IMG/VR virus record: IMGVR_UViG_3300046025_000024
Location: 1 to 35,829 of that record
Length of the DNA stretch: 35,829 nucleotides
Origin: a virus
Lineage: Duplodnaviria; Caudoviricetes
Strand: one strand, 5' to 3'
Made by a program: the position numbers and the translations under genes. Shown here piece by piece: positions 1 through 35,829 of this stretch. The notes under the pieces are model-generated. The model had not been told where the DNA came from. It saw nothing but the letters and a program-made list of their open reading frames with translations, and did not search any database. Within the stretch, counting starts at the first letter, position 1; every line of letters begins with the position of its first letter.

Positions 1-125
1 AGGCTGACCCGCTCGAAATGGACGACGAGGACGACACCCCCGAAGCGATGGACGAGATCACCCCCGACGACAGTGAGGACGCAGAGGGCGGCGAAACTGA
101 CGGCGACGAGGGAGGTGCGGCATGA
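1..125 (+). CDS. 3' end of an acidic protein, probably the portal (partial)
   Basis: Open frame ADPLEMDDEDD...EGGAA ends TGA at 123-125, overlapping the next ATG; GGAGGTG upstream; portal call is from position before the gp7-like gene only. Confidence 0.5.
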   Translation, partial: ADPLEMDDEDDTPEAMDEITPDDSEDAEGGETDGDEGGAA

Positions 126-844
126 TCGAGCGCGTCAGCTCCCGACTGCTGGCCGTCGTCCTCACGGTGACCGCGGCGCTGGCCAGCACGCCGGTCGCCC
201 AGGAGGTCATCTCCCGGACGCCCCAGATACCGGTCGGCAGCGAGTGGGCGGTCGTCGCGGGCATCGTCGTCCTCGTCTACGTTCGCGTACAGGCCGACGA
301 GCGCTGGTTCTCGCCCGAGGCCCGGTTCTGGTTCCCGCTCCGCTGGTACGTTGGTCTGCCCCTCGACCGGATGCTGGAGTCGGTCCCGCTGTTGTACGCG
401 AAGACGTCGACGCTTGAGCGCGAGCTCGTGGCGACGGTCGAGTGGTCGGTCGAGGAGACGAACGACGAGCTGGCCGCGGCCGGGTACGAGCCCCAGCCGC
501 TCGCGTCGGTCGCGGTCGACTGGCTCGGCCGCCTCGAGCGGAGCTCCTGGGTGCGGTACTACGGCCCGAAGCCGCTGGAGGGCTTCCTCCCGCAGCGGCT
601 CCTCGCCCCGCTCCCCGAGTGGACGCGGCGCCGGCAGATCCACGCCCGGCCGTTCGCGTTCGACGAGGACGGCCCGACGTCGATCACCGCGCACGACGAG
701 TTCAACCCGTGGCGGCCGATGCTCGCGCTCCCCCACATGCTCGGCATCACCTGGAACGCCGAGGGCGGCGTCGAGGCGGTCGACGAGGACCTCGACTTCG
801 AGAGAGCGGAGACGGAGTTGAACGACGCTGAGGTGGGAAACTGA
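122..844 (+). CDS. Hypothetical membrane protein (two N-terminal hydrophobic segments)
   Basis: 240 aa, ATGA overlap and SD, hydrophobic LLAVVLTVTAALA and WAVVAGIVVLVYV. Confidence 0.8.
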   Translation: MIERVSSRLLAVVLTVTAALASTPVAQEVISRTPQIPVGSEWAVVAGIVVLVYVRVQADERWFSPEARFWFPLRWYVGLPLDRMLESVPLLYAKTSTLERELVATVEWSVEETNDELAAAGYEPQPLASVAVDWLGRLERSSWVRYYGPKPLEGFLPQRLLAPLPEWTRRRQIHARPFAFDEDGPTSITAHDEFNPWRPMLALPHMLGITWNAEGGVEAVDEDLDFERAETELNDAEVGN

Positions 845-1017
845 TGGTCAAGCGTGAAGAGGCTGAGAAGGCGCTCGACGGCTTCCTCGACAAGTGCCTC
901 GACGACCTCGACCCCGTGGTTCTCGAGGAGATCCTGCAGACGCGGGCGCAGGACATGCGCGAGCTGCAGGAGCCCGAGGTCACCCCAGACGACCTGGAGG
1001 ACGGAACTGACGCATGA
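844..1017 (+). CDS. Small acidic hypothetical protein (57 aa, MVKREEAEKALDG...)
   Basis: Not in ORF track; TGATG overlap upstream, ATGA overlap downstream, typical codon usage. Confidence 0.8.
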   Translation: MVKREEAEKALDGFLDKCLDDLDPVVLEEILQTRAQDMRELQEPEVTPDDLEDGTDA

Positions 1018-2150
1018 GCGCGACACCCACTCCCGAGGACGTCGGCCCCTGGGACACCATCTCCGGGCCGTCCGGCGTCGATGTACTCGGGGAACAGCTG
1101 GCGGCCGGCGCCGAGCAGCTGGCCGACGAGCACGCCCACCCGACGAAGGCCGGGAGTCGGGATGCGCACGCCAACGACCCGTCGAAGACGACGACGATCC
1201 AGCGGAAGTACGCCCAGAAGCTCCGCGGGCGCTTCGCGAACATCCGGGCGGAGATCCGGCGAGGTGTTGCTGACCGCGACGTCCTCGGCCTCCAGGAGGA
1301 CGACGACGGCGAGGGCATCTCGCTGTCGGACATCCTCGCCGGCGACAACGTCCCGGCCGACGTTCGCGAGCGGTTCGTCGAGCTGCTCGCCGACCAGGAG
1401 TACGGCGCCGCGCGGGACCTCGTCGAGCAGCTGGCGTCGGACTTCGATCCGGAGGACCTCGTCACTCGAGACTTCGAGTTCGACCGACTCGCCCGGAAGC
1501 ACGAGGAGTTCATGGCCTGGCTCCGGGCCCAGCAGGAGGCGGGCGTCCTCGAGGTCATCTCCCGGGACGGCAACACGTACGTTCGGTCGGCGTACGAGCG
1601 CGGCTGGAAGAACGCGAACTCCTGGATGGAGGCCGACCAGCTCCAGTCGAACCTCGCGACGGCGCTCCAGCGCCCCGTCCACCAGGAGAAGCTCTCGCTG
1701 CTCTACGAGCGCAACTTCGAGGCGCTCCAGGGGATCACCGAGGACGTCTCCCGGGAGATCTCGAGAGAGCTCGCCGAGGGGCTGACCGAGGGCGTCCACC
1801 CCGACGAGATGGCTCGCCGGCTGACCGACCGCGTCGACAAGATCGGTCGGACGCGGGCGACCACCCTGGCCCGGACCGAGGTGATGTACTCGCACAACGA
1901 GGCGACCATCACCACGTACGAGCGGGCGATGGGCCCCGACGTCGAGGTCCAGGTGAAGGCGGAGGTCTCCACGGCCGCGGACCAGCACGTCTGCGACATC
2001 TGCGAGCCGTGGGAGGGCAAGACGCTTCCGTTGGATAAGGCACGTCGCGACGGCCCGCCGTTCCATCCGCGATGCCGGTGCATCGTCCTCCCGGCGACAT
2101 CGTCGACGAGCTCGAGCGCACCTCGGGCGTCGACATCATCGGCGTCCTGA
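1014..2150 (+). CDS. SPP1 gp7 / Mu gpF-like head morphogenesis protein
   Basis: RATTLARTE, DQHVCDICEP and PPFHPRCRC motifs. Confidence 0.9.
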   Translation: MSATPTPEDVGPWDTISGPSGVDVLGEQLAAGAEQLADEHAHPTKAGSRDAHANDPSKTTTIQRKYAQKLRGRFANIRAEIRRGVADRDVLGLQEDDDGEGISLSDILAGDNVPADVRERFVELLADQEYGAARDLVEQLASDFDPEDLVTRDFEFDRLARKHEEFMAWLRAQQEAGVLEVISRDGNTYVRSAYERGWKNANSWMEADQLQSNLATALQRPVHQEKLSLLYERNFEALQGITEDVSREISRELAEGLTEGVHPDEMARRLTDRVDKIGRTRATTLARTEVMYSHNEATITTYERAMGPDVEVQVKAEVSTAADQHVCDICEPWEGKTLPLDKARRDGPPFHPRCRCIVLPATSSTSSSAPRASTSSAS

Positions 2151-2170
2151 TCGGCGCCGAGCCTGCGGCC

Positions 2171-2229
2171 ACCGTCTGTCGGACCTCTTCTGGCACGAGG
2201 AGAGCCGGGTTCGAGTCCCGGAGACGGAA
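2171..2229 (+). ncRNA. D-armless tRNA-like element
   Basis: CCGTCT 2172-2177 pairs with AGACGG 2222-2227; canonical T arm CCGGG-TTCGAGT-CCCGG 2205-2221; anticodon-like hairpin 2184-2202; only about 6 nt in place of the D arm. Confidence 0.65.
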
Positions 2230-2246
2230 TGAAGGCATGATCTGAC

Positions 2247-3863
2247 ATGACCGACCCCCACGACGAAGAGCACGCCGAGACACTCGCGGGCGGCGTCGCC
2301 TCGATCGACGAGGAGGACGACCAGGACCAGCAGGTCCGGATCGTCCCTCTCGGAGAGGGCGACATCACCCGCGGCGGCTCGGGCAAAGAGACGTACTGGG
2401 ACCGGGAGGTCCTGAAAGAGGCCGTCGACAGCGGCGCGTTCGACGAGGCGAAGCTCCTCAAGGGCCGTCCCGGTGAGGGCCACAAAGACATGCTCGAGCA
2501 GGCGGATCCCGACGAGATTGTCGGCTCCGCCGGCGAGTTCGAGTACGAAGATGGCGTCGGGCCCGTCTCCGAGAACGCCGAGGTCCTCGACGACCACTTG
2601 GCCGAACTCGTCGACGCCGGGCTCGTCGAGGTGTCACCCGACATGTGGCGCGTCCTCGGCGAGTACGACGAGGACCTCGGCGCCTACCGCGTCGACGAGA
2701 TCCTCGACGTCCCGTACATCACCATCCTCGACCGAGGGGCCTCGGCTGGCGCCTCGATCGAGCCGGCTGATGACGGCGTCGAGACGCTCGGGAGAGACGT
2801 CGGGCGCTGGCGCGACCGCGTCGACGAGCTCTCGGAGACGCTGGGCGTCCCGCCGGAGCAGCTGCAGGACGAGATCGACGCCAGCGAGCGCGGCGTCGAC
2901 GTGACCGTCGAGCAGCTGTCCCGGCTTTTCACTCTCCGGTTCCGTGCGTACGGCGAGATGTTCGGGGACGAGTTCCTCGACGAGGCGGTCGCGAACCTCG
3001 AGGCGATCGAGGGGATCTCGGCGACCCGCAGCGAGGACAATGACGACCCCGAGCTGGTCGCGATCGTCGACCGCGAGGCAGTCGCCTCGCTCGACGAGCT
3101 GAACGACCAGATCGTCAACGCGCTCCAGGACACTCCCTTCGAGGTCCACGACGGCTACGACTGGATCGAGGATATCGCGTGGGAGGGTCTCGCCGGGAGT
3201 TCCGGGCCCGAGGGACAGTCATCTGACGAGCGGGCGGAATCCCGTGCGGGATCCGGTACCGGAGGTTCCGGTACCAGCGGTACTTCACAGAACATGGCAG
3301 ACCCAGACGACCTTCAGGAGCAGCTCGCAGAGGTCCGGACCGAGCGAGACAGTCTCGCCGACGAGAGGGACGACCTCGAAGAGCAGCTCTCCGAGAAAGA
3401 GGAAATGATCGAGAACAAGGAAGAGCGGATCGAGCAGCTCGAGGAGGAGATCAACCCCCTCGTCGACATGCTCGCCGAGCTGGCGGCAGAGGACTCGCCG
3501 CTCCAGGCCGAGCAGCTGGCCGATCGGTTCGAGCCGAGCGAGCTCGTCGAGACGCTGGCGGTCGACGCCGGCTGGTCCGAGGACGACGACGAGGACCCGG
3601 TCGAGATCGTCCGCGAGCAGCTCGCGGGCTCCCCGACCCCTCGCGGCGAGAGCGATCCCGACGGCACGCCCGGCGGCGACCTCGGCGAGGAGGAGAAGCA
3701 GCACGCCGAGCAGCTGGCCGGCGAAGTGATGACGGCGTCGGACACGCTCGCCGCTGAGGGCTCGAACTACGAGTACCTCAAGCAGGAGTACGATGTCGAC
3801 GCCACGGAGTACAACAACGTCGAGCAGCTACGCGCGGCCGTCCGCGGTAACGGGGGCGCCTGA
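2247..3863 (+). CDS. Prohead protease-scaffold fusion
   Basis: N-terminal domain with candidate His (GEGHKD) and Ser (VEVSPD), coiled-coil acidic C-terminus, position before decoration and capsid genes. Confidence 0.75.
   Translation: MTDPHDEEHAETLAGGVASIDEEDDQDQQVRIVPLGEGDITRGGSGKETYWDREVLKEAVDSGAFDEAKLLKGRPGEGHKDMLEQADPDEIVGSAGEFEYEDGVGPVSENAEVLDDHLAELVDAGLVEVSPDMWRVLGEYDEDLGAYRVDEILDVPYITILDRGASAGASIEPADDGVETLGRDVGRWRDRVDELSETLGVPPEQLQDEIDASERGVDVTVEQLSRLFTLRFRAYGEMFGDEFLDEAVANLEAIEGISATRSEDNDDPELVAIVDREAVASLDELNDQIVNALQDTPFEVHDGYDWIEDIAWEGLAGSSGPEGQSSDERAESRAGSGTGGSGTSGTSQNMADPDDLQEQLAEVRTERDSLADERDDLEEQLSEKEEMIENKEERIEQLEEEINPLVDMLAELAAEDSPLQAEQLADRFEPSELVETLAVDAGWSEDDDEDPVEIVREQLAGSPTPRGESDPDGTPGGDLGEEEKQHAEQLAGEVMTASDTLAAEGSNYEYLKQEYDVDATEYNNVEQLRAAVRGNGGA
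3294..3863 (+). CDS. Putative scaffold translated from an internal in-frame start (MADPDDLQEQ...)
   Basis: In-frame ATG after a G/S/T linker; CACAGAAC-ATG context resembles the A/C-rich context before the capsid, sheath and tube starts. Confidence 0.55.
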   Translation: MADPDDLQEQLAEVRTERDSLADERDDLEEQLSEKEEMIENKEERIEQLEEEINPLVDMLAELAAEDSPLQAEQLADRFEPSELVETLAVDAGWSEDDDEDPVEIVREQLAGSPTPRGESDPDGTPGGDLGEEEKQHAEQLAGEVMTASDTLAAEGSNYEYLKQEYDVDATEYNNVEQLRAAVRGNGGA

Positions 3864-3865
3864 AC

Positions 3866-4318
3866 ATGGTTCAGGGAGACCTCCGACTCTTCGACCCCGG
3901 GCAGAGCCTCGACGTCGACGTCATCGCGGACCCCGGCGGCACGGTCGCCGACCGCGGTGACCCCGTGGAGATCGCCGGCGAGGCGAACGGGCGGACGCAG
4001 GTCCAGCTCGTCCAGAACGACGGCGACGGGATCGGGACGCTCGAACGGGCGCCCGATGTCGACGACGCGGACTACGCCGCCGGCGAGGTCGCCGGCACCG
4101 GGAGCGCGCTCGCGCAGGGCCCGGTCGACTGGTACGAGGACGCCTCCGGCGGCGCCGTCGCACCGGGCGACCTGGTCGTCCTGACAGCGACGGGCGTCCG
4201 CGCCTACGACTCCGCCGGTGGCGACACGGCCGAGATGATCCTCGGGCGCGTCTTCGGGGCCGGAACTCGAGCCAGCGCCGAGACCGCGAACAAGGTGGCC
4301 GTTCTGCGGCACAAGTAA
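3866..4318 (+). CDS. Capsid decoration / cement protein
   Basis: 150 aa G/A/D-rich beta-type protein directly upstream of the capsid gene. Confidence 0.65.
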   Translation: MVQGDLRLFDPGQSLDVDVIADPGGTVADRGDPVEIAGEANGRTQVQLVQNDGDGIGTLERAPDVDDADYAAGEVAGTGSALAQGPVDWYEDASGGAVAPGDLVVLTATGVRAYDSAGGDTAEMILGRVFGAGTRASAETANKVAVLRHK

Positions 4319-4333
4319 CTCAGATAACACAAC

Positions 4334-5473
4334 ATGGCACGACTTAGTTTCAAGAAGGCCGGTCTGCTCTCGCCGAAGACGCTGCGCGAGGAGATCGTTC
4401 AGGACATCGACCAGATGGATGAGATCCAGGGCGAGAACGTCGCCAGCGCGAACAGCGAGTTCGCCGCTGTCGACCTTGACGCCCCGGAGGAAAACTACTT
4501 CCAGATCGGCGGCGCAGTCGCCCCGATGCGGGAAGTCGACCGCGCAGCCGAGTCCCCGATCGGGACGCTGGGCGACATCAGCGAGAAGGACATCACGACT
4601 TACTCGTTCAAGGAGAAGATCGCCCCCGAGAAGGAGACCGACGCGAAGCTGAACAGCGAGCGGGAGATCCTCTCGCTCTATCGCTGGGGCGCGAACCAGC
4701 TCCGGGCGGCGCTGTTCCTCACCCGCGAGCAGGTCACCTGGCGGGGCACCGCGAGCGTCGAAGGGTTCGTCGGCCAGGACGGGCAGACGCCCCACTCAGA
4801 CATCCCAACGGACAACGTCATCGACCCGGCCAACGCCTACGACGACCGGACGAACTCCACGCCGTACCAGGACTTCTCGTACGCCTCGTACCTGCTGAAC
4901 GAGGCCGACCAGACGTTCATGAACGCGCAGGTCACCGCCGACCCAGTGGCCTACGTGACGCCGTCGACGTGGCACGACATCAAGAACAACGACGACATGA
5001 AGGACCGGTTCTCCGGTGTCGAAGTGCGGGGCCTCACCGGCAGCCAGGTCCGCCGTCTCGTCGACGAGGAGATCCCCGAGATCCGGATGCTCAAGGTCAA
5101 GCTCCCGCGCACCGACGCCGACGGGAACTTCCTCGACGAGAACGGCAACGTCGTCGAGGATGTCGACAACGCCGCGATGGACAACGTCCTCGAGCCGTAC
5201 GACCCCGGCGCCGGTACCCAGCGGCGGAACATCGTCATCGGGCGCCCCGGCCCGAGCTCGGCGTTCCTCCCGTGGTTCGGCGAGAACATGGGCGAGTTCG
5301 ACGAGCCCGACGCCCCGTCGACGGACGGCGGCTTCGCCATCGACGAGAACCGCGGCTTCGGGACCCAGACCTGGATCGGGAACGACCCGGCCGTCACCTG
5401 GCTCAAGGGCTTCCAGGACATCGGCTTCCACCTGATGCTCCCCGAACAGTGGGTCGTCATCCGGGACATCTGA
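4334..5473 (+). CDS. Major capsid protein (HK97 fold expected)
   Basis: 379 aa, synteny, strongly biased codon use. Confidence 0.75.
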   Translation: MARLSFKKAGLLSPKTLREEIVQDIDQMDEIQGENVASANSEFAAVDLDAPEENYFQIGGAVAPMREVDRAAESPIGTLGDISEKDITTYSFKEKIAPEKETDAKLNSEREILSLYRWGANQLRAALFLTREQVTWRGTASVEGFVGQDGQTPHSDIPTDNVIDPANAYDDRTNSTPYQDFSYASYLLNEADQTFMNAQVTADPVAYVTPSTWHDIKNNDDMKDRFSGVEVRGLTGSQVRRLVDEEIPEIRMLKVKLPRTDADGNFLDENGNVVEDVDNAAMDNVLEPYDPGAGTQRRNIVIGRPGPSSAFLPWFGENMGEFDEPDAPSTDGGFAIDENRGFGTQTWIGNDPAVTWLKGFQDIGFHLMLPEQWVVIRDI

Positions 5474-5481
5474 GGTGACCG

Positions 5482-5868
5482 ATGACTGAACTCAGATGGA
5501 CCCGCGACTCGACGTTCCACGACGGCGAGCGGAACTTCCGAGCAACGGGCCCCGGCGTCTACGACGTCCCCGAGGAAGCAGTCGAGGAGTACCTCGACCA
5601 CCGCTCCGGTGCGTGGGAGCGCCCCGAGGAGGACGGTGACGAAGAGACCGACGAGGCCAGCGCCGAGGACGTCAACGAGCTCGAGAGCGAAAGCGGGACC
5701 CTCCCGTTCAACCCCGAGAACCAGACGAACTCGGAGATCGAGGAGCGCGTCGCGGAAATCGACGACGTCGCGACGCTCCGGGCGCTGCTGAACCTCGAGG
5801 AAGAGCAAAAGGACCGGGAAGGCGCGACCGACGCGATCGAGGCCCGGATCCACGAACTCGAGGAGTAA
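5482..5868 (+). CDS. Hypothetical head-associated protein
   Basis: GAGGTGA SD; acidic; C-terminal helical motif EEEQKDREGA. Confidence 0.8.
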   Translation: MTELRWTRDSTFHDGERNFRATGPGVYDVPEEAVEEYLDHRSGAWERPEEDGDEETDEASAEDVNELESESGTLPFNPENQTNSEIEERVAEIDDVATLRALLNLEEEQKDREGATDAIEARIHELEE

Positions 5869-5871
5869 CGC

Positions 5872-6258
5872 ATGACCGAGCTCGCCGACGCCGACTCGCG
5901 GACGTCCTACGAGGACGTCACCGGTGGCGGGTTTCAGACGGACCTCACCGAGACCGAGGTCCGCGAGTACATGGACGACGCGAACATGGAGGTCGACAAC
6001 CGCCTGAAGGGCCGCGGCCTCTCGGAGCGCCGCCTCGCGAAGATCGAGCGGGAGCTGACCCGCCACTTCATCAAGTTCCTCGTCGACGAGGAGCGCCAGG
6101 TCGAGTCGGAAGACATCGGCCCGGTCTCGTTCGACTACGCCGGCGCGCTCTCGGCGGAGGGGCTGAAGGCGACGACCCACGGGCAGCAGGCCATCGAGTA
6201 CGACACCTCGGACACGCTCGGGCCCGACGGCGGTGACTTCTGGTCGGTGACAGCATGA
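5872..6258 (+). CDS. Head-tail adaptor (connector) candidate
   Basis: 128 aa, helical start then VESEDIGPVSFDY and TTHGQQA; synteny. Confidence 0.65.
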   Translation: MTELADADSRTSYEDVTGGGFQTDLTETEVREYMDDANMEVDNRLKGRGLSERRLAKIERELTRHFIKFLVDEERQVESEDIGPVSFDYAGALSAEGLKATTHGQQAIEYDTSDTLGPDGGDFWSVTA

Positions 6259-6638
6259 GCCGGTACACTGCTCGCCGGGCGCTCCGCCGCGCCGGCGTCG
6301 ACGTCGAGCTCTACAACTTCGAGCAGGCGGAGGCGGCCGACTCCCGGGGCCAGCCCTGGAACCAGACGGACGCCTCGCCGCAGACGATCGACGCGATCGC
6401 CGATCCCGGCGGGAAGTCGATCTCCTACGGCACCTTCGGCGTCGAAGTCGATGCCGACCAGGTGTACCTCGTGGACGCCGACCTCGTCGACGAAGGCCTC
6501 CGCGATGGCGGGGGCGAAGGCGCGTCGGTCATCGTCCAGGACGAGAAGGCCTACCGCGTGATCGAGGCCGACCGGTCCCAGAATCACGGGTTCGCTGTCC
6601 TCGAGTGCGAACTCGACGAGGAGGTAGACCTGTCATGA
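6255..6638 (+). CDS. Head closure (stopper) candidate
   Basis: 127 aa beta-rich, ATGA overlap, synteny. Confidence 0.6.
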   Translation: MSRYTARRALRRAGVDVELYNFEQAEAADSRGQPWNQTDASPQTIDAIADPGGKSISYGTFGVEVDADQVYLVDADLVDEGLRDGGGEGASVIVQDEKAYRVIEADRSQNHGFAVLECELDEEVDLS

Positions 6639-6919
6639 TCGAGAACTACGACGACCTGAACCGAGACGAGACGCTCGACGTCGTCGCCGACTTCGACGGG
6701 GAGCGCCTCGCCGCGTTCGTCGAGTACGAGCGCGAGCACAAGGACCGGAAGACGGTCATCGAGCCCCTCAAGCGCGAGCTCGTCGACGTCGTCCCGGCCG
6801 ACGGCCGGCAGTACGTCGCCGGCGTCTGGTTCGACGATGCGTCCGAGCCGGAGACGGTCCGGCGCTCGACGCGGATCGAGCAGGCGCTCGACGAGGGCGA
6901 CCTCCTGGAGGCCGAGTAG
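6635..6919 (+). CDS. Hypothetical protein (MIENYDDLNRDE...)
   Basis: GGAGGT SD and ATGA overlap place the start at 6635. Confidence 0.8.
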   Translation: MIENYDDLNRDETLDVVADFDGERLAAFVEYEREHKDRKTVIEPLKRELVDVVPADGRQYVAGVWFDDASEPETVRRSTRIEQALDEGDLLEAE

Positions 6920-6920
6920 G

Positions 6921-7367
6921 ATGGTCCGCGACGAGAACAACTTCGACGAGGTCCGGGACACCTTCGACAGCGGTCTCGAGACCGGGCTCGTCGAGCTCCA
7001 CTCGACCGTCCTGAAGACGCTCCTGCGGAACATGGCCCGCGGGAAGGACGCGCTCGGGAACTCGTGGGAGCCCATCAAGGCGTCGACGCTCCAGTCGCGG
7101 AAGGTACGGACGTCGTCGACGGCACCGCTCGTCGACACCGGTGAGCTCCGCGGGGACATCGGCTCGACGTCCGAGGTGAACACGGCGGAGCTCTACGCGG
7201 TCATCGGGACGACGAAGAAGTACGGCGAGGTCCACGAGCTCGGCGCTCCCGAAGCGGGAATCCCCGCTCGCCCGATCTTCGGGCCCGCTGCTCGCCTCGC
7301 CTACCAGAAGGCACCCGACACGATCGGGAACGAGATCGACGTGCGCCTTGAAGGCGCGGAGCTCTGA
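6921..7367 (+). CDS. Virion morphogenesis / tail completion protein (Mu gpG, P2 gpS-like)
   Basis: WEPIKAST, PLVDTGELR, YGEVHELG, IPARPIFG motifs. Confidence 0.85.
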   Translation: MVRDENNFDEVRDTFDSGLETGLVELHSTVLKTLLRNMARGKDALGNSWEPIKASTLQSRKVRTSSTAPLVDTGELRGDIGSTSEVNTAELYAVIGTTKKYGEVHELGAPEAGIPARPIFGPAARLAYQKAPDTIGNEIDVRLEGAEL

Positions 7368-7373
7368 CCGACG

Positions 7374-7961
7374 ATGCTCACGACCGCCGAGGAGGACCGC
7401 ATCGAGGCGGACCTCCCAGTCGTCCAGACGCTCACCTACGAGGGCGCCGACTACCAGTACGAGCTGACGCCGTACTGGTCTGGCCCCGATCACGCCGGGG
7501 ACCGCGCCGACGCGGCGCCGGAGTACCCGGCGATCGTCTTCGGCTGGGACTCGCAAGGCGCCGAGGATGAGGAACGCCGACCCCTCGGCGGCGTCTCGAG
7601 GATCGACGACCGCGGTGACGCGGCCGAGTTCGCGGAGGTCGAGGAGCGGTCCCTCGACGACGAGCTCTCGATCACGGTCGCCGTCGACGCGAGTCACGAC
7701 GCGAACGGCGTCCCGCCGGACGTCCGCGGGAAGCAGCTCTCGCGGGCGATCTGGCGGTACATCGTCTTCGAGATGGACCTCGACTCGGTGGGCGCGAACG
7801 GCGAGCGGCCGCTGCTCGTCGAGCCGCTGAACCCGCCGACGCCCGGCCGTGTTGCAGGGACCTACCGCCTCGAGTGGTCGGTCCAGGTCTCGTACGTCGA
7901 CGAACACGAGACAGTCCACGAGACCGTCGACGACGCCGAGTACGCCGTCGACATGGAATAG
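7374..7961 (+). CDS. Tail terminator / neck candidate
   Basis: PEYPAIVF motif, position before sheath. Confidence 0.55.
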   Translation: MLTTAEEDRIEADLPVVQTLTYEGADYQYELTPYWSGPDHAGDRADAAPEYPAIVFGWDSQGAEDEERRPLGGVSRIDDRGDAAEFAEVEERSLDDELSITVAVDASHDANGVPPDVRGKQLSRAIWRYIVFEMDLDSVGANGERPLLVEPLNPPTPGRVAGTYRLEWSVQVSYVDEHETVHETVDDAEYAVDME

Positions 7962-8005
7962 TCAGCTAACCGAAACGCGACAGAACACGATAGAGAACAC
8001 GCACA

Positions 8006-9301
8006 ATGCCAGTTTCAGTGGTCGACATCGACCTTACGGCAGAGATCGCGGCTCTCCCCCAGCCGACCTTCACCGACGTCGCCGTCATCGGGACGGCGAC
8101 CGCGGCGCCGCCGAACGCGGCGTTCGGTGAGGTCAACCGGTACGGGAGTGCCGCTGAAGTAGCGAACGACTACGGCGACGGCTCGGACGTCCACGAGTCC
8201 TCGAAGGAACTCGAGGGCCGGGGCGTCGAAGAGTGGATCGTCGTCGTCCTCGAGGCAGTGGAAGAGACCGAGACCGTCGACGACGGCGCGGCCGTCGCGA
8301 ACACGCCGGTCCTCGGTGACCCGGTCCCGACCGCCGCGGCTCGGGACGTCGTCTTCTCGACGAGCTCGCCGCCGGCGCAGCCGGACGCGGGCGAGGTCGC
8401 CATCAACACCGACACCGGTGAGGTGACGACCGACGACGGAACGAGCGCGGACATCACGTACTACCACGCGGACTGGACCCGCCTCGACCGCCTCGGAGAG
8501 GTCGGCGCCGACCGTCTCCACCGGGCGGACACGCAGGCCGGCCGGGAGCATATCGGAACGTACGACGAGCTCGTCACCTGGGCCGGCGGCAACCGCGCCG
8601 GCGTCGTCCTCCCCATCAAGGACGGGACGACCTTCGCCGACACCGACGCCGCGATGACCGCGGCGCACGAGATCGCGGGCTACGTCCCGAGCGGCGACGT
8701 GCTCGCGTCCATCGCGATGGAGTCGAGCGGCGACCCTGGCGGTGAGGTCCTCGGCCAGCTCGCGACGAACGACCCGTGGTTCGACCCGTTCTTCGACGGC
8801 GACGGCTACGGCTTCGCGAACGACTACTTCGAGGACGCGGTCGTCGGCGACCCGTCGACGGCGGAAACCTTCGAGGGCGGCGATGTCAACGGCGACGGGC
8901 CGGTGAACGTCGTCATCAACGTCGGCGGGACGACCGTCCTCTCGAACTCGGTGTCGACGGCGGGCGCCTCGAGCAACTACCAGTACTTCGACGTCTCGAT
9001 GACTGAGGCGTACGCGGCGGAGATCGTCGAGAACGCGCTGACCTCGCTGCGGCTGCGCGAGGACCGCGTCCCGTTCACGCAGGACGGGCGGACGATGATC
9101 TCGTCGACCATCAAGTCGGCCTTCGCCGGCGATGTCGGCGGCGCCGACGACCCGTTCGCCGAGGTCTCGGTGAACGTGCCGTCGATCGACCAGCTGACCG
9201 ACGACGAGAAGGCGAACCGCGTCTGGAGCGGGATCTCCATCGAGGGGACCCTCTCCGGGAACGTCCACGAGTTCGGTCTCGAGATGACCGTCACGGTGTA
9301 A
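8006..9301 (+). CDS. Contractile tail sheath protein
   Basis: 431 aa; C-terminal RVPFTQDGRTMI...KANRVWSGISIEGTLSGNVH typical of sheath proteins. Confidence 0.85.
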   Translation: MPVSVVDIDLTAEIAALPQPTFTDVAVIGTATAAPPNAAFGEVNRYGSAAEVANDYGDGSDVHESSKELEGRGVEEWIVVVLEAVEETETVDDGAAVANTPVLGDPVPTAAARDVVFSTSSPPAQPDAGEVAINTDTGEVTTDDGTSADITYYHADWTRLDRLGEVGADRLHRADTQAGREHIGTYDELVTWAGGNRAGVVLPIKDGTTFADTDAAMTAAHEIAGYVPSGDVLASIAMESSGDPGGEVLGQLATNDPWFDPFFDGDGYGFANDYFEDAVVGDPSTAETFEGGDVNGDGPVNVVINVGGTTVLSNSVSTAGASSNYQYFDVSMTEAYAAEIVENALTSLRLREDRVPFTQDGRTMISSTIKSAFAGDVGGADDPFAEVSVNVPSIDQLTDDEKANRVWSGISIEGTLSGNVHEFGLEMTVTV

Positions 9302-9318
9302 CAGGAGTGATCTAACAC

Positions 9319-9726
9319 ATGCCACAAACCAGAGACTTCGACGTTGACCAGATCTCCGTCTTCATCGACGGCGAGCGCGTCGCCGACCTCGACTCGGTCG
9401 GCTGGGACGACTCGGCCGACCACGATCACAACCGGACGATGGGCGACGACGGCAACGTCTGGGTCATCGTCGACGAAGAGGTTGAGGCGACCGTCGCGGT
9501 GAAGGCCGTCTCGCAATCGATCCCCCGCCTCGAGCGGGCGTACAAGAACGCGGAGACCGTCTCCTTCGCGGTCCAGTACGCGGACGCCGAGCCCCGCGTC
9601 GAGTCGAACTTCCTCGACGGGAAGTTCCTCGGCTTCGGGCCCGCCGACGACTACGAGAACGACTCGATGCCGATGTACGAGGGCTCGCTGCAGTTCGACC
9701 GCGTTGAGCACGAGTACGACGAGTGA
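9319..9726 (+). CDS. Tail tube protein
   Basis: 135 aa beta-rich protein directly after sheath. Confidence 0.8.
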   Translation: MPQTRDFDVDQISVFIDGERVADLDSVGWDDSADHDHNRTMGDDGNVWVIVDEEVEATVAVKAVSQSIPRLERAYKNAETVSFAVQYADAEPRVESNFLDGKFLGFGPADDYENDSMPMYEGSLQFDRVEHEYDE

Positions 9727-9742
9727 GACGTGAGAGGTGAAC

Positions 9743-10219
9743 ATGAGTTCGGATTCTACTGAGTCCGGTGACGACCAGCCGGACCCCGACAGTACTGACA
9801 CGGAAGCAGAAGCACAGGACGTCGAGGAGGAGCCGGTCGACCTGACGCAGGTCGACCCCGAAGAGATCGACCCCGAGGACCTCGAGAACCAGGAGTGGTC
9901 GCTCGGTGGCGAGGACACGGGCTACATCAAGTTCGGCGGGATGGTCTTCGAGGTCCAGGACCCCGAGGACGACGAGATCCTCAACCTCATCGTCGGCGCC
10001 GCGACCGGCGAAGGCGAAGCCGGGCAGATGGAGGGCAGCGACCGGATGTTCGCTCTCTGCGACAGCGCCGTGGTCTCGCCGGAGCTCACGCCGGAGCGCT
10101 GGCGGCAGATGAAGTCCGGCGAGCGAATCGGCCTCACGATGCGGATCGCTGAGTGGGCCGGCATCGACCAGATGATGGATTTTCCCGAAGGTGGGGAAGC
10201 TCCCCCGCAGGTCGAGTAA
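9743..10219 (+). CDS. Tail assembly chaperone (gpG-like)
   Basis: GAGGTGA before ATG 9743; lies between tube and tape measure. Confidence 0.75.
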   Translation: MSSDSTESGDDQPDPDSTDTEAEAQDVEEEPVDLTQVDPEEIDPEDLENQEWSLGGEDTGYIKFGGMVFEVQDPEDDEILNLIVGAATGEGEAGQMEGSDRMFALCDSAVVSPELTPERWRQMKSGERIGLTMRIAEWAGIDQMMDFPEGGEAPPQVE

Positions 10220-10479
10220 CGACTCGAATCCATCAGCAGACCGGGATTCCTCTCGAGGAAGTCGCGGAGTGGCCGTGGACCAAGCGGCTCTGGTACGCCG
10301 AGGCCTACGATGCCATCGAACCAGACCAGTCCGAGCTCGGCGGTGGCGTCGGCGGGCTCGAAGAACTCGGCGTCGATCCCGGCGACGTCCCGGGCGACGT
10401 CCCCACCTCGTTCGGTTCGAGCGGAAAGGGCGTCACGCGGGGCGTCTCGAAGCACGACAACGTCCTCTCGGTGAACTAA
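10177..10479 (+). CDS. gpT-like extension reached by -1 frameshift
   Basis: -1 frame open to TAA 10479 with no ATG after the overlap; slippery G GAT TTT at 10177-10183. Confidence 0.7.
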   Translation, partial: GFSRRWGSSPAGRVTTRIHQQTGIPLEEVAEWPWTKRLWYAEAYDAIEPDQSELGGGVGGLEELGVDPGDVPGDVPTSFGSSGKGVTRGVSKHDNVLSVN

Positions 10480-10480
10480 C

Positions 10481-13400
10481 ATGGTAGGTTTCAGCGGTAA
10501 CGTCCGACGGATAGCAACAGTACTGACAGCGTCCGATCGGGCGTCCGGAGACCTTCAGAGAGCTGAAAGCGCCGGCGACGACGTGGCCGAGTCGATGGGG
10601 GCCGCGGAGCGCCGAGCGCGCGGCCTCCGGACTGGGTTCCTGGCGGCCGCCGGCGGCGCCGCGGTGATCGCCGGCGGGCTCGCAGTGCTCTCCCGGCAGC
10701 ACGGTCAGACCGAGCAGACGATGGCTCGGCTCGCGACCGTCTCCGGGGCGACCGACCAGGAGATGCAGAAGCTCCGGGACACCGCGATGACCCTCGGGAA
10801 GGAGCTCCCGATCGCGATGTCCGACGCCGCGAACGCGATGGAGCAGCTCGCGTTCGCCGGGTTCGAGGCAGAGGAAGCGATGAACGCGGCGGCCGGCGTC
10901 GCCGACCTCGCCGTCGCCTCAAACATGAACATGGCGCAGTCGGCGCGGTCGACCGCGTCGGCGCTGCGGATGTTCGGTCTCGAGGCCGACCAGACCGTCC
11001 AGGTCACGAGCGCGATGGCGGCGACCTTCTCGAACTCCGCGACGACGATCACCGAGCTCTCGAACGCACTCGAGTACGTCGGTGCGACCGCGACGTCGGC
11101 GGGCGTCTCCCTCCAAGAGATCTCCGCCGCCGTCGGCGTCCTCGCGGACCGCGGGATCCGTGCATCGCGGGCCGGGACTGCGCTCAACACCACGCTCCAA
11201 CGAATCGTCGCGGGGAGCGGCCAGGCGTCGAGCGCGCTCGACCGGCTCAACCTCTCGATCGACGACCTGACCAACGCCGAGGGACAGATCGGGAGTCTGG
11301 GTGAGGTCCTCGGGGCGATCGGCGACCGGATGGAGAACCTCGAGTCGGACGCCGAGCGGATGCAGGTCGCGACCGAGCTCGCCGGCCGGCGGGGCGCCCG
11401 CGCACTCCTCCCGCTGATCGAGAGCCAGGAGGACCTCAACGAGAAGATGGGCGACATCTTCCGGTCCGAGATCCGCTCGTCGATCGGCGAGCTGGCACGG
11501 CTCTCCCAGGAGGAGATCGGCGCCGTCCAGGAGGCGCTCGGCGGGATGGAGATCGACCGCGAGGACGTCACGCCGAAGGACATCATCCGCGGGCTCGAGG
11601 AGATGCACGAAGCCGGGACGGGCGTCGAGGAGATGGCGACCCGGCTCTCGACAGCGCTCGGGATATCCCAGCGCGCAGCAACATCCCTCGCCGAGGACGT
11701 CGCGGACTCGAGCGTCTCCGCCGACCAGCTCGCCGAGTCGATCGGCGGCGCGACCACGGCCTCGGAGATCGCCGCCTCCCAGATGGACACGACCGCCGGC
11801 GCGGTCAAGTTCCTGAAGAGCTCGTTCGACGCGATGACGTTCACCATCTTCACCGGTGCGGCGCCGGCGATCGAGTGGTTCAACGAGAAGCTCGCGACCG
11901 GGATCAACGTCCTCAACGAGAACGAGGCAGCGATGAAAGCGGTCGGGGGCGCACTCGCTGGCCTGGTCGGCGTCCTCTCCCTCGTCGCCGTGCTCTTCGG
12001 AGCGGCGTACATCCAGGCGTCCGTCATTCCGGCCGTCATGGGCGTCGTGAATGGTTCGTTCCTCGCCGGCGCCGCGAGTGCAACCACACTCACCGGCGCG
12101 CTCTCCGCGCTGCTCGCACCCCTTGCGGCCGTCGCTGCGCCAGCGCTCGCGATCGTCGCCGCCGTTGGCCTCCTAGTCGGGGCGTTCTTCGTCCTGCGAG
12201 ACGTCATCGAGAAGGACATCCTCGACGTCGGGAGCGACCTCGCCGTCCTCATGGAACGGTTCGGCGCGGTCATCGACTTCCTGAAACCGACGATCGACCC
12301 GCTCATCGGCATTCTCGTCGAGCTCGGAAAGATCCTGCTGGCCGTCGCTGCGGCGCCGATAGTCCTCCAGGTCATGGCGATCATCAAGGGACTGAAGCTC
12401 CTGACCGACGTCGCGATCTGGACGTACGAGGCGATCGCCGGGCTCATCAACGGGACGATGACCCTCGAGGAGGTCATGAAGTCGGCCGCCTCGGGGATCT
12501 ACTCGTTCTTCGCGGGCATCGGCGACTCGATCCTCAGCTTCATCGCCGGCGTCGACTGGGCTGAGATCGGGATGATGGCGATGAAGGCGCTGGCCCTCGG
12601 GCTCGTTTACTCTATCGCCGGCATCCCGGGCGTCCTCGTCGCGCTCTTCTGGGACGAGCTCGTCGCCGCGTTCCAGGGCGTCGACTGGATGAACCTCGGC
12701 GTCTCTGTCATCCAGGCGCTCATGTACGGGATGGTGTTCGCCGTCGCCGGGATCCCCGGCGTCCTCATCGTCCTGTTCCGCGACGAGATCATCTCGGCGC
12801 TCCAGGGCCTCGGCGACTACCTCTACGATGCCGGCGTCTCCCTGCTCGAGACGCTCGTCGAAGGGATCGCCGCGTCGCCCGGCATCCTGAAGGACGCGCT
12901 CTGGTCGGCGTTCGCTGGGATGGTTCCCCTCCTCCCGGCGAGTGACGCAGCTGAAGGACCGCTCTCGCGGCTGACCGACGCCGGGAAGGCGATTCCGGAG
13001 ACGCTCGCGAAGGGCATCAAGGCGCTCCCAGGGGTTCTCGTCGGCGCAGTGAAAGCCGTGCTCTTCGGGATTCCTGCAGCGATCGGCGGCGCCGCGCTTA
13101 ACATCGGGATGTCGATCGGGAAGAAAATCGGCGGCGCGATCGCGGACGGCCTGAAGGGGATGGCCGGCGCTGTCGCTGGCGCAGCGAAAGGCGTCGGCGG
13201 CGCAGCGAAGGACGCCATCTCCGGAGCGGCCGACTTCGCGACGTCCCCCGAGAAGTGGCAGCAGTCCGGGAAGGCGCTCGTCGATACGGTCGCGTCCGGC
13301 GCCGAGTCCGCATCGGGCTCGATCAAGGGCGCGGTCGAGGGCGCCGCCGACAAGGCGAGCTCCGTCCTCCCGTTCTCGAACGCGGAGGAGGGCCCGTTCT

Positions 13401-13765
13401 CGAACCTCGTCGAGCGCGGTCAGGCACTCGTCTCGACCGTCGCGAAGGGCGTCGAGGGCGAGGACTCGACGCTCCAGGACACCCTCGCAGGTGTTGCTGA
13501 GGGCACTCCGCTCGGGCAGGCCGCGTCGACGCTCGTCGGCGCCATCGGCGGCTCGGGCGGACCGGCTGCAGCACTCGGTGGCGGTCCCGCTGCCGGCGGC
13601 TCCGGTCGGCCGATCGAGATCGTCCTCGAGCAGACCAACCAGTTCGGCGACGTCGGGGATCGCGAAGAGATTCGTCGGATGGTCGAAGAGGCGACCCGCT
13701 CTGGCGGCGAGAACGCGCTCGCCGAGCTTGAGCTGCTCCTGAAACAGACGCTCTCGGAGGCTTAG
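10481..13765 (+). CDS. Tape measure protein (TP901-type core)
   Basis: 1094 aa, A/G-rich, LADRGIRASRAGTAL core, hydrophobic middle, spaced Trp repeats. Confidence 0.95.
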   Translation: MVGFSGNVRRIATVLTASDRASGDLQRAESAGDDVAESMGAAERRARGLRTGFLAAAGGAAVIAGGLAVLSRQHGQTEQTMARLATVSGATDQEMQKLRDTAMTLGKELPIAMSDAANAMEQLAFAGFEAEEAMNAAAGVADLAVASNMNMAQSARSTASALRMFGLEADQTVQVTSAMAATFSNSATTITELSNALEYVGATATSAGVSLQEISAAVGVLADRGIRASRAGTALNTTLQRIVAGSGQASSALDRLNLSIDDLTNAEGQIGSLGEVLGAIGDRMENLESDAERMQVATELAGRRGARALLPLIESQEDLNEKMGDIFRSEIRSSIGELARLSQEEIGAVQEALGGMEIDREDVTPKDIIRGLEEMHEAGTGVEEMATRLSTALGISQRAATSLAEDVADSSVSADQLAESIGGATTASEIAASQMDTTAGAVKFLKSSFDAMTFTIFTGAAPAIEWFNEKLATGINVLNENEAAMKAVGGALAGLVGVLSLVAVLFGAAYIQASVIPAVMGVVNGSFLAGAASATTLTGALSALLAPLAAVAAPALAIVAAVGLLVGAFFVLRDVIEKDILDVGSDLAVLMERFGAVIDFLKPTIDPLIGILVELGKILLAVAAAPIVLQVMAIIKGLKLLTDVAIWTYEAIAGLINGTMTLEEVMKSAASGIYSFFAGIGDSILSFIAGVDWAEIGMMAMKALALGLVYSIAGIPGVLVALFWDELVAAFQGVDWMNLGVSVIQALMYGMVFAVAGIPGVLIVLFRDEIISALQGLGDYLYDAGVSLLETLVEGIAASPGILKDALWSAFAGMVPLLPASDAAEGPLSRLTDAGKAIPETLAKGIKALPGVLVGAVKAVLFGIPAAIGGAALNIGMSIGKKIGGAIADGLKGMAGAVAGAAKGVGGAAKDAISGAADFATSPEKWQQSGKALVDTVASGAESASGSIKGAVEGAADKASSVLPFSNAEEGPFSNLVERGQALVSTVAKGVEGEDSTLQDTLAGVAEGTPLGQAASTLVGAIGGSGGPAAALGGGPAAGGSGRPIEIVLEQTNQFGDVGDREEIRRMVEEATRSGGENALAELELLLKQTLSEA

Positions 13766-13769
13766 ACTC

Positions 13770-14333
13770 ATGGCACTACAAGGAACACAAGGACCGTCCG
13801 GCAGAACACCGGACCGAGTAACGATCGGCGACGTCGTCCTCTCCGGCGTAACCCGGGTTGAGGGCGGCGGCGGCTGGAACGCGCCATCGAAGACAGCTGA
13901 AGAGGGCTTCTCGTACGACTCGTACGTCGATACGGAGCCCCTCTCAGCGTCCATCGAGGCGTGGGTCGACGATGCAGAGCTCCGACGCCTCAAGGCGCTC
14001 CGGGACTCGACCGAACCATTCCCCGCGTCGGTCGACCACGTCTCCCTCTCGCTGGCGAAGCTCGAAGACCTCTCGGTCGAACGGGAGGGGCGGATCAACT
14101 CCCACCGGAAGGTGAGCCTTGAGCTCGCCGAGGTCCGCGAGGCCGCGGTCGGGACCGCGGAGGTATCGATCGACACGCCGAGCGGAAGCATGGGGACTGC
14201 GGCGTCGGACACGTCGCCGTCAGTCGCCTACCCGCAGGACGATGATACGGCGACGACCGATTCGACGACCAACAGTAACGGCGTCGCGAGCTTCCTCGGC
14301 GACGTCCGCGACGGCCTCGCGGGGATCTTCTGA
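13770..14333 (+). CDS. Tube initiator / baseplate protein
   Basis: Follows tape measure; AEEGFSYDSYVDTEPL pattern. Confidence 0.6.
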   Translation: MALQGTQGPSGRTPDRVTIGDVVLSGVTRVEGGGGWNAPSKTAEEGFSYDSYVDTEPLSASIEAWVDDAELRRLKALRDSTEPFPASVDHVSLSLAKLEDLSVEREGRINSHRKVSLELAEVREAAVGTAEVSIDTPSGSMGTAASDTSPSVAYPQDDDTATTDSTTNSNGVASFLGDVRDGLAGIF

Positions 14334-14680
14334 TGGGCGAGATTATCCCGATCCCGAGCGACCGAGCCTCGGACCGTCGGCCGATCAACCTCGAATTCAC
14401 GCCGCGCGCGTTCCCCGGGCAACGGTTCGCCTGTCGACTCGACTACAACGGCGCCTCAGAGCGTTGGGTCGTCGACTTCGAGCACGTCTCCCGAGGCTAC
14501 CGGATCACGAAGGGGGTCGCGACACCGGGCCGGCCGTACGAGTACCTCCCGTATCTGGTCTTCTACTTCATGGATCCGTCCGGGGTGTCCACGGAGATTA
14601 CGCCGGAGAGCCTCGGCGACGAAGTTCAGCTCTTCGTCGTCCCCGGAGAGTTCGGAAAGGAACCGGGTGACGATACATGA
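14333..14680 (+). CDS. Small baseplate (plug-like) protein
   Basis: LDYNGASERWVVDF pattern, synteny. Confidence 0.6.
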   Translation: MGEIIPIPSDRASDRRPINLEFTPRAFPGQRFACRLDYNGASERWVVDFEHVSRGYRITKGVATPGRPYEYLPYLVFYFMDPSGVSTEITPESLGDEVQLFVVPGEFGKEPGDDT

Positions 14681-15546
14681 CGCGCGTCTGGACGCAGGTT
14701 CGGTCGGTCGAGGCCGGGGAAGTCGACCTCTCCGAGCTCGCGCTCGACGTCACCGTACGGAAGCCGAAAAAGGACCCGCTCGAGTTCGACGTCCGGACCT
14801 GGAACCTCACCGACGAAACCTGGAGTCAGATCGAGGAGGGCGACCTCGTTCGGATCGAGCTCGGGTGGGCCGAGGCCGACGTCGAAACGGTCTGCCTCGG
14901 GAAGATCGAGCACGCGAAACCGAAGCGCGACGGTCGCGACACCCAGTACCGGCTCAAGGGCGTCGACGAGTCCGAGGCGGCGACGAAGGCACGGATCGCC
15001 GACACCTGGCGGAACCGCCGGCCGGACCAGATCGCCGCGGATATCGCCTCGGAGATCGGCCTCTCCCCGGTGACGGAGCCGGCCGGCGGGCCGATCGCTG
15101 GGTCGTGGTCGGCGACGCGCGACCAGAAGGCGCGGGCGTGGCTCGACGAGCTGCTCGACTACGCCGCCGAACGGACCGGCGAGGCGTGGGAGTGGTTCGC
15201 CGAGCGCGGCCGGCTTCACTTCGTCCCGAAGTCGGCGGAGACGATTGAGGCGCCGCGGCTCTCGTACGAGAACACGCTGCTCTCCCTGAATGAGAAGTCG
15301 TCTGACGAGGACGAGGCCGACGGCGCGCTCGAGTTCACCGCGATGCTCGAGCCGGCGATCCGGAAGGGCGCGGCTGCCGTCGTCGAGACCGACCGCTTCG
15401 AGGGCGCTTACCGCGTCAACGAGTACGAGTTCAAGTCGTCGACCGACTCGGGCGAGCACCTCGTCCGGGGGACGATCACGCCGGTCGAGGCAGATTACTC
15501 GATCGGGCCGTCTACGTACGGCAGCGGTCCCGTGGGGGTGCGCTGA
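14677..15546 (+). CDS. Baseplate hub protein
   Basis: TWNL...RIELGW pattern, 289 aa, synteny. Confidence 0.75.
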   Translation: MTRVWTQVRSVEAGEVDLSELALDVTVRKPKKDPLEFDVRTWNLTDETWSQIEEGDLVRIELGWAEADVETVCLGKIEHAKPKRDGRDTQYRLKGVDESEAATKARIADTWRNRRPDQIAADIASEIGLSPVTEPAGGPIAGSWSATRDQKARAWLDELLDYAAERTGEAWEWFAERGRLHFVPKSAETIEAPRLSYENTLLSLNEKSSDEDEADGALEFTAMLEPAIRKGAAAVVETDRFEGAYRVNEYEFKSSTDSGEHLVRGTITPVEADYSIGPSTYGSGPVGVR

Positions 15547-15548
15547 CG

Positions 15549-16217
15549 ATGTCAGCCGAGGACGCTCCCGAAGGCGAGTCGCTCAACATCGTCTCGACGC
15601 TCCGCGAGTTCGTCGACGAAGAGCTCCGCGGGATCTACACCGCGTCGACGGTCATCGTCGAGGCCGTCGACGAGGGGACGCGGCGAGCGGAGGTCTCCCT
15701 CAAAGCCGACCGAAAGGTCATCGTCGACGACGTCCCGATCGCCTCGCCGTTCGCGACCGACGGCGCCGGGATGATCGTCCCGGTCGGCGAGGGTGACGAG
15801 GGGCTCGTCGTCCACGCTCGCGAGCCGCTCGAGAAGCAGCTCGCCGAGTCGGGGCACGTCCCGCCGGACGGGGAGCGCCGCTTCACGCTCGAGGCGGCGG
15901 TCCTCCTGCCGATGATCTGGGTCGACGATATGAACGTGCCCGACCACGAAGCCGGGGAGTTCCAGGTCGCCGTCCAGGAGGACGGCTCGATCCTCCGGAT
16001 GCTCCCCGACGGGCGCGTCCGGATCGAGCACTCGAGCGGGAACGTCGTCGCGATGGCCGCCGACGGCTCGGTGACGATCGGCGACGAGGCGACGGCGAAG
16101 GCGGTCCTCAACGAGAACGCGACGATCGAGTACGAAGACACCCAGCCGGACGGCTCGACGTCGACGAAGACGGCGACGATCACCGACCCCGGGAGTAACG
16201 ACCTTGATACATCATGA
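15549..16217 (+). CDS. Baseplate spike (gpV / Gp138-like)
   Basis: DVPIASP...PVGEGDEGLVV OB-fold motif followed by beta-repeats. Confidence 0.8.
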   Translation: MSAEDAPEGESLNIVSTLREFVDEELRGIYTASTVIVEAVDEGTRRAEVSLKADRKVIVDDVPIASPFATDGAGMIVPVGEGDEGLVVHAREPLEKQLAESGHVPPDGERRFTLEAAVLLPMIWVDDMNVPDHEAGEFQVAVQEDGSILRMLPDGRVRIEHSSGNVVAMAADGSVTIGDEATAKAVLNENATIEYEDTQPDGSTSTKTATITDPGSNDLDTS

Positions 16218-16576
16218 ACTACAAGCGAACACTACGAGTCGATTCGGAGGGCGACATCGCCACTCCGAACAAGAAGGCCGAGTTCCTCGACGGCGCGAAG
16301 GGCGCCGTCCAAGAGCTCAAGATCCTGCTGTCGACGATCCGCGGCGAAGATCCCTTCGCGCCGGAGCACGGGCTCCGGCTCTTCGAGACCGTCGGAACCT
16401 CCGACGCGATCCTTGAGCGAGAGATCCGAACCGCGCTCCAGGGCGACGATCGCGTCAAGTCGGTCGACGACGTCGAGATCGACCGAGACTCCCCGGAAGC
16501 GCGCGTCGCGGACGTCACAGTCACGGTAACGCTCGTCGAACAGGACCAGATCCAGTTCTCCGCGGAGATGGGATAG
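16214..16576 (+). CDS. Baseplate wedge / sheath initiator (gp25, gpW-like)
   Basis: TIRGEDPFAPEHGL and DDRVKSV motifs. Confidence 0.85.
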   Translation: MNYKRTLRVDSEGDIATPNKKAEFLDGAKGAVQELKILLSTIRGEDPFAPEHGLRLFETVGTSDAILEREIRTALQGDDRVKSVDDVEIDRDSPEARVADVTVTVTLVEQDQIQFSAEMG

Positions 16577-17839
16577 ATGGCGAGTGAGTATGGCGTTCAA
16601 GGCGACGGGACGTTCCGTCGGAAGCACGTCGACCGGATCCGCGAGGACGTCAAGCGCGTTTTCAAGAACCGGCTCGGTGAGGACATCGAGCTCCGGCCAA
16701 ACTCGCCGCTGACGCAGATCATCGACGCCGCGGCGGTCGAGATCGCGCGCCAGTGGCAGGCCGCTGAAGACGCATACTACGCGTCGTTCTACCAGGACGC
16801 AGAGGGCGAAGAACTCGACAAGCACCTCGCGCTCGCCGGCTACCAACGGAAGCGGCTTCGCTCGGCGACCGGCGAGGTCCAGTTCTCCCGATCGGACCCG
16901 GCGCCGGACGATATCACGATCCCCGAGGGGACGGTCGTCACGACCGAGCGGACCGAGACCCGGCCGCGCATCCCCTTCGAGATAACCGCCGACACCGAGA
17001 TCGCCACGGGTGAGACGTTGACGACCGTCGAGGTCGAGGCGCTGAAACCGTGGCAGACGGAGCTCGGAATCGAGTGGCTCGGCGAAGAGACGAACGTCGC
17101 TGCCGACACGATCGTCCGCTTCGACTCCCCGATCTCCGGCGTCGACGCGGTCACGAACCCGAACCCGACCGGCGACACGTCGCTCGGGTACACCGAGGGC
17201 CGGGACCGCGAGACCGACCCAGAGTTCCGCCTCCGGTACGAGAACACGCTCGCCGAGGGTGGCGTCTCAACCGTCAACGGAATCCGAGCGTCGGTCCTCA
17301 ACGAGTCCGACGACATCGTCTCGGCGAAAGTCGACGAAGTCCGGAACTCCGAGGCTGGCGACTACGGCGTCGAGGTGACGGTCCTCGCGCCGGGCGTCGC
17401 CGACGACACGATCGGCCAGGTGATTGTGGAGTCACGAGCTGGCGGCGTCGACTCCTTCGGCTCGACGACCGTCACGGTCCAGACCGACGACGGCGAGCCG
17501 AAGGACGAGTCGTTCAACCGCGCGACCGAGGCCGACGTGTACGTCGATATCGACCTGACGACGTCAGACACATTCCCTGACGACGGCCAGACCCGGATTG
17601 AGGACAAGCTCATCCGGTACATCGGCGGAGAGGCCTCGGACGGGATCACCTATCCCGGGCTTGAGATCGGCGAGGACGTCATCTTCGACCAAGTGTTCCG
17701 CCGCGTGATGGAGATTCAGGGCGTCATCGAGGCCGACGTCTACATCGACACGGCCGACGACCCGAACTCCCAGACAAACATTGCGATCGCGACCGACGAG
17801 GCCGCGATAACCGACGCGGCGAACATCGACTTCCTCTAA
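16577..17839 (+). CDS. Baseplate J / Mu gp47-like protein
   Basis: AEGEELD, ATGEVQF, IPEGTVV, GRDRETDPEFRLR motifs. Confidence 0.93.
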   Translation: MASEYGVQGDGTFRRKHVDRIREDVKRVFKNRLGEDIELRPNSPLTQIIDAAAVEIARQWQAAEDAYYASFYQDAEGEELDKHLALAGYQRKRLRSATGEVQFSRSDPAPDDITIPEGTVVTTERTETRPRIPFEITADTEIATGETLTTVEVEALKPWQTELGIEWLGEETNVAADTIVRFDSPISGVDAVTNPNPTGDTSLGYTEGRDRETDPEFRLRYENTLAEGGVSTVNGIRASVLNESDDIVSAKVDEVRNSEAGDYGVEVTVLAPGVADDTIGQVIVESRAGGVDSFGSTTVTVQTDDGEPKDESFNRATEADVYVDIDLTTSDTFPDDGQTRIEDKLIRYIGGEASDGITYPGLEIGEDVIFDQVFRRVMEIQGVIEADVYIDTADDPNSQTNIAIATDEAAITDAANIDFL

Positions 17840-17842
17840 GCC

Positions 17843-18703
17843 ATGATCGAAGACGATACCACGCCTGCCAAACGGATCGAGGCGTCGCTGAAGACACCGT
17901 ATTCCGAGGACGGCAACGTCTGGAGCGCGTTTACCGAGGCGCTGGCCTCGGAGTTCGAGTCCTACGAGGCCGCTCTCGAGGACGTCCGCGCCGCGAAGTT
18001 CGTCGACTCAGCGAGCGATGCTCAGCTCAAGAAGATCGCCGATCTATTCAATCTTAACCGTCGGACTGACGAGACACTCTCCGAGTTTCAGGCCCGGATC
18101 AAGATCGCTCTCCGAACCCAGACGACATCAACCACGCTCCCGGAGATCCGGGAGATGATCGCTGTCTTGCTCGATATCGATCCGACCAGCATAGAGATCG
18201 AGGAGCCGGATGACGAAATTCTGATCCTCACGCCCCGGATCCCGGCCGGCATCGTTGAGGAGTCCGACGTCCGCGTCGCTTATCTGAACGATCTCCTAAA
18301 CGACATCTCCGCAGCTGGTGTCGAGGCCGAGGCGACGCTCCTGATCGACCTTGTCGAGCGGGAGACGACCTCGGACGCCGTTCTCGTGGACTCGGGACTC
18401 AAGACCGGGCCCGACAGCGCAACGACGGCAGACGCGGTCAAGTCGGTTGAAGTCGGAGATGTTCCTGCCGGTAATCGATGGGGGGGAATGAACTGGGGCT
18501 TCTCACTCTGGTCTGCCCCCGTCGCGGGATTTCTCGACGCAGGCACCGATACGGCGACCGCGGCGGACGACGTCACGGTCAATCCGAACCAATCCACAGT
18601 CGCCGATACCGCGCTGGCGGCGGACGCGATCGAGTCGATCGCGACGCAGAACGTGGCGTGGGGCGGCGACTGGGGAGTTATCAACTGGGGCAACTCGCCC
18701 TGA
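17843..18703 (+). CDS. Baseplate wedge protein (gpI / gp48-like) with repetitive C-terminus
   Basis: RRTDETLSEFQARIK, ISAAGV; two WGG-x-WG motifs. Confidence 0.7.
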   Translation: MIEDDTTPAKRIEASLKTPYSEDGNVWSAFTEALASEFESYEAALEDVRAAKFVDSASDAQLKKIADLFNLNRRTDETLSEFQARIKIALRTQTTSTTLPEIREMIAVLLDIDPTSIEIEEPDDEILILTPRIPAGIVEESDVRVAYLNDLLNDISAAGVEAEATLLIDLVERETTSDAVLVDSGLKTGPDSATTADAVKSVEVGDVPAGNRWGGMNWGFSLWSAPVAGFLDAGTDTATAADDVTVNPNQSTVADTALAADAIESIATQNVAWGGDWGVINWGNSP

Positions 18704-18709
18704 CCGACC

Positions 18710-19315
18710 ATGAGTACGACCGAAACCATCCAAATCGAAGGCCGCATCGACGCACGACTACACGACCCCGAGAGGCTCCGCGAGGAGATCCCCGAGTGGG
18801 ACGACCTCGACGACCGCGAGAAGTACCTCACGACGACCGAGTACGATGACCTCCAGGAGCGAGGCGCCGTCGACGGCCTCGACGAGCACGAGCTCGCACT
18901 GGCGCAGCTCGACCTCGAGGCGACCGATGAGTTCGTCGTCTTTAACACGACCTGCGTCGGGCTCCACGAGATCCTCGTCGACAACCTCGACCCGACGCAG
19001 ACCAGCGACGAGGAGGCAGCGTATCTCGCGCTCGGCGACGACGGCGCCTCGGGAACCGCTTCGGGCGACGAGTCGCTGAACAACGAGGTCTTTCGGAAGG
19101 CGGTGACCGACCACGCCGATCAGGGGACGACGCTGCTCGCGTCAACGTTCGTCGACTCGACCGAGGCGAACGGCTTCACGCTCGACGAGCTCGGGCTGTT
19201 CACCAGCGACACCGGTGGGACAAACGTACTGCTGAACCACTCAACGTTCGCGTCGGCGACGAAGGACAACACGAAGACGGTGACGTTCGACGTCACCCTC
19301 TCCTTCAGCGCCTGA
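18710..19315 (+). CDS. Proximal tail fibre / collar protein
   Basis: YLALGD, LNNEVFRK, EANGFTLDELGLF motifs. Confidence 0.7.
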   Translation: MSTTETIQIEGRIDARLHDPERLREEIPEWDDLDDREKYLTTTEYDDLQERGAVDGLDEHELALAQLDLEATDEFVVFNTTCVGLHEILVDNLDPTQTSDEEAAYLALGDDGASGTASGDESLNNEVFRKAVTDHADQGTTLLASTFVDSTEANGFTLDELGLFTSDTGGTNVLLNHSTFASATKDNTKTVTFDVTLSFSA

Positions 19316-19317
19316 TT

Positions 19318-19590
19318 ATGCCGGGAAACACCCCAGATAGCGCCGGCCCGCCCGGCGGGCTCCCCGAGCAGGCGGCCGACCGAGCTCGGGCGGCCGTCGA
19401 GGACGTCTTCGGAGGCGCGGTCGCGAACATCCAGAAGCTCGAGGAGACGCCGGACGGGACGCGCGTCGAGGCCGACATCGACGGCGTCTTCCGCGGCGTC
19501 CTGATCGACGACCCGGATAGCGACACTGCCGCGATCGCGACCGCGAGCGGCGAGAACTACCTGATGCACATCCAGATTCGAGAACTATGA
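19318..19590 (+). CDS. Hypothetical protein
   Basis: 90 aa, coupled to neighbours, typical codon use. Confidence 0.75.
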   Translation: MPGNTPDSAGPPGGLPEQAADRARAAVEDVFGGAVANIQKLEETPDGTRVEADIDGVFRGVLIDDPDSDTAAIATASGENYLMHIQIREL

Positions 19591-20429
19591 CCGAAAAGGC
19601 ACACCCCTCGATCAATCGTACCGCAGATCCGTTCAAGACCGCCGTCGGCTTCGCGGAAGCCGGCGGGACCGGCGCGGGCTTCGTCGTCGGCGGCGCGTCG
19701 CCGACCGAACTCGCGGCCCAAGACGCGGGTATCGACGAGACGCAACTGAACGCGTTCGCCGAGTCGCACGCGACGGACTCGTACGACGTCACGATCGACC
19801 CCGGCGAGGCGTACGTGTACGGGTCGTGGATAGCGAAGGACACTGCGACGACCGTCACCGTCGCCGAGTCGACGGCGGACCAGACGATCTACGCCGGCTG
19901 GAATAAGGACTCGCCGGACGACGTCATCGTCGGTCTCGCCTCGGCGTTCGAGGAAGCCGACGGCGATACGGATATGAAGATACCGCTGTACGACGTGGAC
20001 AGCGACGGGAGCGGCGTCACGGCGGTTACGGACCGGCGCGCGTTCTCGCCGCCGATGCGTATCGAAGACCTCGTCGACTCGCCGAACGGGACGCCGCCGA
20101 TCGCGCTACTCGACGATACCGAGTCGATCGAGATTACCGTCCCGGTCGCCGACGGCGAGACGCTGAAGGTGTACCGGTGGGGGAACTACAAGATCGCGGA
20201 CGGAACCGCGCCGACCGGTCTCGACGTCGAGCTTCTGGACGGCGGCGATACCGTTCAGGCATCGGCGAACGTCGTCGACGACGAGTCGACCGACCCGGCG
20301 AGTCCGGTTGCTTCGTACCAAAACGCGTCGGGGTCGGTCTCGATCTTCAAACTACGGTCGAAGAACTCGACCGGGAATAACTACACGAGCAAAGGCGTTG
20401 GGTCGCACTTCGCGTACATCGTCGAATAA
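19587..20429 (+). CDS. Tail fibre protein
   Basis: VTIDPGEAYVYG N-terminal pattern seen in fibre attachment domains; beta-rich C-terminus. Confidence 0.6.
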   Translation: MTEKAHPSINRTADPFKTAVGFAEAGGTGAGFVVGGASPTELAAQDAGIDETQLNAFAESHATDSYDVTIDPGEAYVYGSWIAKDTATTVTVAESTADQTIYAGWNKDSPDDVIVGLASAFEEADGDTDMKIPLYDVDSDGSGVTAVTDRRAFSPPMRIEDLVDSPNGTPPIALLDDTESIEITVPVADGETLKVYRWGNYKIADGTAPTGLDVELLDGGDTVQASANVVDDESTDPASPVASYQNASGSVSIFKLRSKNSTGNNYTSKGVGSHFAYIVE

Positions 20430-21046
20430 TGAGTCTAACGCAACACGAGTGGGCGGTCCTTCATGATCTGCCTGCGCCGGCGCGAAAAAATAGGTCGGTC
20501 GTCGAACAGATCATCGCGCATCTTCGAGGATTCGGAATTAAAGGACGGGGGCCTCAGTCCGGTGGGCGAGGTATCAAGAGGTCTGTTTTGCCCGACGTCC
20601 TTGTAGAAGATGGCACCGTAGATGACTGGTATTCATTTGCGGTGAAAGACCCCGGAGATTACGTTGTGAATACGGATTCGGTTGACCTCATCGGCGAAGA
20701 TACGGGCGAAGGCACGGATGGTAACTACGCCGAGTTAGTGACGTCGGAGTTCGACAAAGGGGATGTGGATTCTGTCGATATAGATTTCGCATTAGAGCAG
20801 TCTGGTGATACGAACACAAACCCATCTGATTACAAATTTGTAATATACGAAACCGACCCCGATTCTCCAATCGCGACCTATGGCGACGACAGCGTTAATA
20901 ATGACCTGAGCAGAGCTGTGCGGACTGTTGACCTCTCTGGAATAGATGGGACTGGGAAATTGAGATTTCGGTCGTGGAGGACTTCGTCCGGGAAGTACGA
21001 GACTTTCGGAGGAACTGTAACAGCGTGGGATATCTTTTGGAACTAA
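20429..21046 (+). CDS. Putative receptor-binding / adhesin protein, lower GC
   Basis: TAATG coupling to fibre gene, last gene of tail operon, many A/T-ending codons. Confidence 0.55.
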   Translation: MSLTQHEWAVLHDLPAPARKNRSVVEQIIAHLRGFGIKGRGPQSGGRGIKRSVLPDVLVEDGTVDDWYSFAVKDPGDYVVNTDSVDLIGEDTGEGTDGNYAELVTSEFDKGDVDSVDIDFALEQSGDTNTNPSDYKFVIYETDPDSPIATYGDDSVNNDLSRAVRTVDLSGIDGTGKLRFRSWRTSSGKYETFGGTVTAWDIFWN

Positions 21047-21285
21047 TCGTCTAAATATGACAATAGACCCCGCGCTGATGATGGCCGTCGCCGGCGCGAT
21101 CGGGTCGCTCGGGACGGCGATCGTGTCGTTCTTTTTCTCTGGGACCTCCTGCTGCTCGGCCTCGAACCCGGCATCGCCACTGCTCTGAGTGGCGTCAACG
21201 AACGCCTCCTCAAGTCGCTGGAGATTTCGGGCGTCCTCGAGCATAGCCGGATGCTTATCTGACCATTGGATCACCCGTCGAACAG

Positions 21286-21291
21286 TTTATG
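21286..21291 (+). promoter_or_regulatory. TATA-like box for leaderless gene at 21316
   Basis: TTTATG 30 nt upstream of ATG. Confidence 0.5.
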
Positions 21292-21315
21292 AGGGCTGGT
21301 TGAACAGTGGTCGGT

Positions 21316-21564
21316 ATGGGACTCTTCGACAGCGCGACTAGTGAACAGATCCACCGAGATCAGGTTCAGGTCGACGAGCGCGAGGGTGCGATCAATGTCG
21401 ACTACGGGCAGGACCAGTCCGTGAACTCGAAAGTACAGAACCAAGTTCAGAACACGCTGCTCGCCGAACTCATTTTCAGTAATCGCCGTCAGAACGCCCT
21501 CCTTGAGGAGCAGAACGAGCTACTCGAGCGACAGAACCAGCTTTTAGAGGAGCGCTCGGAGTAG
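21316..21564 (+). CDS. Small Q/N-rich coiled-coil protein (moron-like)
   Basis: Own promoter candidate; C-terminal QNALLEE-QNELLER-QNQLLEE heptads. Confidence 0.75.
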   Translation: MGLFDSATSEQIHRDQVQVDEREGAINVDYGQDQSVNSKVQNQVQNTLLAELIFSNRRQNALLEEQNELLERQNQLLEERSE

Positions 21565-21586
21565 CTCTCGCTGCTCAACGTCGGGT

Positions 21587-22195
21587 TCAAATCGTCATAA
21601 AGTGGTCGTACAGCCGCTCGGTCGTGAGGATGGAGGCGTGCCGCAGGCGGTTTCTGACGTCGTAGAGAGTGTTGGACTCTTCGGCGCGTAGCATCCGCCA
21701 GGCGACGCTGTGGCGCAGCGTGTGGGCGGAGACATCCTCCGGGTCTCCACGGCCTGAAAAGCAGTAGGGACGCACGCCCGCTCGTCGAGCCGCCCGCTGA
21801 ACGACATCATTAATCCCCTTCCCGGTCATTCGGTCTGACTTCTGGCTGCTTATCAGGGCCGCGGCGTCGTTCTGCCGCGCCTCGAGATACTCCTCGACCG
21901 TTGCGACCGTCTGAAGAGATCCATCTCTATCCAGTTGGAATGTCGCCGGCGGCGGCACCTGATCGTTCGGGTAGTCCTTTTGAATCGACGTCGGGACCCG
22001 CAACTGCTCTTCTTCGAGGTCGACCATGTCACGATCGACGAGCGCCGCCTCTCCACGTCGGAGCCCGGTGTCGTAGAGCACGGTCACGATCGCGGCGTCG
22101 CGCTCGGGATGACGGCCGTCGCGAACGACGTCTCGCATCGCCTCGACCTGAGCGGGTTTGAGCCAGTACTGATCGTCGGTGTCGGCCGCAGGCAT
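21587..22195 (-). CDS. Tyrosine recombinase, catalytic domain only (XerC/D-like)
   Basis: DTGLRRGE (R), IQKD (K), HTLRHS (HxxR), RLRH (H), LYDH (Y); only 202 aa. Confidence 0.92.
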   Translation of the reverse strand: MPAADTDDQYWLKPAQVEAMRDVVRDGRHPERDAAIVTVLYDTGLRRGEAALVDRDMVDLEEEQLRVPTSIQKDYPNDQVPPPATFQLDRDGSLQTVATVEEYLEARQNDAAALISSQKSDRMTGKGINDVVQRAARRAGVRPYCFSGRGDPEDVSAHTLRHSVAWRMLRAEESNTLYDVRNRLRHASILTTERLYDHFMTI

Positions 22196-22440
22196 TTGTA
22201 ACTAGGCTATCAGTGTCGACGGGCTAATAATGTTCGATTCCTCTGACAGACTCGAACATTTCTGCCCATTGCGCCGACGCAAACCATCTCCCTCTGGTGA
22301 TCTGCCTCGACGCAACCCGGTTTCTCCACGCGAACCCTTGGGGTTCGACGTCGAGGATACACCTGCAGAACCACCAAATAAACCTCATGTAGCTATATCG
22401 AGTTTCGAGAGCGGGGTAGGAGCAGTCGAGGGCTGACACT

Positions 22441-22489
22441 ACCTTACCAAACAATTTAATAGAGAAGCGGTTTAATTGTTTGGTAAGGT
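22441..22489. repeat. Inverted-repeat site 1
   Basis: ACCTTACCAAACAATT 22441-22456 / AATTGTTTGGTAAGGT 22474-22489, perfect 16 bp arms; contains TATA-like TTTAAT; ends just before ATG 22491. Confidence 0.9.
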
Positions 22490-22490
22490 T

Positions 22491-22829
22491 ATGACTTCAG
22501 ACCAGCAACCTGCTCCCCCCGGCGAGATTCCGAACTACATCGCTGACGGCCTCCAGCGCCAGGCCGTCCCAACCCTTCACGCGATCATCTCGTACTGCGA
22601 GGACCTCATCGAGTACCTCGAACAGCCACCCGACGAGGAGGACCTCGCGGCGGACGACGACGTCGTCGACGTCGAGGAGAGCGAGAACGGCGGGACGATC
22701 GTGAAGAAGATGCAAAAGTGCGGTACCGACTGCACCTGCAACGACGGGAAAGGCCACGGGCCGTACAAGTGGCGGGTCACGAGAGACGGAGACGGCGGTC
22801 AGGACTGGGACTATCTCGGGAAGGCGTAA
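22491..22829 (+). CDS. DUF6788-like zinc-binding, probable DNA-binding protein
   Basis: KCGTDCTCNDGKGHGPYKW...YLGK motif. Confidence 0.75.
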   Translation: MTSDQQPAPPGEIPNYIADGLQRQAVPTLHAIISYCEDLIEYLEQPPDEEDLAADDDVVDVEESENGGTIVKKMQKCGTDCTCNDGKGHGPYKWRVTRDGDGGQDWDYLGKA

Positions 22830-22830
22830 G

Positions 22831-22965
22831 ATGGGCCAGTACATCTGCGATCTCTGCAACGAGAGTGTCCCAGACGACGAGGTTTGGCCAGCGATGGTCG
22901 ACGGCGAGCGTGTCGTCGCGTGCGATGATTGCCGGCCAGAGGGCTCAGAGATTACGTTGAGTTGA
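22831..22965 (+). CDS. Zinc-finger microprotein (44 aa)
   Basis: MGQYICDLCNE...ACDDCRP, two CxxC; starts 1 nt after previous stop; absent from ORF track. Confidence 0.75.
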   Translation: MGQYICDLCNESVPDDEVWPAMVDGERVVACDDCRPEGSEITLS

Positions 22966-22972
22966 GGACCGG

Positions 22973-23132
22973 AAAAGCATAGCCGCCATCACGGCGGTCA
23001 CTGACAAGCTCTCCTCACAGCGTCGGCGTCCTTCGCCTCGAGCTGGGTGTCGCGGTGACGGCCGAGGCCGGCCGTCGAGATCCCCGGCCAGCCCGAGACG
23101 AAGGGGGCGGCCTCCGCGTGGGAGCTTATGCA
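22973..23132 (-). ncRNA. Putative structured small RNA
   Basis: TTTAAA at 23156-23161; 17 bp stem 23104-23088 / 23046-23030 whose two non-WC pairs are G-U on the minus strand; 3' hairpin then CTTTT. Confidence 0.6.
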
Positions 23133-23214
23133 TTCCTCTAAACGTGCCAACTGCATTTAAAGACCCGCCATGCTCGGTGAAAGTGAACGAAAACCTTCAG
23201 AGGAAACGGTGGGG

Positions 23215-23580
23215 TCAGCGACCTTCTTTCATCCAGTCGCGGACGATGAAGTTGATCGCCGCGTTCCGGCTGAGCTCCATCTCCTCCGCGAACTCGTCGA
23301 CGTCCTCGATGAGGTCGCGAGGTGAGCGTAGGGTCGTTTCCTTCCGGTCCTCGAATCCGCTTCGACCTGAGGGATCTAATTTCTCGTACCAGTCCTCGTA
23401 ACCGTCCGCGCCGCCGTGGATTTTGTTGTGGCAGGACCGACACACAGGTAGGAGGTTCTCGAGATCGTCGTTCGACTTATCTCCGTCGGCGTGGTGAACG
23501 ACGATCTCCTCGGTCGCGTCGCAGATGTGGCAGACTTCCTCCTTCCTGGAGAGGCATTTTTCGCGATACGCGGTAGTCAC
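23215..23580 (-). CDS. HNH endonuclease fused to a C-terminal ribbon-helix-helix domain
   Basis: CHIC...VHHADGDKSND..NLLPVCRSCH..IH, then TTLRSPRDLIEDVDEFAEEMELSRNAAINFIV. Confidence 0.85.
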   Translation of the reverse strand: MTTAYREKCLSRKEEVCHICDATEEIVVHHADGDKSNDDLENLLPVCRSCHNKIHGGADGYEDWYEKLDPSGRSGFEDRKETTLRSPRDLIEDVDEFAEEMELSRNAAINFIVRDWMKEGR

Positions 23581-23981
23581 TCTTGCGCGCCTTCACGTCC
23601 CAAGCGTTCAATGCTTTCTTTGAGTTCCTTGGGTTCCATTCCTTCTAAGCGTTCCAGGCCGAGAGAGACGACGAGCGGATAGTAGTACCGTGTTTTCTGT
23701 AACGAGCGTCCGTATTCTTCCTCAAATGCGAGGTCGAGGTGCTTGTAGCGCGTCGTGAGTTGCCGTTCCAAGAAGTCGGGGAGGTAGACGCTCGTGGCAG
23801 TCCATTCCTTCTTGACGTTCTCGGCGAGCATTGCATTCCCCCCATTCACATCTTTCCTTGAAGCCTTTTCGTTCTTTGCGTTCTTGGAAGTCTGTGAAGG
23901 CTGTGAGTTCTCGTCATTCGTGGAATCGTCGTCATCGAACCGACGTCGGAGCCGGTCGCGAACTTGGTCTTCGTCAGTCAT
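23577..23981 (-). CDS. ParA partner (putative RHH-type centromere-binding adaptor)
   Basis: Overlaps parA stop; disordered N-terminus then TSVYLPDFL strand-helix pattern. Confidence 0.65.
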   Translation of the reverse strand: MTDEDQVRDRLRRRFDDDDSTNDENSQPSQTSKNAKNEKASRKDVNGGNAMLAENVKKEWTATSVYLPDFLERQLTTRYKHLDLAFEEEYGRSLQKTRYYYPLVVSLGLERLEGMEPKELKESIERLGREGAQE

Positions 23982-24750
23982 GGTCGATCGCCTCCAGGTA
24001 GTCCGCGATCTCCTCGTACACTGCACGCATGTCCGTCTCCTCAGCATCGGCACCGAAGATAGAACCGCCAGACCCCAGAGACCGTTTGATCGCGGCGCGA
24101 TGGCGAATCTCGAAAATCGGGCAACGACCCTCGAACGTCTCGGTGAACCAGTCGATAGCCGAGCGCTGCTCGTTGTCGAGAGGGTAGTTTACGTTTGAGA
24201 TGAGGACCGCGCTTTCCTCGACGTCCATGTCGTAGTCGACCTCAAGAGAGTCGATCTGGTTCATGAGGTGCTCGATAGCGAGAATCGACGTTTCCGCCGC
24301 CTCGACGGGGATGAGAAGGTTACTGCAGGCGAGGAGGACGTTGTCGTTGATCGGGCCGAGCGAGGGCGGCGCGTCGACGATGAAGTAATCGTATCCGGTG
24401 AGCTCGTCGAGGAGCTGCCGGAACCGGAGGCGCGGACGTCGGCCGCTCGCGATGAGGTCCTGCTCCAGCCGGAACATATCGATGTTCGAGGGGACGACGT
24501 CGAACTCCTCGTGGTGGACGATGATATTGTCAAGATCCGTCTCGGCGGGATTTTTCATCGCCGAGTACAGCGTCGGGTCGTCCGCGAGATACGCGTCGCG
24601 GAGGTCGAGCGTGTTGGTGAGGTATCCCTGTGGGTCGAGATCGGCGACCGCGACGTGATGGCCACGGTCGGCGAGCGCACCGGCGAGATTGATCGTGTTC
24701 GTCGATTTGGCGACGCCACCTTTCTGATTTGCTATCGCGAACGTCTTCAT
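23974..24750 (-). CDS. parA: ParA/Soj family partition ATPase
   Basis: Deviant Walker A NQKGGVAKST, DLDPQG, IVDAPPSLG. Confidence 0.95.
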   Translation of the reverse strand: MKTFAIANQKGGVAKSTNTINLAGALADRGHHVAVADLDPQGYLTNTLDLRDAYLADDPTLYSAMKNPAETDLDNIIVHHEEFDVVPSNIDMFRLEQDLIASGRRPRLRFRQLLDELTGYDYFIVDAPPSLGPINDNVLLACSNLLIPVEAAETSILAIEHLMNQIDSLEVDYDMDVEESAVLISNVNYPLDNEQRSAIDWFTETFEGRCPIFEIRHRAAIKRSLGSGGSIFGADAEETDMRAVYEEIADYLEAIDHD

Positions 24751-24820
24751 GGAACGGTTGGAATTCCCTGCGTGCAAAGATAAAACTACGTCAGACGTTC
24801 GTCATAGACGACGCCCGACG

Positions 24821-24869
24821 ACCTTACCAACCGCTCGGGCTAGTCACCCCTTCAGATGTTTGGTAAGGT
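24821..24869. repeat. Inverted-repeat site 2
   Basis: ACCTTACCAA-N29-TTGGTAAGGT between repressor stop and parA promoter. Confidence 0.9.
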
Positions 24870-24902
24870 CACGGCGGCGGTCGCGACGGTCTCGGTCACG
24901 CG

Positions 24903-25181
24903 TCACTCTTCGTCGAGTTCCAGAAGATCGTCCGGTTCGAGTTGCTGTTCGACGTACTGTCGACCGAGATCAGTTACGCTGTAGTATGGATGTGTTCCGT
25001 CGTCGTCCTTTTCGAGGAGACCGCGGTCGACCAGACTTGAACAGCGGCTAGATACATGCCGTCGCGAAAGTCCCGTGTTTCTGGCGATGCTCCCGCTCCG
25101 GAGTTCGAGCGGCTTGGGAGGCCCGAGGAGCCGAAGAATTGCGTCGTCTGCCGGGACCATCCAGTCGACGCGACGGTACAT
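24903..25181 (-). CDS. phiH1 Rep-like winged-helix repressor
   Basis: RRVDWMVPADDAIL...VSSRCSSLVDRGLLE...YYSVTDLGRQY pattern. Confidence 0.85.
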   Translation of the reverse strand: MYRRVDWMVPADDAILRLLGPPKPLELRSGSIARNTGLSRRHVSSRCSSLVDRGLLEKDDDGTHPYYSVTDLGRQYVEQQLEPDDLLELDEE

Positions 25182-25205
25182 GGAGAAAAACCAGAATCGT
25201 AGCGG

Positions 25206-25282
25206 CTTAATTTGTGCCTATCGCGACGGTAATTCCTTCTTTCTAGAAGTGCAGTTCCTTCTTTTAGGAACAAGCTTAAGTT
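25206..25282. promoter_or_regulatory. Divergent promoters with tandem operator candidates
   Basis: AATTAAG (minus) about 26 nt before repressor ATG; CTTAAG 25275-25280 (plus); TTCCTTCTTT at 25233 and 25255 (22 bp apart), the second within GTTCCT-N6-AGGAAC. Confidence 0.65.
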
Positions 25283-25304
25283 AGCCCGCTGAATACTCGC
25301 CTCT

Positions 25305-25381
25305 GACGAAGGTTATCGTACGCTATGCTGCTCTCCGAAAAGGCAGCCGGTGTGCCAGCACCGACCGCGGTAGCCTTCGTC
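25305..25381 (+). ncRNA. Three-stem RNA at the 5' end of the rightward transcript
   Basis: 14 bp stem 25305-25318 / 25368-25381 enclosing hairpins 25327-25347 and CGGTG-TGCCAG-CACCG 25348-25363. Confidence 0.55.
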
Positions 25382-25430
25382 GTTAGCCTCGTGAAGGCGA
25401 GATCTCGGGCTTAATCTGGCCCGAGATCGA

Positions 25431-25730
25431 GTCTTCCCGAATCCCTCGGAAAGACATGTTCGCGTTCACCCGACACCCTAAAAGAAATGTCGTTTCTCCC
25501 GTCATTAGCTTGACTATTATCCCATGTCTACCGAGGGGTAACGACAGATTACGGGTACTGCTCAGCCTCAGTTTCACTTTCACGGTGCTGTTGGCGAGCA
25601 TTTATGTGTTCCGTAATCATAGAGGTTCGGTGAACGCACGAATCAAGGAACGCATCGGGGATCCGCTCCAGGCAAAATCCTGCTCCCACGCACATCTCGC
25701 CGCGGATCTCCTTCCACATCGGAGGCCTAG
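25431..25730 (+). ncRNA. Structured leader element copy A
   Basis: GCGTTCACC 25462-25470 / GGTGAACGC 25629-25637; shares GAACGCRCGAATCAAGG, CCTGCTCCCACGCA and GGAGGCCTAG with copy B. Confidence 0.6.
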
Positions 25731-25836
25731 GAATGAACACTCCCTTTAGGTGCTACCACCTAACACCAGCTCCCATCGCTCGGCGTCTGTTCGGCAACAG
25801 ACATTTGTCAGACGCACGTGGGGTGACTAGCTGGAG

Positions 25837-25845
25837 TTTTAAGTA
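25837..25845 (+). promoter_or_regulatory. TATA-like box upstream of leader copy C
   Basis: TTTTAAGTA. Confidence 0.5.
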
Positions 25846-25897
25846 CCGGGGGAGCAAATCTCGTAATCAACAAGATAGGAGCGCAGATCACACCCGC

Positions 25898-26028
25898 GGC
25901 TGGGCGGAAGTAGGAACCGAGGAAGGTGGAACTACCTTGGTTTTCTACGGCCGTCATCATAAGCCTACCGGACAGCATGAGCTACAGCACTGTCCTGGGC
26001 GGGTCACGAGCTGCTCCCACGACCAGCC
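25898..26028 (+). ncRNA. Structured leader element copy C
   Basis: GGCTGG/CCAGCC closing stem, two inner stems, TACCGGAC shared with copy B, CTGCTCCCACG 26011-26021, ATG at 26033. Confidence 0.55.
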
Positions 26029-26032
26029 AATC

Positions 26033-26428
26033 ATGCACACCCCAAGCACGATCACCACGGACGTATCGAAATTCGAGGAGTACCGTCGCTCCAGCGCCGT
26101 GGTACCACGACGAACGGCCGTAGAAACGGTATCGCTTTCAACGCGGAACCAGCATGGTACCACGCTCGGCGCTGTTGAAGAAGAAAGCGGTAAAACGAGT
26201 AGCCCCCTTGAACCGACCACGGTCGGCAGAGACGAAACCGCCGGACGTAGTGGTAGGACCACCCTCCCAGACGACCTGCCAGTTCGCGTAGGTGCTTTCA
26301 ACACTACTACTTACTGGAACCAAAACGATACCACAACCACCACACAGATGATAAGACGGCCCAGCCCTGGTACCACATGGCTGGTACCACGCGCCGTCGA
26401 CGCTGAAACCGGAGGTGGTGCGGCTTGA
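26033..26428 (+). CDS. Thr-rich leader ORF overlapping the iteron region (frame also open from 25733)
   Basis: Ends in GGAGGTG SD and TTGA overlap with next gene; low-complexity sequence. Confidence 0.45.
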   Translation: MHTPSTITTDVSKFEEYRRSSAVVPRRTAVETVSLSTRNQHGTTLGAVEEESGKTSSPLEPTTVGRDETAGRSGRTTLPDDLPVRVGAFNTTTYWNQNDTTTTTQMIRRPSPGTTWLVPRAVDAETGGGAA

Positions 26429-26953
26429 CCGAGCGCGTCCAGCTGGGCTGGCGTGTTCCTGCCGACGTCTGGGACCGGTTCGAGGACTTCGTCTACGAGA
26501 AACACGGCGCTACGGGCCCGTACCTCCGGTTCGAGCTCGAGTGCGCGATGCGTGAGTACCTCGATGATGACGGCGTCCTGGCGGAGGCAGAGAAGCTCCT
26601 CAAGGAGTCCACGGACCTTCGTGGGCTTTCTTCTTCAAAGCCAGTAGTTGGTACCGACCGGTACCACGGTGCTGATACGAGGAAGCTCTCCCACCGAATC
26701 AACGCTGAACTCAAAGAGCGGTTCCAGATCTTCGCCGACAAGCACGACGCGAGTTCCTACGGCCGCCTGCTGGCGGCTACACTGGATGCTTACACTGATG
26801 GCGGGCGAGCGCGCCGGATCCTCGAGGACGTCGAACGGCTCGTCACAGGCGGTACCAGTGGTGGTACCACAGGCGAGTCTGTTGAAAACGACGGAGATTC
26901 GGATGAGACGGGGCTTTCAACGGCCGAGGAGAGTGGTACCAGTGACGGTACCA
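26100..26953. repeat. Iteron-like GGTACC repeat cluster, candidate replication origin
   Basis: GGTACC at 26101, 26156, 26369, 26383, 26650, 26660, 26851, 26863, 26935, 26947, several with TTCAAC/GTTGAA at fixed 11-12 nt spacing. Confidence 0.7.
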
Positions 26954-27585
26954 CCGCCGAGATCCGGGTAGAACCGAGCGAGGTCGTGGAGATCGCGGAC
27001 ACTATCGTCGAGGACCCCACCAACACGATGATCCCGAAGCAGCTCCTCGACGAGAAGATCGTCTCCATCGCAGGTGTATCAACTGCAGATGCGATCGACG
27101 CCTATCGCGAGGCCGTCCTGAACCACCTGAACGCCGACGATCATCCGCACAACGACCGCGTCTACACTACCGAGGCGTACCGCGAGGAACACACACTCTG
27201 GGCCGACCTCAATCGCGACGAGCGTCTCGTCCTCCTACGGCGCTACGCTGCGGCCGACGCCGTCGAGCACCGCGACCGCACCCGCTGCTTCGATTACAAG
27301 GACGTCCAGGACCTCTTCGAGCACAATGCCGGCGGTGGGGGACCGTCTCACGAGTACGCGTACCAGTTGATGGAGGACGCGGCCGACGAACCCGGATTCA
27401 AATACGACAAATTCCACGGCCAGTTGCAGCTCCGAGTAGACCTCAGCGATGTCAACTGGTCGATCAAGAAATACGCATTTGAACAGAACCCGGATGCCGC
27501 GACCGAGGAGATCCGGCGCAACTTGGACATCACGACCTACACGGCCGGTTCGCCGCCGCAACAGGAAGGGATGGCCGATGACTAA
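26425..27585 (+). CDS. Putative replication initiator / DNA-binding protein with two RHH-like repeats
   Basis: VQLGWRVPADVWDRF and RKLSHRINAELKERF; iterons inside the gene; TTG start with SD; the initiator role is inferred. Confidence 0.55.
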   Translation: MTERVQLGWRVPADVWDRFEDFVYEKHGATGPYLRFELECAMREYLDDDGVLAEAEKLLKESTDLRGLSSSKPVVGTDRYHGADTRKLSHRINAELKERFQIFADKHDASSYGRLLAATLDAYTDGGRARRILEDVERLVTGGTSGGTTGESVENDGDSDETGLSTAEESGTSDGTTAEIRVEPSEVVEIADTIVEDPTNTMIPKQLLDEKIVSIAGVSTADAIDAYREAVLNHLNADDHPHNDRVYTTEAYREEHTLWADLNRDERLVLLRRYAAADAVEHRDRTRCFDYKDVQDLFEHNAGGGGPSHEYAYQLMEDAADEPGFKYDKFHGQLQLRVDLSDVNWSIKKYAFEQNPDAATEEIRRNLDITTYTAGSPPQQEGMADD

Positions 27586-27736
27586 GATCCCGTGCTCGGA
27601 GGAGGAGATCGAGGCGGCCGTCCTCGAACTGGACGAGAAACTGGCAGTCGAATCCGATGAGATCGAGGAAACGTACGCGGCGAACTTCCAAAGCGTGACG
27701 GCAGACGACGACAGCGTGTTCGTCTATCAGGGGTGA
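27578..27736 (+). CDS. Small acidic hypothetical protein (52 aa)
   Basis: MTKIPCSEEE..., overlaps upstream stop. Confidence 0.7.
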   Translation: MTKIPCSEEEIEAAVLELDEKLAVESDEIEETYAANFQSVTADDDSVFVYQG

Positions 27737-27769
27737 GACGCCGTGCGAGCCGGCGAGTGCTTTCCGCTG

Positions 27770-27819
27770 ACCTTACCAAACACTCGGCCTCTTCCTCTCC
27801 GCCAGATGTTTGGTAAGGT
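27770..27819. repeat. Inverted-repeat site 3
   Basis: ACCTTACCAAACA...TGTTTGGTAAGGT; right flank CAGATGTTTGGTAAGGTC identical to site 2. Confidence 0.9.
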
Positions 27820-27826
27820 CTGGGCG

Positions 27827-28057
27827 CTACTCGCGGAACCAGACGACGCCGCCCAGCTCGTCGAACTTTTTGCTCGCGATAGCGCCCTCGTCCTCGAGGT
27901 CGCGGAGTAGTTCGTACGCGCGCGAACGCGAGATGTCGAGACGCGAGGCGACCTCCCGCGTACTACGCGGCTCGTGGCTGGAGAAGAGGTCGTCGACGAC
28001 GTCGTCCGGGTCGACCGTCGGCTCGAACCGACCGGTGTCTTCGTTCCGTTTCGGCAT
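27827..28057 (-). CDS. Small winged-helix regulator
   Basis: STREVASRLDISRSRAYELLRDLEDEG HTH, KK..GGVVW wing. Confidence 0.85.
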   Translation of the reverse strand: MPKRNEDTGRFEPTVDPDDVVDDLFSSHEPRSTREVASRLDISRSRAYELLRDLEDEGAIASKKFDELGGVVWFRE

Positions 28058-28117
28058 TGCCGTATCAGGCGGGATGGACGGACTTCAACCCATCGACGAT
28101 TGGCGTCGAGGGTAAAA

Positions 28118-28144
28118 TACTTAATACTGGCCTTTGTTCAACAA
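28118..28144 (+). promoter_or_regulatory. Early promoter with palindromic operator candidate
   Basis: TACTTAATA box followed by TTGTT-C-AACAA at 28134-28144. Confidence 0.55.
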
Positions 28145-28164
28145 GTTAGAGCAGGCGACCAACA

Positions 28165-28300
28165 CTGGATCTCTCTCGCGACGCGCGGACTCCCGGCTCC
28201 CACCTCGTAAAACATCGGGAGAACGCGCGAATCAAGGGTACCGGACCTCGCGAGAGGTCCAGTGCTCCAGGGCAACCTGCTCCCACGCAAGGAGGCCTAG
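28165..28300 (+). ncRNA. Structured leader element copy B
   Basis: Closing stem CTGGATCTCT/GGAGGCCTAG, inner stems with GCGA and GCAA tetraloops, CCTGCTCCCACGCA 28276-28289, ATG at 28304. Confidence 0.65.
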
Positions 28301-28303
28301 AGC

Positions 28304-28774
28304 ATGCGAAAACACAACCGCAACATAGTAAAGTTTAACGAACAGGACACACCGACGTTTTTCGGCACCGGTGAGGCCGGAAACGCCGAAATCCGGTGTG
28401 GCGACTGCGGCGGCCGCGTCGTCGCCGACGGCGGCGTCAACTTCTACCGCGACCTGACGGCGTTCCAGCAGCAGATTCTCGTCGTCCTCCGTCGGATCGA
28501 GCGCGGGAAGACCGGCGAAGGCACCGCGTACGGGCTCGCCATCAAGCGCGAGCTCGAAGCGCTCCGCGGCGAGGAGGTCAACCACGGCCGGCTGTACCCC
28601 AACCTCGACCAGCTGGTCGAGCAAGACCTCGTCGAGAAGGCGATCCTCGACCGGCGCACGAACGAGTACTCGACCACCGAGGTCACTCGAAAGCTCATCG
28701 ACGAGCACGCGCGCTGGGTCACCGACTCGGTCGGCGAACGGCTCGCGGTCACCGACGGAGGTGAAGACGCTTGA
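28304..28774 (+). CDS. PadR-family winged-helix regulator
   Basis: DLTAFQ...YGLAIKREL...EVNHGRLYPNLD...DRRTNEY. Confidence 0.88.
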   Translation: MRKHNRNIVKFNEQDTPTFFGTGEAGNAEIRCGDCGGRVVADGGVNFYRDLTAFQQQILVVLRRIERGKTGEGTAYGLAIKRELEALRGEEVNHGRLYPNLDQLVEQDLVEKAILDRRTNEYSTTEVTRKLIDEHARWVTDSVGERLAVTDGGEDA

Positions 28775-28896
28775 GCTCCGCGTCCTCCGGGACGGTCTGC
28801 GACACCTGCGGCGAGGAGAGCGAGAAGTGCTACCGCTGCACGAACGACGACTGCGCGCGCGGCGACCTCGTCGAGAAGGGAGGCCACGAACGATGA
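28771..28896 (+). CDS. Zinc-finger microprotein (41 aa)
   Basis: TTG start overlapping the PadR stop, GGAGGTG SD; CDTCG...CYRCTNDDC. Confidence 0.65.
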   Translation: MSSASSGTVCDTCGEESEKCYRCTNDDCARGDLVEKGGHER

Positions 28897-29300
28897 TGCC
28901 CGAGGACGCAGACACCCTCGCGGCGATCGTCTCGGCCGTCGACGGCGCTGGCGGACGGATCCGCGGCACCGAGATCGACCACAAGGCGAAGGGCGGGCTC
29001 GGGAACGCGATCGCGATGAGTCTGGGCGGTCAGCCCACGAAGATTCCCGTGTTCACGCTGGAGATCGTCGCCGACCCCGCGGTCGTCCTCGACGGGGAGC
29101 CCGAGGAGACCGCGGCCGACATGGACGGTGACGAGAAGCCCCCGCTCGCGCGTGCCCGCACCCGCATCGAGAACCTCGAAGGTGAAGGCATCGACGAGTT
29201 TACGAAACGGCAGGCGCTTCAGGTCATCGAAGACGTCAGCGTCGAGCAAGTCGAGATCACGTTCGAGGAAGCGCCCGCGGAGGGAGGCGAGCAGCGATGA
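28893..29300 (+). CDS. Hypothetical protein
   Basis: MMPEDADTL..., GGAGG SD, ATGA overlap. Confidence 0.8.
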   Translation: MMPEDADTLAAIVSAVDGAGGRIRGTEIDHKAKGGLGNAIAMSLGGQPTKIPVFTLEIVADPAVVLDGEPEETAADMDGDEKPPLARARTRIENLEGEGIDEFTKRQALQVIEDVSVEQVEITFEEAPAEGGEQR

Positions 29301-29824
29301 CGCACGCCGACATCCGCGTCGGGGACGCCGTCTACGACCTCGCGGGCGGCGGCGCGAAGATGGTCGTCGTCGAGCGTGTCGCGGACTCCGTCGAGGAGCA
29401 CCGCGAGCGCGAGGACTTCGACCTCGCGACGTACAAGAGCCACCCGAACCTGCCGGTCCGAGAGGACGACCCGGTCTTCAAGTGCGTGTTCATCCCCGAC
29501 AGCCCCGGCTCCGAACCCGGCGGCGGGACCTACGACTTCCCCGCCGGTCGGCTAGCGCGCGCCCCGATCGAGGCGGCGAACGCCGAGGTCGAGCGCGTCC
29601 AAGACGTCATCGTTCGCGACGTCCTCGAGGAGCTGCTCGTGATGGCGAGCGCCATCGACTCGACCGGGACCGTCGACGACAGCCACGTCGACGTCGTCCT
29701 GGACATCGCCGGCGAGGCTTTCGACGAGCGCCTCGTCCGCGACGCCGAGGAGCTCGCGGAGACCCGGCCGGACTGGCAGAGCCGGCGCTCGGAGATCGCC
29801 GCTGACGGTGGCACGCCCGAGTGA
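29297..29824 (+). CDS. Hypothetical viral protein
   Basis: 175 aa acidic, coupled at both ends. Confidence 0.85.
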   Translation: MTHADIRVGDAVYDLAGGGAKMVVVERVADSVEEHREREDFDLATYKSHPNLPVREDDPVFKCVFIPDSPGSEPGGGTYDFPAGRLARAPIEAANAEVERVQDVIVRDVLEELLVMASAIDSTGTVDDSHVDVVLDIAGEAFDERLVRDAEELAETRPDWQSRRSEIAADGGTPE

Positions 29825-29934
29825 CGATGGCCGCCGCCGAGATCTCCTACCGCGCGCGGCTCGTCGCCTGCGCCAGCTGCGGCGACATCTGCGCGACCGA
29901 GAACGAGGAGCAGTGCCCCGACTGCCAGTCATGA
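29821..29934 (+). CDS. Zinc-finger microprotein (37 aa)
   Basis: CASCG...CPDC; GTGA and ATGA overlaps. Confidence 0.7.
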   Translation: MTMAAAEISYRARLVACASCGDICATENEEQCPDCQS

Positions 29935-30089
29935 CGACGGTCGAGATCTGGCCGAACGGCGAGCACTTCGGCCTCACCCGCGAGCAGTGGGAGGAGCTGA
30001 CCGAGTCCGTCGACGGACCGGTCCACCACCTCGACGACGAGCTCGCGGAGCGCATCCGCGACTTCATCGACGATGGGAGTACCGACTAA
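29931..30089 (+). CDS. Small hypothetical protein (52 aa)
   Basis: [10 protein letters not shown]..., acidic, coupled. Confidence 0.7.
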
Positions 30090-30114
30090 AAACCAACCTT
30101 ACAACACCGTAAAA

Positions 30115-30855
30115 ATGTTCAACGCAATCGTTTCGCAATCCGAACTCGAATCGTTCATTAACAACATCTCGGTCCTGGTCGACGAGTGCAAGATCCACCT
30201 CACCAAGGAGGGCTTGGAGACTCGCGCCGTTGATCCCGCGAACGTCGGAATGGTCGACGCCGACCTCGGCGCAGGGGCGTTTGAGTCCTACGAGGCCGAC
30301 GAGGGCGTCCTCGGCATCAACCTCTCGAAGTTCGAGGACGTCATCGGCTTCGCCGACTCCGGCGACCTGATCCACCTCACGCTCGACGAGGAGACCCGAA
30401 AACTCCTCATCGAGATCGACGGCCTGGAGTACACGCTCGCGCTGCTCGACCCCGACTCGATCCGCGGCGAGCCCGACCTGCCGGACCTCGACCTGCCCGC
30501 GGAGATCGTCCTCGAAGGCCGTCGGCTCGACCGCGGCATCAAGGCCTCCGACATGGTCTCCGACCACCTCACGCTCGCCGTCGACGAAGACGAGGAGGAG
30601 TTCCTCGTCGAGGCGCAGGGCGACACCGACGACGTCCGCGTCGCGCACGGTCGCGACGACATCATCGACCTCGTCGCGGCGCCCGCGCGGTCGCTGTACA
30701 GTCTCGACTACATGAAAGATTTGAACAAGGCGATCGACGCCGGCGACGAGGTCACCATCGAGCTCGGCCAGGAGTTCCCGGTGAGCCTCCACTTCGACAT
30801 CGCCGACGGCAACGGCAGCTGCCGGTTCATGCTCGCCCCGCGGATCCAGAGCTGA
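30115..30855 (+). CDS. pcn: DNA polymerase sliding clamp (PCNA)
   Basis: [44 protein letters not shown]. Confidence 0.95.
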
Positions 30856-30860
30856 TCACA

Positions 30861-31292
30861 ATGACTGAAAAAACCATCACCGGCTGGATCGTCGTCGACT
30901 GGCGGAAGGGCAAGCACCGGACACGGCAGTCGAAGCCGAAGGCCTCGGAGCTTGGGAGTAACGAGCTGCTCTCGAAGCTCTCGATCGACGTTCACGTCCC
31001 GGAGGTCGAGGTTCCAGAGCTGGCCGTCGAAATTGACGTTCCCGAGCCTCACGTCCGCGCGGCGACGCTGGAGGCCCTAGACGAGGAGCAGCTACCGGGC
31101 TGGACGGACATCGCGAACGAGTTGATCCCGTCGACGATTCCAGACGATCCGGAAGAGTTCCAGAACGAGGTCAACCGGATCACCGTGCAAACGCTCACGG
31201 AGGCGTCTACCCGCCCCGATCCGGACGCGGTTCGCGAGTACGTCGATGAGACGATGCGGTCGGTCGCTGCGGGACAGGAGGGTGACGAGTAA
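30861..31292 (+). CDS. Hypothetical protein
   Basis: 143 aa, typical composition. Confidence 0.8.
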   Translation: MTEKTITGWIVVDWRKGKHRTRQSKPKASELGSNELLSKLSIDVHVPEVEVPELAVEIDVPEPHVRAATLEALDEEQLPGWTDIANELIPSTIPDDPEEFQNEVNRITVQTLTEASTRPDPDAVREYVDETMRSVAAGQEGDE

Positions 31293-31366
31293 GATGGTGA
31301 CGAAGGCCCAGCACCGCTACCACATCCTGCAGGCGATCGACGAGCCGCGCGATGGAGGTGCTGTCG

Positions 31367-31594
31367 ATGGCGAGTGACGACCCCGACGAGGTCCACCACG
31401 CGAAGCAGCTGGTCGCCGTCGCAGCGACGAAGGATCGGAACCCGTTCGACGTTCTGGTCGCCGCGATGCACGAGCACCGCGGTAACTACACCGAGGTCCA
31501 CGAAGCGCTCGACGAGACGTACGACACCGTCGACGAACTCGCGCTGAACGAGTCGAAGCGGCTGACGCCCGAGGGGACGGTGGTTCTCGAATGA
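31367..31594 (+). CDS. Hypothetical protein
   Basis: GGAGGTG SD before ATG 31367. Confidence 0.75.
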   Translation: MASDDPDEVHHAKQLVAVAATKDRNPFDVLVAAMHEHRGNYTEVHEALDETYDTVDELALNESKRLTPEGTVVLE

Positions 31595-32520
31595 TCCTCG
31601 AGATCGTCACCCGCGAACACGAGGAGGGGAACACCGTCCGGAACAAAGACGAGGTCGAGCGCACCCACGACGTCCGCTCGATCACCCTGCGCCCCGGCCC
31701 CGACGGCAACTACCGGCTCGGCGTCGACACCCCAAGCTCCTCCCGCGGAACGTCCATCGACCCGGAGTTCGAGTACATCGAAATCTTCGACGAGGACGCG
31801 CACAACGCTCGCGGGAGCGCGGTCTGCGGGGCTGACGAGACGTGGGTGAAGACGGTGGTCTCGGAGGAGAAGTACGCGGTCCTCCACGGCCTCGCCCACT
31901 ACGGCTCGGACATGAGCCTCTCGACCGTCGGCGACGTGATCCGGCGCGCGCTCGAGGAGTTCATCGCGCGCCAGGACTTCGACGAGTGCCCGAAGTGCGA
32001 GGCCTCGATCACGCAGGTCTGGGTCGACGACCGCGAGCAGCGGGACCGCCCGGTCGCGGTCGCCGAGCCCTGCAAGTGCGAGCACCCGCCGAACTTCGCG
32101 CCCGACCCGATCGGCTACGACAACATCGACGCGCTGAAGAACGAGTTCGGCATCGACGCGCCGCTCGCAGTCGAGATGTGGCGCGCGGGGATCCGTCCGA
32201 CGGTCGGTGGCCGCAGCGGTCTCCGGACACTTTCCCGGATCGCCGAGCACGACGACCTGGTCGCGGCAGCGCTGCGCGAGGCGGCCACCCAGTACCAGTC
32301 GAGTGTCGACGACGAGGACGTCGACATCGACGGCGATGACCTCGGCATGCTCCACACGCTCGCGAGCGACATCGAAGACCTCCCCGAGGACGGCACCAGC
32401 CGACCGACGGCCGAGGAACTCAAGCGCGCCGACGAGAGCGAGCTCGTTCGCGAGGTCCGGCGTCGCGGGTACGACGTCCCGGCCCGAGAGATCACGGCCG
32501 ACGGAGGTGGCGATGAGTAA
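31591..32520 (+). CDS. Multi-domain hypothetical protein with RHH-like segment and CPKC...CKC zinc motif
   Basis: VKTVVSEEKY...VGDVIRRALEEF then CPKCE. Confidence 0.75.
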   Translation: MILEIVTREHEEGNTVRNKDEVERTHDVRSITLRPGPDGNYRLGVDTPSSSRGTSIDPEFEYIEIFDEDAHNARGSAVCGADETWVKTVVSEEKYAVLHGLAHYGSDMSLSTVGDVIRRALEEFIARQDFDECPKCEASITQVWVDDREQRDRPVAVAEPCKCEHPPNFAPDPIGYDNIDALKNEFGIDAPLAVEMWRAGIRPTVGGRSGLRTLSRIAEHDDLVAAALREAATQYQSSVDDEDVDIDGDDLGMLHTLASDIEDLPEDGTSRPTAEELKRADESELVREVRRRGYDVPAREITADGGGDE

Positions 32521-32896
32521 CTTCGAGCGCTCCACCAGCGGCCAGGCGTCCCGTACCGAGCCGGAGCTGTCGCTCTACCGGAACGGCGACGCCCGGCTCA
32601 ACCAGCCAGCCGTCGAGCAGTACCTCGAGGGCGTCGACTCGATCGCGTTCTACACCGACGGCGAGACCGACCGCCTCGGCATCAACCGCGGCGACGAGGG
32701 CCCGCACTCAAAGACCGTCCAGGTTGGCGACCACGGCGGGTTCGCGTTCTACATCGGCGCTCTCCTTCGCGAGGAGTTCGACCTCCCCGTCAAGGAGATC
32801 TCCGAGTCAATGGCGCTCCCGGTCGAGCACGACCTCAAGGAGGGCCTGCTCGTCGTCGACCTCGACCCCTTCATGGAGGCGAACGATGCCGAGTAG
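32513..32896 (+). CDS. Hypothetical protein
   Basis: MSNFERSTSG..., GGAGGTG SD. Confidence 0.8.
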   Translation: MSNFERSTSGQASRTEPELSLYRNGDARLNQPAVEQYLEGVDSIAFYTDGETDRLGINRGDEGPHSKTVQVGDHGGFAFYIGALLREEFDLPVKEISESMALPVEHDLKEGLLVVDLDPFMEANDAE

Positions 32897-33362
32897 CGCC
32901 TCCCAGTACCTCGAGAAGACGGTGAAGTCGCGCCAGGAGTACTGGTACGAGGTCCACGAGGCCCGCGACGAGGACCACGAACTCCAACTAATCCCCGTCG
33001 ATCAGGTGCCGCCGCAGTACGTGTCCGCTGCCGAACTCGCCGACCGGATGGCTGACGGCTGGGAGCTCGTCTACGACGGGACGACCGGCGTCCTCGACGA
33101 GGCCGATGGGCACGATGATGGAGAGTCCGAGCCGAGGACCTCGGGAGATCCCGCTGGCGCTGATGCACGAACGAGCACAGATGGCGGCGTGGCAGTGGCC
33201 GACTCGGCTGACGAGTCCGAGTCGGGCCCGGTACGCGTCTCCTGCAGTACGTGCGGGACCTCTCGAAATGTCGAGGAGGACGAGGACCCCGAGGAAGTCG
33301 TTGAGGACCACTGCTCGCTCGGGTGCGACGACGCCCAGATCGAGGAGGTAGAGAAGGCGTGA
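32886..33362 (+). CDS. Hypothetical protein with C-terminal zinc motif
   Basis: MPSSASQY..., CSTCG...HCSLGC. Confidence 0.75.
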   Translation: MPSSASQYLEKTVKSRQEYWYEVHEARDEDHELQLIPVDQVPPQYVSAAELADRMADGWELVYDGTTGVLDEADGHDDGESEPRTSGDPAGADARTSTDGGVAVADSADESESGPVRVSCSTCGTSRNVEEDEDPEEVVEDHCSLGCDDAQIEEVEKA

Positions 33363-33514
33363 CCCTGAGTCCTCTGACGGAGATGGCACTCGCGTTGCCT
33401 CACCTCGTCGAAGACGAGGCAGACGAGGACGTCCTCGTCGAGCCCGAACAGCGCGACCTCGAGGGCAACCCGACCGGCCAGACGACGTTCGACGTGGAGG
33501 AGGACGATGTTTAG
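33359..33514 (+). CDS. Small acidic hypothetical protein
   Basis: GTGA overlap, GGAGGT SD. Confidence 0.6.
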   Translation: MTLSPLTEMALALPHLVEDEADEDVLVEPEQRDLEGNPTGQTTFDVEEDDV

Positions 33515-33809
33515 GCGGTTCATCGACGCCATCTACGACGGCCTGCTCGGCGTGGGCGACGACGACACGCTCGAGATGGAGAACTACGACGGCCCCGACC
33601 ACCCGGTGGGCGAGGGCCTGCAGCTGACCGACACGGGAACCGCTCGCGAGTTCCAGGACGCCATCGCTGACGAGGTGCAGGTGGCGCTGGTCCCGGGGGA
33701 GGATCCCCGGCTGGCCGAGCTGTCGCTGACCTTCGTCGACGAGAACGGTGTCAGCCGCGAGTGGACTGCAACGCACCACGACTATGACTCGAAGAACTAC
33801 GATGACTGA
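33507..33809 (+). CDS. Hypothetical protein
   Basis: 100 aa, GGAGG SD. Confidence 0.8.
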   Translation: MFRRFIDAIYDGLLGVGDDDTLEMENYDGPDHPVGEGLQLTDTGTAREFQDAIADEVQVALVPGEDPRLAELSLTFVDENGVSREWTATHHDYDSKNYDD

Positions 33810-34089
33810 CGCGGACAACGCTCCCGACTTGGAACCAGCGAACAGTACGGAGATCCGAGAGTTTCTCGAAACGACTCAGGGCAAGGCACTCATCGTCGAA
33901 CTCGACTACTGCACTGCACACTTCGTTGTCGAAGATGGCGAGCACAAAATCGCCGAACAGGAAACGGACGCCGACGACGCCTTACCGTTCGTCGTCAAGA
34001 GTCGTCTCCGCTGGGAGGGCATCCTCGAGAACTATCTCGGCCGAGACGACGGTCAGGCAACCTTTCAGGAGGTGGAAGATGTCGAGTGA
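33802..34089 (+). CDS. Hypothetical protein
   Basis: MTDADNAPDL..., overlaps both neighbours. Confidence 0.75.
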   Translation: MTDADNAPDLEPANSTEIREFLETTQGKALIVELDYCTAHFVVEDGEHKIAEQETDADDALPFVVKSRLRWEGILENYLGRDDGQATFQEVEDVE

Positions 34090-34792
34090 CGACCGGCTGG
34101 ACGAGCTCGCGGAGCGGGACGACCTGCTCCTGTTGAGCGACAGCAACGACCGGACCGCCTATCTCGGCGGCGGCCCCGACCACTTCGTTAGCGAAGTCCA
34201 CGACGACTCGCCGGGACCCCAGCAGAAGACCATCGAACGCGCGGCCGCGAAGCGGATGGTCCGTGGCTGGAACGTCGTCGGCTTCGAGGACGTCCCTCGA
34301 GCCGACGAGTTCGAGCCGCCCGCGTGGGTCGGCGAGTACGAGACGGAGACGTACCGCGGGTTGATGCTCTACCCGGCGCCCGGGGACTGGGAGCTCTCGA
34401 TCGTCGAGGGAGACTGCATCAGATGGAAGCGCCCGGAGATGCCCGGGCCCGAGGACCAGTACTGGGAGTCGCACGACTCCTGGAGCCCGGACAACGAAGC
34501 CGGGACGATCAACGAGTTCGAGCTCGGCGGCGGCTTCAACCCCGACGAGACGGTCACCACCCGGTTCTCCGTCGACGGCGAGACCATCTTTTCGCTGACG
34601 GACCCCTCGCACGATGAACTGATGGCGCCCATCGCTGAGATCCTCGCCCGTGTCGCCGGCGACGAGGACCTCGAGGAGATCGTCGACGACGTCGAGCTCC
34701 CGAGCGACGCCGAGGAGCCGAAGACAGCCGAGGAGATCGCGGAGGAGAACGGCAGCACGCTCGGCGACTTCGCCGGTGGTCGCGATGACTGA
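34079..34792 (+). CDS. Hypothetical protein
   Basis: MSSDDRLDEL..., GGAGGTG SD, ends TLGDF. Confidence 0.8.
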   Translation: MSSDDRLDELAERDDLLLLSDSNDRTAYLGGGPDHFVSEVHDDSPGPQQKTIERAAAKRMVRGWNVVGFEDVPRADEFEPPAWVGEYETETYRGLMLYPAPGDWELSIVEGDCIRWKRPEMPGPEDQYWESHDSWSPDNEAGTINEFELGGGFNPDETVTTRFSVDGETIFSLTDPSHDELMAPIAEILARVAGDEDLEEIVDDVELPSDAEEPKTAEEIAEENGSTLGDFAGGRDD

Positions 34793-35117
34793 CGGCGAGG
34801 ACGAGTCCGGGGAAGTCCGGCAGATCGACGTGGACCGCCGCGGGGCGTACCTGACGTTCGACGCGCTCGAACGCGCGGCCTGCTGGGCGGTCGCCGCCGA
34901 CGAGATGGAAGTCGCGGCGGAATACGTGGACACGCTGATGCTCCACGAGTCCCAGCTCGACGACTGGCACGAGGACTACATGGAGGAGTCGGTGGTCCTC
35001 GCCGAGGAGGACCCCGAGATCGGGGCCCAGCAATACGAGGTCGTCGAGATGATCCGCGAGGTCCGGCGCTGGGCACTCGAGAACGACCACGACGTCGCGA
35101 GGTGGTTCGATGGGTGA
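34785..35117 (+). CDS. Hypothetical protein
   Basis: MTDGEDESGE..., acidic, coupled. Confidence 0.8.
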   Translation: MTDGEDESGEVRQIDVDRRGAYLTFDALERAACWAVAADEMEVAAEYVDTLMLHESQLDDWHEDYMEESVVLAEEDPEIGAQQYEVVEMIREVRRWALENDHDVARWFDG

Positions 35118-35448
35118 AGTGACGGTCTTCGAGTGCGACGTCACCGGCGACCGCTTCGGCGCGAAGAACCACGTCCTGGAGTTCGACATCCGGCGCCACG
35201 GCTCAGGCCCCTTTGAAGTCCGGGAGCGCACCGTCCACATCTCCGTCGAGGCGACGCTCGACGTCGTCGACGGTGGCGTGCCGAGCCGTATCGACTACGT
35301 CGGTATCGAGGACGGGGAGATCGTCGGCGCTGTTATCCCAATCGGCTACGGCAAAGAGAAGACCGCGACGTGGCGGGAACGCGACGATGTCGTCATCGAC
35401 TCCTATGAGGAGTTCTTCCAGTTCGTGGAGAAGGAGGTGCTCTACTGA
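35110..35448 (+). CDS. Hypothetical protein
   Basis: 112 aa, GAGGTG SD. Confidence 0.8.
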   Translation: MGEVTVFECDVTGDRFGAKNHVLEFDIRRHGSGPFEVRERTVHISVEATLDVVDGGVPSRIDYVGIEDGEIVGAVIPIGYGKEKTATWRERDDVVIDSYEEFFQFVEKEVLY

Positions 35449-35449
35449 G

Positions 35450-35593
35450 ATGTCCGGGAGCACCGAGTCCGGCGCTGGCCGTACCAGTACGACCGACTGG
35501 CTCGCCGAGGCGTCGTTCCACGTTGCGCTCGACATGTCCGACAGCGCCGAGGAGTTCGCGGCGAACCTCGGCTGGGGTGATCGCGATGTCTGA
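35450..35593 (+). CDS. Small hypothetical protein (47 aa)
   Basis: GGAGGTG SD; fills gap between coupled genes. Confidence 0.65.
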   Translation: MSGSTESGAGRTSTTDWLAEASFHVALDMSDSAEEFAANLGWGDRDV

Positions 35594-35768
35594 GCGCTCC
35601 GAGGCCGCCGCCGGGCTCCCCAGCACGTTCGAGGAGTTCCTCGAAGCGAGCGACATCCGGACCTGCAGGAGTTGCGGCGACGACATCCAGACGCGGTACA
35701 TCGAGGACGGCCGCTGCGTCGGCTGCCGCCACAGCCCCGGTTTCGAGGACGGTGGTCGCAATGTGTGA
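35586..35768 (+). CDS. Zinc-finger small protein (60 aa)
   Basis: CRSCG...CVGC; GGGGTGA SD. Confidence 0.75.
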   Translation: MSERSEAAAGLPSTFEEFLEASDIRTCRSCGDDIQTRYIEDGRCVGCRHSPGFEDGGRNV

Positions 35769-35829
35769 ACGCGTGACTGATCGACCTCGTCACGAACCAC
35801 GTGAAGCCCACTGCCAGTGTTGCGGCGGC
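35761..35829 (+). CDS. Start of a Cys-containing protein (partial)
   Basis: MCERVTDRPRHEPREAHCQCCGG runs off the window. Confidence 0.5.
   Translation, partial: MCERVTDRPRHEPREAHCQCCGG

Follow-up and report, generated by a model that had tools for sequence, protein, structure and literature searches.

Introduction

In the accounts cited here, KorB and KorA of RK2 are plasmid-encoded proteins that combine partition and repression through dispersed palindromic operators, OB and OA (PMC11790492). MatP of E. coli is described as a small protein whose repeated matS sites mark one large DNA domain. Among tyrosine recombinases, the Xer/dif site is given as two 11-nt arms with a 6-nt spacer (PMC8371274), and Cre acts at loxP on P1, a plasmid-type prophage (PMC2409434). 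In the shufflon of R64, blocks are inverted between several short sfx repeats of alternating orientation by Rci (PMC11852207).

The haloviruses phiH1 and phiCh1 are classics among archaeal viruses: their transcripts have been mapped, and a published inversion, 'Inversion 2' (31,932-34,126), is still unexplained. In the parts of the phiH1 and phiCh1 literature that concern this region, the inversion is noted merely as near int2, PhiH1_250 is 'uncharacterized', and the inverted repeats considered below, here called DUF6788 boxes, are not described (PMC6210493; PMC6471424); nor is a target assigned to Int2. What is new here is the placing of these boxes in the two model viruses, together with a candidate site for Int2. 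The preferred reading, with a probability of about 0.6, is that the boxes form an autoregulated DUF6788 operator network on plasmid replicons, and that Int2 belongs to a separate dimer-resolution module.

The L region and its genes

The window (35,829 nucleotides, positions 1 to 35,829 of IMG/VR record IMGVR_UViG_3300046025_000024) is, judged by its gene content, the L region of a phiH1/phiCh1-like halovirus (Vertoviridae). Downstream of myovirus tail genes the conserved order int2, parA, repR, imm, padR, pcnA is kept (Table 1). The HNH gene, the ParA partner, the PhiH1_250 homologue and three boxes are also common to the phiH1/phiCh1 L region, but the window holds another gene where repH of phiH1 would be. 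This 386-aa ORF matched neither phiH1 RepH nor the named Rep families, so the labels 'rep' and 'origin' rest on position and on the GGTACCAC cluster, possibly a set of iteron-like origin repeats. Distant relatives of the ORF adjoin boxes in two other elements, L098 and L168.

Table 1. Features of the window discussed in the text.
Feature	Position	Strand	Remarks
int2	21587..22195	-	202 aa; 64-70% identical to Int2 of phiCh1, phiH1, ChaoS9
32-bp inverted repeat	22229..22260		13-bp arms, 6-bp non-palindromic spacer; 33 bp upstream of int2 start
Site 1 (DUF6788 box)	22441..22489		49 bp; covers DUF6788 promoter
DUF6788 gene	22491..22829	+	112 aa; PhiH1_250 / PhiCh1_230 homologue; likely box binder (predicted)
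HNH-family gene	23215..23580	-	
ParA partner	23577..23981	-	PhiH1_260 homologue
ParA ATPase	23974..24750	-
Site 2 (DUF6788 box)	24821..24869		49 bp; between parA promoter and repR stop codon
RepR-like repressor	24903..25181	-	66% to phiH1 RepR
GGTACCAC cluster	26099..26954		All 10 window matches; 0.28 expected by chance
386-aa ORF	26425..27585	+	In repH position; only phrog_29021 matches
Site 3 (DUF6788 box)	27770..27819		50 bp; between convergent gene ends
Imm-like regulator	27827..28057	-	74% to phiH1 Imm

In the original prediction the boxes delimited functional cassettes. Sites 1 and 2 do enclose the parA pair, but the DUF6788 and HNH genes as well; between sites 2 and 3 the repressor is present as a RepR-like gene, but the supposed rep has no family match. 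The likeness drawn to the autonomous phiH L plasmid is not supported: that plasmid was mobilised by ISH1.8/ISH12 in the published account (PMC6210493), and its ends do not lie at boxes. PADLOC, applied to the recombinase, the DUF6788 protein, the ParA partner and the 386-aa ORF, returned nothing relevant, as did Rfam, sigma-70 and terminator scans; a viral-contig search for related loci gave one Int2 relative and no DUF6788 relative.

The boxes and the DUF6788 protein

The window contains six exact ACCTTACCAA arms, which pair into three sites of 49, 49 and 50 bp end to end; the predicted threefold inverted repeat is real. When up to one mismatch is allowed, there are nine arm matches against 0.21 expected, a number reached by 0 of 100 shuffles, and five of the six exact arms can be extended to 13 bp. 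The inverted repeat of site 1 is perfect over 16 bp and stops 1 bp short of the DUF6788 ATG. Its predicted overlap with the promoter is borne out by a TATA-like TTTAATA within the spacer (22455-22461) and by the matching site in phiH1 (31630-31679), where transcript T8 has its mapped start (31672) in the right arm. phiH1 and phiCh1 have the same three sites, with an arm variant changed on both sides, and a fourth elsewhere. An IMG/VR relative also conserves the boxes, and ChaoS9 has a different DUF subfamily with its own arm type, on the opposite side of int2.

Sites 2 and 3 do have spacer sequence in common, as the original prediction stated, but it recurs in L004, L098 and L168 and is thus a family consensus rather than a private direct repeat. 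Within-genome gene conversion as the main cause of the resemblance was rejected on the same ground. Exact-pattern matches also occur in bacteria and in AT-rich viruses.

The DUF6788 protein is assigned to PF20586 at 27.3 bits, against a cut-off of 27.2, and is built of two helices, an acidic linker and a beta-sheet with a Cys/His motif. At the start of 28/39 DUF6788 genes stands an inverted repeat whose arms match at 11 or more of 13 positions, one of these repeats being of a different kind and two rows the same phiCh1 sequence, compared with 1/117 shuffles. A strict motif scan found a box at the start of 36 of the 58 haloarchaeal genes. The other 22 include five methyltransferase fusions, and phiH1 and the IMG/VR relative L019, in which an extra ORF separates site and gene; some of the rest have one degenerate arm, others no site at all. 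The arm triplet tracks DUF6788 clades, the TGT and ACC types requiring one change each, and over all groups the arm types need 8 changes on the DUF6788 tree rather than the 19.5 of shuffled labels. Since kin share arm labels, this result is clustering, not co-evolution, and many loci in the tally and tree are near-copies. Linkage and clade tracking together nevertheless argue for DUF6788 as the autoregulated arm binder originally proposed.

DUF6788 relatives were found in 85 of 401 haloarchaeal genomes and in 36 plasmid records. The motif is present in 71 of these 85 genomes and in 124 of the 316 DUF-negative ones, where the query misses distant subfamilies and a control pattern also yields background; among the latter it climbs with the ParA partner, from 60/207 to 64/109. 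Within 5 kb of 39 cellular DUF6788 loci lie cdc6/orc1 (19/39) and parA (8/39), and Int2 at none. AP2, integrase arm-binding and WRKY domains are known DNA-binding folds, and comparison of the whole-protein DUF6788 model with known DNA-binding folds gave nothing above background. Foldseek with the whole model found no match at E 0.001 and the best VIA Z was 4.4; a profile search found no solved relative, and a search of the members no ParB-family match. The literature searched gave no paper under the term DUF6788. Genome frames and a profile search also revealed DNA methyltransferases and HNH nucleases that have a DUF6788-like module fused to them; a weak search by word index found no longer forms.

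The alternative offered in the original prediction, in which the ParA partner would bind the boxes as parS-like centromeres, seems very improbable. Site 2 adjoins the parA promoter, and parA is a neighbour of some DUF6788 loci as counted above; however, just 1/20 partner loci has a box within 1.5 kb, and there the box sits on a DUF6788 promoter. Nor do arm types go with partner types: L019 has a partner 25% identical with the same arms, whereas phiH1 has one 74% identical with different arms. DUF6788 itself may act as a partition adaptor, a variant counted under the preferred reading. Still harder to credit are attC-type folded single-strand sites or transposon ends. The arms end AAC...GTT or ACA...TGT and breakpoints fall in them, but pairing between the inner halves does not exceed that with shuffled partners (61 vs 67 matches, p 0.94), terminal CA is present in only 28/36 and absent in H. 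pelagicum, and the boxes have no Rfam match.

A multi-site element in Halosimplex

An element of Halosimplex (H. pelagicum) has 13 boxes over 274 kb, one of them on its DUF6788 promoter, spaced more evenly than random (CV 0.41, p 0.0013). All are intergenic, and many lie 25-110 bp upstream of a start. They are of fixed length, with an inner consensus and a 6-bp centre variable in sequence, and resemble a recombinase core. The 13-box span contains no PF00589 match; the genome, in which all 29 Int2 candidates were scored, encodes two 210-aa recombinases outside it. As a general rule, the boxes as 3'-end terminators were rejected: many directly follow stop codons, but 4 of the 12 distal sites here lie between divergent starts.

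The position of these upstream boxes would suit a pure transcription regulon, with each box the operator of a neighbouring promoter and no structural role. So would site 1 over its promoter, site 2 directly upstream of that of parA, boxes about 40 bp ahead of antitoxin genes in three elements, and boxes near cdc6 genes. Against this, the genes on either side of site 3 converge on it in the window as in phiH1 and phiCh1, the genes beside boxes have no common function, and even spacing over 274 kb would not be expected. A regulon without any further role is therefore improbable.

Int2 and its 32-bp repeat

As predicted, Int2 is a catalytic-only recombinase: PF00589 covers residues 11-198, and there is no N-terminal domain. 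The residues R46, K73, H158, R161, H186 and Y196 are invariant in 30 relatives, and the nearest match to its model is the XerA catalytic domain (5hxy, E 1.3e-7, TM 0.70), so that both the R-K-H-R-H-Y set and the catalytic fold of tyrosine recombinases are present. The 32-bp repeat upstream of int2 was absent from the original prediction. It is single copy in the window; repeats of this type occur at 25/33 int2-family loci, compared with 0.6% of shuffles, and 11 of 12 genome-wide copies lie directly upstream of an int2-like gene. Pairing at positions 1-13 is mostly kept in 17-28 of 28 (position 10: 11/28), and in the central three pairs in 7-12. The shape of dif and lox sites, with arms of 11-13 bp, an asymmetric spacer of 6-8 bp and retention with the recombinase gene, is found in this repeat. 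It is likely, on these sequence grounds, to be Int2's own binding or recombination site, though it could be a mere operator.

Rearrangements at the boxes

In phiCh1 the block between sites 1 and 2 is inverted, and the published inversion stops on the last base of site 2, which in its phiH1 counterpart (34077-34126) is the boundary 34,126. In L019 the block between sites 2 and 3 is inverted. A swap between elements L166 and L004 breaks at an arm, with 22/24 spacer and 57/60 right-flank positions identical and the left flank at shuffle level. Homology likewise stops at boxes between L168 and L098, and between the window and phiH1 at site 3, from the left arm of which it resumes exactly. Natural inversions end at the arms or within ~35 bp of them; breakpoints fall within arms or outside them, and not at the centre of a site. 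The resolved events keep the whole spacer and one flank, with a resolution of mostly ~35 bp and survivors possibly biased by promoter selection. Other borders lie away from boxes, as in a rep swap (left end near 25,740), a parA swap and a toxin-antitoxin loss. One arrangement was seen per genome, and one contig-only DNA sequencing run, holding 6% of the words, gave no informative joint for flips. The original claim that modules excise, resolve or swap at the sites thus survives as natural inversions and swaps at or beside boxes, but the link to Int2 through DUF6788 is not supported.

That link was a two-component or shufflon-like model, in which DUF6788, bound to the arms, would bring in a short tyrosine recombinase, Int2 or another, to invert, excise or swap blocks; DUF6788 would be an exchangeable addressing module that pairs distant boxes and hands them to Int2 or a host relative. 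Two independent inversions bounded by boxes, the swap at an arm and the ends of homology speak for it. So do the placing of int2 and the DUF6788 gene as neighbours or within ~2 kb of each other in 5/5 viruses examined, the fixed 6-bp size of the centre in H. pelagicum, and four elements with boxes next to recombinase genes, one of which, L004, has three boxes around a 391-aa integrase. The motif rate in DUF-negative genomes climbs from 36% with neither gene to 51% with Int2 only, against 79% with DUF6788 but no Int2 match; these Int2 tallies scored at most seven candidates per genome, and misses are possible.

The model is nonetheless unlikely. It is weakened by the canonical-looking repeat that Int2 has of its own, by the lack of Int2 at the 39 cellular DUF6788 loci and by the 13-box element with no recombinase found. 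No recombinase fused to DUF6788 turned up in 5 fused loci or in a scan of 25 long relatives. A relaxed scan, whose figure is used here, placed a box near 4/30 Int2 loci, three of them with the box 17 bp past the stop, and a stricter earlier scan gave 2/30; motif co-occurrence thus held for DUF6788, but little for Int2 or the ParA partner. The arms of a box stand 20-25 bp from each other, and cores vary from 42 to 48 bp, even inside one genome, unlike the fixed 6-8 bp spacer of dif and lox, although a weak inner consensus in some families makes a nested recombinase core possible. Crossovers map to arms, where 13-bp homology alone could explain them, and the other module borders are not at boxes. 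If the model were true, archaea would shuffle partition, immunity, replication and defence blocks, inverted or swapped arm to arm, with specificity placed in a separate, swappable zinc-type protein also fused to methylases and HNH nucleases.

Proposed roles and comparison with known systems

In the operator-network reading preferred here, the beta-sheet/Cys-His module would very probably read a 10-13 bp arm, while the helices oligomerise and the acidic linker tolerates the varying cores. At site 1, DUF6788 would probably act as the repressor of its own gene. Int2 would fairly likely act at its upstream repeat, as Cre does at loxP on a plasmid prophage, and resolve genome dimers. Identical, possibly bridged arms would, on a slight balance of the evidence, be short-homology hot spots for rare inversions and swaps with no programmed switch. 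Chances are about even that the distal boxes, set next to promoters of initiator, partition and toxin-antitoxin genes and also evenly spaced, serve replicon upkeep by being paired or bridged, by analogy with KorB/OB or MatP/matS.

With the protein and its likely sites placed in phiH1 and phiCh1, the system is directly testable. Int2 gains a concrete candidate site, of interest for two questions: by what means recombinases with a catalytic domain alone locate their DNA, and how plasmid prophages are kept as monomers in polyploid haloarchaea. In haloarchaeal genetics, orthogonal pairs of arm and protein could be turned into tools.

The R64 shufflon resembles the box system in its several short repeats and in the inversion of blocks between them; the DUF6788 boxes differ from sfx in having no demonstrated conserved 7-bp core with right arm and no dedicated invertase gene tied to them. 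MatP/matS is similar in pairing a small protein with repeated sites over a large domain, but MatP has no sequence or fold match to DUF6788, and here the sites lie on mobile replicons, not a chromosome terminus, and cover the protein's own promoter. As with KorB/OB, the putative DUF6788 operators are dispersed on one replicon, the regulator's own promoter included; DUF6788 is too short by comparison and has no ParB/CTPase match, and each of its sites is two separated arms, not one compact palindrome. The Cre/loxP and Xer/dif geometry is not matched by the boxes. Int2 differs from Cre and Xer in its missing N-terminal domain and in a putative site that adjoins each gene copy, and is like them in having intact catalytic residues, one two-armed site whose 6-bp spacer is asymmetric, and a plasmid-type prophage as its setting.

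Boxes in the window and in related viruses

The 35,829-base record encodes myovirus structural genes, and its 21-31 kb stretch matches the L region of phiH1 and phiCh1. Its short recombinase is Int2 (64-70% identity), and PhiH1_250 and PhiCh1_230 are homologues of its DUF6788 gene. The 386-aa ORF in the repH position matched no named family. A profile search with Int2 found no other tyrosine recombinase in the window, unlike phiH1, phiCh1 and ChaoS9, and the tail-fibre invertase int1 was not detected there (19587-21564). The original prediction placed three copies of a two-armed inverted repeat, here called the box, around these genes, and all three are present far above chance (see table). 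A search matrix derived from 22 arms placed three boxes at equivalent positions in phiH1, phiCh1 and an IMG/VR relative, L019. In phiH1 and phiCh1, T replaces C at arm position 7, in both arms. Both viruses have a fourth box near 53.5 kb, beyond the L region; the window stops short of the matching region. A long rightward operon ends about 20 bp before this box, which is itself upstream of a CxxC gene (PhiCh1_425/PhiH1_445).

In phiH1, transcript T8 has its mapped start (31672) in the right arm of site 1, whose spacer contains a TATA-like box. ChaoS9 encodes a distant DUF6788 subfamily on the opposite side of int2; the start of this gene bears its own arm type, a second copy of which follows orc1.

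Two other repeats were seen in the window. All 10 matches to GGTACCAC (0.28 expected) are grouped at 26099-26954, within the pair of ORFs flanked by sites 2 and 3, and are possibly iterons within a candidate initiator gene. A stretch of about 70 bp occurs twice (25629-25692 and 28217-28288, 73% identity), each copy upstream of a rightward operon; in phiH1 that region gives rise to early lytic and antisense transcripts.

Coordinates of boxes, the candidate Int2 site and DUF6788-like fusions
Feature	Record	Position	Remark
Site 1	window	22441-22489	box
Site 2	window	24821-24869	box
Site 3	window	27770-27819	box
32-bp inverted repeat	window	22229-22260	dif/lox-like; upstream of int2; single copy
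Boxes	phiH1	31630-31679, 34077-34126, 38205-38254	matrix search
Boxes	phiCh1	31808-31857, 33588-33637, 37642-37691	matrix search
Fourth box	L192 (phiCh1)	11587-11636	
Fourth box	L193 (phiH1)	11522-11571	
DUF6788-like fusions	loci L138-L142; proteins P0023, P0032, P0050, P0071, P0089, P0090		

The protein that the motif follows

Of 401 halobacterial genomes, 85 gave relatives of DUF6788, as did 36 plasmid records. Among 44 loci examined, 39 gave a tblastn match, and 28 of these have, close to the start codon, arms matching as an inverted repeat at 11/13 positions or more, compared with 1 of 117 shuffles. A strict motif scan of 58 DUF6788 genes, after removal of 12 duplicate or partial rows, found a box at 36. 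On a 36-protein tree the central arm triplet groups by clade (8 changes vs. 19.5 when shuffled), which is clustering rather than independent co-evolution.

Co-occurrence of the motif was compared for DUF6788, the short recombinase and the ParA partner. The general box pattern occurred in 71/85 DUF-positive vs. 124/316 DUF-negative genomes. Locally, a box lay within 1.5 kb of 4/30 Int2 loci and 1/20 ParA-partner loci. The pattern was found in 79% of genomes with DUF6788 and no Int2 match, 51% of those with Int2 and no DUF6788, and 36% of those with neither. In the 5-kb surroundings of 39 cellular DUF6788 genes, which are non-independent loci, cdc6/orc1 was found 19 times, parA 8 times, an integrase of the 391-aa type twice and Int2 not once.

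The predicted DUF6788 structure has two helices and a sheet of 3-4 strands (pLDDT 88). A DUF6788-like module is C-terminal to N6/N4 DNA methyltransferases in five genomes, and to HNH or DUF6884 domains in database proteins. No box directly precedes the module in any of the five methyltransferase fusions, and no recombinase fusion was seen among the 25 long relatives scanned.

Natural rearrangements

The parA-DUF6788 block of phiCh1 is oriented oppositely to that of the window and phiH1. PMC6210493 gives "Inversion 2" as 31,932-34,126, and the last base of phiH1 site 2 is 34,126, the boundary published there. Site 1 travelled whole with the inverted block (18/24 spacer identities vs. 11 shuffled), and the distances to the int2-side promoter motif and the repR stop were held within 1-3 bp; the breaks are thus placed in the outer arms or at most about 35 bp away. 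L019 has the phiCh1 type of parA in uninverted order; here it is the repR block, bounded by sites 2 and 3, that is inverted. The repR side meets site 3 at the usual 32 bp, while the other side is less well resolved. In L029 (IMGVR_UViG_3300046062_000023, 3094-5276), a relative with the inversion, only short ORFs, and no RepH-like or window-type gene, lie between sites 2 and 3.

Loci L166 and L004 have in common a box (22/24) and its right flank (57/60); the left flank is unrelated, placing the break at the left arm. Homology between the window and phiH1 restarts at the left arm of site 3, and that between L168 and L098 stops at a box, but these cases are weaker because a conserved motif alone can lengthen an alignment. 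Further module borders are not at boxes. These rearrangements show recombination at or beside the arms and do not name its catalyst; inverted homology of 13 bp could be enough.

Multi-box loci

Of 14 box matches in Halosimplex pelagicum, 13 lie within 2,259,538-2,533,683. This interval is low in GC and includes replication, ligase, reductase and methylase genes; the ORF scan took in 110 of 371. The DUF6788 start lies under one box, the remaining 12 are equal in length, and the distances between boxes are more regular than random placement would give (CV 0.41, p 0.0013). The inner halves have a common consensus around a variable 6-bp centre, and pair no better than shuffled partners. PF00589 had no match within the 13-box span. 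Integrases border the span at 2.20 and 2.57 Mb, a pair of 210-aa recombinases is encoded elsewhere, and no Int2 relative was found in this genome. On contig G001:C1, the boxes belong to an integrated low-GC element of 300 kb or more at about 2.21-2.57 Mb (L069-L086), with genes for ribonucleotide reductase, thymidylate synthase, NAD ligase, primase-polymerase, several TFBs and methylases, and paired cdc6 genes.

Two boxes enclose a type I restriction-modification operon in two genomes (L092 4033-14237 and L101 4813-14336, about 92% identical), which have the operon in common and different left neighbours. In L004 (1226-3067) a full-length 391-aa tyrosine recombinase gene, adjoining a toxin-antitoxin pair, has around it one box with CCA as central arm triplet and two with ACC.

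The original prediction, that arm-bound DUF6788 lends specificity to a recombinase acting at the boxes, is unlikely but keeps some weight because of the natural inversions, the recombinase genes that adjoin some boxes and the fixed length of the H. pelagicum sites.

A candidate site for Int2

Int2 has intact catalytic residues and a fold closest to XerA. With the geometry fixed at 32 bp, 25 of 33 int2-family loci scored 10/13 or better as an inverted repeat (two partial matches and one duplicate left out), compared with 0.6% of shuffles. Other even lengths around this centre score as well; a 13+6+13 split was adopted because per-position pairing drops in the central six bases. Across haloarchaea the repeat is conserved ahead of int2-family genes. 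Its arms are specific to the clade, both of them being altered in the 48-52% identity group, and in ten whole genomes 11/12 copies lie directly upstream of an int2-like gene. The annotated int2 start of phiH1 (31465) overlaps the repeat (L026, 31434-31461 in phiH1 record coordinates), and the true start is probably further downstream. The repeat may be a crossover site, an operator or both, and Int2 seems not to depend on DUF6788 for an address.

Proposed mechanism and relation to known systems

The boxes probably constitute a replicon-wide operator network, accompanied by a probable resolvase module. DUF6788 most likely binds as oligomers to both arms of each box. Besides repressing its own promoter, the protein would mark initiator, partition and toxin-antitoxin loci, as well as points at intervals along the replicon, and would probably pair boxes, whose identical arms, once paired, would be occasional points of recombination. 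Acting at the 32-bp site, Int2 would maintain the plasmid prophage as a monomer.

A search of mostly open papers found no literature on DUF6788 or on one arm type with haloarchaeal plasmids. Among the matches listed for gene tags and arm strings were two genome papers, the rest being unrelated by title. We consider as new the boxes in phiH1 and phiCh1, their coincidence with the published inversion, the second inversion and the candidate Int2 site. The geometry of that 32-bp repeat matches the dif geometry described in PMC8371274, and Int2 with its repeat resembles in logic the Cre-loxP system of P1 (PMC2409434).

Follow-up and report, generated by a model that had tools for sequence, protein, structure and literature searches.

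The window analysed here is the whole 35,829-nt stretch of DNA, a 35.8-kb virus record (IMGVR_UViG_3300046025_000024) from a phiH1/phiCh1-like haloarchaeal virus. Head and tail genes lie at its left side, and integrase, DUF6788, HNH, ParA, repressor-like, PadR and PCNA genes are found from ~21.5 kb rightward. The region around the element matched the L segment of Halobacterium virus phiH1 (76%, in two pieces) and phiCh1. Identity to the phiH1 proteins was 85% for ParA and 66% for PCNA. Conservation was examined in four viruses: the window virus, phiH1, phiCh1 and the IMG/VR contig 3300046062_000023 (L256/L452, hereafter L256). The space between the stop of HNH (23215) and a plus-strand ORF after DUF6788 is taken up by the element. 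The features are:

22491..22829, plus strand: DUF6788 gene, whose 3' end is faced by the element in all four viruses
22831-22965, plus strand: 44-codon CxxC...CxxC ORF between DUF6788 and the element
22973..22997, minus strand: end hairpin CCGCC/GGCGG (22997-22983) with CUUUU (22977-22973), a likely terminator
23004..23025, minus strand: 3' arm, predicted to pair back onto the core in the full-length fold
23030..23104, minus strand: 17-bp stem (23104-23088 with 23046-23030) and inner hairpin, in this virus only
23109..23125, minus strand: target-mimic core GCUCCCACGCGGAGGCC, with predicted pairing to nt 7-25 of the antisense RNA T_ant
~23133 (23130..23134), minus strand: predicted transcription start, followed by an invariant UGC
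23161-23156, minus strand: TATA box TTTAAA, with TTTAA invariant in 4/4 viruses
23177..23187, minus strand: DNA-damage (UV-box) motif TTCACTTTCAC, upstream of the TATA box at a spacing of 15 nt
23215..23580, minus strand: HNH gene, last gene of the parA operon, upstream of the element

The 44-codon ORF gave weak zinc-finger matches in Pfam (E 0.013), and the gap that holds it is absent from phiH1, phiCh1 and L256. Inverted TTA(C/T)CAAACA boxes (22474-22490 and 22435-22451) flank the DUF6788/T8 promoter region.

The first-pass annotation of this locus had reported the TTTAAA box, a leader motif, the 17-bp stem with two G-U pairs, the terminal CCGCC/GGCGG hairpin and CUUUU. All of these were recovered at the positions listed above, and the CACTTTCAC box at 23185-23177 had been missed. 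The leader motif on the minus strand consists of GCUCCCACGC at 23125-23116 and GGAGGCC at 23115-23109, and GAGCUUGU is located at 23011-23004 on the same strand. All 17 pairs of the long stem are formed, two of them as G-U on the minus strand. When the fold was compared with shuffled sequences, the minus strand scored z -3.24 (0/200 as good) and the plus strand z -1.52 (14/200). Exact copies of the 10-mer GCUCCCACGC occur four times in the window: in the element, in leader A (25682), in leader B (28279) and in a structural gene (5611). With one mismatch allowed, 11 copies were counted against a chance mean of 6.3. The 10-mer alone proves little, because this count is near chance; the weight for the shared motif comes from the longer common context and from conservation in relatives. 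The transcription start was placed near 23133 because the mapped phiH starts of T1, T_ant, T7 and T8 lie ~27-31 nt after the first T of the TATA box. The mapped T9 start lies further from its TATA box, and a clear box is missing for T5 and T4'.

The same layout faces the 3' end of DUF6788 in each virus: CACTTTCAC, 15 nt, TTTAA, ~22-24 nt, UGC, 5 nt, CUCCC(A/G)CGC, 0-2 nt and GGAGGCC. In the four viruses, conservation is limited to the promoter and the first ~45 nt, and the gene upstream of the element differs among them. The 3' parts in the relatives are short and unlike that of the window. A free-standing minus-strand RNA of about 160 nt that mimics the leader motif had been proposed; its promoter is conserved in 4/4 viruses, whereas the 160-nt length belongs to the window virus only. 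Likewise, the motif is kept in the relatives and the stems are not: the 17-bp stem is absent in 3/3 relatives and has no clear homolog in plasmids. A 62-codon ORF (23133-22945) begins at the predicted start. The first-pass annotation had overlooked it, together with the abutting 44-codon plus-strand ORF; the 62-codon ORF is not conserved. The element is not a conserved gene, because the ATG at the start position is present in only 2/4 viruses (window and phiH1) and the reading frame is lost after the core. Judged by its sequence conservation, the element is a real, conserved, unannotated non-coding cassette. It is not among the annotated features of phiH1, phiCh1 or ChaoS9.

The conservation claim covers these four viruses and ChaoS9, because wider homolog searches added no further element. 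Scans of viral contigs gave 0 loci for DUF6788, 2 for imm and 1 for int2, all of them the L256 contig or phiCh1. A PadR scan of genome contigs gave 5 loci, all without the leader. The imm scan of 401 genomes gave 4 loci, of which the best was a phiCh1-type provirus and the other three had 42-44% identity. The core pattern matched once in the 401 genomes, against 3 control matches. A metagenome scan (17/64 parts) returned at least 120 loci, with no element among the matches listed. Four of the 116 viral pattern loci (L018, L019, L084, L106) fell in haloviruses, and the remainder were taken as chance. An Rfam search over the window at gathering scores gave no match, and neither did the region 22400-28500 at E up to 5. 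Repeat finding yielded nothing beyond codon-bias noise.

The CACTTTCAC core at 23185-23177, present in 4/4 viruses, is the core of the Halobacterium UV-response box in the available part of PMC2556686. The window box matches the motif given there (TTTCACTTTCA-like, just upstream of TATA) at 10 of 11 positions; in that text the function of the box is proposed, not proven. The box-TATA spacing is 15 nt here, and in 47 boxed promoters of the host gene rpa3 it is 14 nt in 34 and 15 nt in 9. A relaxed box+TATA pattern found one site in each virus segment (35.8, 21.3, 20.4 and 17.6 kb), always at the element, and none in the whole ChaoS9 genome. The strict pattern found 4 distinct sites in a host genome (G044), namely a helicase gene, rpa3, a DUF5790 gene and the phiCh1-type element, with 0 in reversed controls; in another genome (G050), the single site was rpa3. 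These motifs suggest that the element may be induced by DNA damage. A caution comes from the accessible text of PMC5924565, which describes a modest, non-significant rise of rfa3, whose orthologs carry the box, after UV or mitomycin. A possible damage box at leader A (25573) was rejected; it lies 17 nt from a TATA-like site and is missing in relatives.

The leaders that share the motif, and the antisense RNA opposite one of them, are:

25632..25735, plus strand: leader A, before the phiCh1 ORF49 / PhiH1_280 position
28149..28303, plus strand: leader B, homolog of the phiH T1 leader, with two UCCCAC loops, followed by the PadR gene (28304-28774)
28153..28303, minus strand: predicted T_ant antisense RNA, ~151 nt by analogy with phiH, from homologous sequence
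28328..28345, minus strand: predicted promoter of T_ant, within the PadR gene

According to the available portion of PMC4284463, pairing of T1 with T_ant in phiH exposes T1 to host RNases, which then remove the ribosome-binding site. The phiH T_ant start was mapped 1 nt before the PadR AUG. Its promoter, CTGTTCGT-AA followed by a T-run ~30 nt before the start, is found in 4/4 viruses. The first GUGGGA of T_ant is predicted to be a hairpin loop, unpaired with probability of at least 0.89 in 3/4 viruses, and the UCCCAC loop of leader A is predicted to be open in 4/4. Leaders A and B have virus-specific variants in common: CCCGCTTG and AAAGAGG in phiCh1, and GGCCTAG in the window. Leader A was bound best by the T_ant of its own virus in 3/4 cases, and the fourth was within 0.4 kcal/mol. 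This preference and the shared variants fit base-pair recognition, with the caveat that the co-variation of A and B could stem from gene conversion. From its sequence, leader A is a likely trans target of T_ant. Folding of the T1 leader (28149-28303) predicts two alternative structures with equal energies (-68.1 and -68.0). In one of them the 5' GAGCAGG is paired with the motif CCUGCUC, and this pair covaries in phiCh1. The promoter conservation, the open loops, the shared variants and the own-T_ant preference make a T_ant landing site the best reading of the motif.

Interactions between the element and its candidate partners were then scored with scripts approximating RNAup/IntaRNA, with opening costs included and at standard energies, not those of molar KCl. 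The full element scored against T_ant -14.0 kcal/mol in the window, -18.6 in phiH1, -17.8 in phiCh1 and -12.9 in L256. The plus-strand RNA scored against leader B -15.0, -14.4, -10.2 and -8.0 kcal/mol, respectively. The sense:T_ant interaction is thus the stronger in 3/4 viruses, and the window is the exception. The best accessible T_ant site for the element covers the GUGGGA loop in 4/4 viruses, with a predicted duplex of 17-22 bp. The first 48 nt of the element scored -15.4 to -23.6 kcal/mol against T_ant and weakly, -3 to -9 kcal/mol, against leader B. Shuffles gave means near -7 for T_ant, and 0/40 were as good in each virus, although shared ancestry with leader B would by itself produce such pairing. 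Between the core and its own leader B, there are 3 internal substitutions, all A>G, which give G-U against T_ant and A-C for a plus-strand RNA. This wobble argument is limited to 3 substitutions in 2 viruses, since the other two differ by a strand-neutral 2-nt deletion. The element preferred its own T_ant in only 2/4 viruses. Exposure of the seed varies: most of it is free in phiH1 and phiCh1, about half is paired in L256, and in the full-length window fold it is hidden, with a probability of being unpaired of at most 0.13. The window would need a short or refolded form, because its full-length fold buries the seed. A 5' UGC stem able to display the seed was not above shuffles.

ChaoS9 is a related virus of the same host species, and its whole genome is without such leaders. 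It carries CCTGCTCCCACGCAAGGAGGCCTA at 34,433-34,456, after the parA operon. Structure is found on the strand that reads like the T_ant 5' end (z -3.25, compared with -0.66 for the other), and this strand has a predicted binding to the phiH leaders of -22.1 for B and -19.7 for A. The other strand has a predicted binding to T_ant of -27.4. The ChaoS9 unit behaves as a base-pairing module either way in these models. In the stretch 34,380-34,505 (L407:10380-10505), ChaoS9 has its own copy of the T1/T_ant kissing hairpin without the target leaders, and interference with phiH-type viruses is possible. ChaoS9_250, an annotated orphan that may be spurious, overlaps this structured region.

We propose that the element RNA is induced by DNA damage and, as a mimic of the target site, acts as a sponge for T_ant, which would release the early lytic leaders; we give this reading a probability of roughly one half. 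Transcription would begin at ~23133, and the host-type UV-box promoter motif would allow induction on DNA damage. The UCCCAC seed would meet the GUGGGA loop of T_ant first and then extend into the 17-22 bp duplex. T_ant would also act on leader A in trans. With T_ant soaked up, the early lytic leaders would be freed, for a net push from lysogeny to lysis. As expected of a sponge, the element has predicted seed complementarity, its own promoter at a separate locus by sequence, and no conserved coding capacity. The proposal is supported by synteny and conservation in phiH1, phiCh1 and L256 despite differing spacers, 3' parts and upstream operons, by the complementarity of the core to T_ant nt 7-25 with the T_ant promoter in 4/4 viruses, and by the 23-nt copy in ChaoS9, which is without such leaders and whose T_ant-sense strand is structured. 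Against it stand the buried seed in the full-length window fold, the near-equal window scores for plus-strand:leader B (-15.0) and element:T_ant (-14.0), and the list of mapped phiH transcription starts, which contains none at the element site.

The host gene rpa3 (rfa3/rpaB1) has a leader of similar layout. The box+TATA+CTCCCRC pattern also retrieved the rpa3 leader, in 23 of the at least 120 metagenome loci; in genomes, 38/301 matched and all 30 that were examined were rpa3. An unbiased, protein-based search found rpa3 in 61/61 genomes, of which 60 were read and one incomplete match was left out. A G(U/C)C(U/A)C(C/U) hairpin precedes rpa3 in 60/60, by a pattern written after inspection, with controls at 0/60 and 1/60. 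In 42 of 45 distinct hairpins (3 short-loop ones omitted), all 252 cells pair, 17 of them by double change. No such hairpin was seen at the 28 rpa1 loci read, and Rfam gave only 2 chance-level matches on 5 rpa3 leaders. The hairpin (L318-L377; alignment A2, model R1) has a GAAAC loop and covers the likely ribosome-binding site in 60/60 Halobacteria, and a UV box lies ahead of it in 47/60. On this sequence evidence, it is a candidate for RPA autoregulation. A second copy (E 1.8e-6; L444:557-589, G037:C3:1256-1288) leads a GIY-YIG/DUF7508 gene on an 80-kb contig. The element and the rpa3 leader are alike in the order box, TATA, CUCCCA...GGAGRC; rpa3 differs in its 6-bp stem, its GAAAC loop and its downstream gene. 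The element was rejected as a member of the rpa3 family (6-bp G(U/C)CUCC/GGAG(A/G)C stem with GAAAC loop), and model R1 gave no match to it at E up to 10. The loop of the first T1-leader hairpin resembles the rpa3 loop in 3/4 viruses, with a weak model R1 match.

The shared layout raises the alternative that the RNA is a decoy for a host or viral protein that reads CUCCCA-type hairpins, such as an rpa3-leader factor and possibly Rpa3, and frees leaders A and B in this way. The covarying rpa3 hairpin in 60/60 genomes and its plasmid copy before the GIY-YIG gene are consistent with such a protein, and so is the rpa3-type loop pattern (in 51/60 rpa3 leaders), which matches the first T1-leader hairpin in 3/4 viruses where 0-0.07 per segment are expected. 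However, this pattern was written after the sequences were seen and misses the leader of the window itself. Model R1 scores the T1 hairpins at E 0.17-4.2, among 51 matches, and finds nothing at the element, which has no GAAAC loop. CUCC/GGAG is expected of any hairpin that hides a Shine-Dalgarno sequence, and the antisense-strand copy in ChaoS9 would be left unexplained. A protein decoy is judged unlikely, though it ranks first among the alternatives. The idea in the first-pass annotation that the RNA titrates the factor recognising the leaders is retained as titration; for the titrated partner, the known antisense RNA T_ant is a likelier candidate than a protein. The element might instead silence the DUF6788 operon by damage-induced head-on transcription, through interference or cis-antisense, with the core as the leftover of a duplicated leader. 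It faces the DUF6788 3' end in 4/4 viruses, and DUF6788 ends within ~60 nt in 3/4 with only short U-runs between. Nevertheless, the core is nearly invariant and the neighbouring spacer is not, the window end hairpin precedes the plus-strand ORFs, and the box is present at 0/29 other DUF6788 loci in host genomes, the 30th being the phiCh1-type provirus; we consider head-on silencing quite unlikely.

The opposite strand offers a further explanation, already raised in the earlier annotation: plus-strand read-through of the DUF6788 operon (phiH T8) would carry GGCCUCC-GCGUGGGAG and act as a second trans antisense RNA on leaders A and B. The 17-nt complementarity, the -15.0 kcal/mol on leader B in the window and the copy on the antisense strand after the ChaoS9 parA operon speak for it, and the transcript T8, which is mapped and constitutive, would have to extend ~650 nt to include the motif. 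In the window this option scores as well as the sense option, but the box and TATA are oriented oppositely in 4/4 viruses, the 3/3 substitutions give A-C mismatches, binding is weaker in 3/4 viruses and the plus-strand fold is poorer, which leaves it only a small chance. The chance is smallest for a leaderless mRNA that encodes a small protein (the 62 codons at 23133-22945) or for the dead leader of a lost gene. In the window and phiH1, an ATG does coincide with the predicted start, and all four viruses keep L-P-R in frame; yet indels of 0-2 nt break the frame directly after the core, none of the four viruses has a start codon after GGAGG, and Pfam gave no match. Two known antisense arrangements were also rejected. 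A T_ant-type cis-antisense RNA does not fit an element that is target-sense and 5 kb from leader B, and a C4/CI-type trans antisense RNA does not fit a promoter strand that is not complementary to the leader sites and has no Rfam match.

The T_ant sponge can be placed beside known systems. P1 C4 and P4 CI are trans-acting immunity RNAs that are antisense to their targets. If T_ant acts on both A and B, one RNA would similarly read repeated short sites in structured lytic leaders; the element differs from C4 and CI in that its promoter strand is target-sense. AgvB, AsxR and SroC are bacterial RNA sponges or anti-sRNAs. The prophage RNA SprY titrates RNAIII, according to the available text of PMC8501977. 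Like all of these sponges, the element would be a small RNA that mimics the target of a regulator and pairs with its seed. It differs in coming from an archaeal virus, in having as predicted partner the virus's own cis-antisense immunity RNA, in its damage-box promoter and in the lack of sequence relation. Compared with phiH T_ant/T1 (accessible part of PMC4284463; GenBank MK002701), leader B is the counterpart of the T1 leader, start and promoter of T_ant are kept, and the element core copies the part of T1 that is paired by the T_ant 5' end; the element itself is 5 kb away, target-sense, unannotated and under its own damage-box promoter. The SNJ2 Orf8-Orf7-Orf4 and SSV1 F55-RadA switches link host DNA damage to lysogeny exit as well, but as described in the available portion of PMC10123103 they are protein-based, whereas the element would rely on pairing between RNAs and on a promoter motif of the host.

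The conserved promoter, the damage box and the copy of the T_ant target make a concrete and cheap test of T_ant switch-off and provirus stress sensing, which is feasible in two laboratory viruses with genetic tools. If true, the proposal would place an RNA sponge in an archaeal virus and link DNA damage to induction at the level of RNA. In the literature covered, which lies outside the 1989-1994 phiH papers and most phiCh1 papers that may bear on the transcripts, no archaeal-virus RNA sponge or RNA-level damage-to-induction route was found described; nor were the element, the rpa3 hairpin, or DNA-damage induction of phiH or phiCh1. More speculatively, and rather less likely than not, an all-RNA induction switch can be imagined, in which the damage promoter would drive a decoy against T_ant, T_ant itself would control two bistable lytic leaders, the T1 leader would gain a second damage input by borrowing the rpa3 hairpin of the host, and the ChaoS9 T_ant mimic would interfere with phiH-type competitors.

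Several further observations were made around the leaders. In phiH1, an extra copy of CTGCTCCCACGCAA lies in PhiH1_275 (L117:8447-8460, minus strand) within the T4 transcript and is a possible further T_ant site. The 5' region of the T4 transcript (window 25303-25458, plus strand) forms a structured RNA that is conserved among the window, phiH1 and phiCh1, with a 15-bp closing stem, double changes in 5/45 predicted pairs and no Rfam match; it is possibly the third leader copy, 'copy C', of the first-pass annotation. The genes after leader A (25733-27585, plus strand) had no tblastn match in phiH1 or phiCh1, and leader A is retained while the genes at the ORF49/repH position appear to be replaced. 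A non-coding stretch upstream of int2 is kept in phiH1, phiCh1, L452 and ChaoS9 (L118 8300-8670; L407 10190-10265). In L452 (~6300-6450, minus strand), leader A is inverted relative to leader B.

Follow-up and report, generated by a model that had tools for sequence, protein, structure and literature searches.

The C4 antisense RNA of phages P1 and P7 pairs with more than one short lytic-leader site, and HK022 put and lambda nut are short RNA elements repeated in early leaders. The closest described relative of the locus studied here comes from the archaeal virus phiH1, whose antisense RNA Tant, described in 1993, pairs with the leader of transcript T1, with removal of the ribosome-binding site by a host RNase; in the available excerpts of these sources, T1 is the sole target named (PMC4284463, PMC8707807, PMC6210493). 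Mapped starts in phiH1 lie at 38582, the one position at which T1, T2 and T3 all begin, and at 38732 for Tant, with the padR ATG at 38733 (GenBank MK002701.1). As the annotated Tant start lies exactly 150 positions after that of T1, the GenBank position may derive from duplex length, not from mapping. To our knowledge, no antisense RNA had been described in Archaea before Tant, and work on phiH ended in 1994. The 2018 genome paper called the topic of Tant and phiH "not fully explored".

Genome context and the repeated core

Judged by its sequence, the window (the whole analysed stretch of 35,829 nucleotides) is a Myohalovirus L segment, belonging to a salt-loving archaeal virus related to phiH1. 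The following genes surround the RNA elements, referred to below as copies A to E:

27827..28057, minus strand: imm-like HTH gene, divergent from copy B, orthologue of PhiH1_290 / ORF55
28304..28774, plus strand: PadR-family gene behind copy B, orthologue of PhiH1_295 / phiCh1 ORF56
24903..25181, minus strand: HTH gene, divergent from the T4-type leader, in the repR position (by position only, orthology not aligned)
22491..22829, plus strand: DUF6788 gene adjoining copy D, orthologue of PhiH1_250
25733..26428, plus strand: ORF49-like frame, continuing in frame through the ATG at 26033

The first c. 100 codons of the ORF49-like frame resemble phiCh1 ORF49 and PhiH1_280 (30% and 27% identity, respectively). 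An assignment of the ORF at 26425-27585 as RepH was rejected, as a forced alignment gave 20-24% identity. The imm protein yielded only 14 clusters among 15 candidates, so that its family appears to be small. A sigma-70 promoter scan, a model unsuited to archaea, found no promoters.

A preliminary description of this DNA had reported three copies of one undescribed cis-acting leader RNA with a single topology. The core CTGCTCCCACG was indeed found exactly at 25680, 26011 and 28277 on the plus strand and nowhere else exactly in the window, at a chance expectation of c. 0.001 copies in the 2.9 kb concerned. Likewise, the blocks shared by A and B, the block TACCGGAC...GTCC shared by B and C, and the ATGs at 25733, 26033 and 28304 were all present, and the three stretches folded better than dinucleotide shuffles (100 each), with z values of -4.8 for A, -3.0 for C and -5.4 for B. 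The repeats are real, yet they do not represent one new RNA class: the topologies of A and B differ, and a covariance model of B matched neither A nor C with filters on or off. The core is split in B, where CCUGCUC pairs with the 5' end of the transcript and the remainder belongs to the free 3' tail, while it forms a hairpin loop within the third stem of A and a separate local hairpin in C.

As the preliminary description had supposed, comparison of the leader RNAs with Rfam revealed no match to a known family. All eight matches of a genome-contig scan were bacterial and about at chance level, and none of 12 stretches from a metagenome scan proved on inspection to lie in a related setting. After L023, L028, L067 and L069 were rejected as chance matches, the viral scans matched only phiCh1, ChaoS9, G001, L064, L065, L070 and L009, the latter being a DUF6788 fragment without the core. 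Both A and B are present in four genomes only, namely this virus, phiH1, phiCh1 and G001. One DNA sequencing run yielded a single variant contig over the 3' end of B and left the core of A, C and D uncovered.

The T1-type leader (copy B) and Tant

28148..28303, plus strand: copy B, 5' leader (156 nt) of the early PadR operon; its phiH1 orthologue is the T1/T2/T3 leader of 151 nt
28121..28127, plus strand: TATA-like box of the B (T1-type) transcript, taken together with the phiH1 start site
28148..28303, minus strand: predicted Tant antisense RNA, with its 5' end at c. 28303 by homology with phiH1
28329..28342, minus strand: putative promoter of Tant within the 5' coding part of padR, with TTTA at -29 to -26

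By sequence comparison, B is orthologous to the phiH1 T1-T3 leader, on which Tant is known to act. B lies between imm and padR in the L segment, begins with the same start sequence and is homologous to the phiH1 leader from the start site to the AUG (28148-28303), with a mean column identity of 85% in a four-way alignment and lengths of 156, 151, 152 and 149 nt in the four viruses. The setting is thus not undescribed, as B corresponds to the T1 leader, and its start has to be moved from 28165, as first proposed, to 28148.

In the predicted fold, the 5' sequence GAGCAGG (28149-28155) pairs with CCUGCUC (28276-28282) and encloses long inner helices, an apical loop carries a second CUCCCAC (28197-28203), and the free 3' tail contains the ribosome-binding site GGAGG (28291-28295). 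This long-range helix was favoured in all four viruses over the GNRA hairpins reported earlier, which form a minor fold. An alternative helix sequestering the AUG was rejected, being found in the ensemble of this virus only (0.47) and absent in the other three. Regarding covariation, for which all counts given here rest on four sequences at most, 6 of 37 pairs in B were changed on both sides, compared with 1.8 in shuffles, one of 500 of which was as high.

The first 30 nt of Tant are the complement of the shared core. A T-run near -30 to -26 was detected in all five sequences considered (this virus and four others), but it coincides with a lysine codon, so that the putative promoter signal could instead reflect codon constraint.

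Copies A and C

25276-25282, plus strand: TATA-like box of the T4-type leader, upstream of the start at 25305
25305..25380, plus strand: 5' three-way-junction domain of the T4-type leader, its start matching the phiH1 T4 start
25386..25732, plus strand: copy A, the rest of the T4/T5 leader, with a two-part target at 25663-25692 and 25721-25731
25892..26032, plus strand: copy C, a structured stretch inside the ORF49-like frame, at the site where phiH1 T4 is cut to T4'

The three-way-junction domain had been overlooked in the preliminary description; the stretch 25306-25460 of the T4-type leader revealed a folding z of -6.6. The boundaries given for A also required correction: the leader starts at 25305, not 25431, and its closing strand is GCCUC at 25386, which pairs with GAGGC of the ribosome-binding site (25722-25726). 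Inside, a long stem (25462-25470 with 25629-25637) is followed by the linker AAUCAAGG and by the third stem (25657-25666 with 25702-25711), which encloses an exposed UCCCAC loop, unpaired in all four viruses (0.83-1.0). Changes on both sides were counted for 7 of 43 pairs in the 5' part of the T4 leader and for 13 of 86 pairs in A (three sequences), but for none of the 13 pairs of the third stem of A, where the alignment is imperfect. The covariation check came out positive for double changes within a copy, as in B. Overall, the claim of conserved, structured regulatory RNAs for replication and early operons is supported, with compensatory changes across four viruses. A switch with the ribosome-binding site of A closed in long T4 and open in short T5 was not supported, since three viruses keep the site paired whichever form is folded, and in phiCh1 it is mostly open in either form.

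Copy C does not stand as a separate leader. Its ATG is codon 101 of the frame starting at 25733, and the 11-nt core (26011-26021) was found in this virus only, being absent from the matching regions of phiH1, phiCh1 and G001. Predicted binding of C amounted to -0.8 kcal/mol with nt 1-45 and -6.2 kcal/mol with full Tant (like all binding energies here, for standard salt, not molar KCl), which makes C a weak predicted Tant target. The phiH1 transcript T4' arises through cleavage in a hairpin loop at this position (GenBank MK002701.1).

Copies D and E and the complementarity to Tant

22973..23134, minus strand: copy D, predicted small RNA with the core near its 5' end (23125-23109)
23156-23161, minus strand: TATA-like box of D
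22997-22973, minus strand: hairpin and U-run of D

The RNA at 22973-23132, which had been linked to the three leaders before, belongs with this set, as it carries the same core. D lies directly behind the DUF6788 gene in all four viruses. Copy E precedes the PhiH1_445-terS operon, outside this contig; in all five Myohalovirus copies, its core is followed after a spacer of 7-8 nt by CCCAGA, which is also complementary to the 5' end of Tant, and no AUG follows CCCAGA in phiCh1 or G001. D and E have a common box-to-core distance of 36-38 nt, which places the core on the transcribed strand, while A, B and C are not promoter-proximal. Single cores were also found in ChaoS9 (complete genome) and L070 (11.8 kb fragment of an unrelated halovirus), in neither of which a B leader was found; the gene behind the L070 core revealed no homology to PhiH1_445.

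What the copies have in common corresponds to the final 25-30 nt of B, which are complementary to the Tant 5' end. When five 30-nt pieces of Tant were scanned against the four genomes, nt 1-30 alone had extra partners above background, namely A in all four viruses (scores of 60-67) and E in three of three (56-60), both above the shuffled maximum of their own genome; the best of 40 shuffled queries per genome reached 51-57, and the remaining four pieces scored 49 at most. The scores of D (42-53) fall within the shuffled range, and its core is predicted to be paired in this virus, with a net -9.7 kcal/mol with full Tant at standard salt, not molar KCl, leaving D as a candidate target or decoy.

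A was predicted to bind the Tant of its own virus best in three of the four viruses, that of G001 favouring phiH1 Tant, and the cognate A-B pairing tied for best among 24 permutations. A and B co-vary within a virus, both carrying CCTAG instead of CCCAG in this one, and the states common to both flank the private insertion of A. In 11 secondary copies compared with their own B, all four core differences were A-to-G changes, so that pairing with Tant is retained as G-U; they represent about three independent events, and such transitions are common. The scan reveals the repeated piece and not its binder, so that a protein site or gene conversion would look similar.

Proposed role of Tant and alternative explanations

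Orthology of B, conserved folds and complementarity to Tant are established here. Based on the sequence comparisons, we propose that Tant may be an immunity RNA with several targets, silencing several lytic messages instead of one, a proposal whose chances we regard as about even. Tant likely docks with its 5' end on the core common to A, B, C and D. While the virus is dormant, Tant, presumably made from a promoter inside padR, would silence the early messages jointly. The B fold would leave the ribosome-binding tail free for Tant to enter, and on A nt 1-40 of Tant would engage the ribosome-binding site and the exposed UCCCAC loop in c. 30-38 bp and thereby block the ORF49/replication operon. 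Pairing with E would extend control to the PhiH1_445-terS operon; D may serve as an additional target or decoy and C as a weak, virus-specific extra site.

The main rival, which we consider rather unlikely, is that the core and its GGAGG partner form a site for a viral or host protein that controls elongation (nut/put- or TAR-like) or translation, D then being a decoy for this protein. Such a site would fit the core of D and E, a CUCC-loop-GGAG hairpin c. 8 nt downstream of the predicted start, the UCCCAC displayed by a loop of A and at two places in B, the single start of phiH1 T1, T2 and T3, and the DUF6788 gene beside D. It would also suit the lone cores in ChaoS9 and L070, which a private Tant regulon does not predict. 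However, A, B, C and E present the core in differing structural settings but retain the long Tant complement, the virus-specific changes common to A and B span c. 35 nt, probably above the usual need of a protein site, and the separate CCCAGA piece of E ends near the 5' end of Tant.

The lone cores could be accommodated by a wider version of the Tant proposal, though we think it unlikely: an all-RNA lysis-lysogeny circuit, in which Tant would repress the main lytic operons in trans via a loop-plus-toehold site, D would titrate Tant at induction, and the ChaoS9 and L070 copies would be decoys breaking the immunity of resident phiH-type proviruses.

Quite improbable, in our view, is an old duplication after which gene conversion and the folding of each copy (CUCC as the anti-ribosome-binding strand, GCCUC closing A) preserved the likeness of A and B, both acting in cis only, with Tant acting solely on B. 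An upstream block, GAACGCRCGAATCAAGG, indicates a common origin, GCCUC pairs with A's ribosome-binding site in all four long leaders (probability 0.2-0.94), and B has alternative folds in this virus. This block, however, tracks orthology and not genome, which limits homogenisation to the part facing the 5' end of Tant; moreover, D and E, lacking a conserved start codon after GGAGG, and the CCCAGA of E would be left unexplained.

Alternatively, the plus strand of D, i.e., the 3' end of a T8-type DUF6788 message, which is annotated as constitutive in phiH1 (GenBank MK002701.1), could be the antisense RNA to A, B and E, like P1 C4 or P4 CI. It offers 16-18 nt of core complement with a net binding of -7 to -23 kcal/mol (standard salt, not molar KCl) and, in G001 and this virus, lacks the 2-nt spacer, an arrangement that would fit the split target of A. 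Nevertheless, this is very unlikely, given two A-C mismatches with both A and B in phiCh1, the impossibility of pairing with CCCAGA, weaker binding to A than by Tant in all four viruses, and the TATA-like box, the E-like spacing (four of four viruses) and the U-run in this window, all of which favour the minus strand. Metabolite-sensing riboswitches or self-cleaving ribozymes, also considered in the preliminary description, are hardly credible: multi-stem folds with covariation and the cleavage that yields T4' in phiH1 would agree with them, but no known family was matched, A, B and C share no common tertiary core, the HDV-like strand order, judged by eye, is presumably absent, and the genes downstream are regulatory, not metabolic.

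Comparison with known systems

The locus resembles phiH1 T1/Tant in its imm-padR position, start sequence, leader of 149-156 nt and location in the lysogeny region, while the available excerpts of the T1/Tant literature do not mention the leader fold, the repeated core or the predicted targets A, E and D. The T1 and T4 leader folds represent new models missing from Rfam, whether Tant or a protein binds the core. If a protein does so, the core would be a candidate for viral control through RNA binding in archaea; like put and nut, D and E lie close to the promoter, and D could be a decoy of the CsrB type, while the core of A and B, in contrast to put/nut, lies far from the promoter beside the start codon. 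The two cultured viruses phiH1 and phiCh1 allow exact and cheap tests.

With P4 CI and its sites seqA/seqC (PMC4825925) and with P1/P7 C4 (listed in PMC2864571), the similarity would lie in an immunity RNA able to pair with several short sites in lytic leaders; in silico, Tant is complementary to A and E. CI and C4 gave no Rfam or sequence match here. Differences concern origin and mode of action, since CI, according to the available excerpt, is processed from the transcript under its control and acts by transcription termination (PMC4825925), whereas Tant, annotated as a counter-transcript, covers a single leader in full and acts via RNase cleavage, and its additional predicted sites are found kilobases away in other operons. 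A Tant regulon, if there is one, would mean that one RNA is active both in cis and in trans, and would give archaea an equivalent of the P1 and P4 immunity RNAs with their several sites.

Genome setting and core copies

The window is a 35.8-kb fragment of a haloarchaeal myovirus, of which positions 21500-29400 align to the L segment of phage phiH1 (53% covered, 73% identity) and also match phiCh1. The following features are considered here:

1-21 kb: head and tail genes
After 21 kb, in this order: int2, DUF6788, HNH, parA, two HTH genes, padR, PCNA
22973-23134, minus strand: copy D, whose 5' end carries the core; it follows the DUF6788 gene in all four viruses (window virus, phiH1, phiCh1, G001)
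25305-25732, plus strand: 428-nt leader containing stretch A, before the ATG at 25733
Before the ATG at 26033, plus strand: stretch C
28148-28303, plus strand: leader B, before the ATG at 28304

According to its GenBank record, phiH1 has mapped starts for T4 and T5 upstream of PhiH1_275/280 and repH, a cleavage product T4' within PhiH1_280, and starts for T1-T3 151 nt upstream of padR. The minus-strand antisense RNA T(ant) (Tant) is annotated to start at the base preceding the padR ATG, a position possibly calculated from the 151-nt duplex length.

In the window, a 386-aa ORF at 26425 without Pfam match occupies the place of repH, and numerous iteron-like GGTACCAC / GTACCAC repeats lie in and around 26048-26960, upstream of and within the ORF. 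At three places (22442-22488, 24822-24868, 27771-27818), CCTTACCAAAC forms an inverted repeat with a spacer between its arms (6 matches vs 0.02 expected). These sites border blocks whose orientation is reversed in phiCh1 (par-D-DUF6788) and G001 (ORF49 region), and may therefore act in recombination by Int2 or as par/operator sites. Between the head genes, a tRNA-like fragment with a T-arm (2171-2228; weak mascRNA match, E 0.18) is possibly the remnant of an attachment site.

Leaders A and B and stretch C

The preliminary description had proposed that A, B and C share a core and form one undescribed class of cis-acting RNA with a single topology. The 11-mer CTGCTCCCACG was indeed found exactly at all three places (c. 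0.001 expected), and all three stretches fold well. The boundaries had to be redrawn as listed, and the common topology was not retained: a profile model built from B recovered neither A nor C, which argues that A and B are paralogous leaders sharing blocks in part, while C has just a short site in common with them.

Alignment with phiH1, phiCh1 and G001 delimited B, which is very probably the orthologue of the phiH1 T1 leader. Its 5' end GAGCAGG is predicted to pair with CCUGCUC of the core, and in phiCh1 this helix is 2 bp longer and includes a compensatory change. Long inner helices follow, an invariant second CUCCCAC lies in an apical loop, and the final 21 nt, including the ribosome-binding site, remain outside the fold. 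Both-sided changes affected 6 of 37 pairs (1.8 expected; as high in 1 of 500 shuffles), which for four related sequences supports the fold, but does not prove it. The probability of the closing helix was 0.27 in the window virus vs 0.97-1.0 in the other three.

The leader containing A starts with a conserved three-way junction. This RNA (25305-25380), at the extreme 5' end of a T4-type transcript, revealed compensatory changes among the four viruses and no match in Rfam. In all four, invariant GCCUC (25386) is predicted to pair with GAGGC preceding the AUG, and the core is placed in a loop within the third stem with UCCCAC unpaired. The gene downstream is similar to phiCh1 ORF49, which, like T4, is controlled by the Rep repressor according to the available text of PMC4284463.

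C sits within this ORF49-like frame, where a hairpin-loop cut occurs in phiH1 T4. At its position phiH1, phiCh1 and G001 have well-paired hairpins, but no core; the phiH1 T4 leader carries a private additional core elsewhere. Four successive hairpins were seen within the ORF49 frame upstream of the next gene (L001 7425-7585; L002 6672-6834; L005 5365-5525 on the minus strand), with pairing kept though sequences differ, and the phiH1 T4' cut lies in the loop of the first. Conservation of ORF49 may be partly at the RNA level.

Further copies of the core

Copy E was identified upstream of PhiH1_445 in phiH1, phiCh1, G001 and two further sequences (L064, L065); its position falls past the end of the window contig. 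In both D and E a TATA-like box precedes the core by 36-38 nt, and D also has a hairpin with U-run (22997-22973); the direction in which the core is read therefore appears to be the same in every copy. Upstream of the TATA-like box of D, TTCACTTTCAC (23177-23187) occurs in all four viruses and again within the insertion of A in the window virus (25575-25585), and is possibly a transcription-factor site. The second domain of E (L050 1545-1610, L075 19232-19284) recurs without the core on a plasmid of Natrinema thermotolerans, at a site that carries no annotation (87% over 53 nt), which points to a separate mobile RNA motif.

ChaoS9 and L070, a fragment of an unrelated halovirus, each contain a lone copy. 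That of ChaoS9 ends a foldable plus-strand stretch of c. 170 nt downstream of a TATA-like box (L003 4285-4462, ChaoS9 about 34284-34461), followed by just a 9-codon frame and overlapped on the opposite strand by the annotated orphan ChaoS9_250; a decoy or Tant mimic is possible.

Complementarity to Tant

The part common to the copies corresponds to the 3'-terminal 25-30 nt of B, which are complementary to the 5' end of Tant. The Tant of each virus was divided into five 30-nt pieces, and these were scanned over both strands of the genome of that virus. Further partners were seen for nt 1-30 alone (scores: A 60-67, E 56-60, D 42-53); the other four pieces reached at most 49. With 40 shuffled queries per genome the maximum was 51-57; A and E, but not D, exceeded that of their own genome. 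When co-folded with Tant, A was predicted to form 28-38 intermolecular pairs and E 28-29. Furthermore, A and B carry common virus-specific states on both sides of the A insertion (GCTCCAGG and CCTAG in the window virus, CCCGCTTG and AGAGG in phiCh1). E keeps CCCAGA, the complement of the first bases of Tant, after a looped-out spacer, with no AUG downstream of it in phiCh1 and G001.

The available text of PMC4284463 and PMC8707807 describes how, in phiH1, pairing of T1 with Tant is followed by removal of the ribosome-binding site by a host RNase. The Tant 5' end is predicted to be weakly paired in the window virus and more paired in phiH1 and G001. In lysogens it would enter B at the free tail, A at the loop and ribosome-binding site, and E at the loop and a toehold. 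The ORF49/replication operon and the PhiH1_445-terS operon would thereby come under an RNA lock formed by Tant, on top of the Rep lock on T4, with D as a further target or decoy.

Weighing of the readings

Tant binding is predicted to be weak for C and for D of the window virus, and the complete ChaoS9 genome has its core copy in the absence of the B leader. The scan would give the same picture for an RNA partner, a protein or gene conversion, the analysis is based on the sequences of four genomes, and the annotated Tant start may be a calculated one. For these reasons, we give several Tant targets an even chance.

A protein recognizing the core, which would fit the scan equally, is rather unlikely. 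Folding in cis as the whole function seems improbable. It is very doubtful that the plus strand of D is the antisense RNA: the four core differences among 11 secondary copies, all A to G and reflecting about three independent events, are tolerated as G-U pairs against Tant, whereas each mismatches this strand. A riboswitch or ribozyme is least probable of all; Rfam revealed no match in the window, in line with the preliminary description, and none in related loci.

The repeated core, the leader folds and any further Tant targets are not described in those parts of the phiH/phiCh1 primary work that were covered, nor in the available text of PMC6210493, PMC6471424, PMC4284463, PMC8707807, PMC4825925, PMC2864571 and PMC10134880. 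Altogether, the feature is real and represents a variant of the known phiH1 system.
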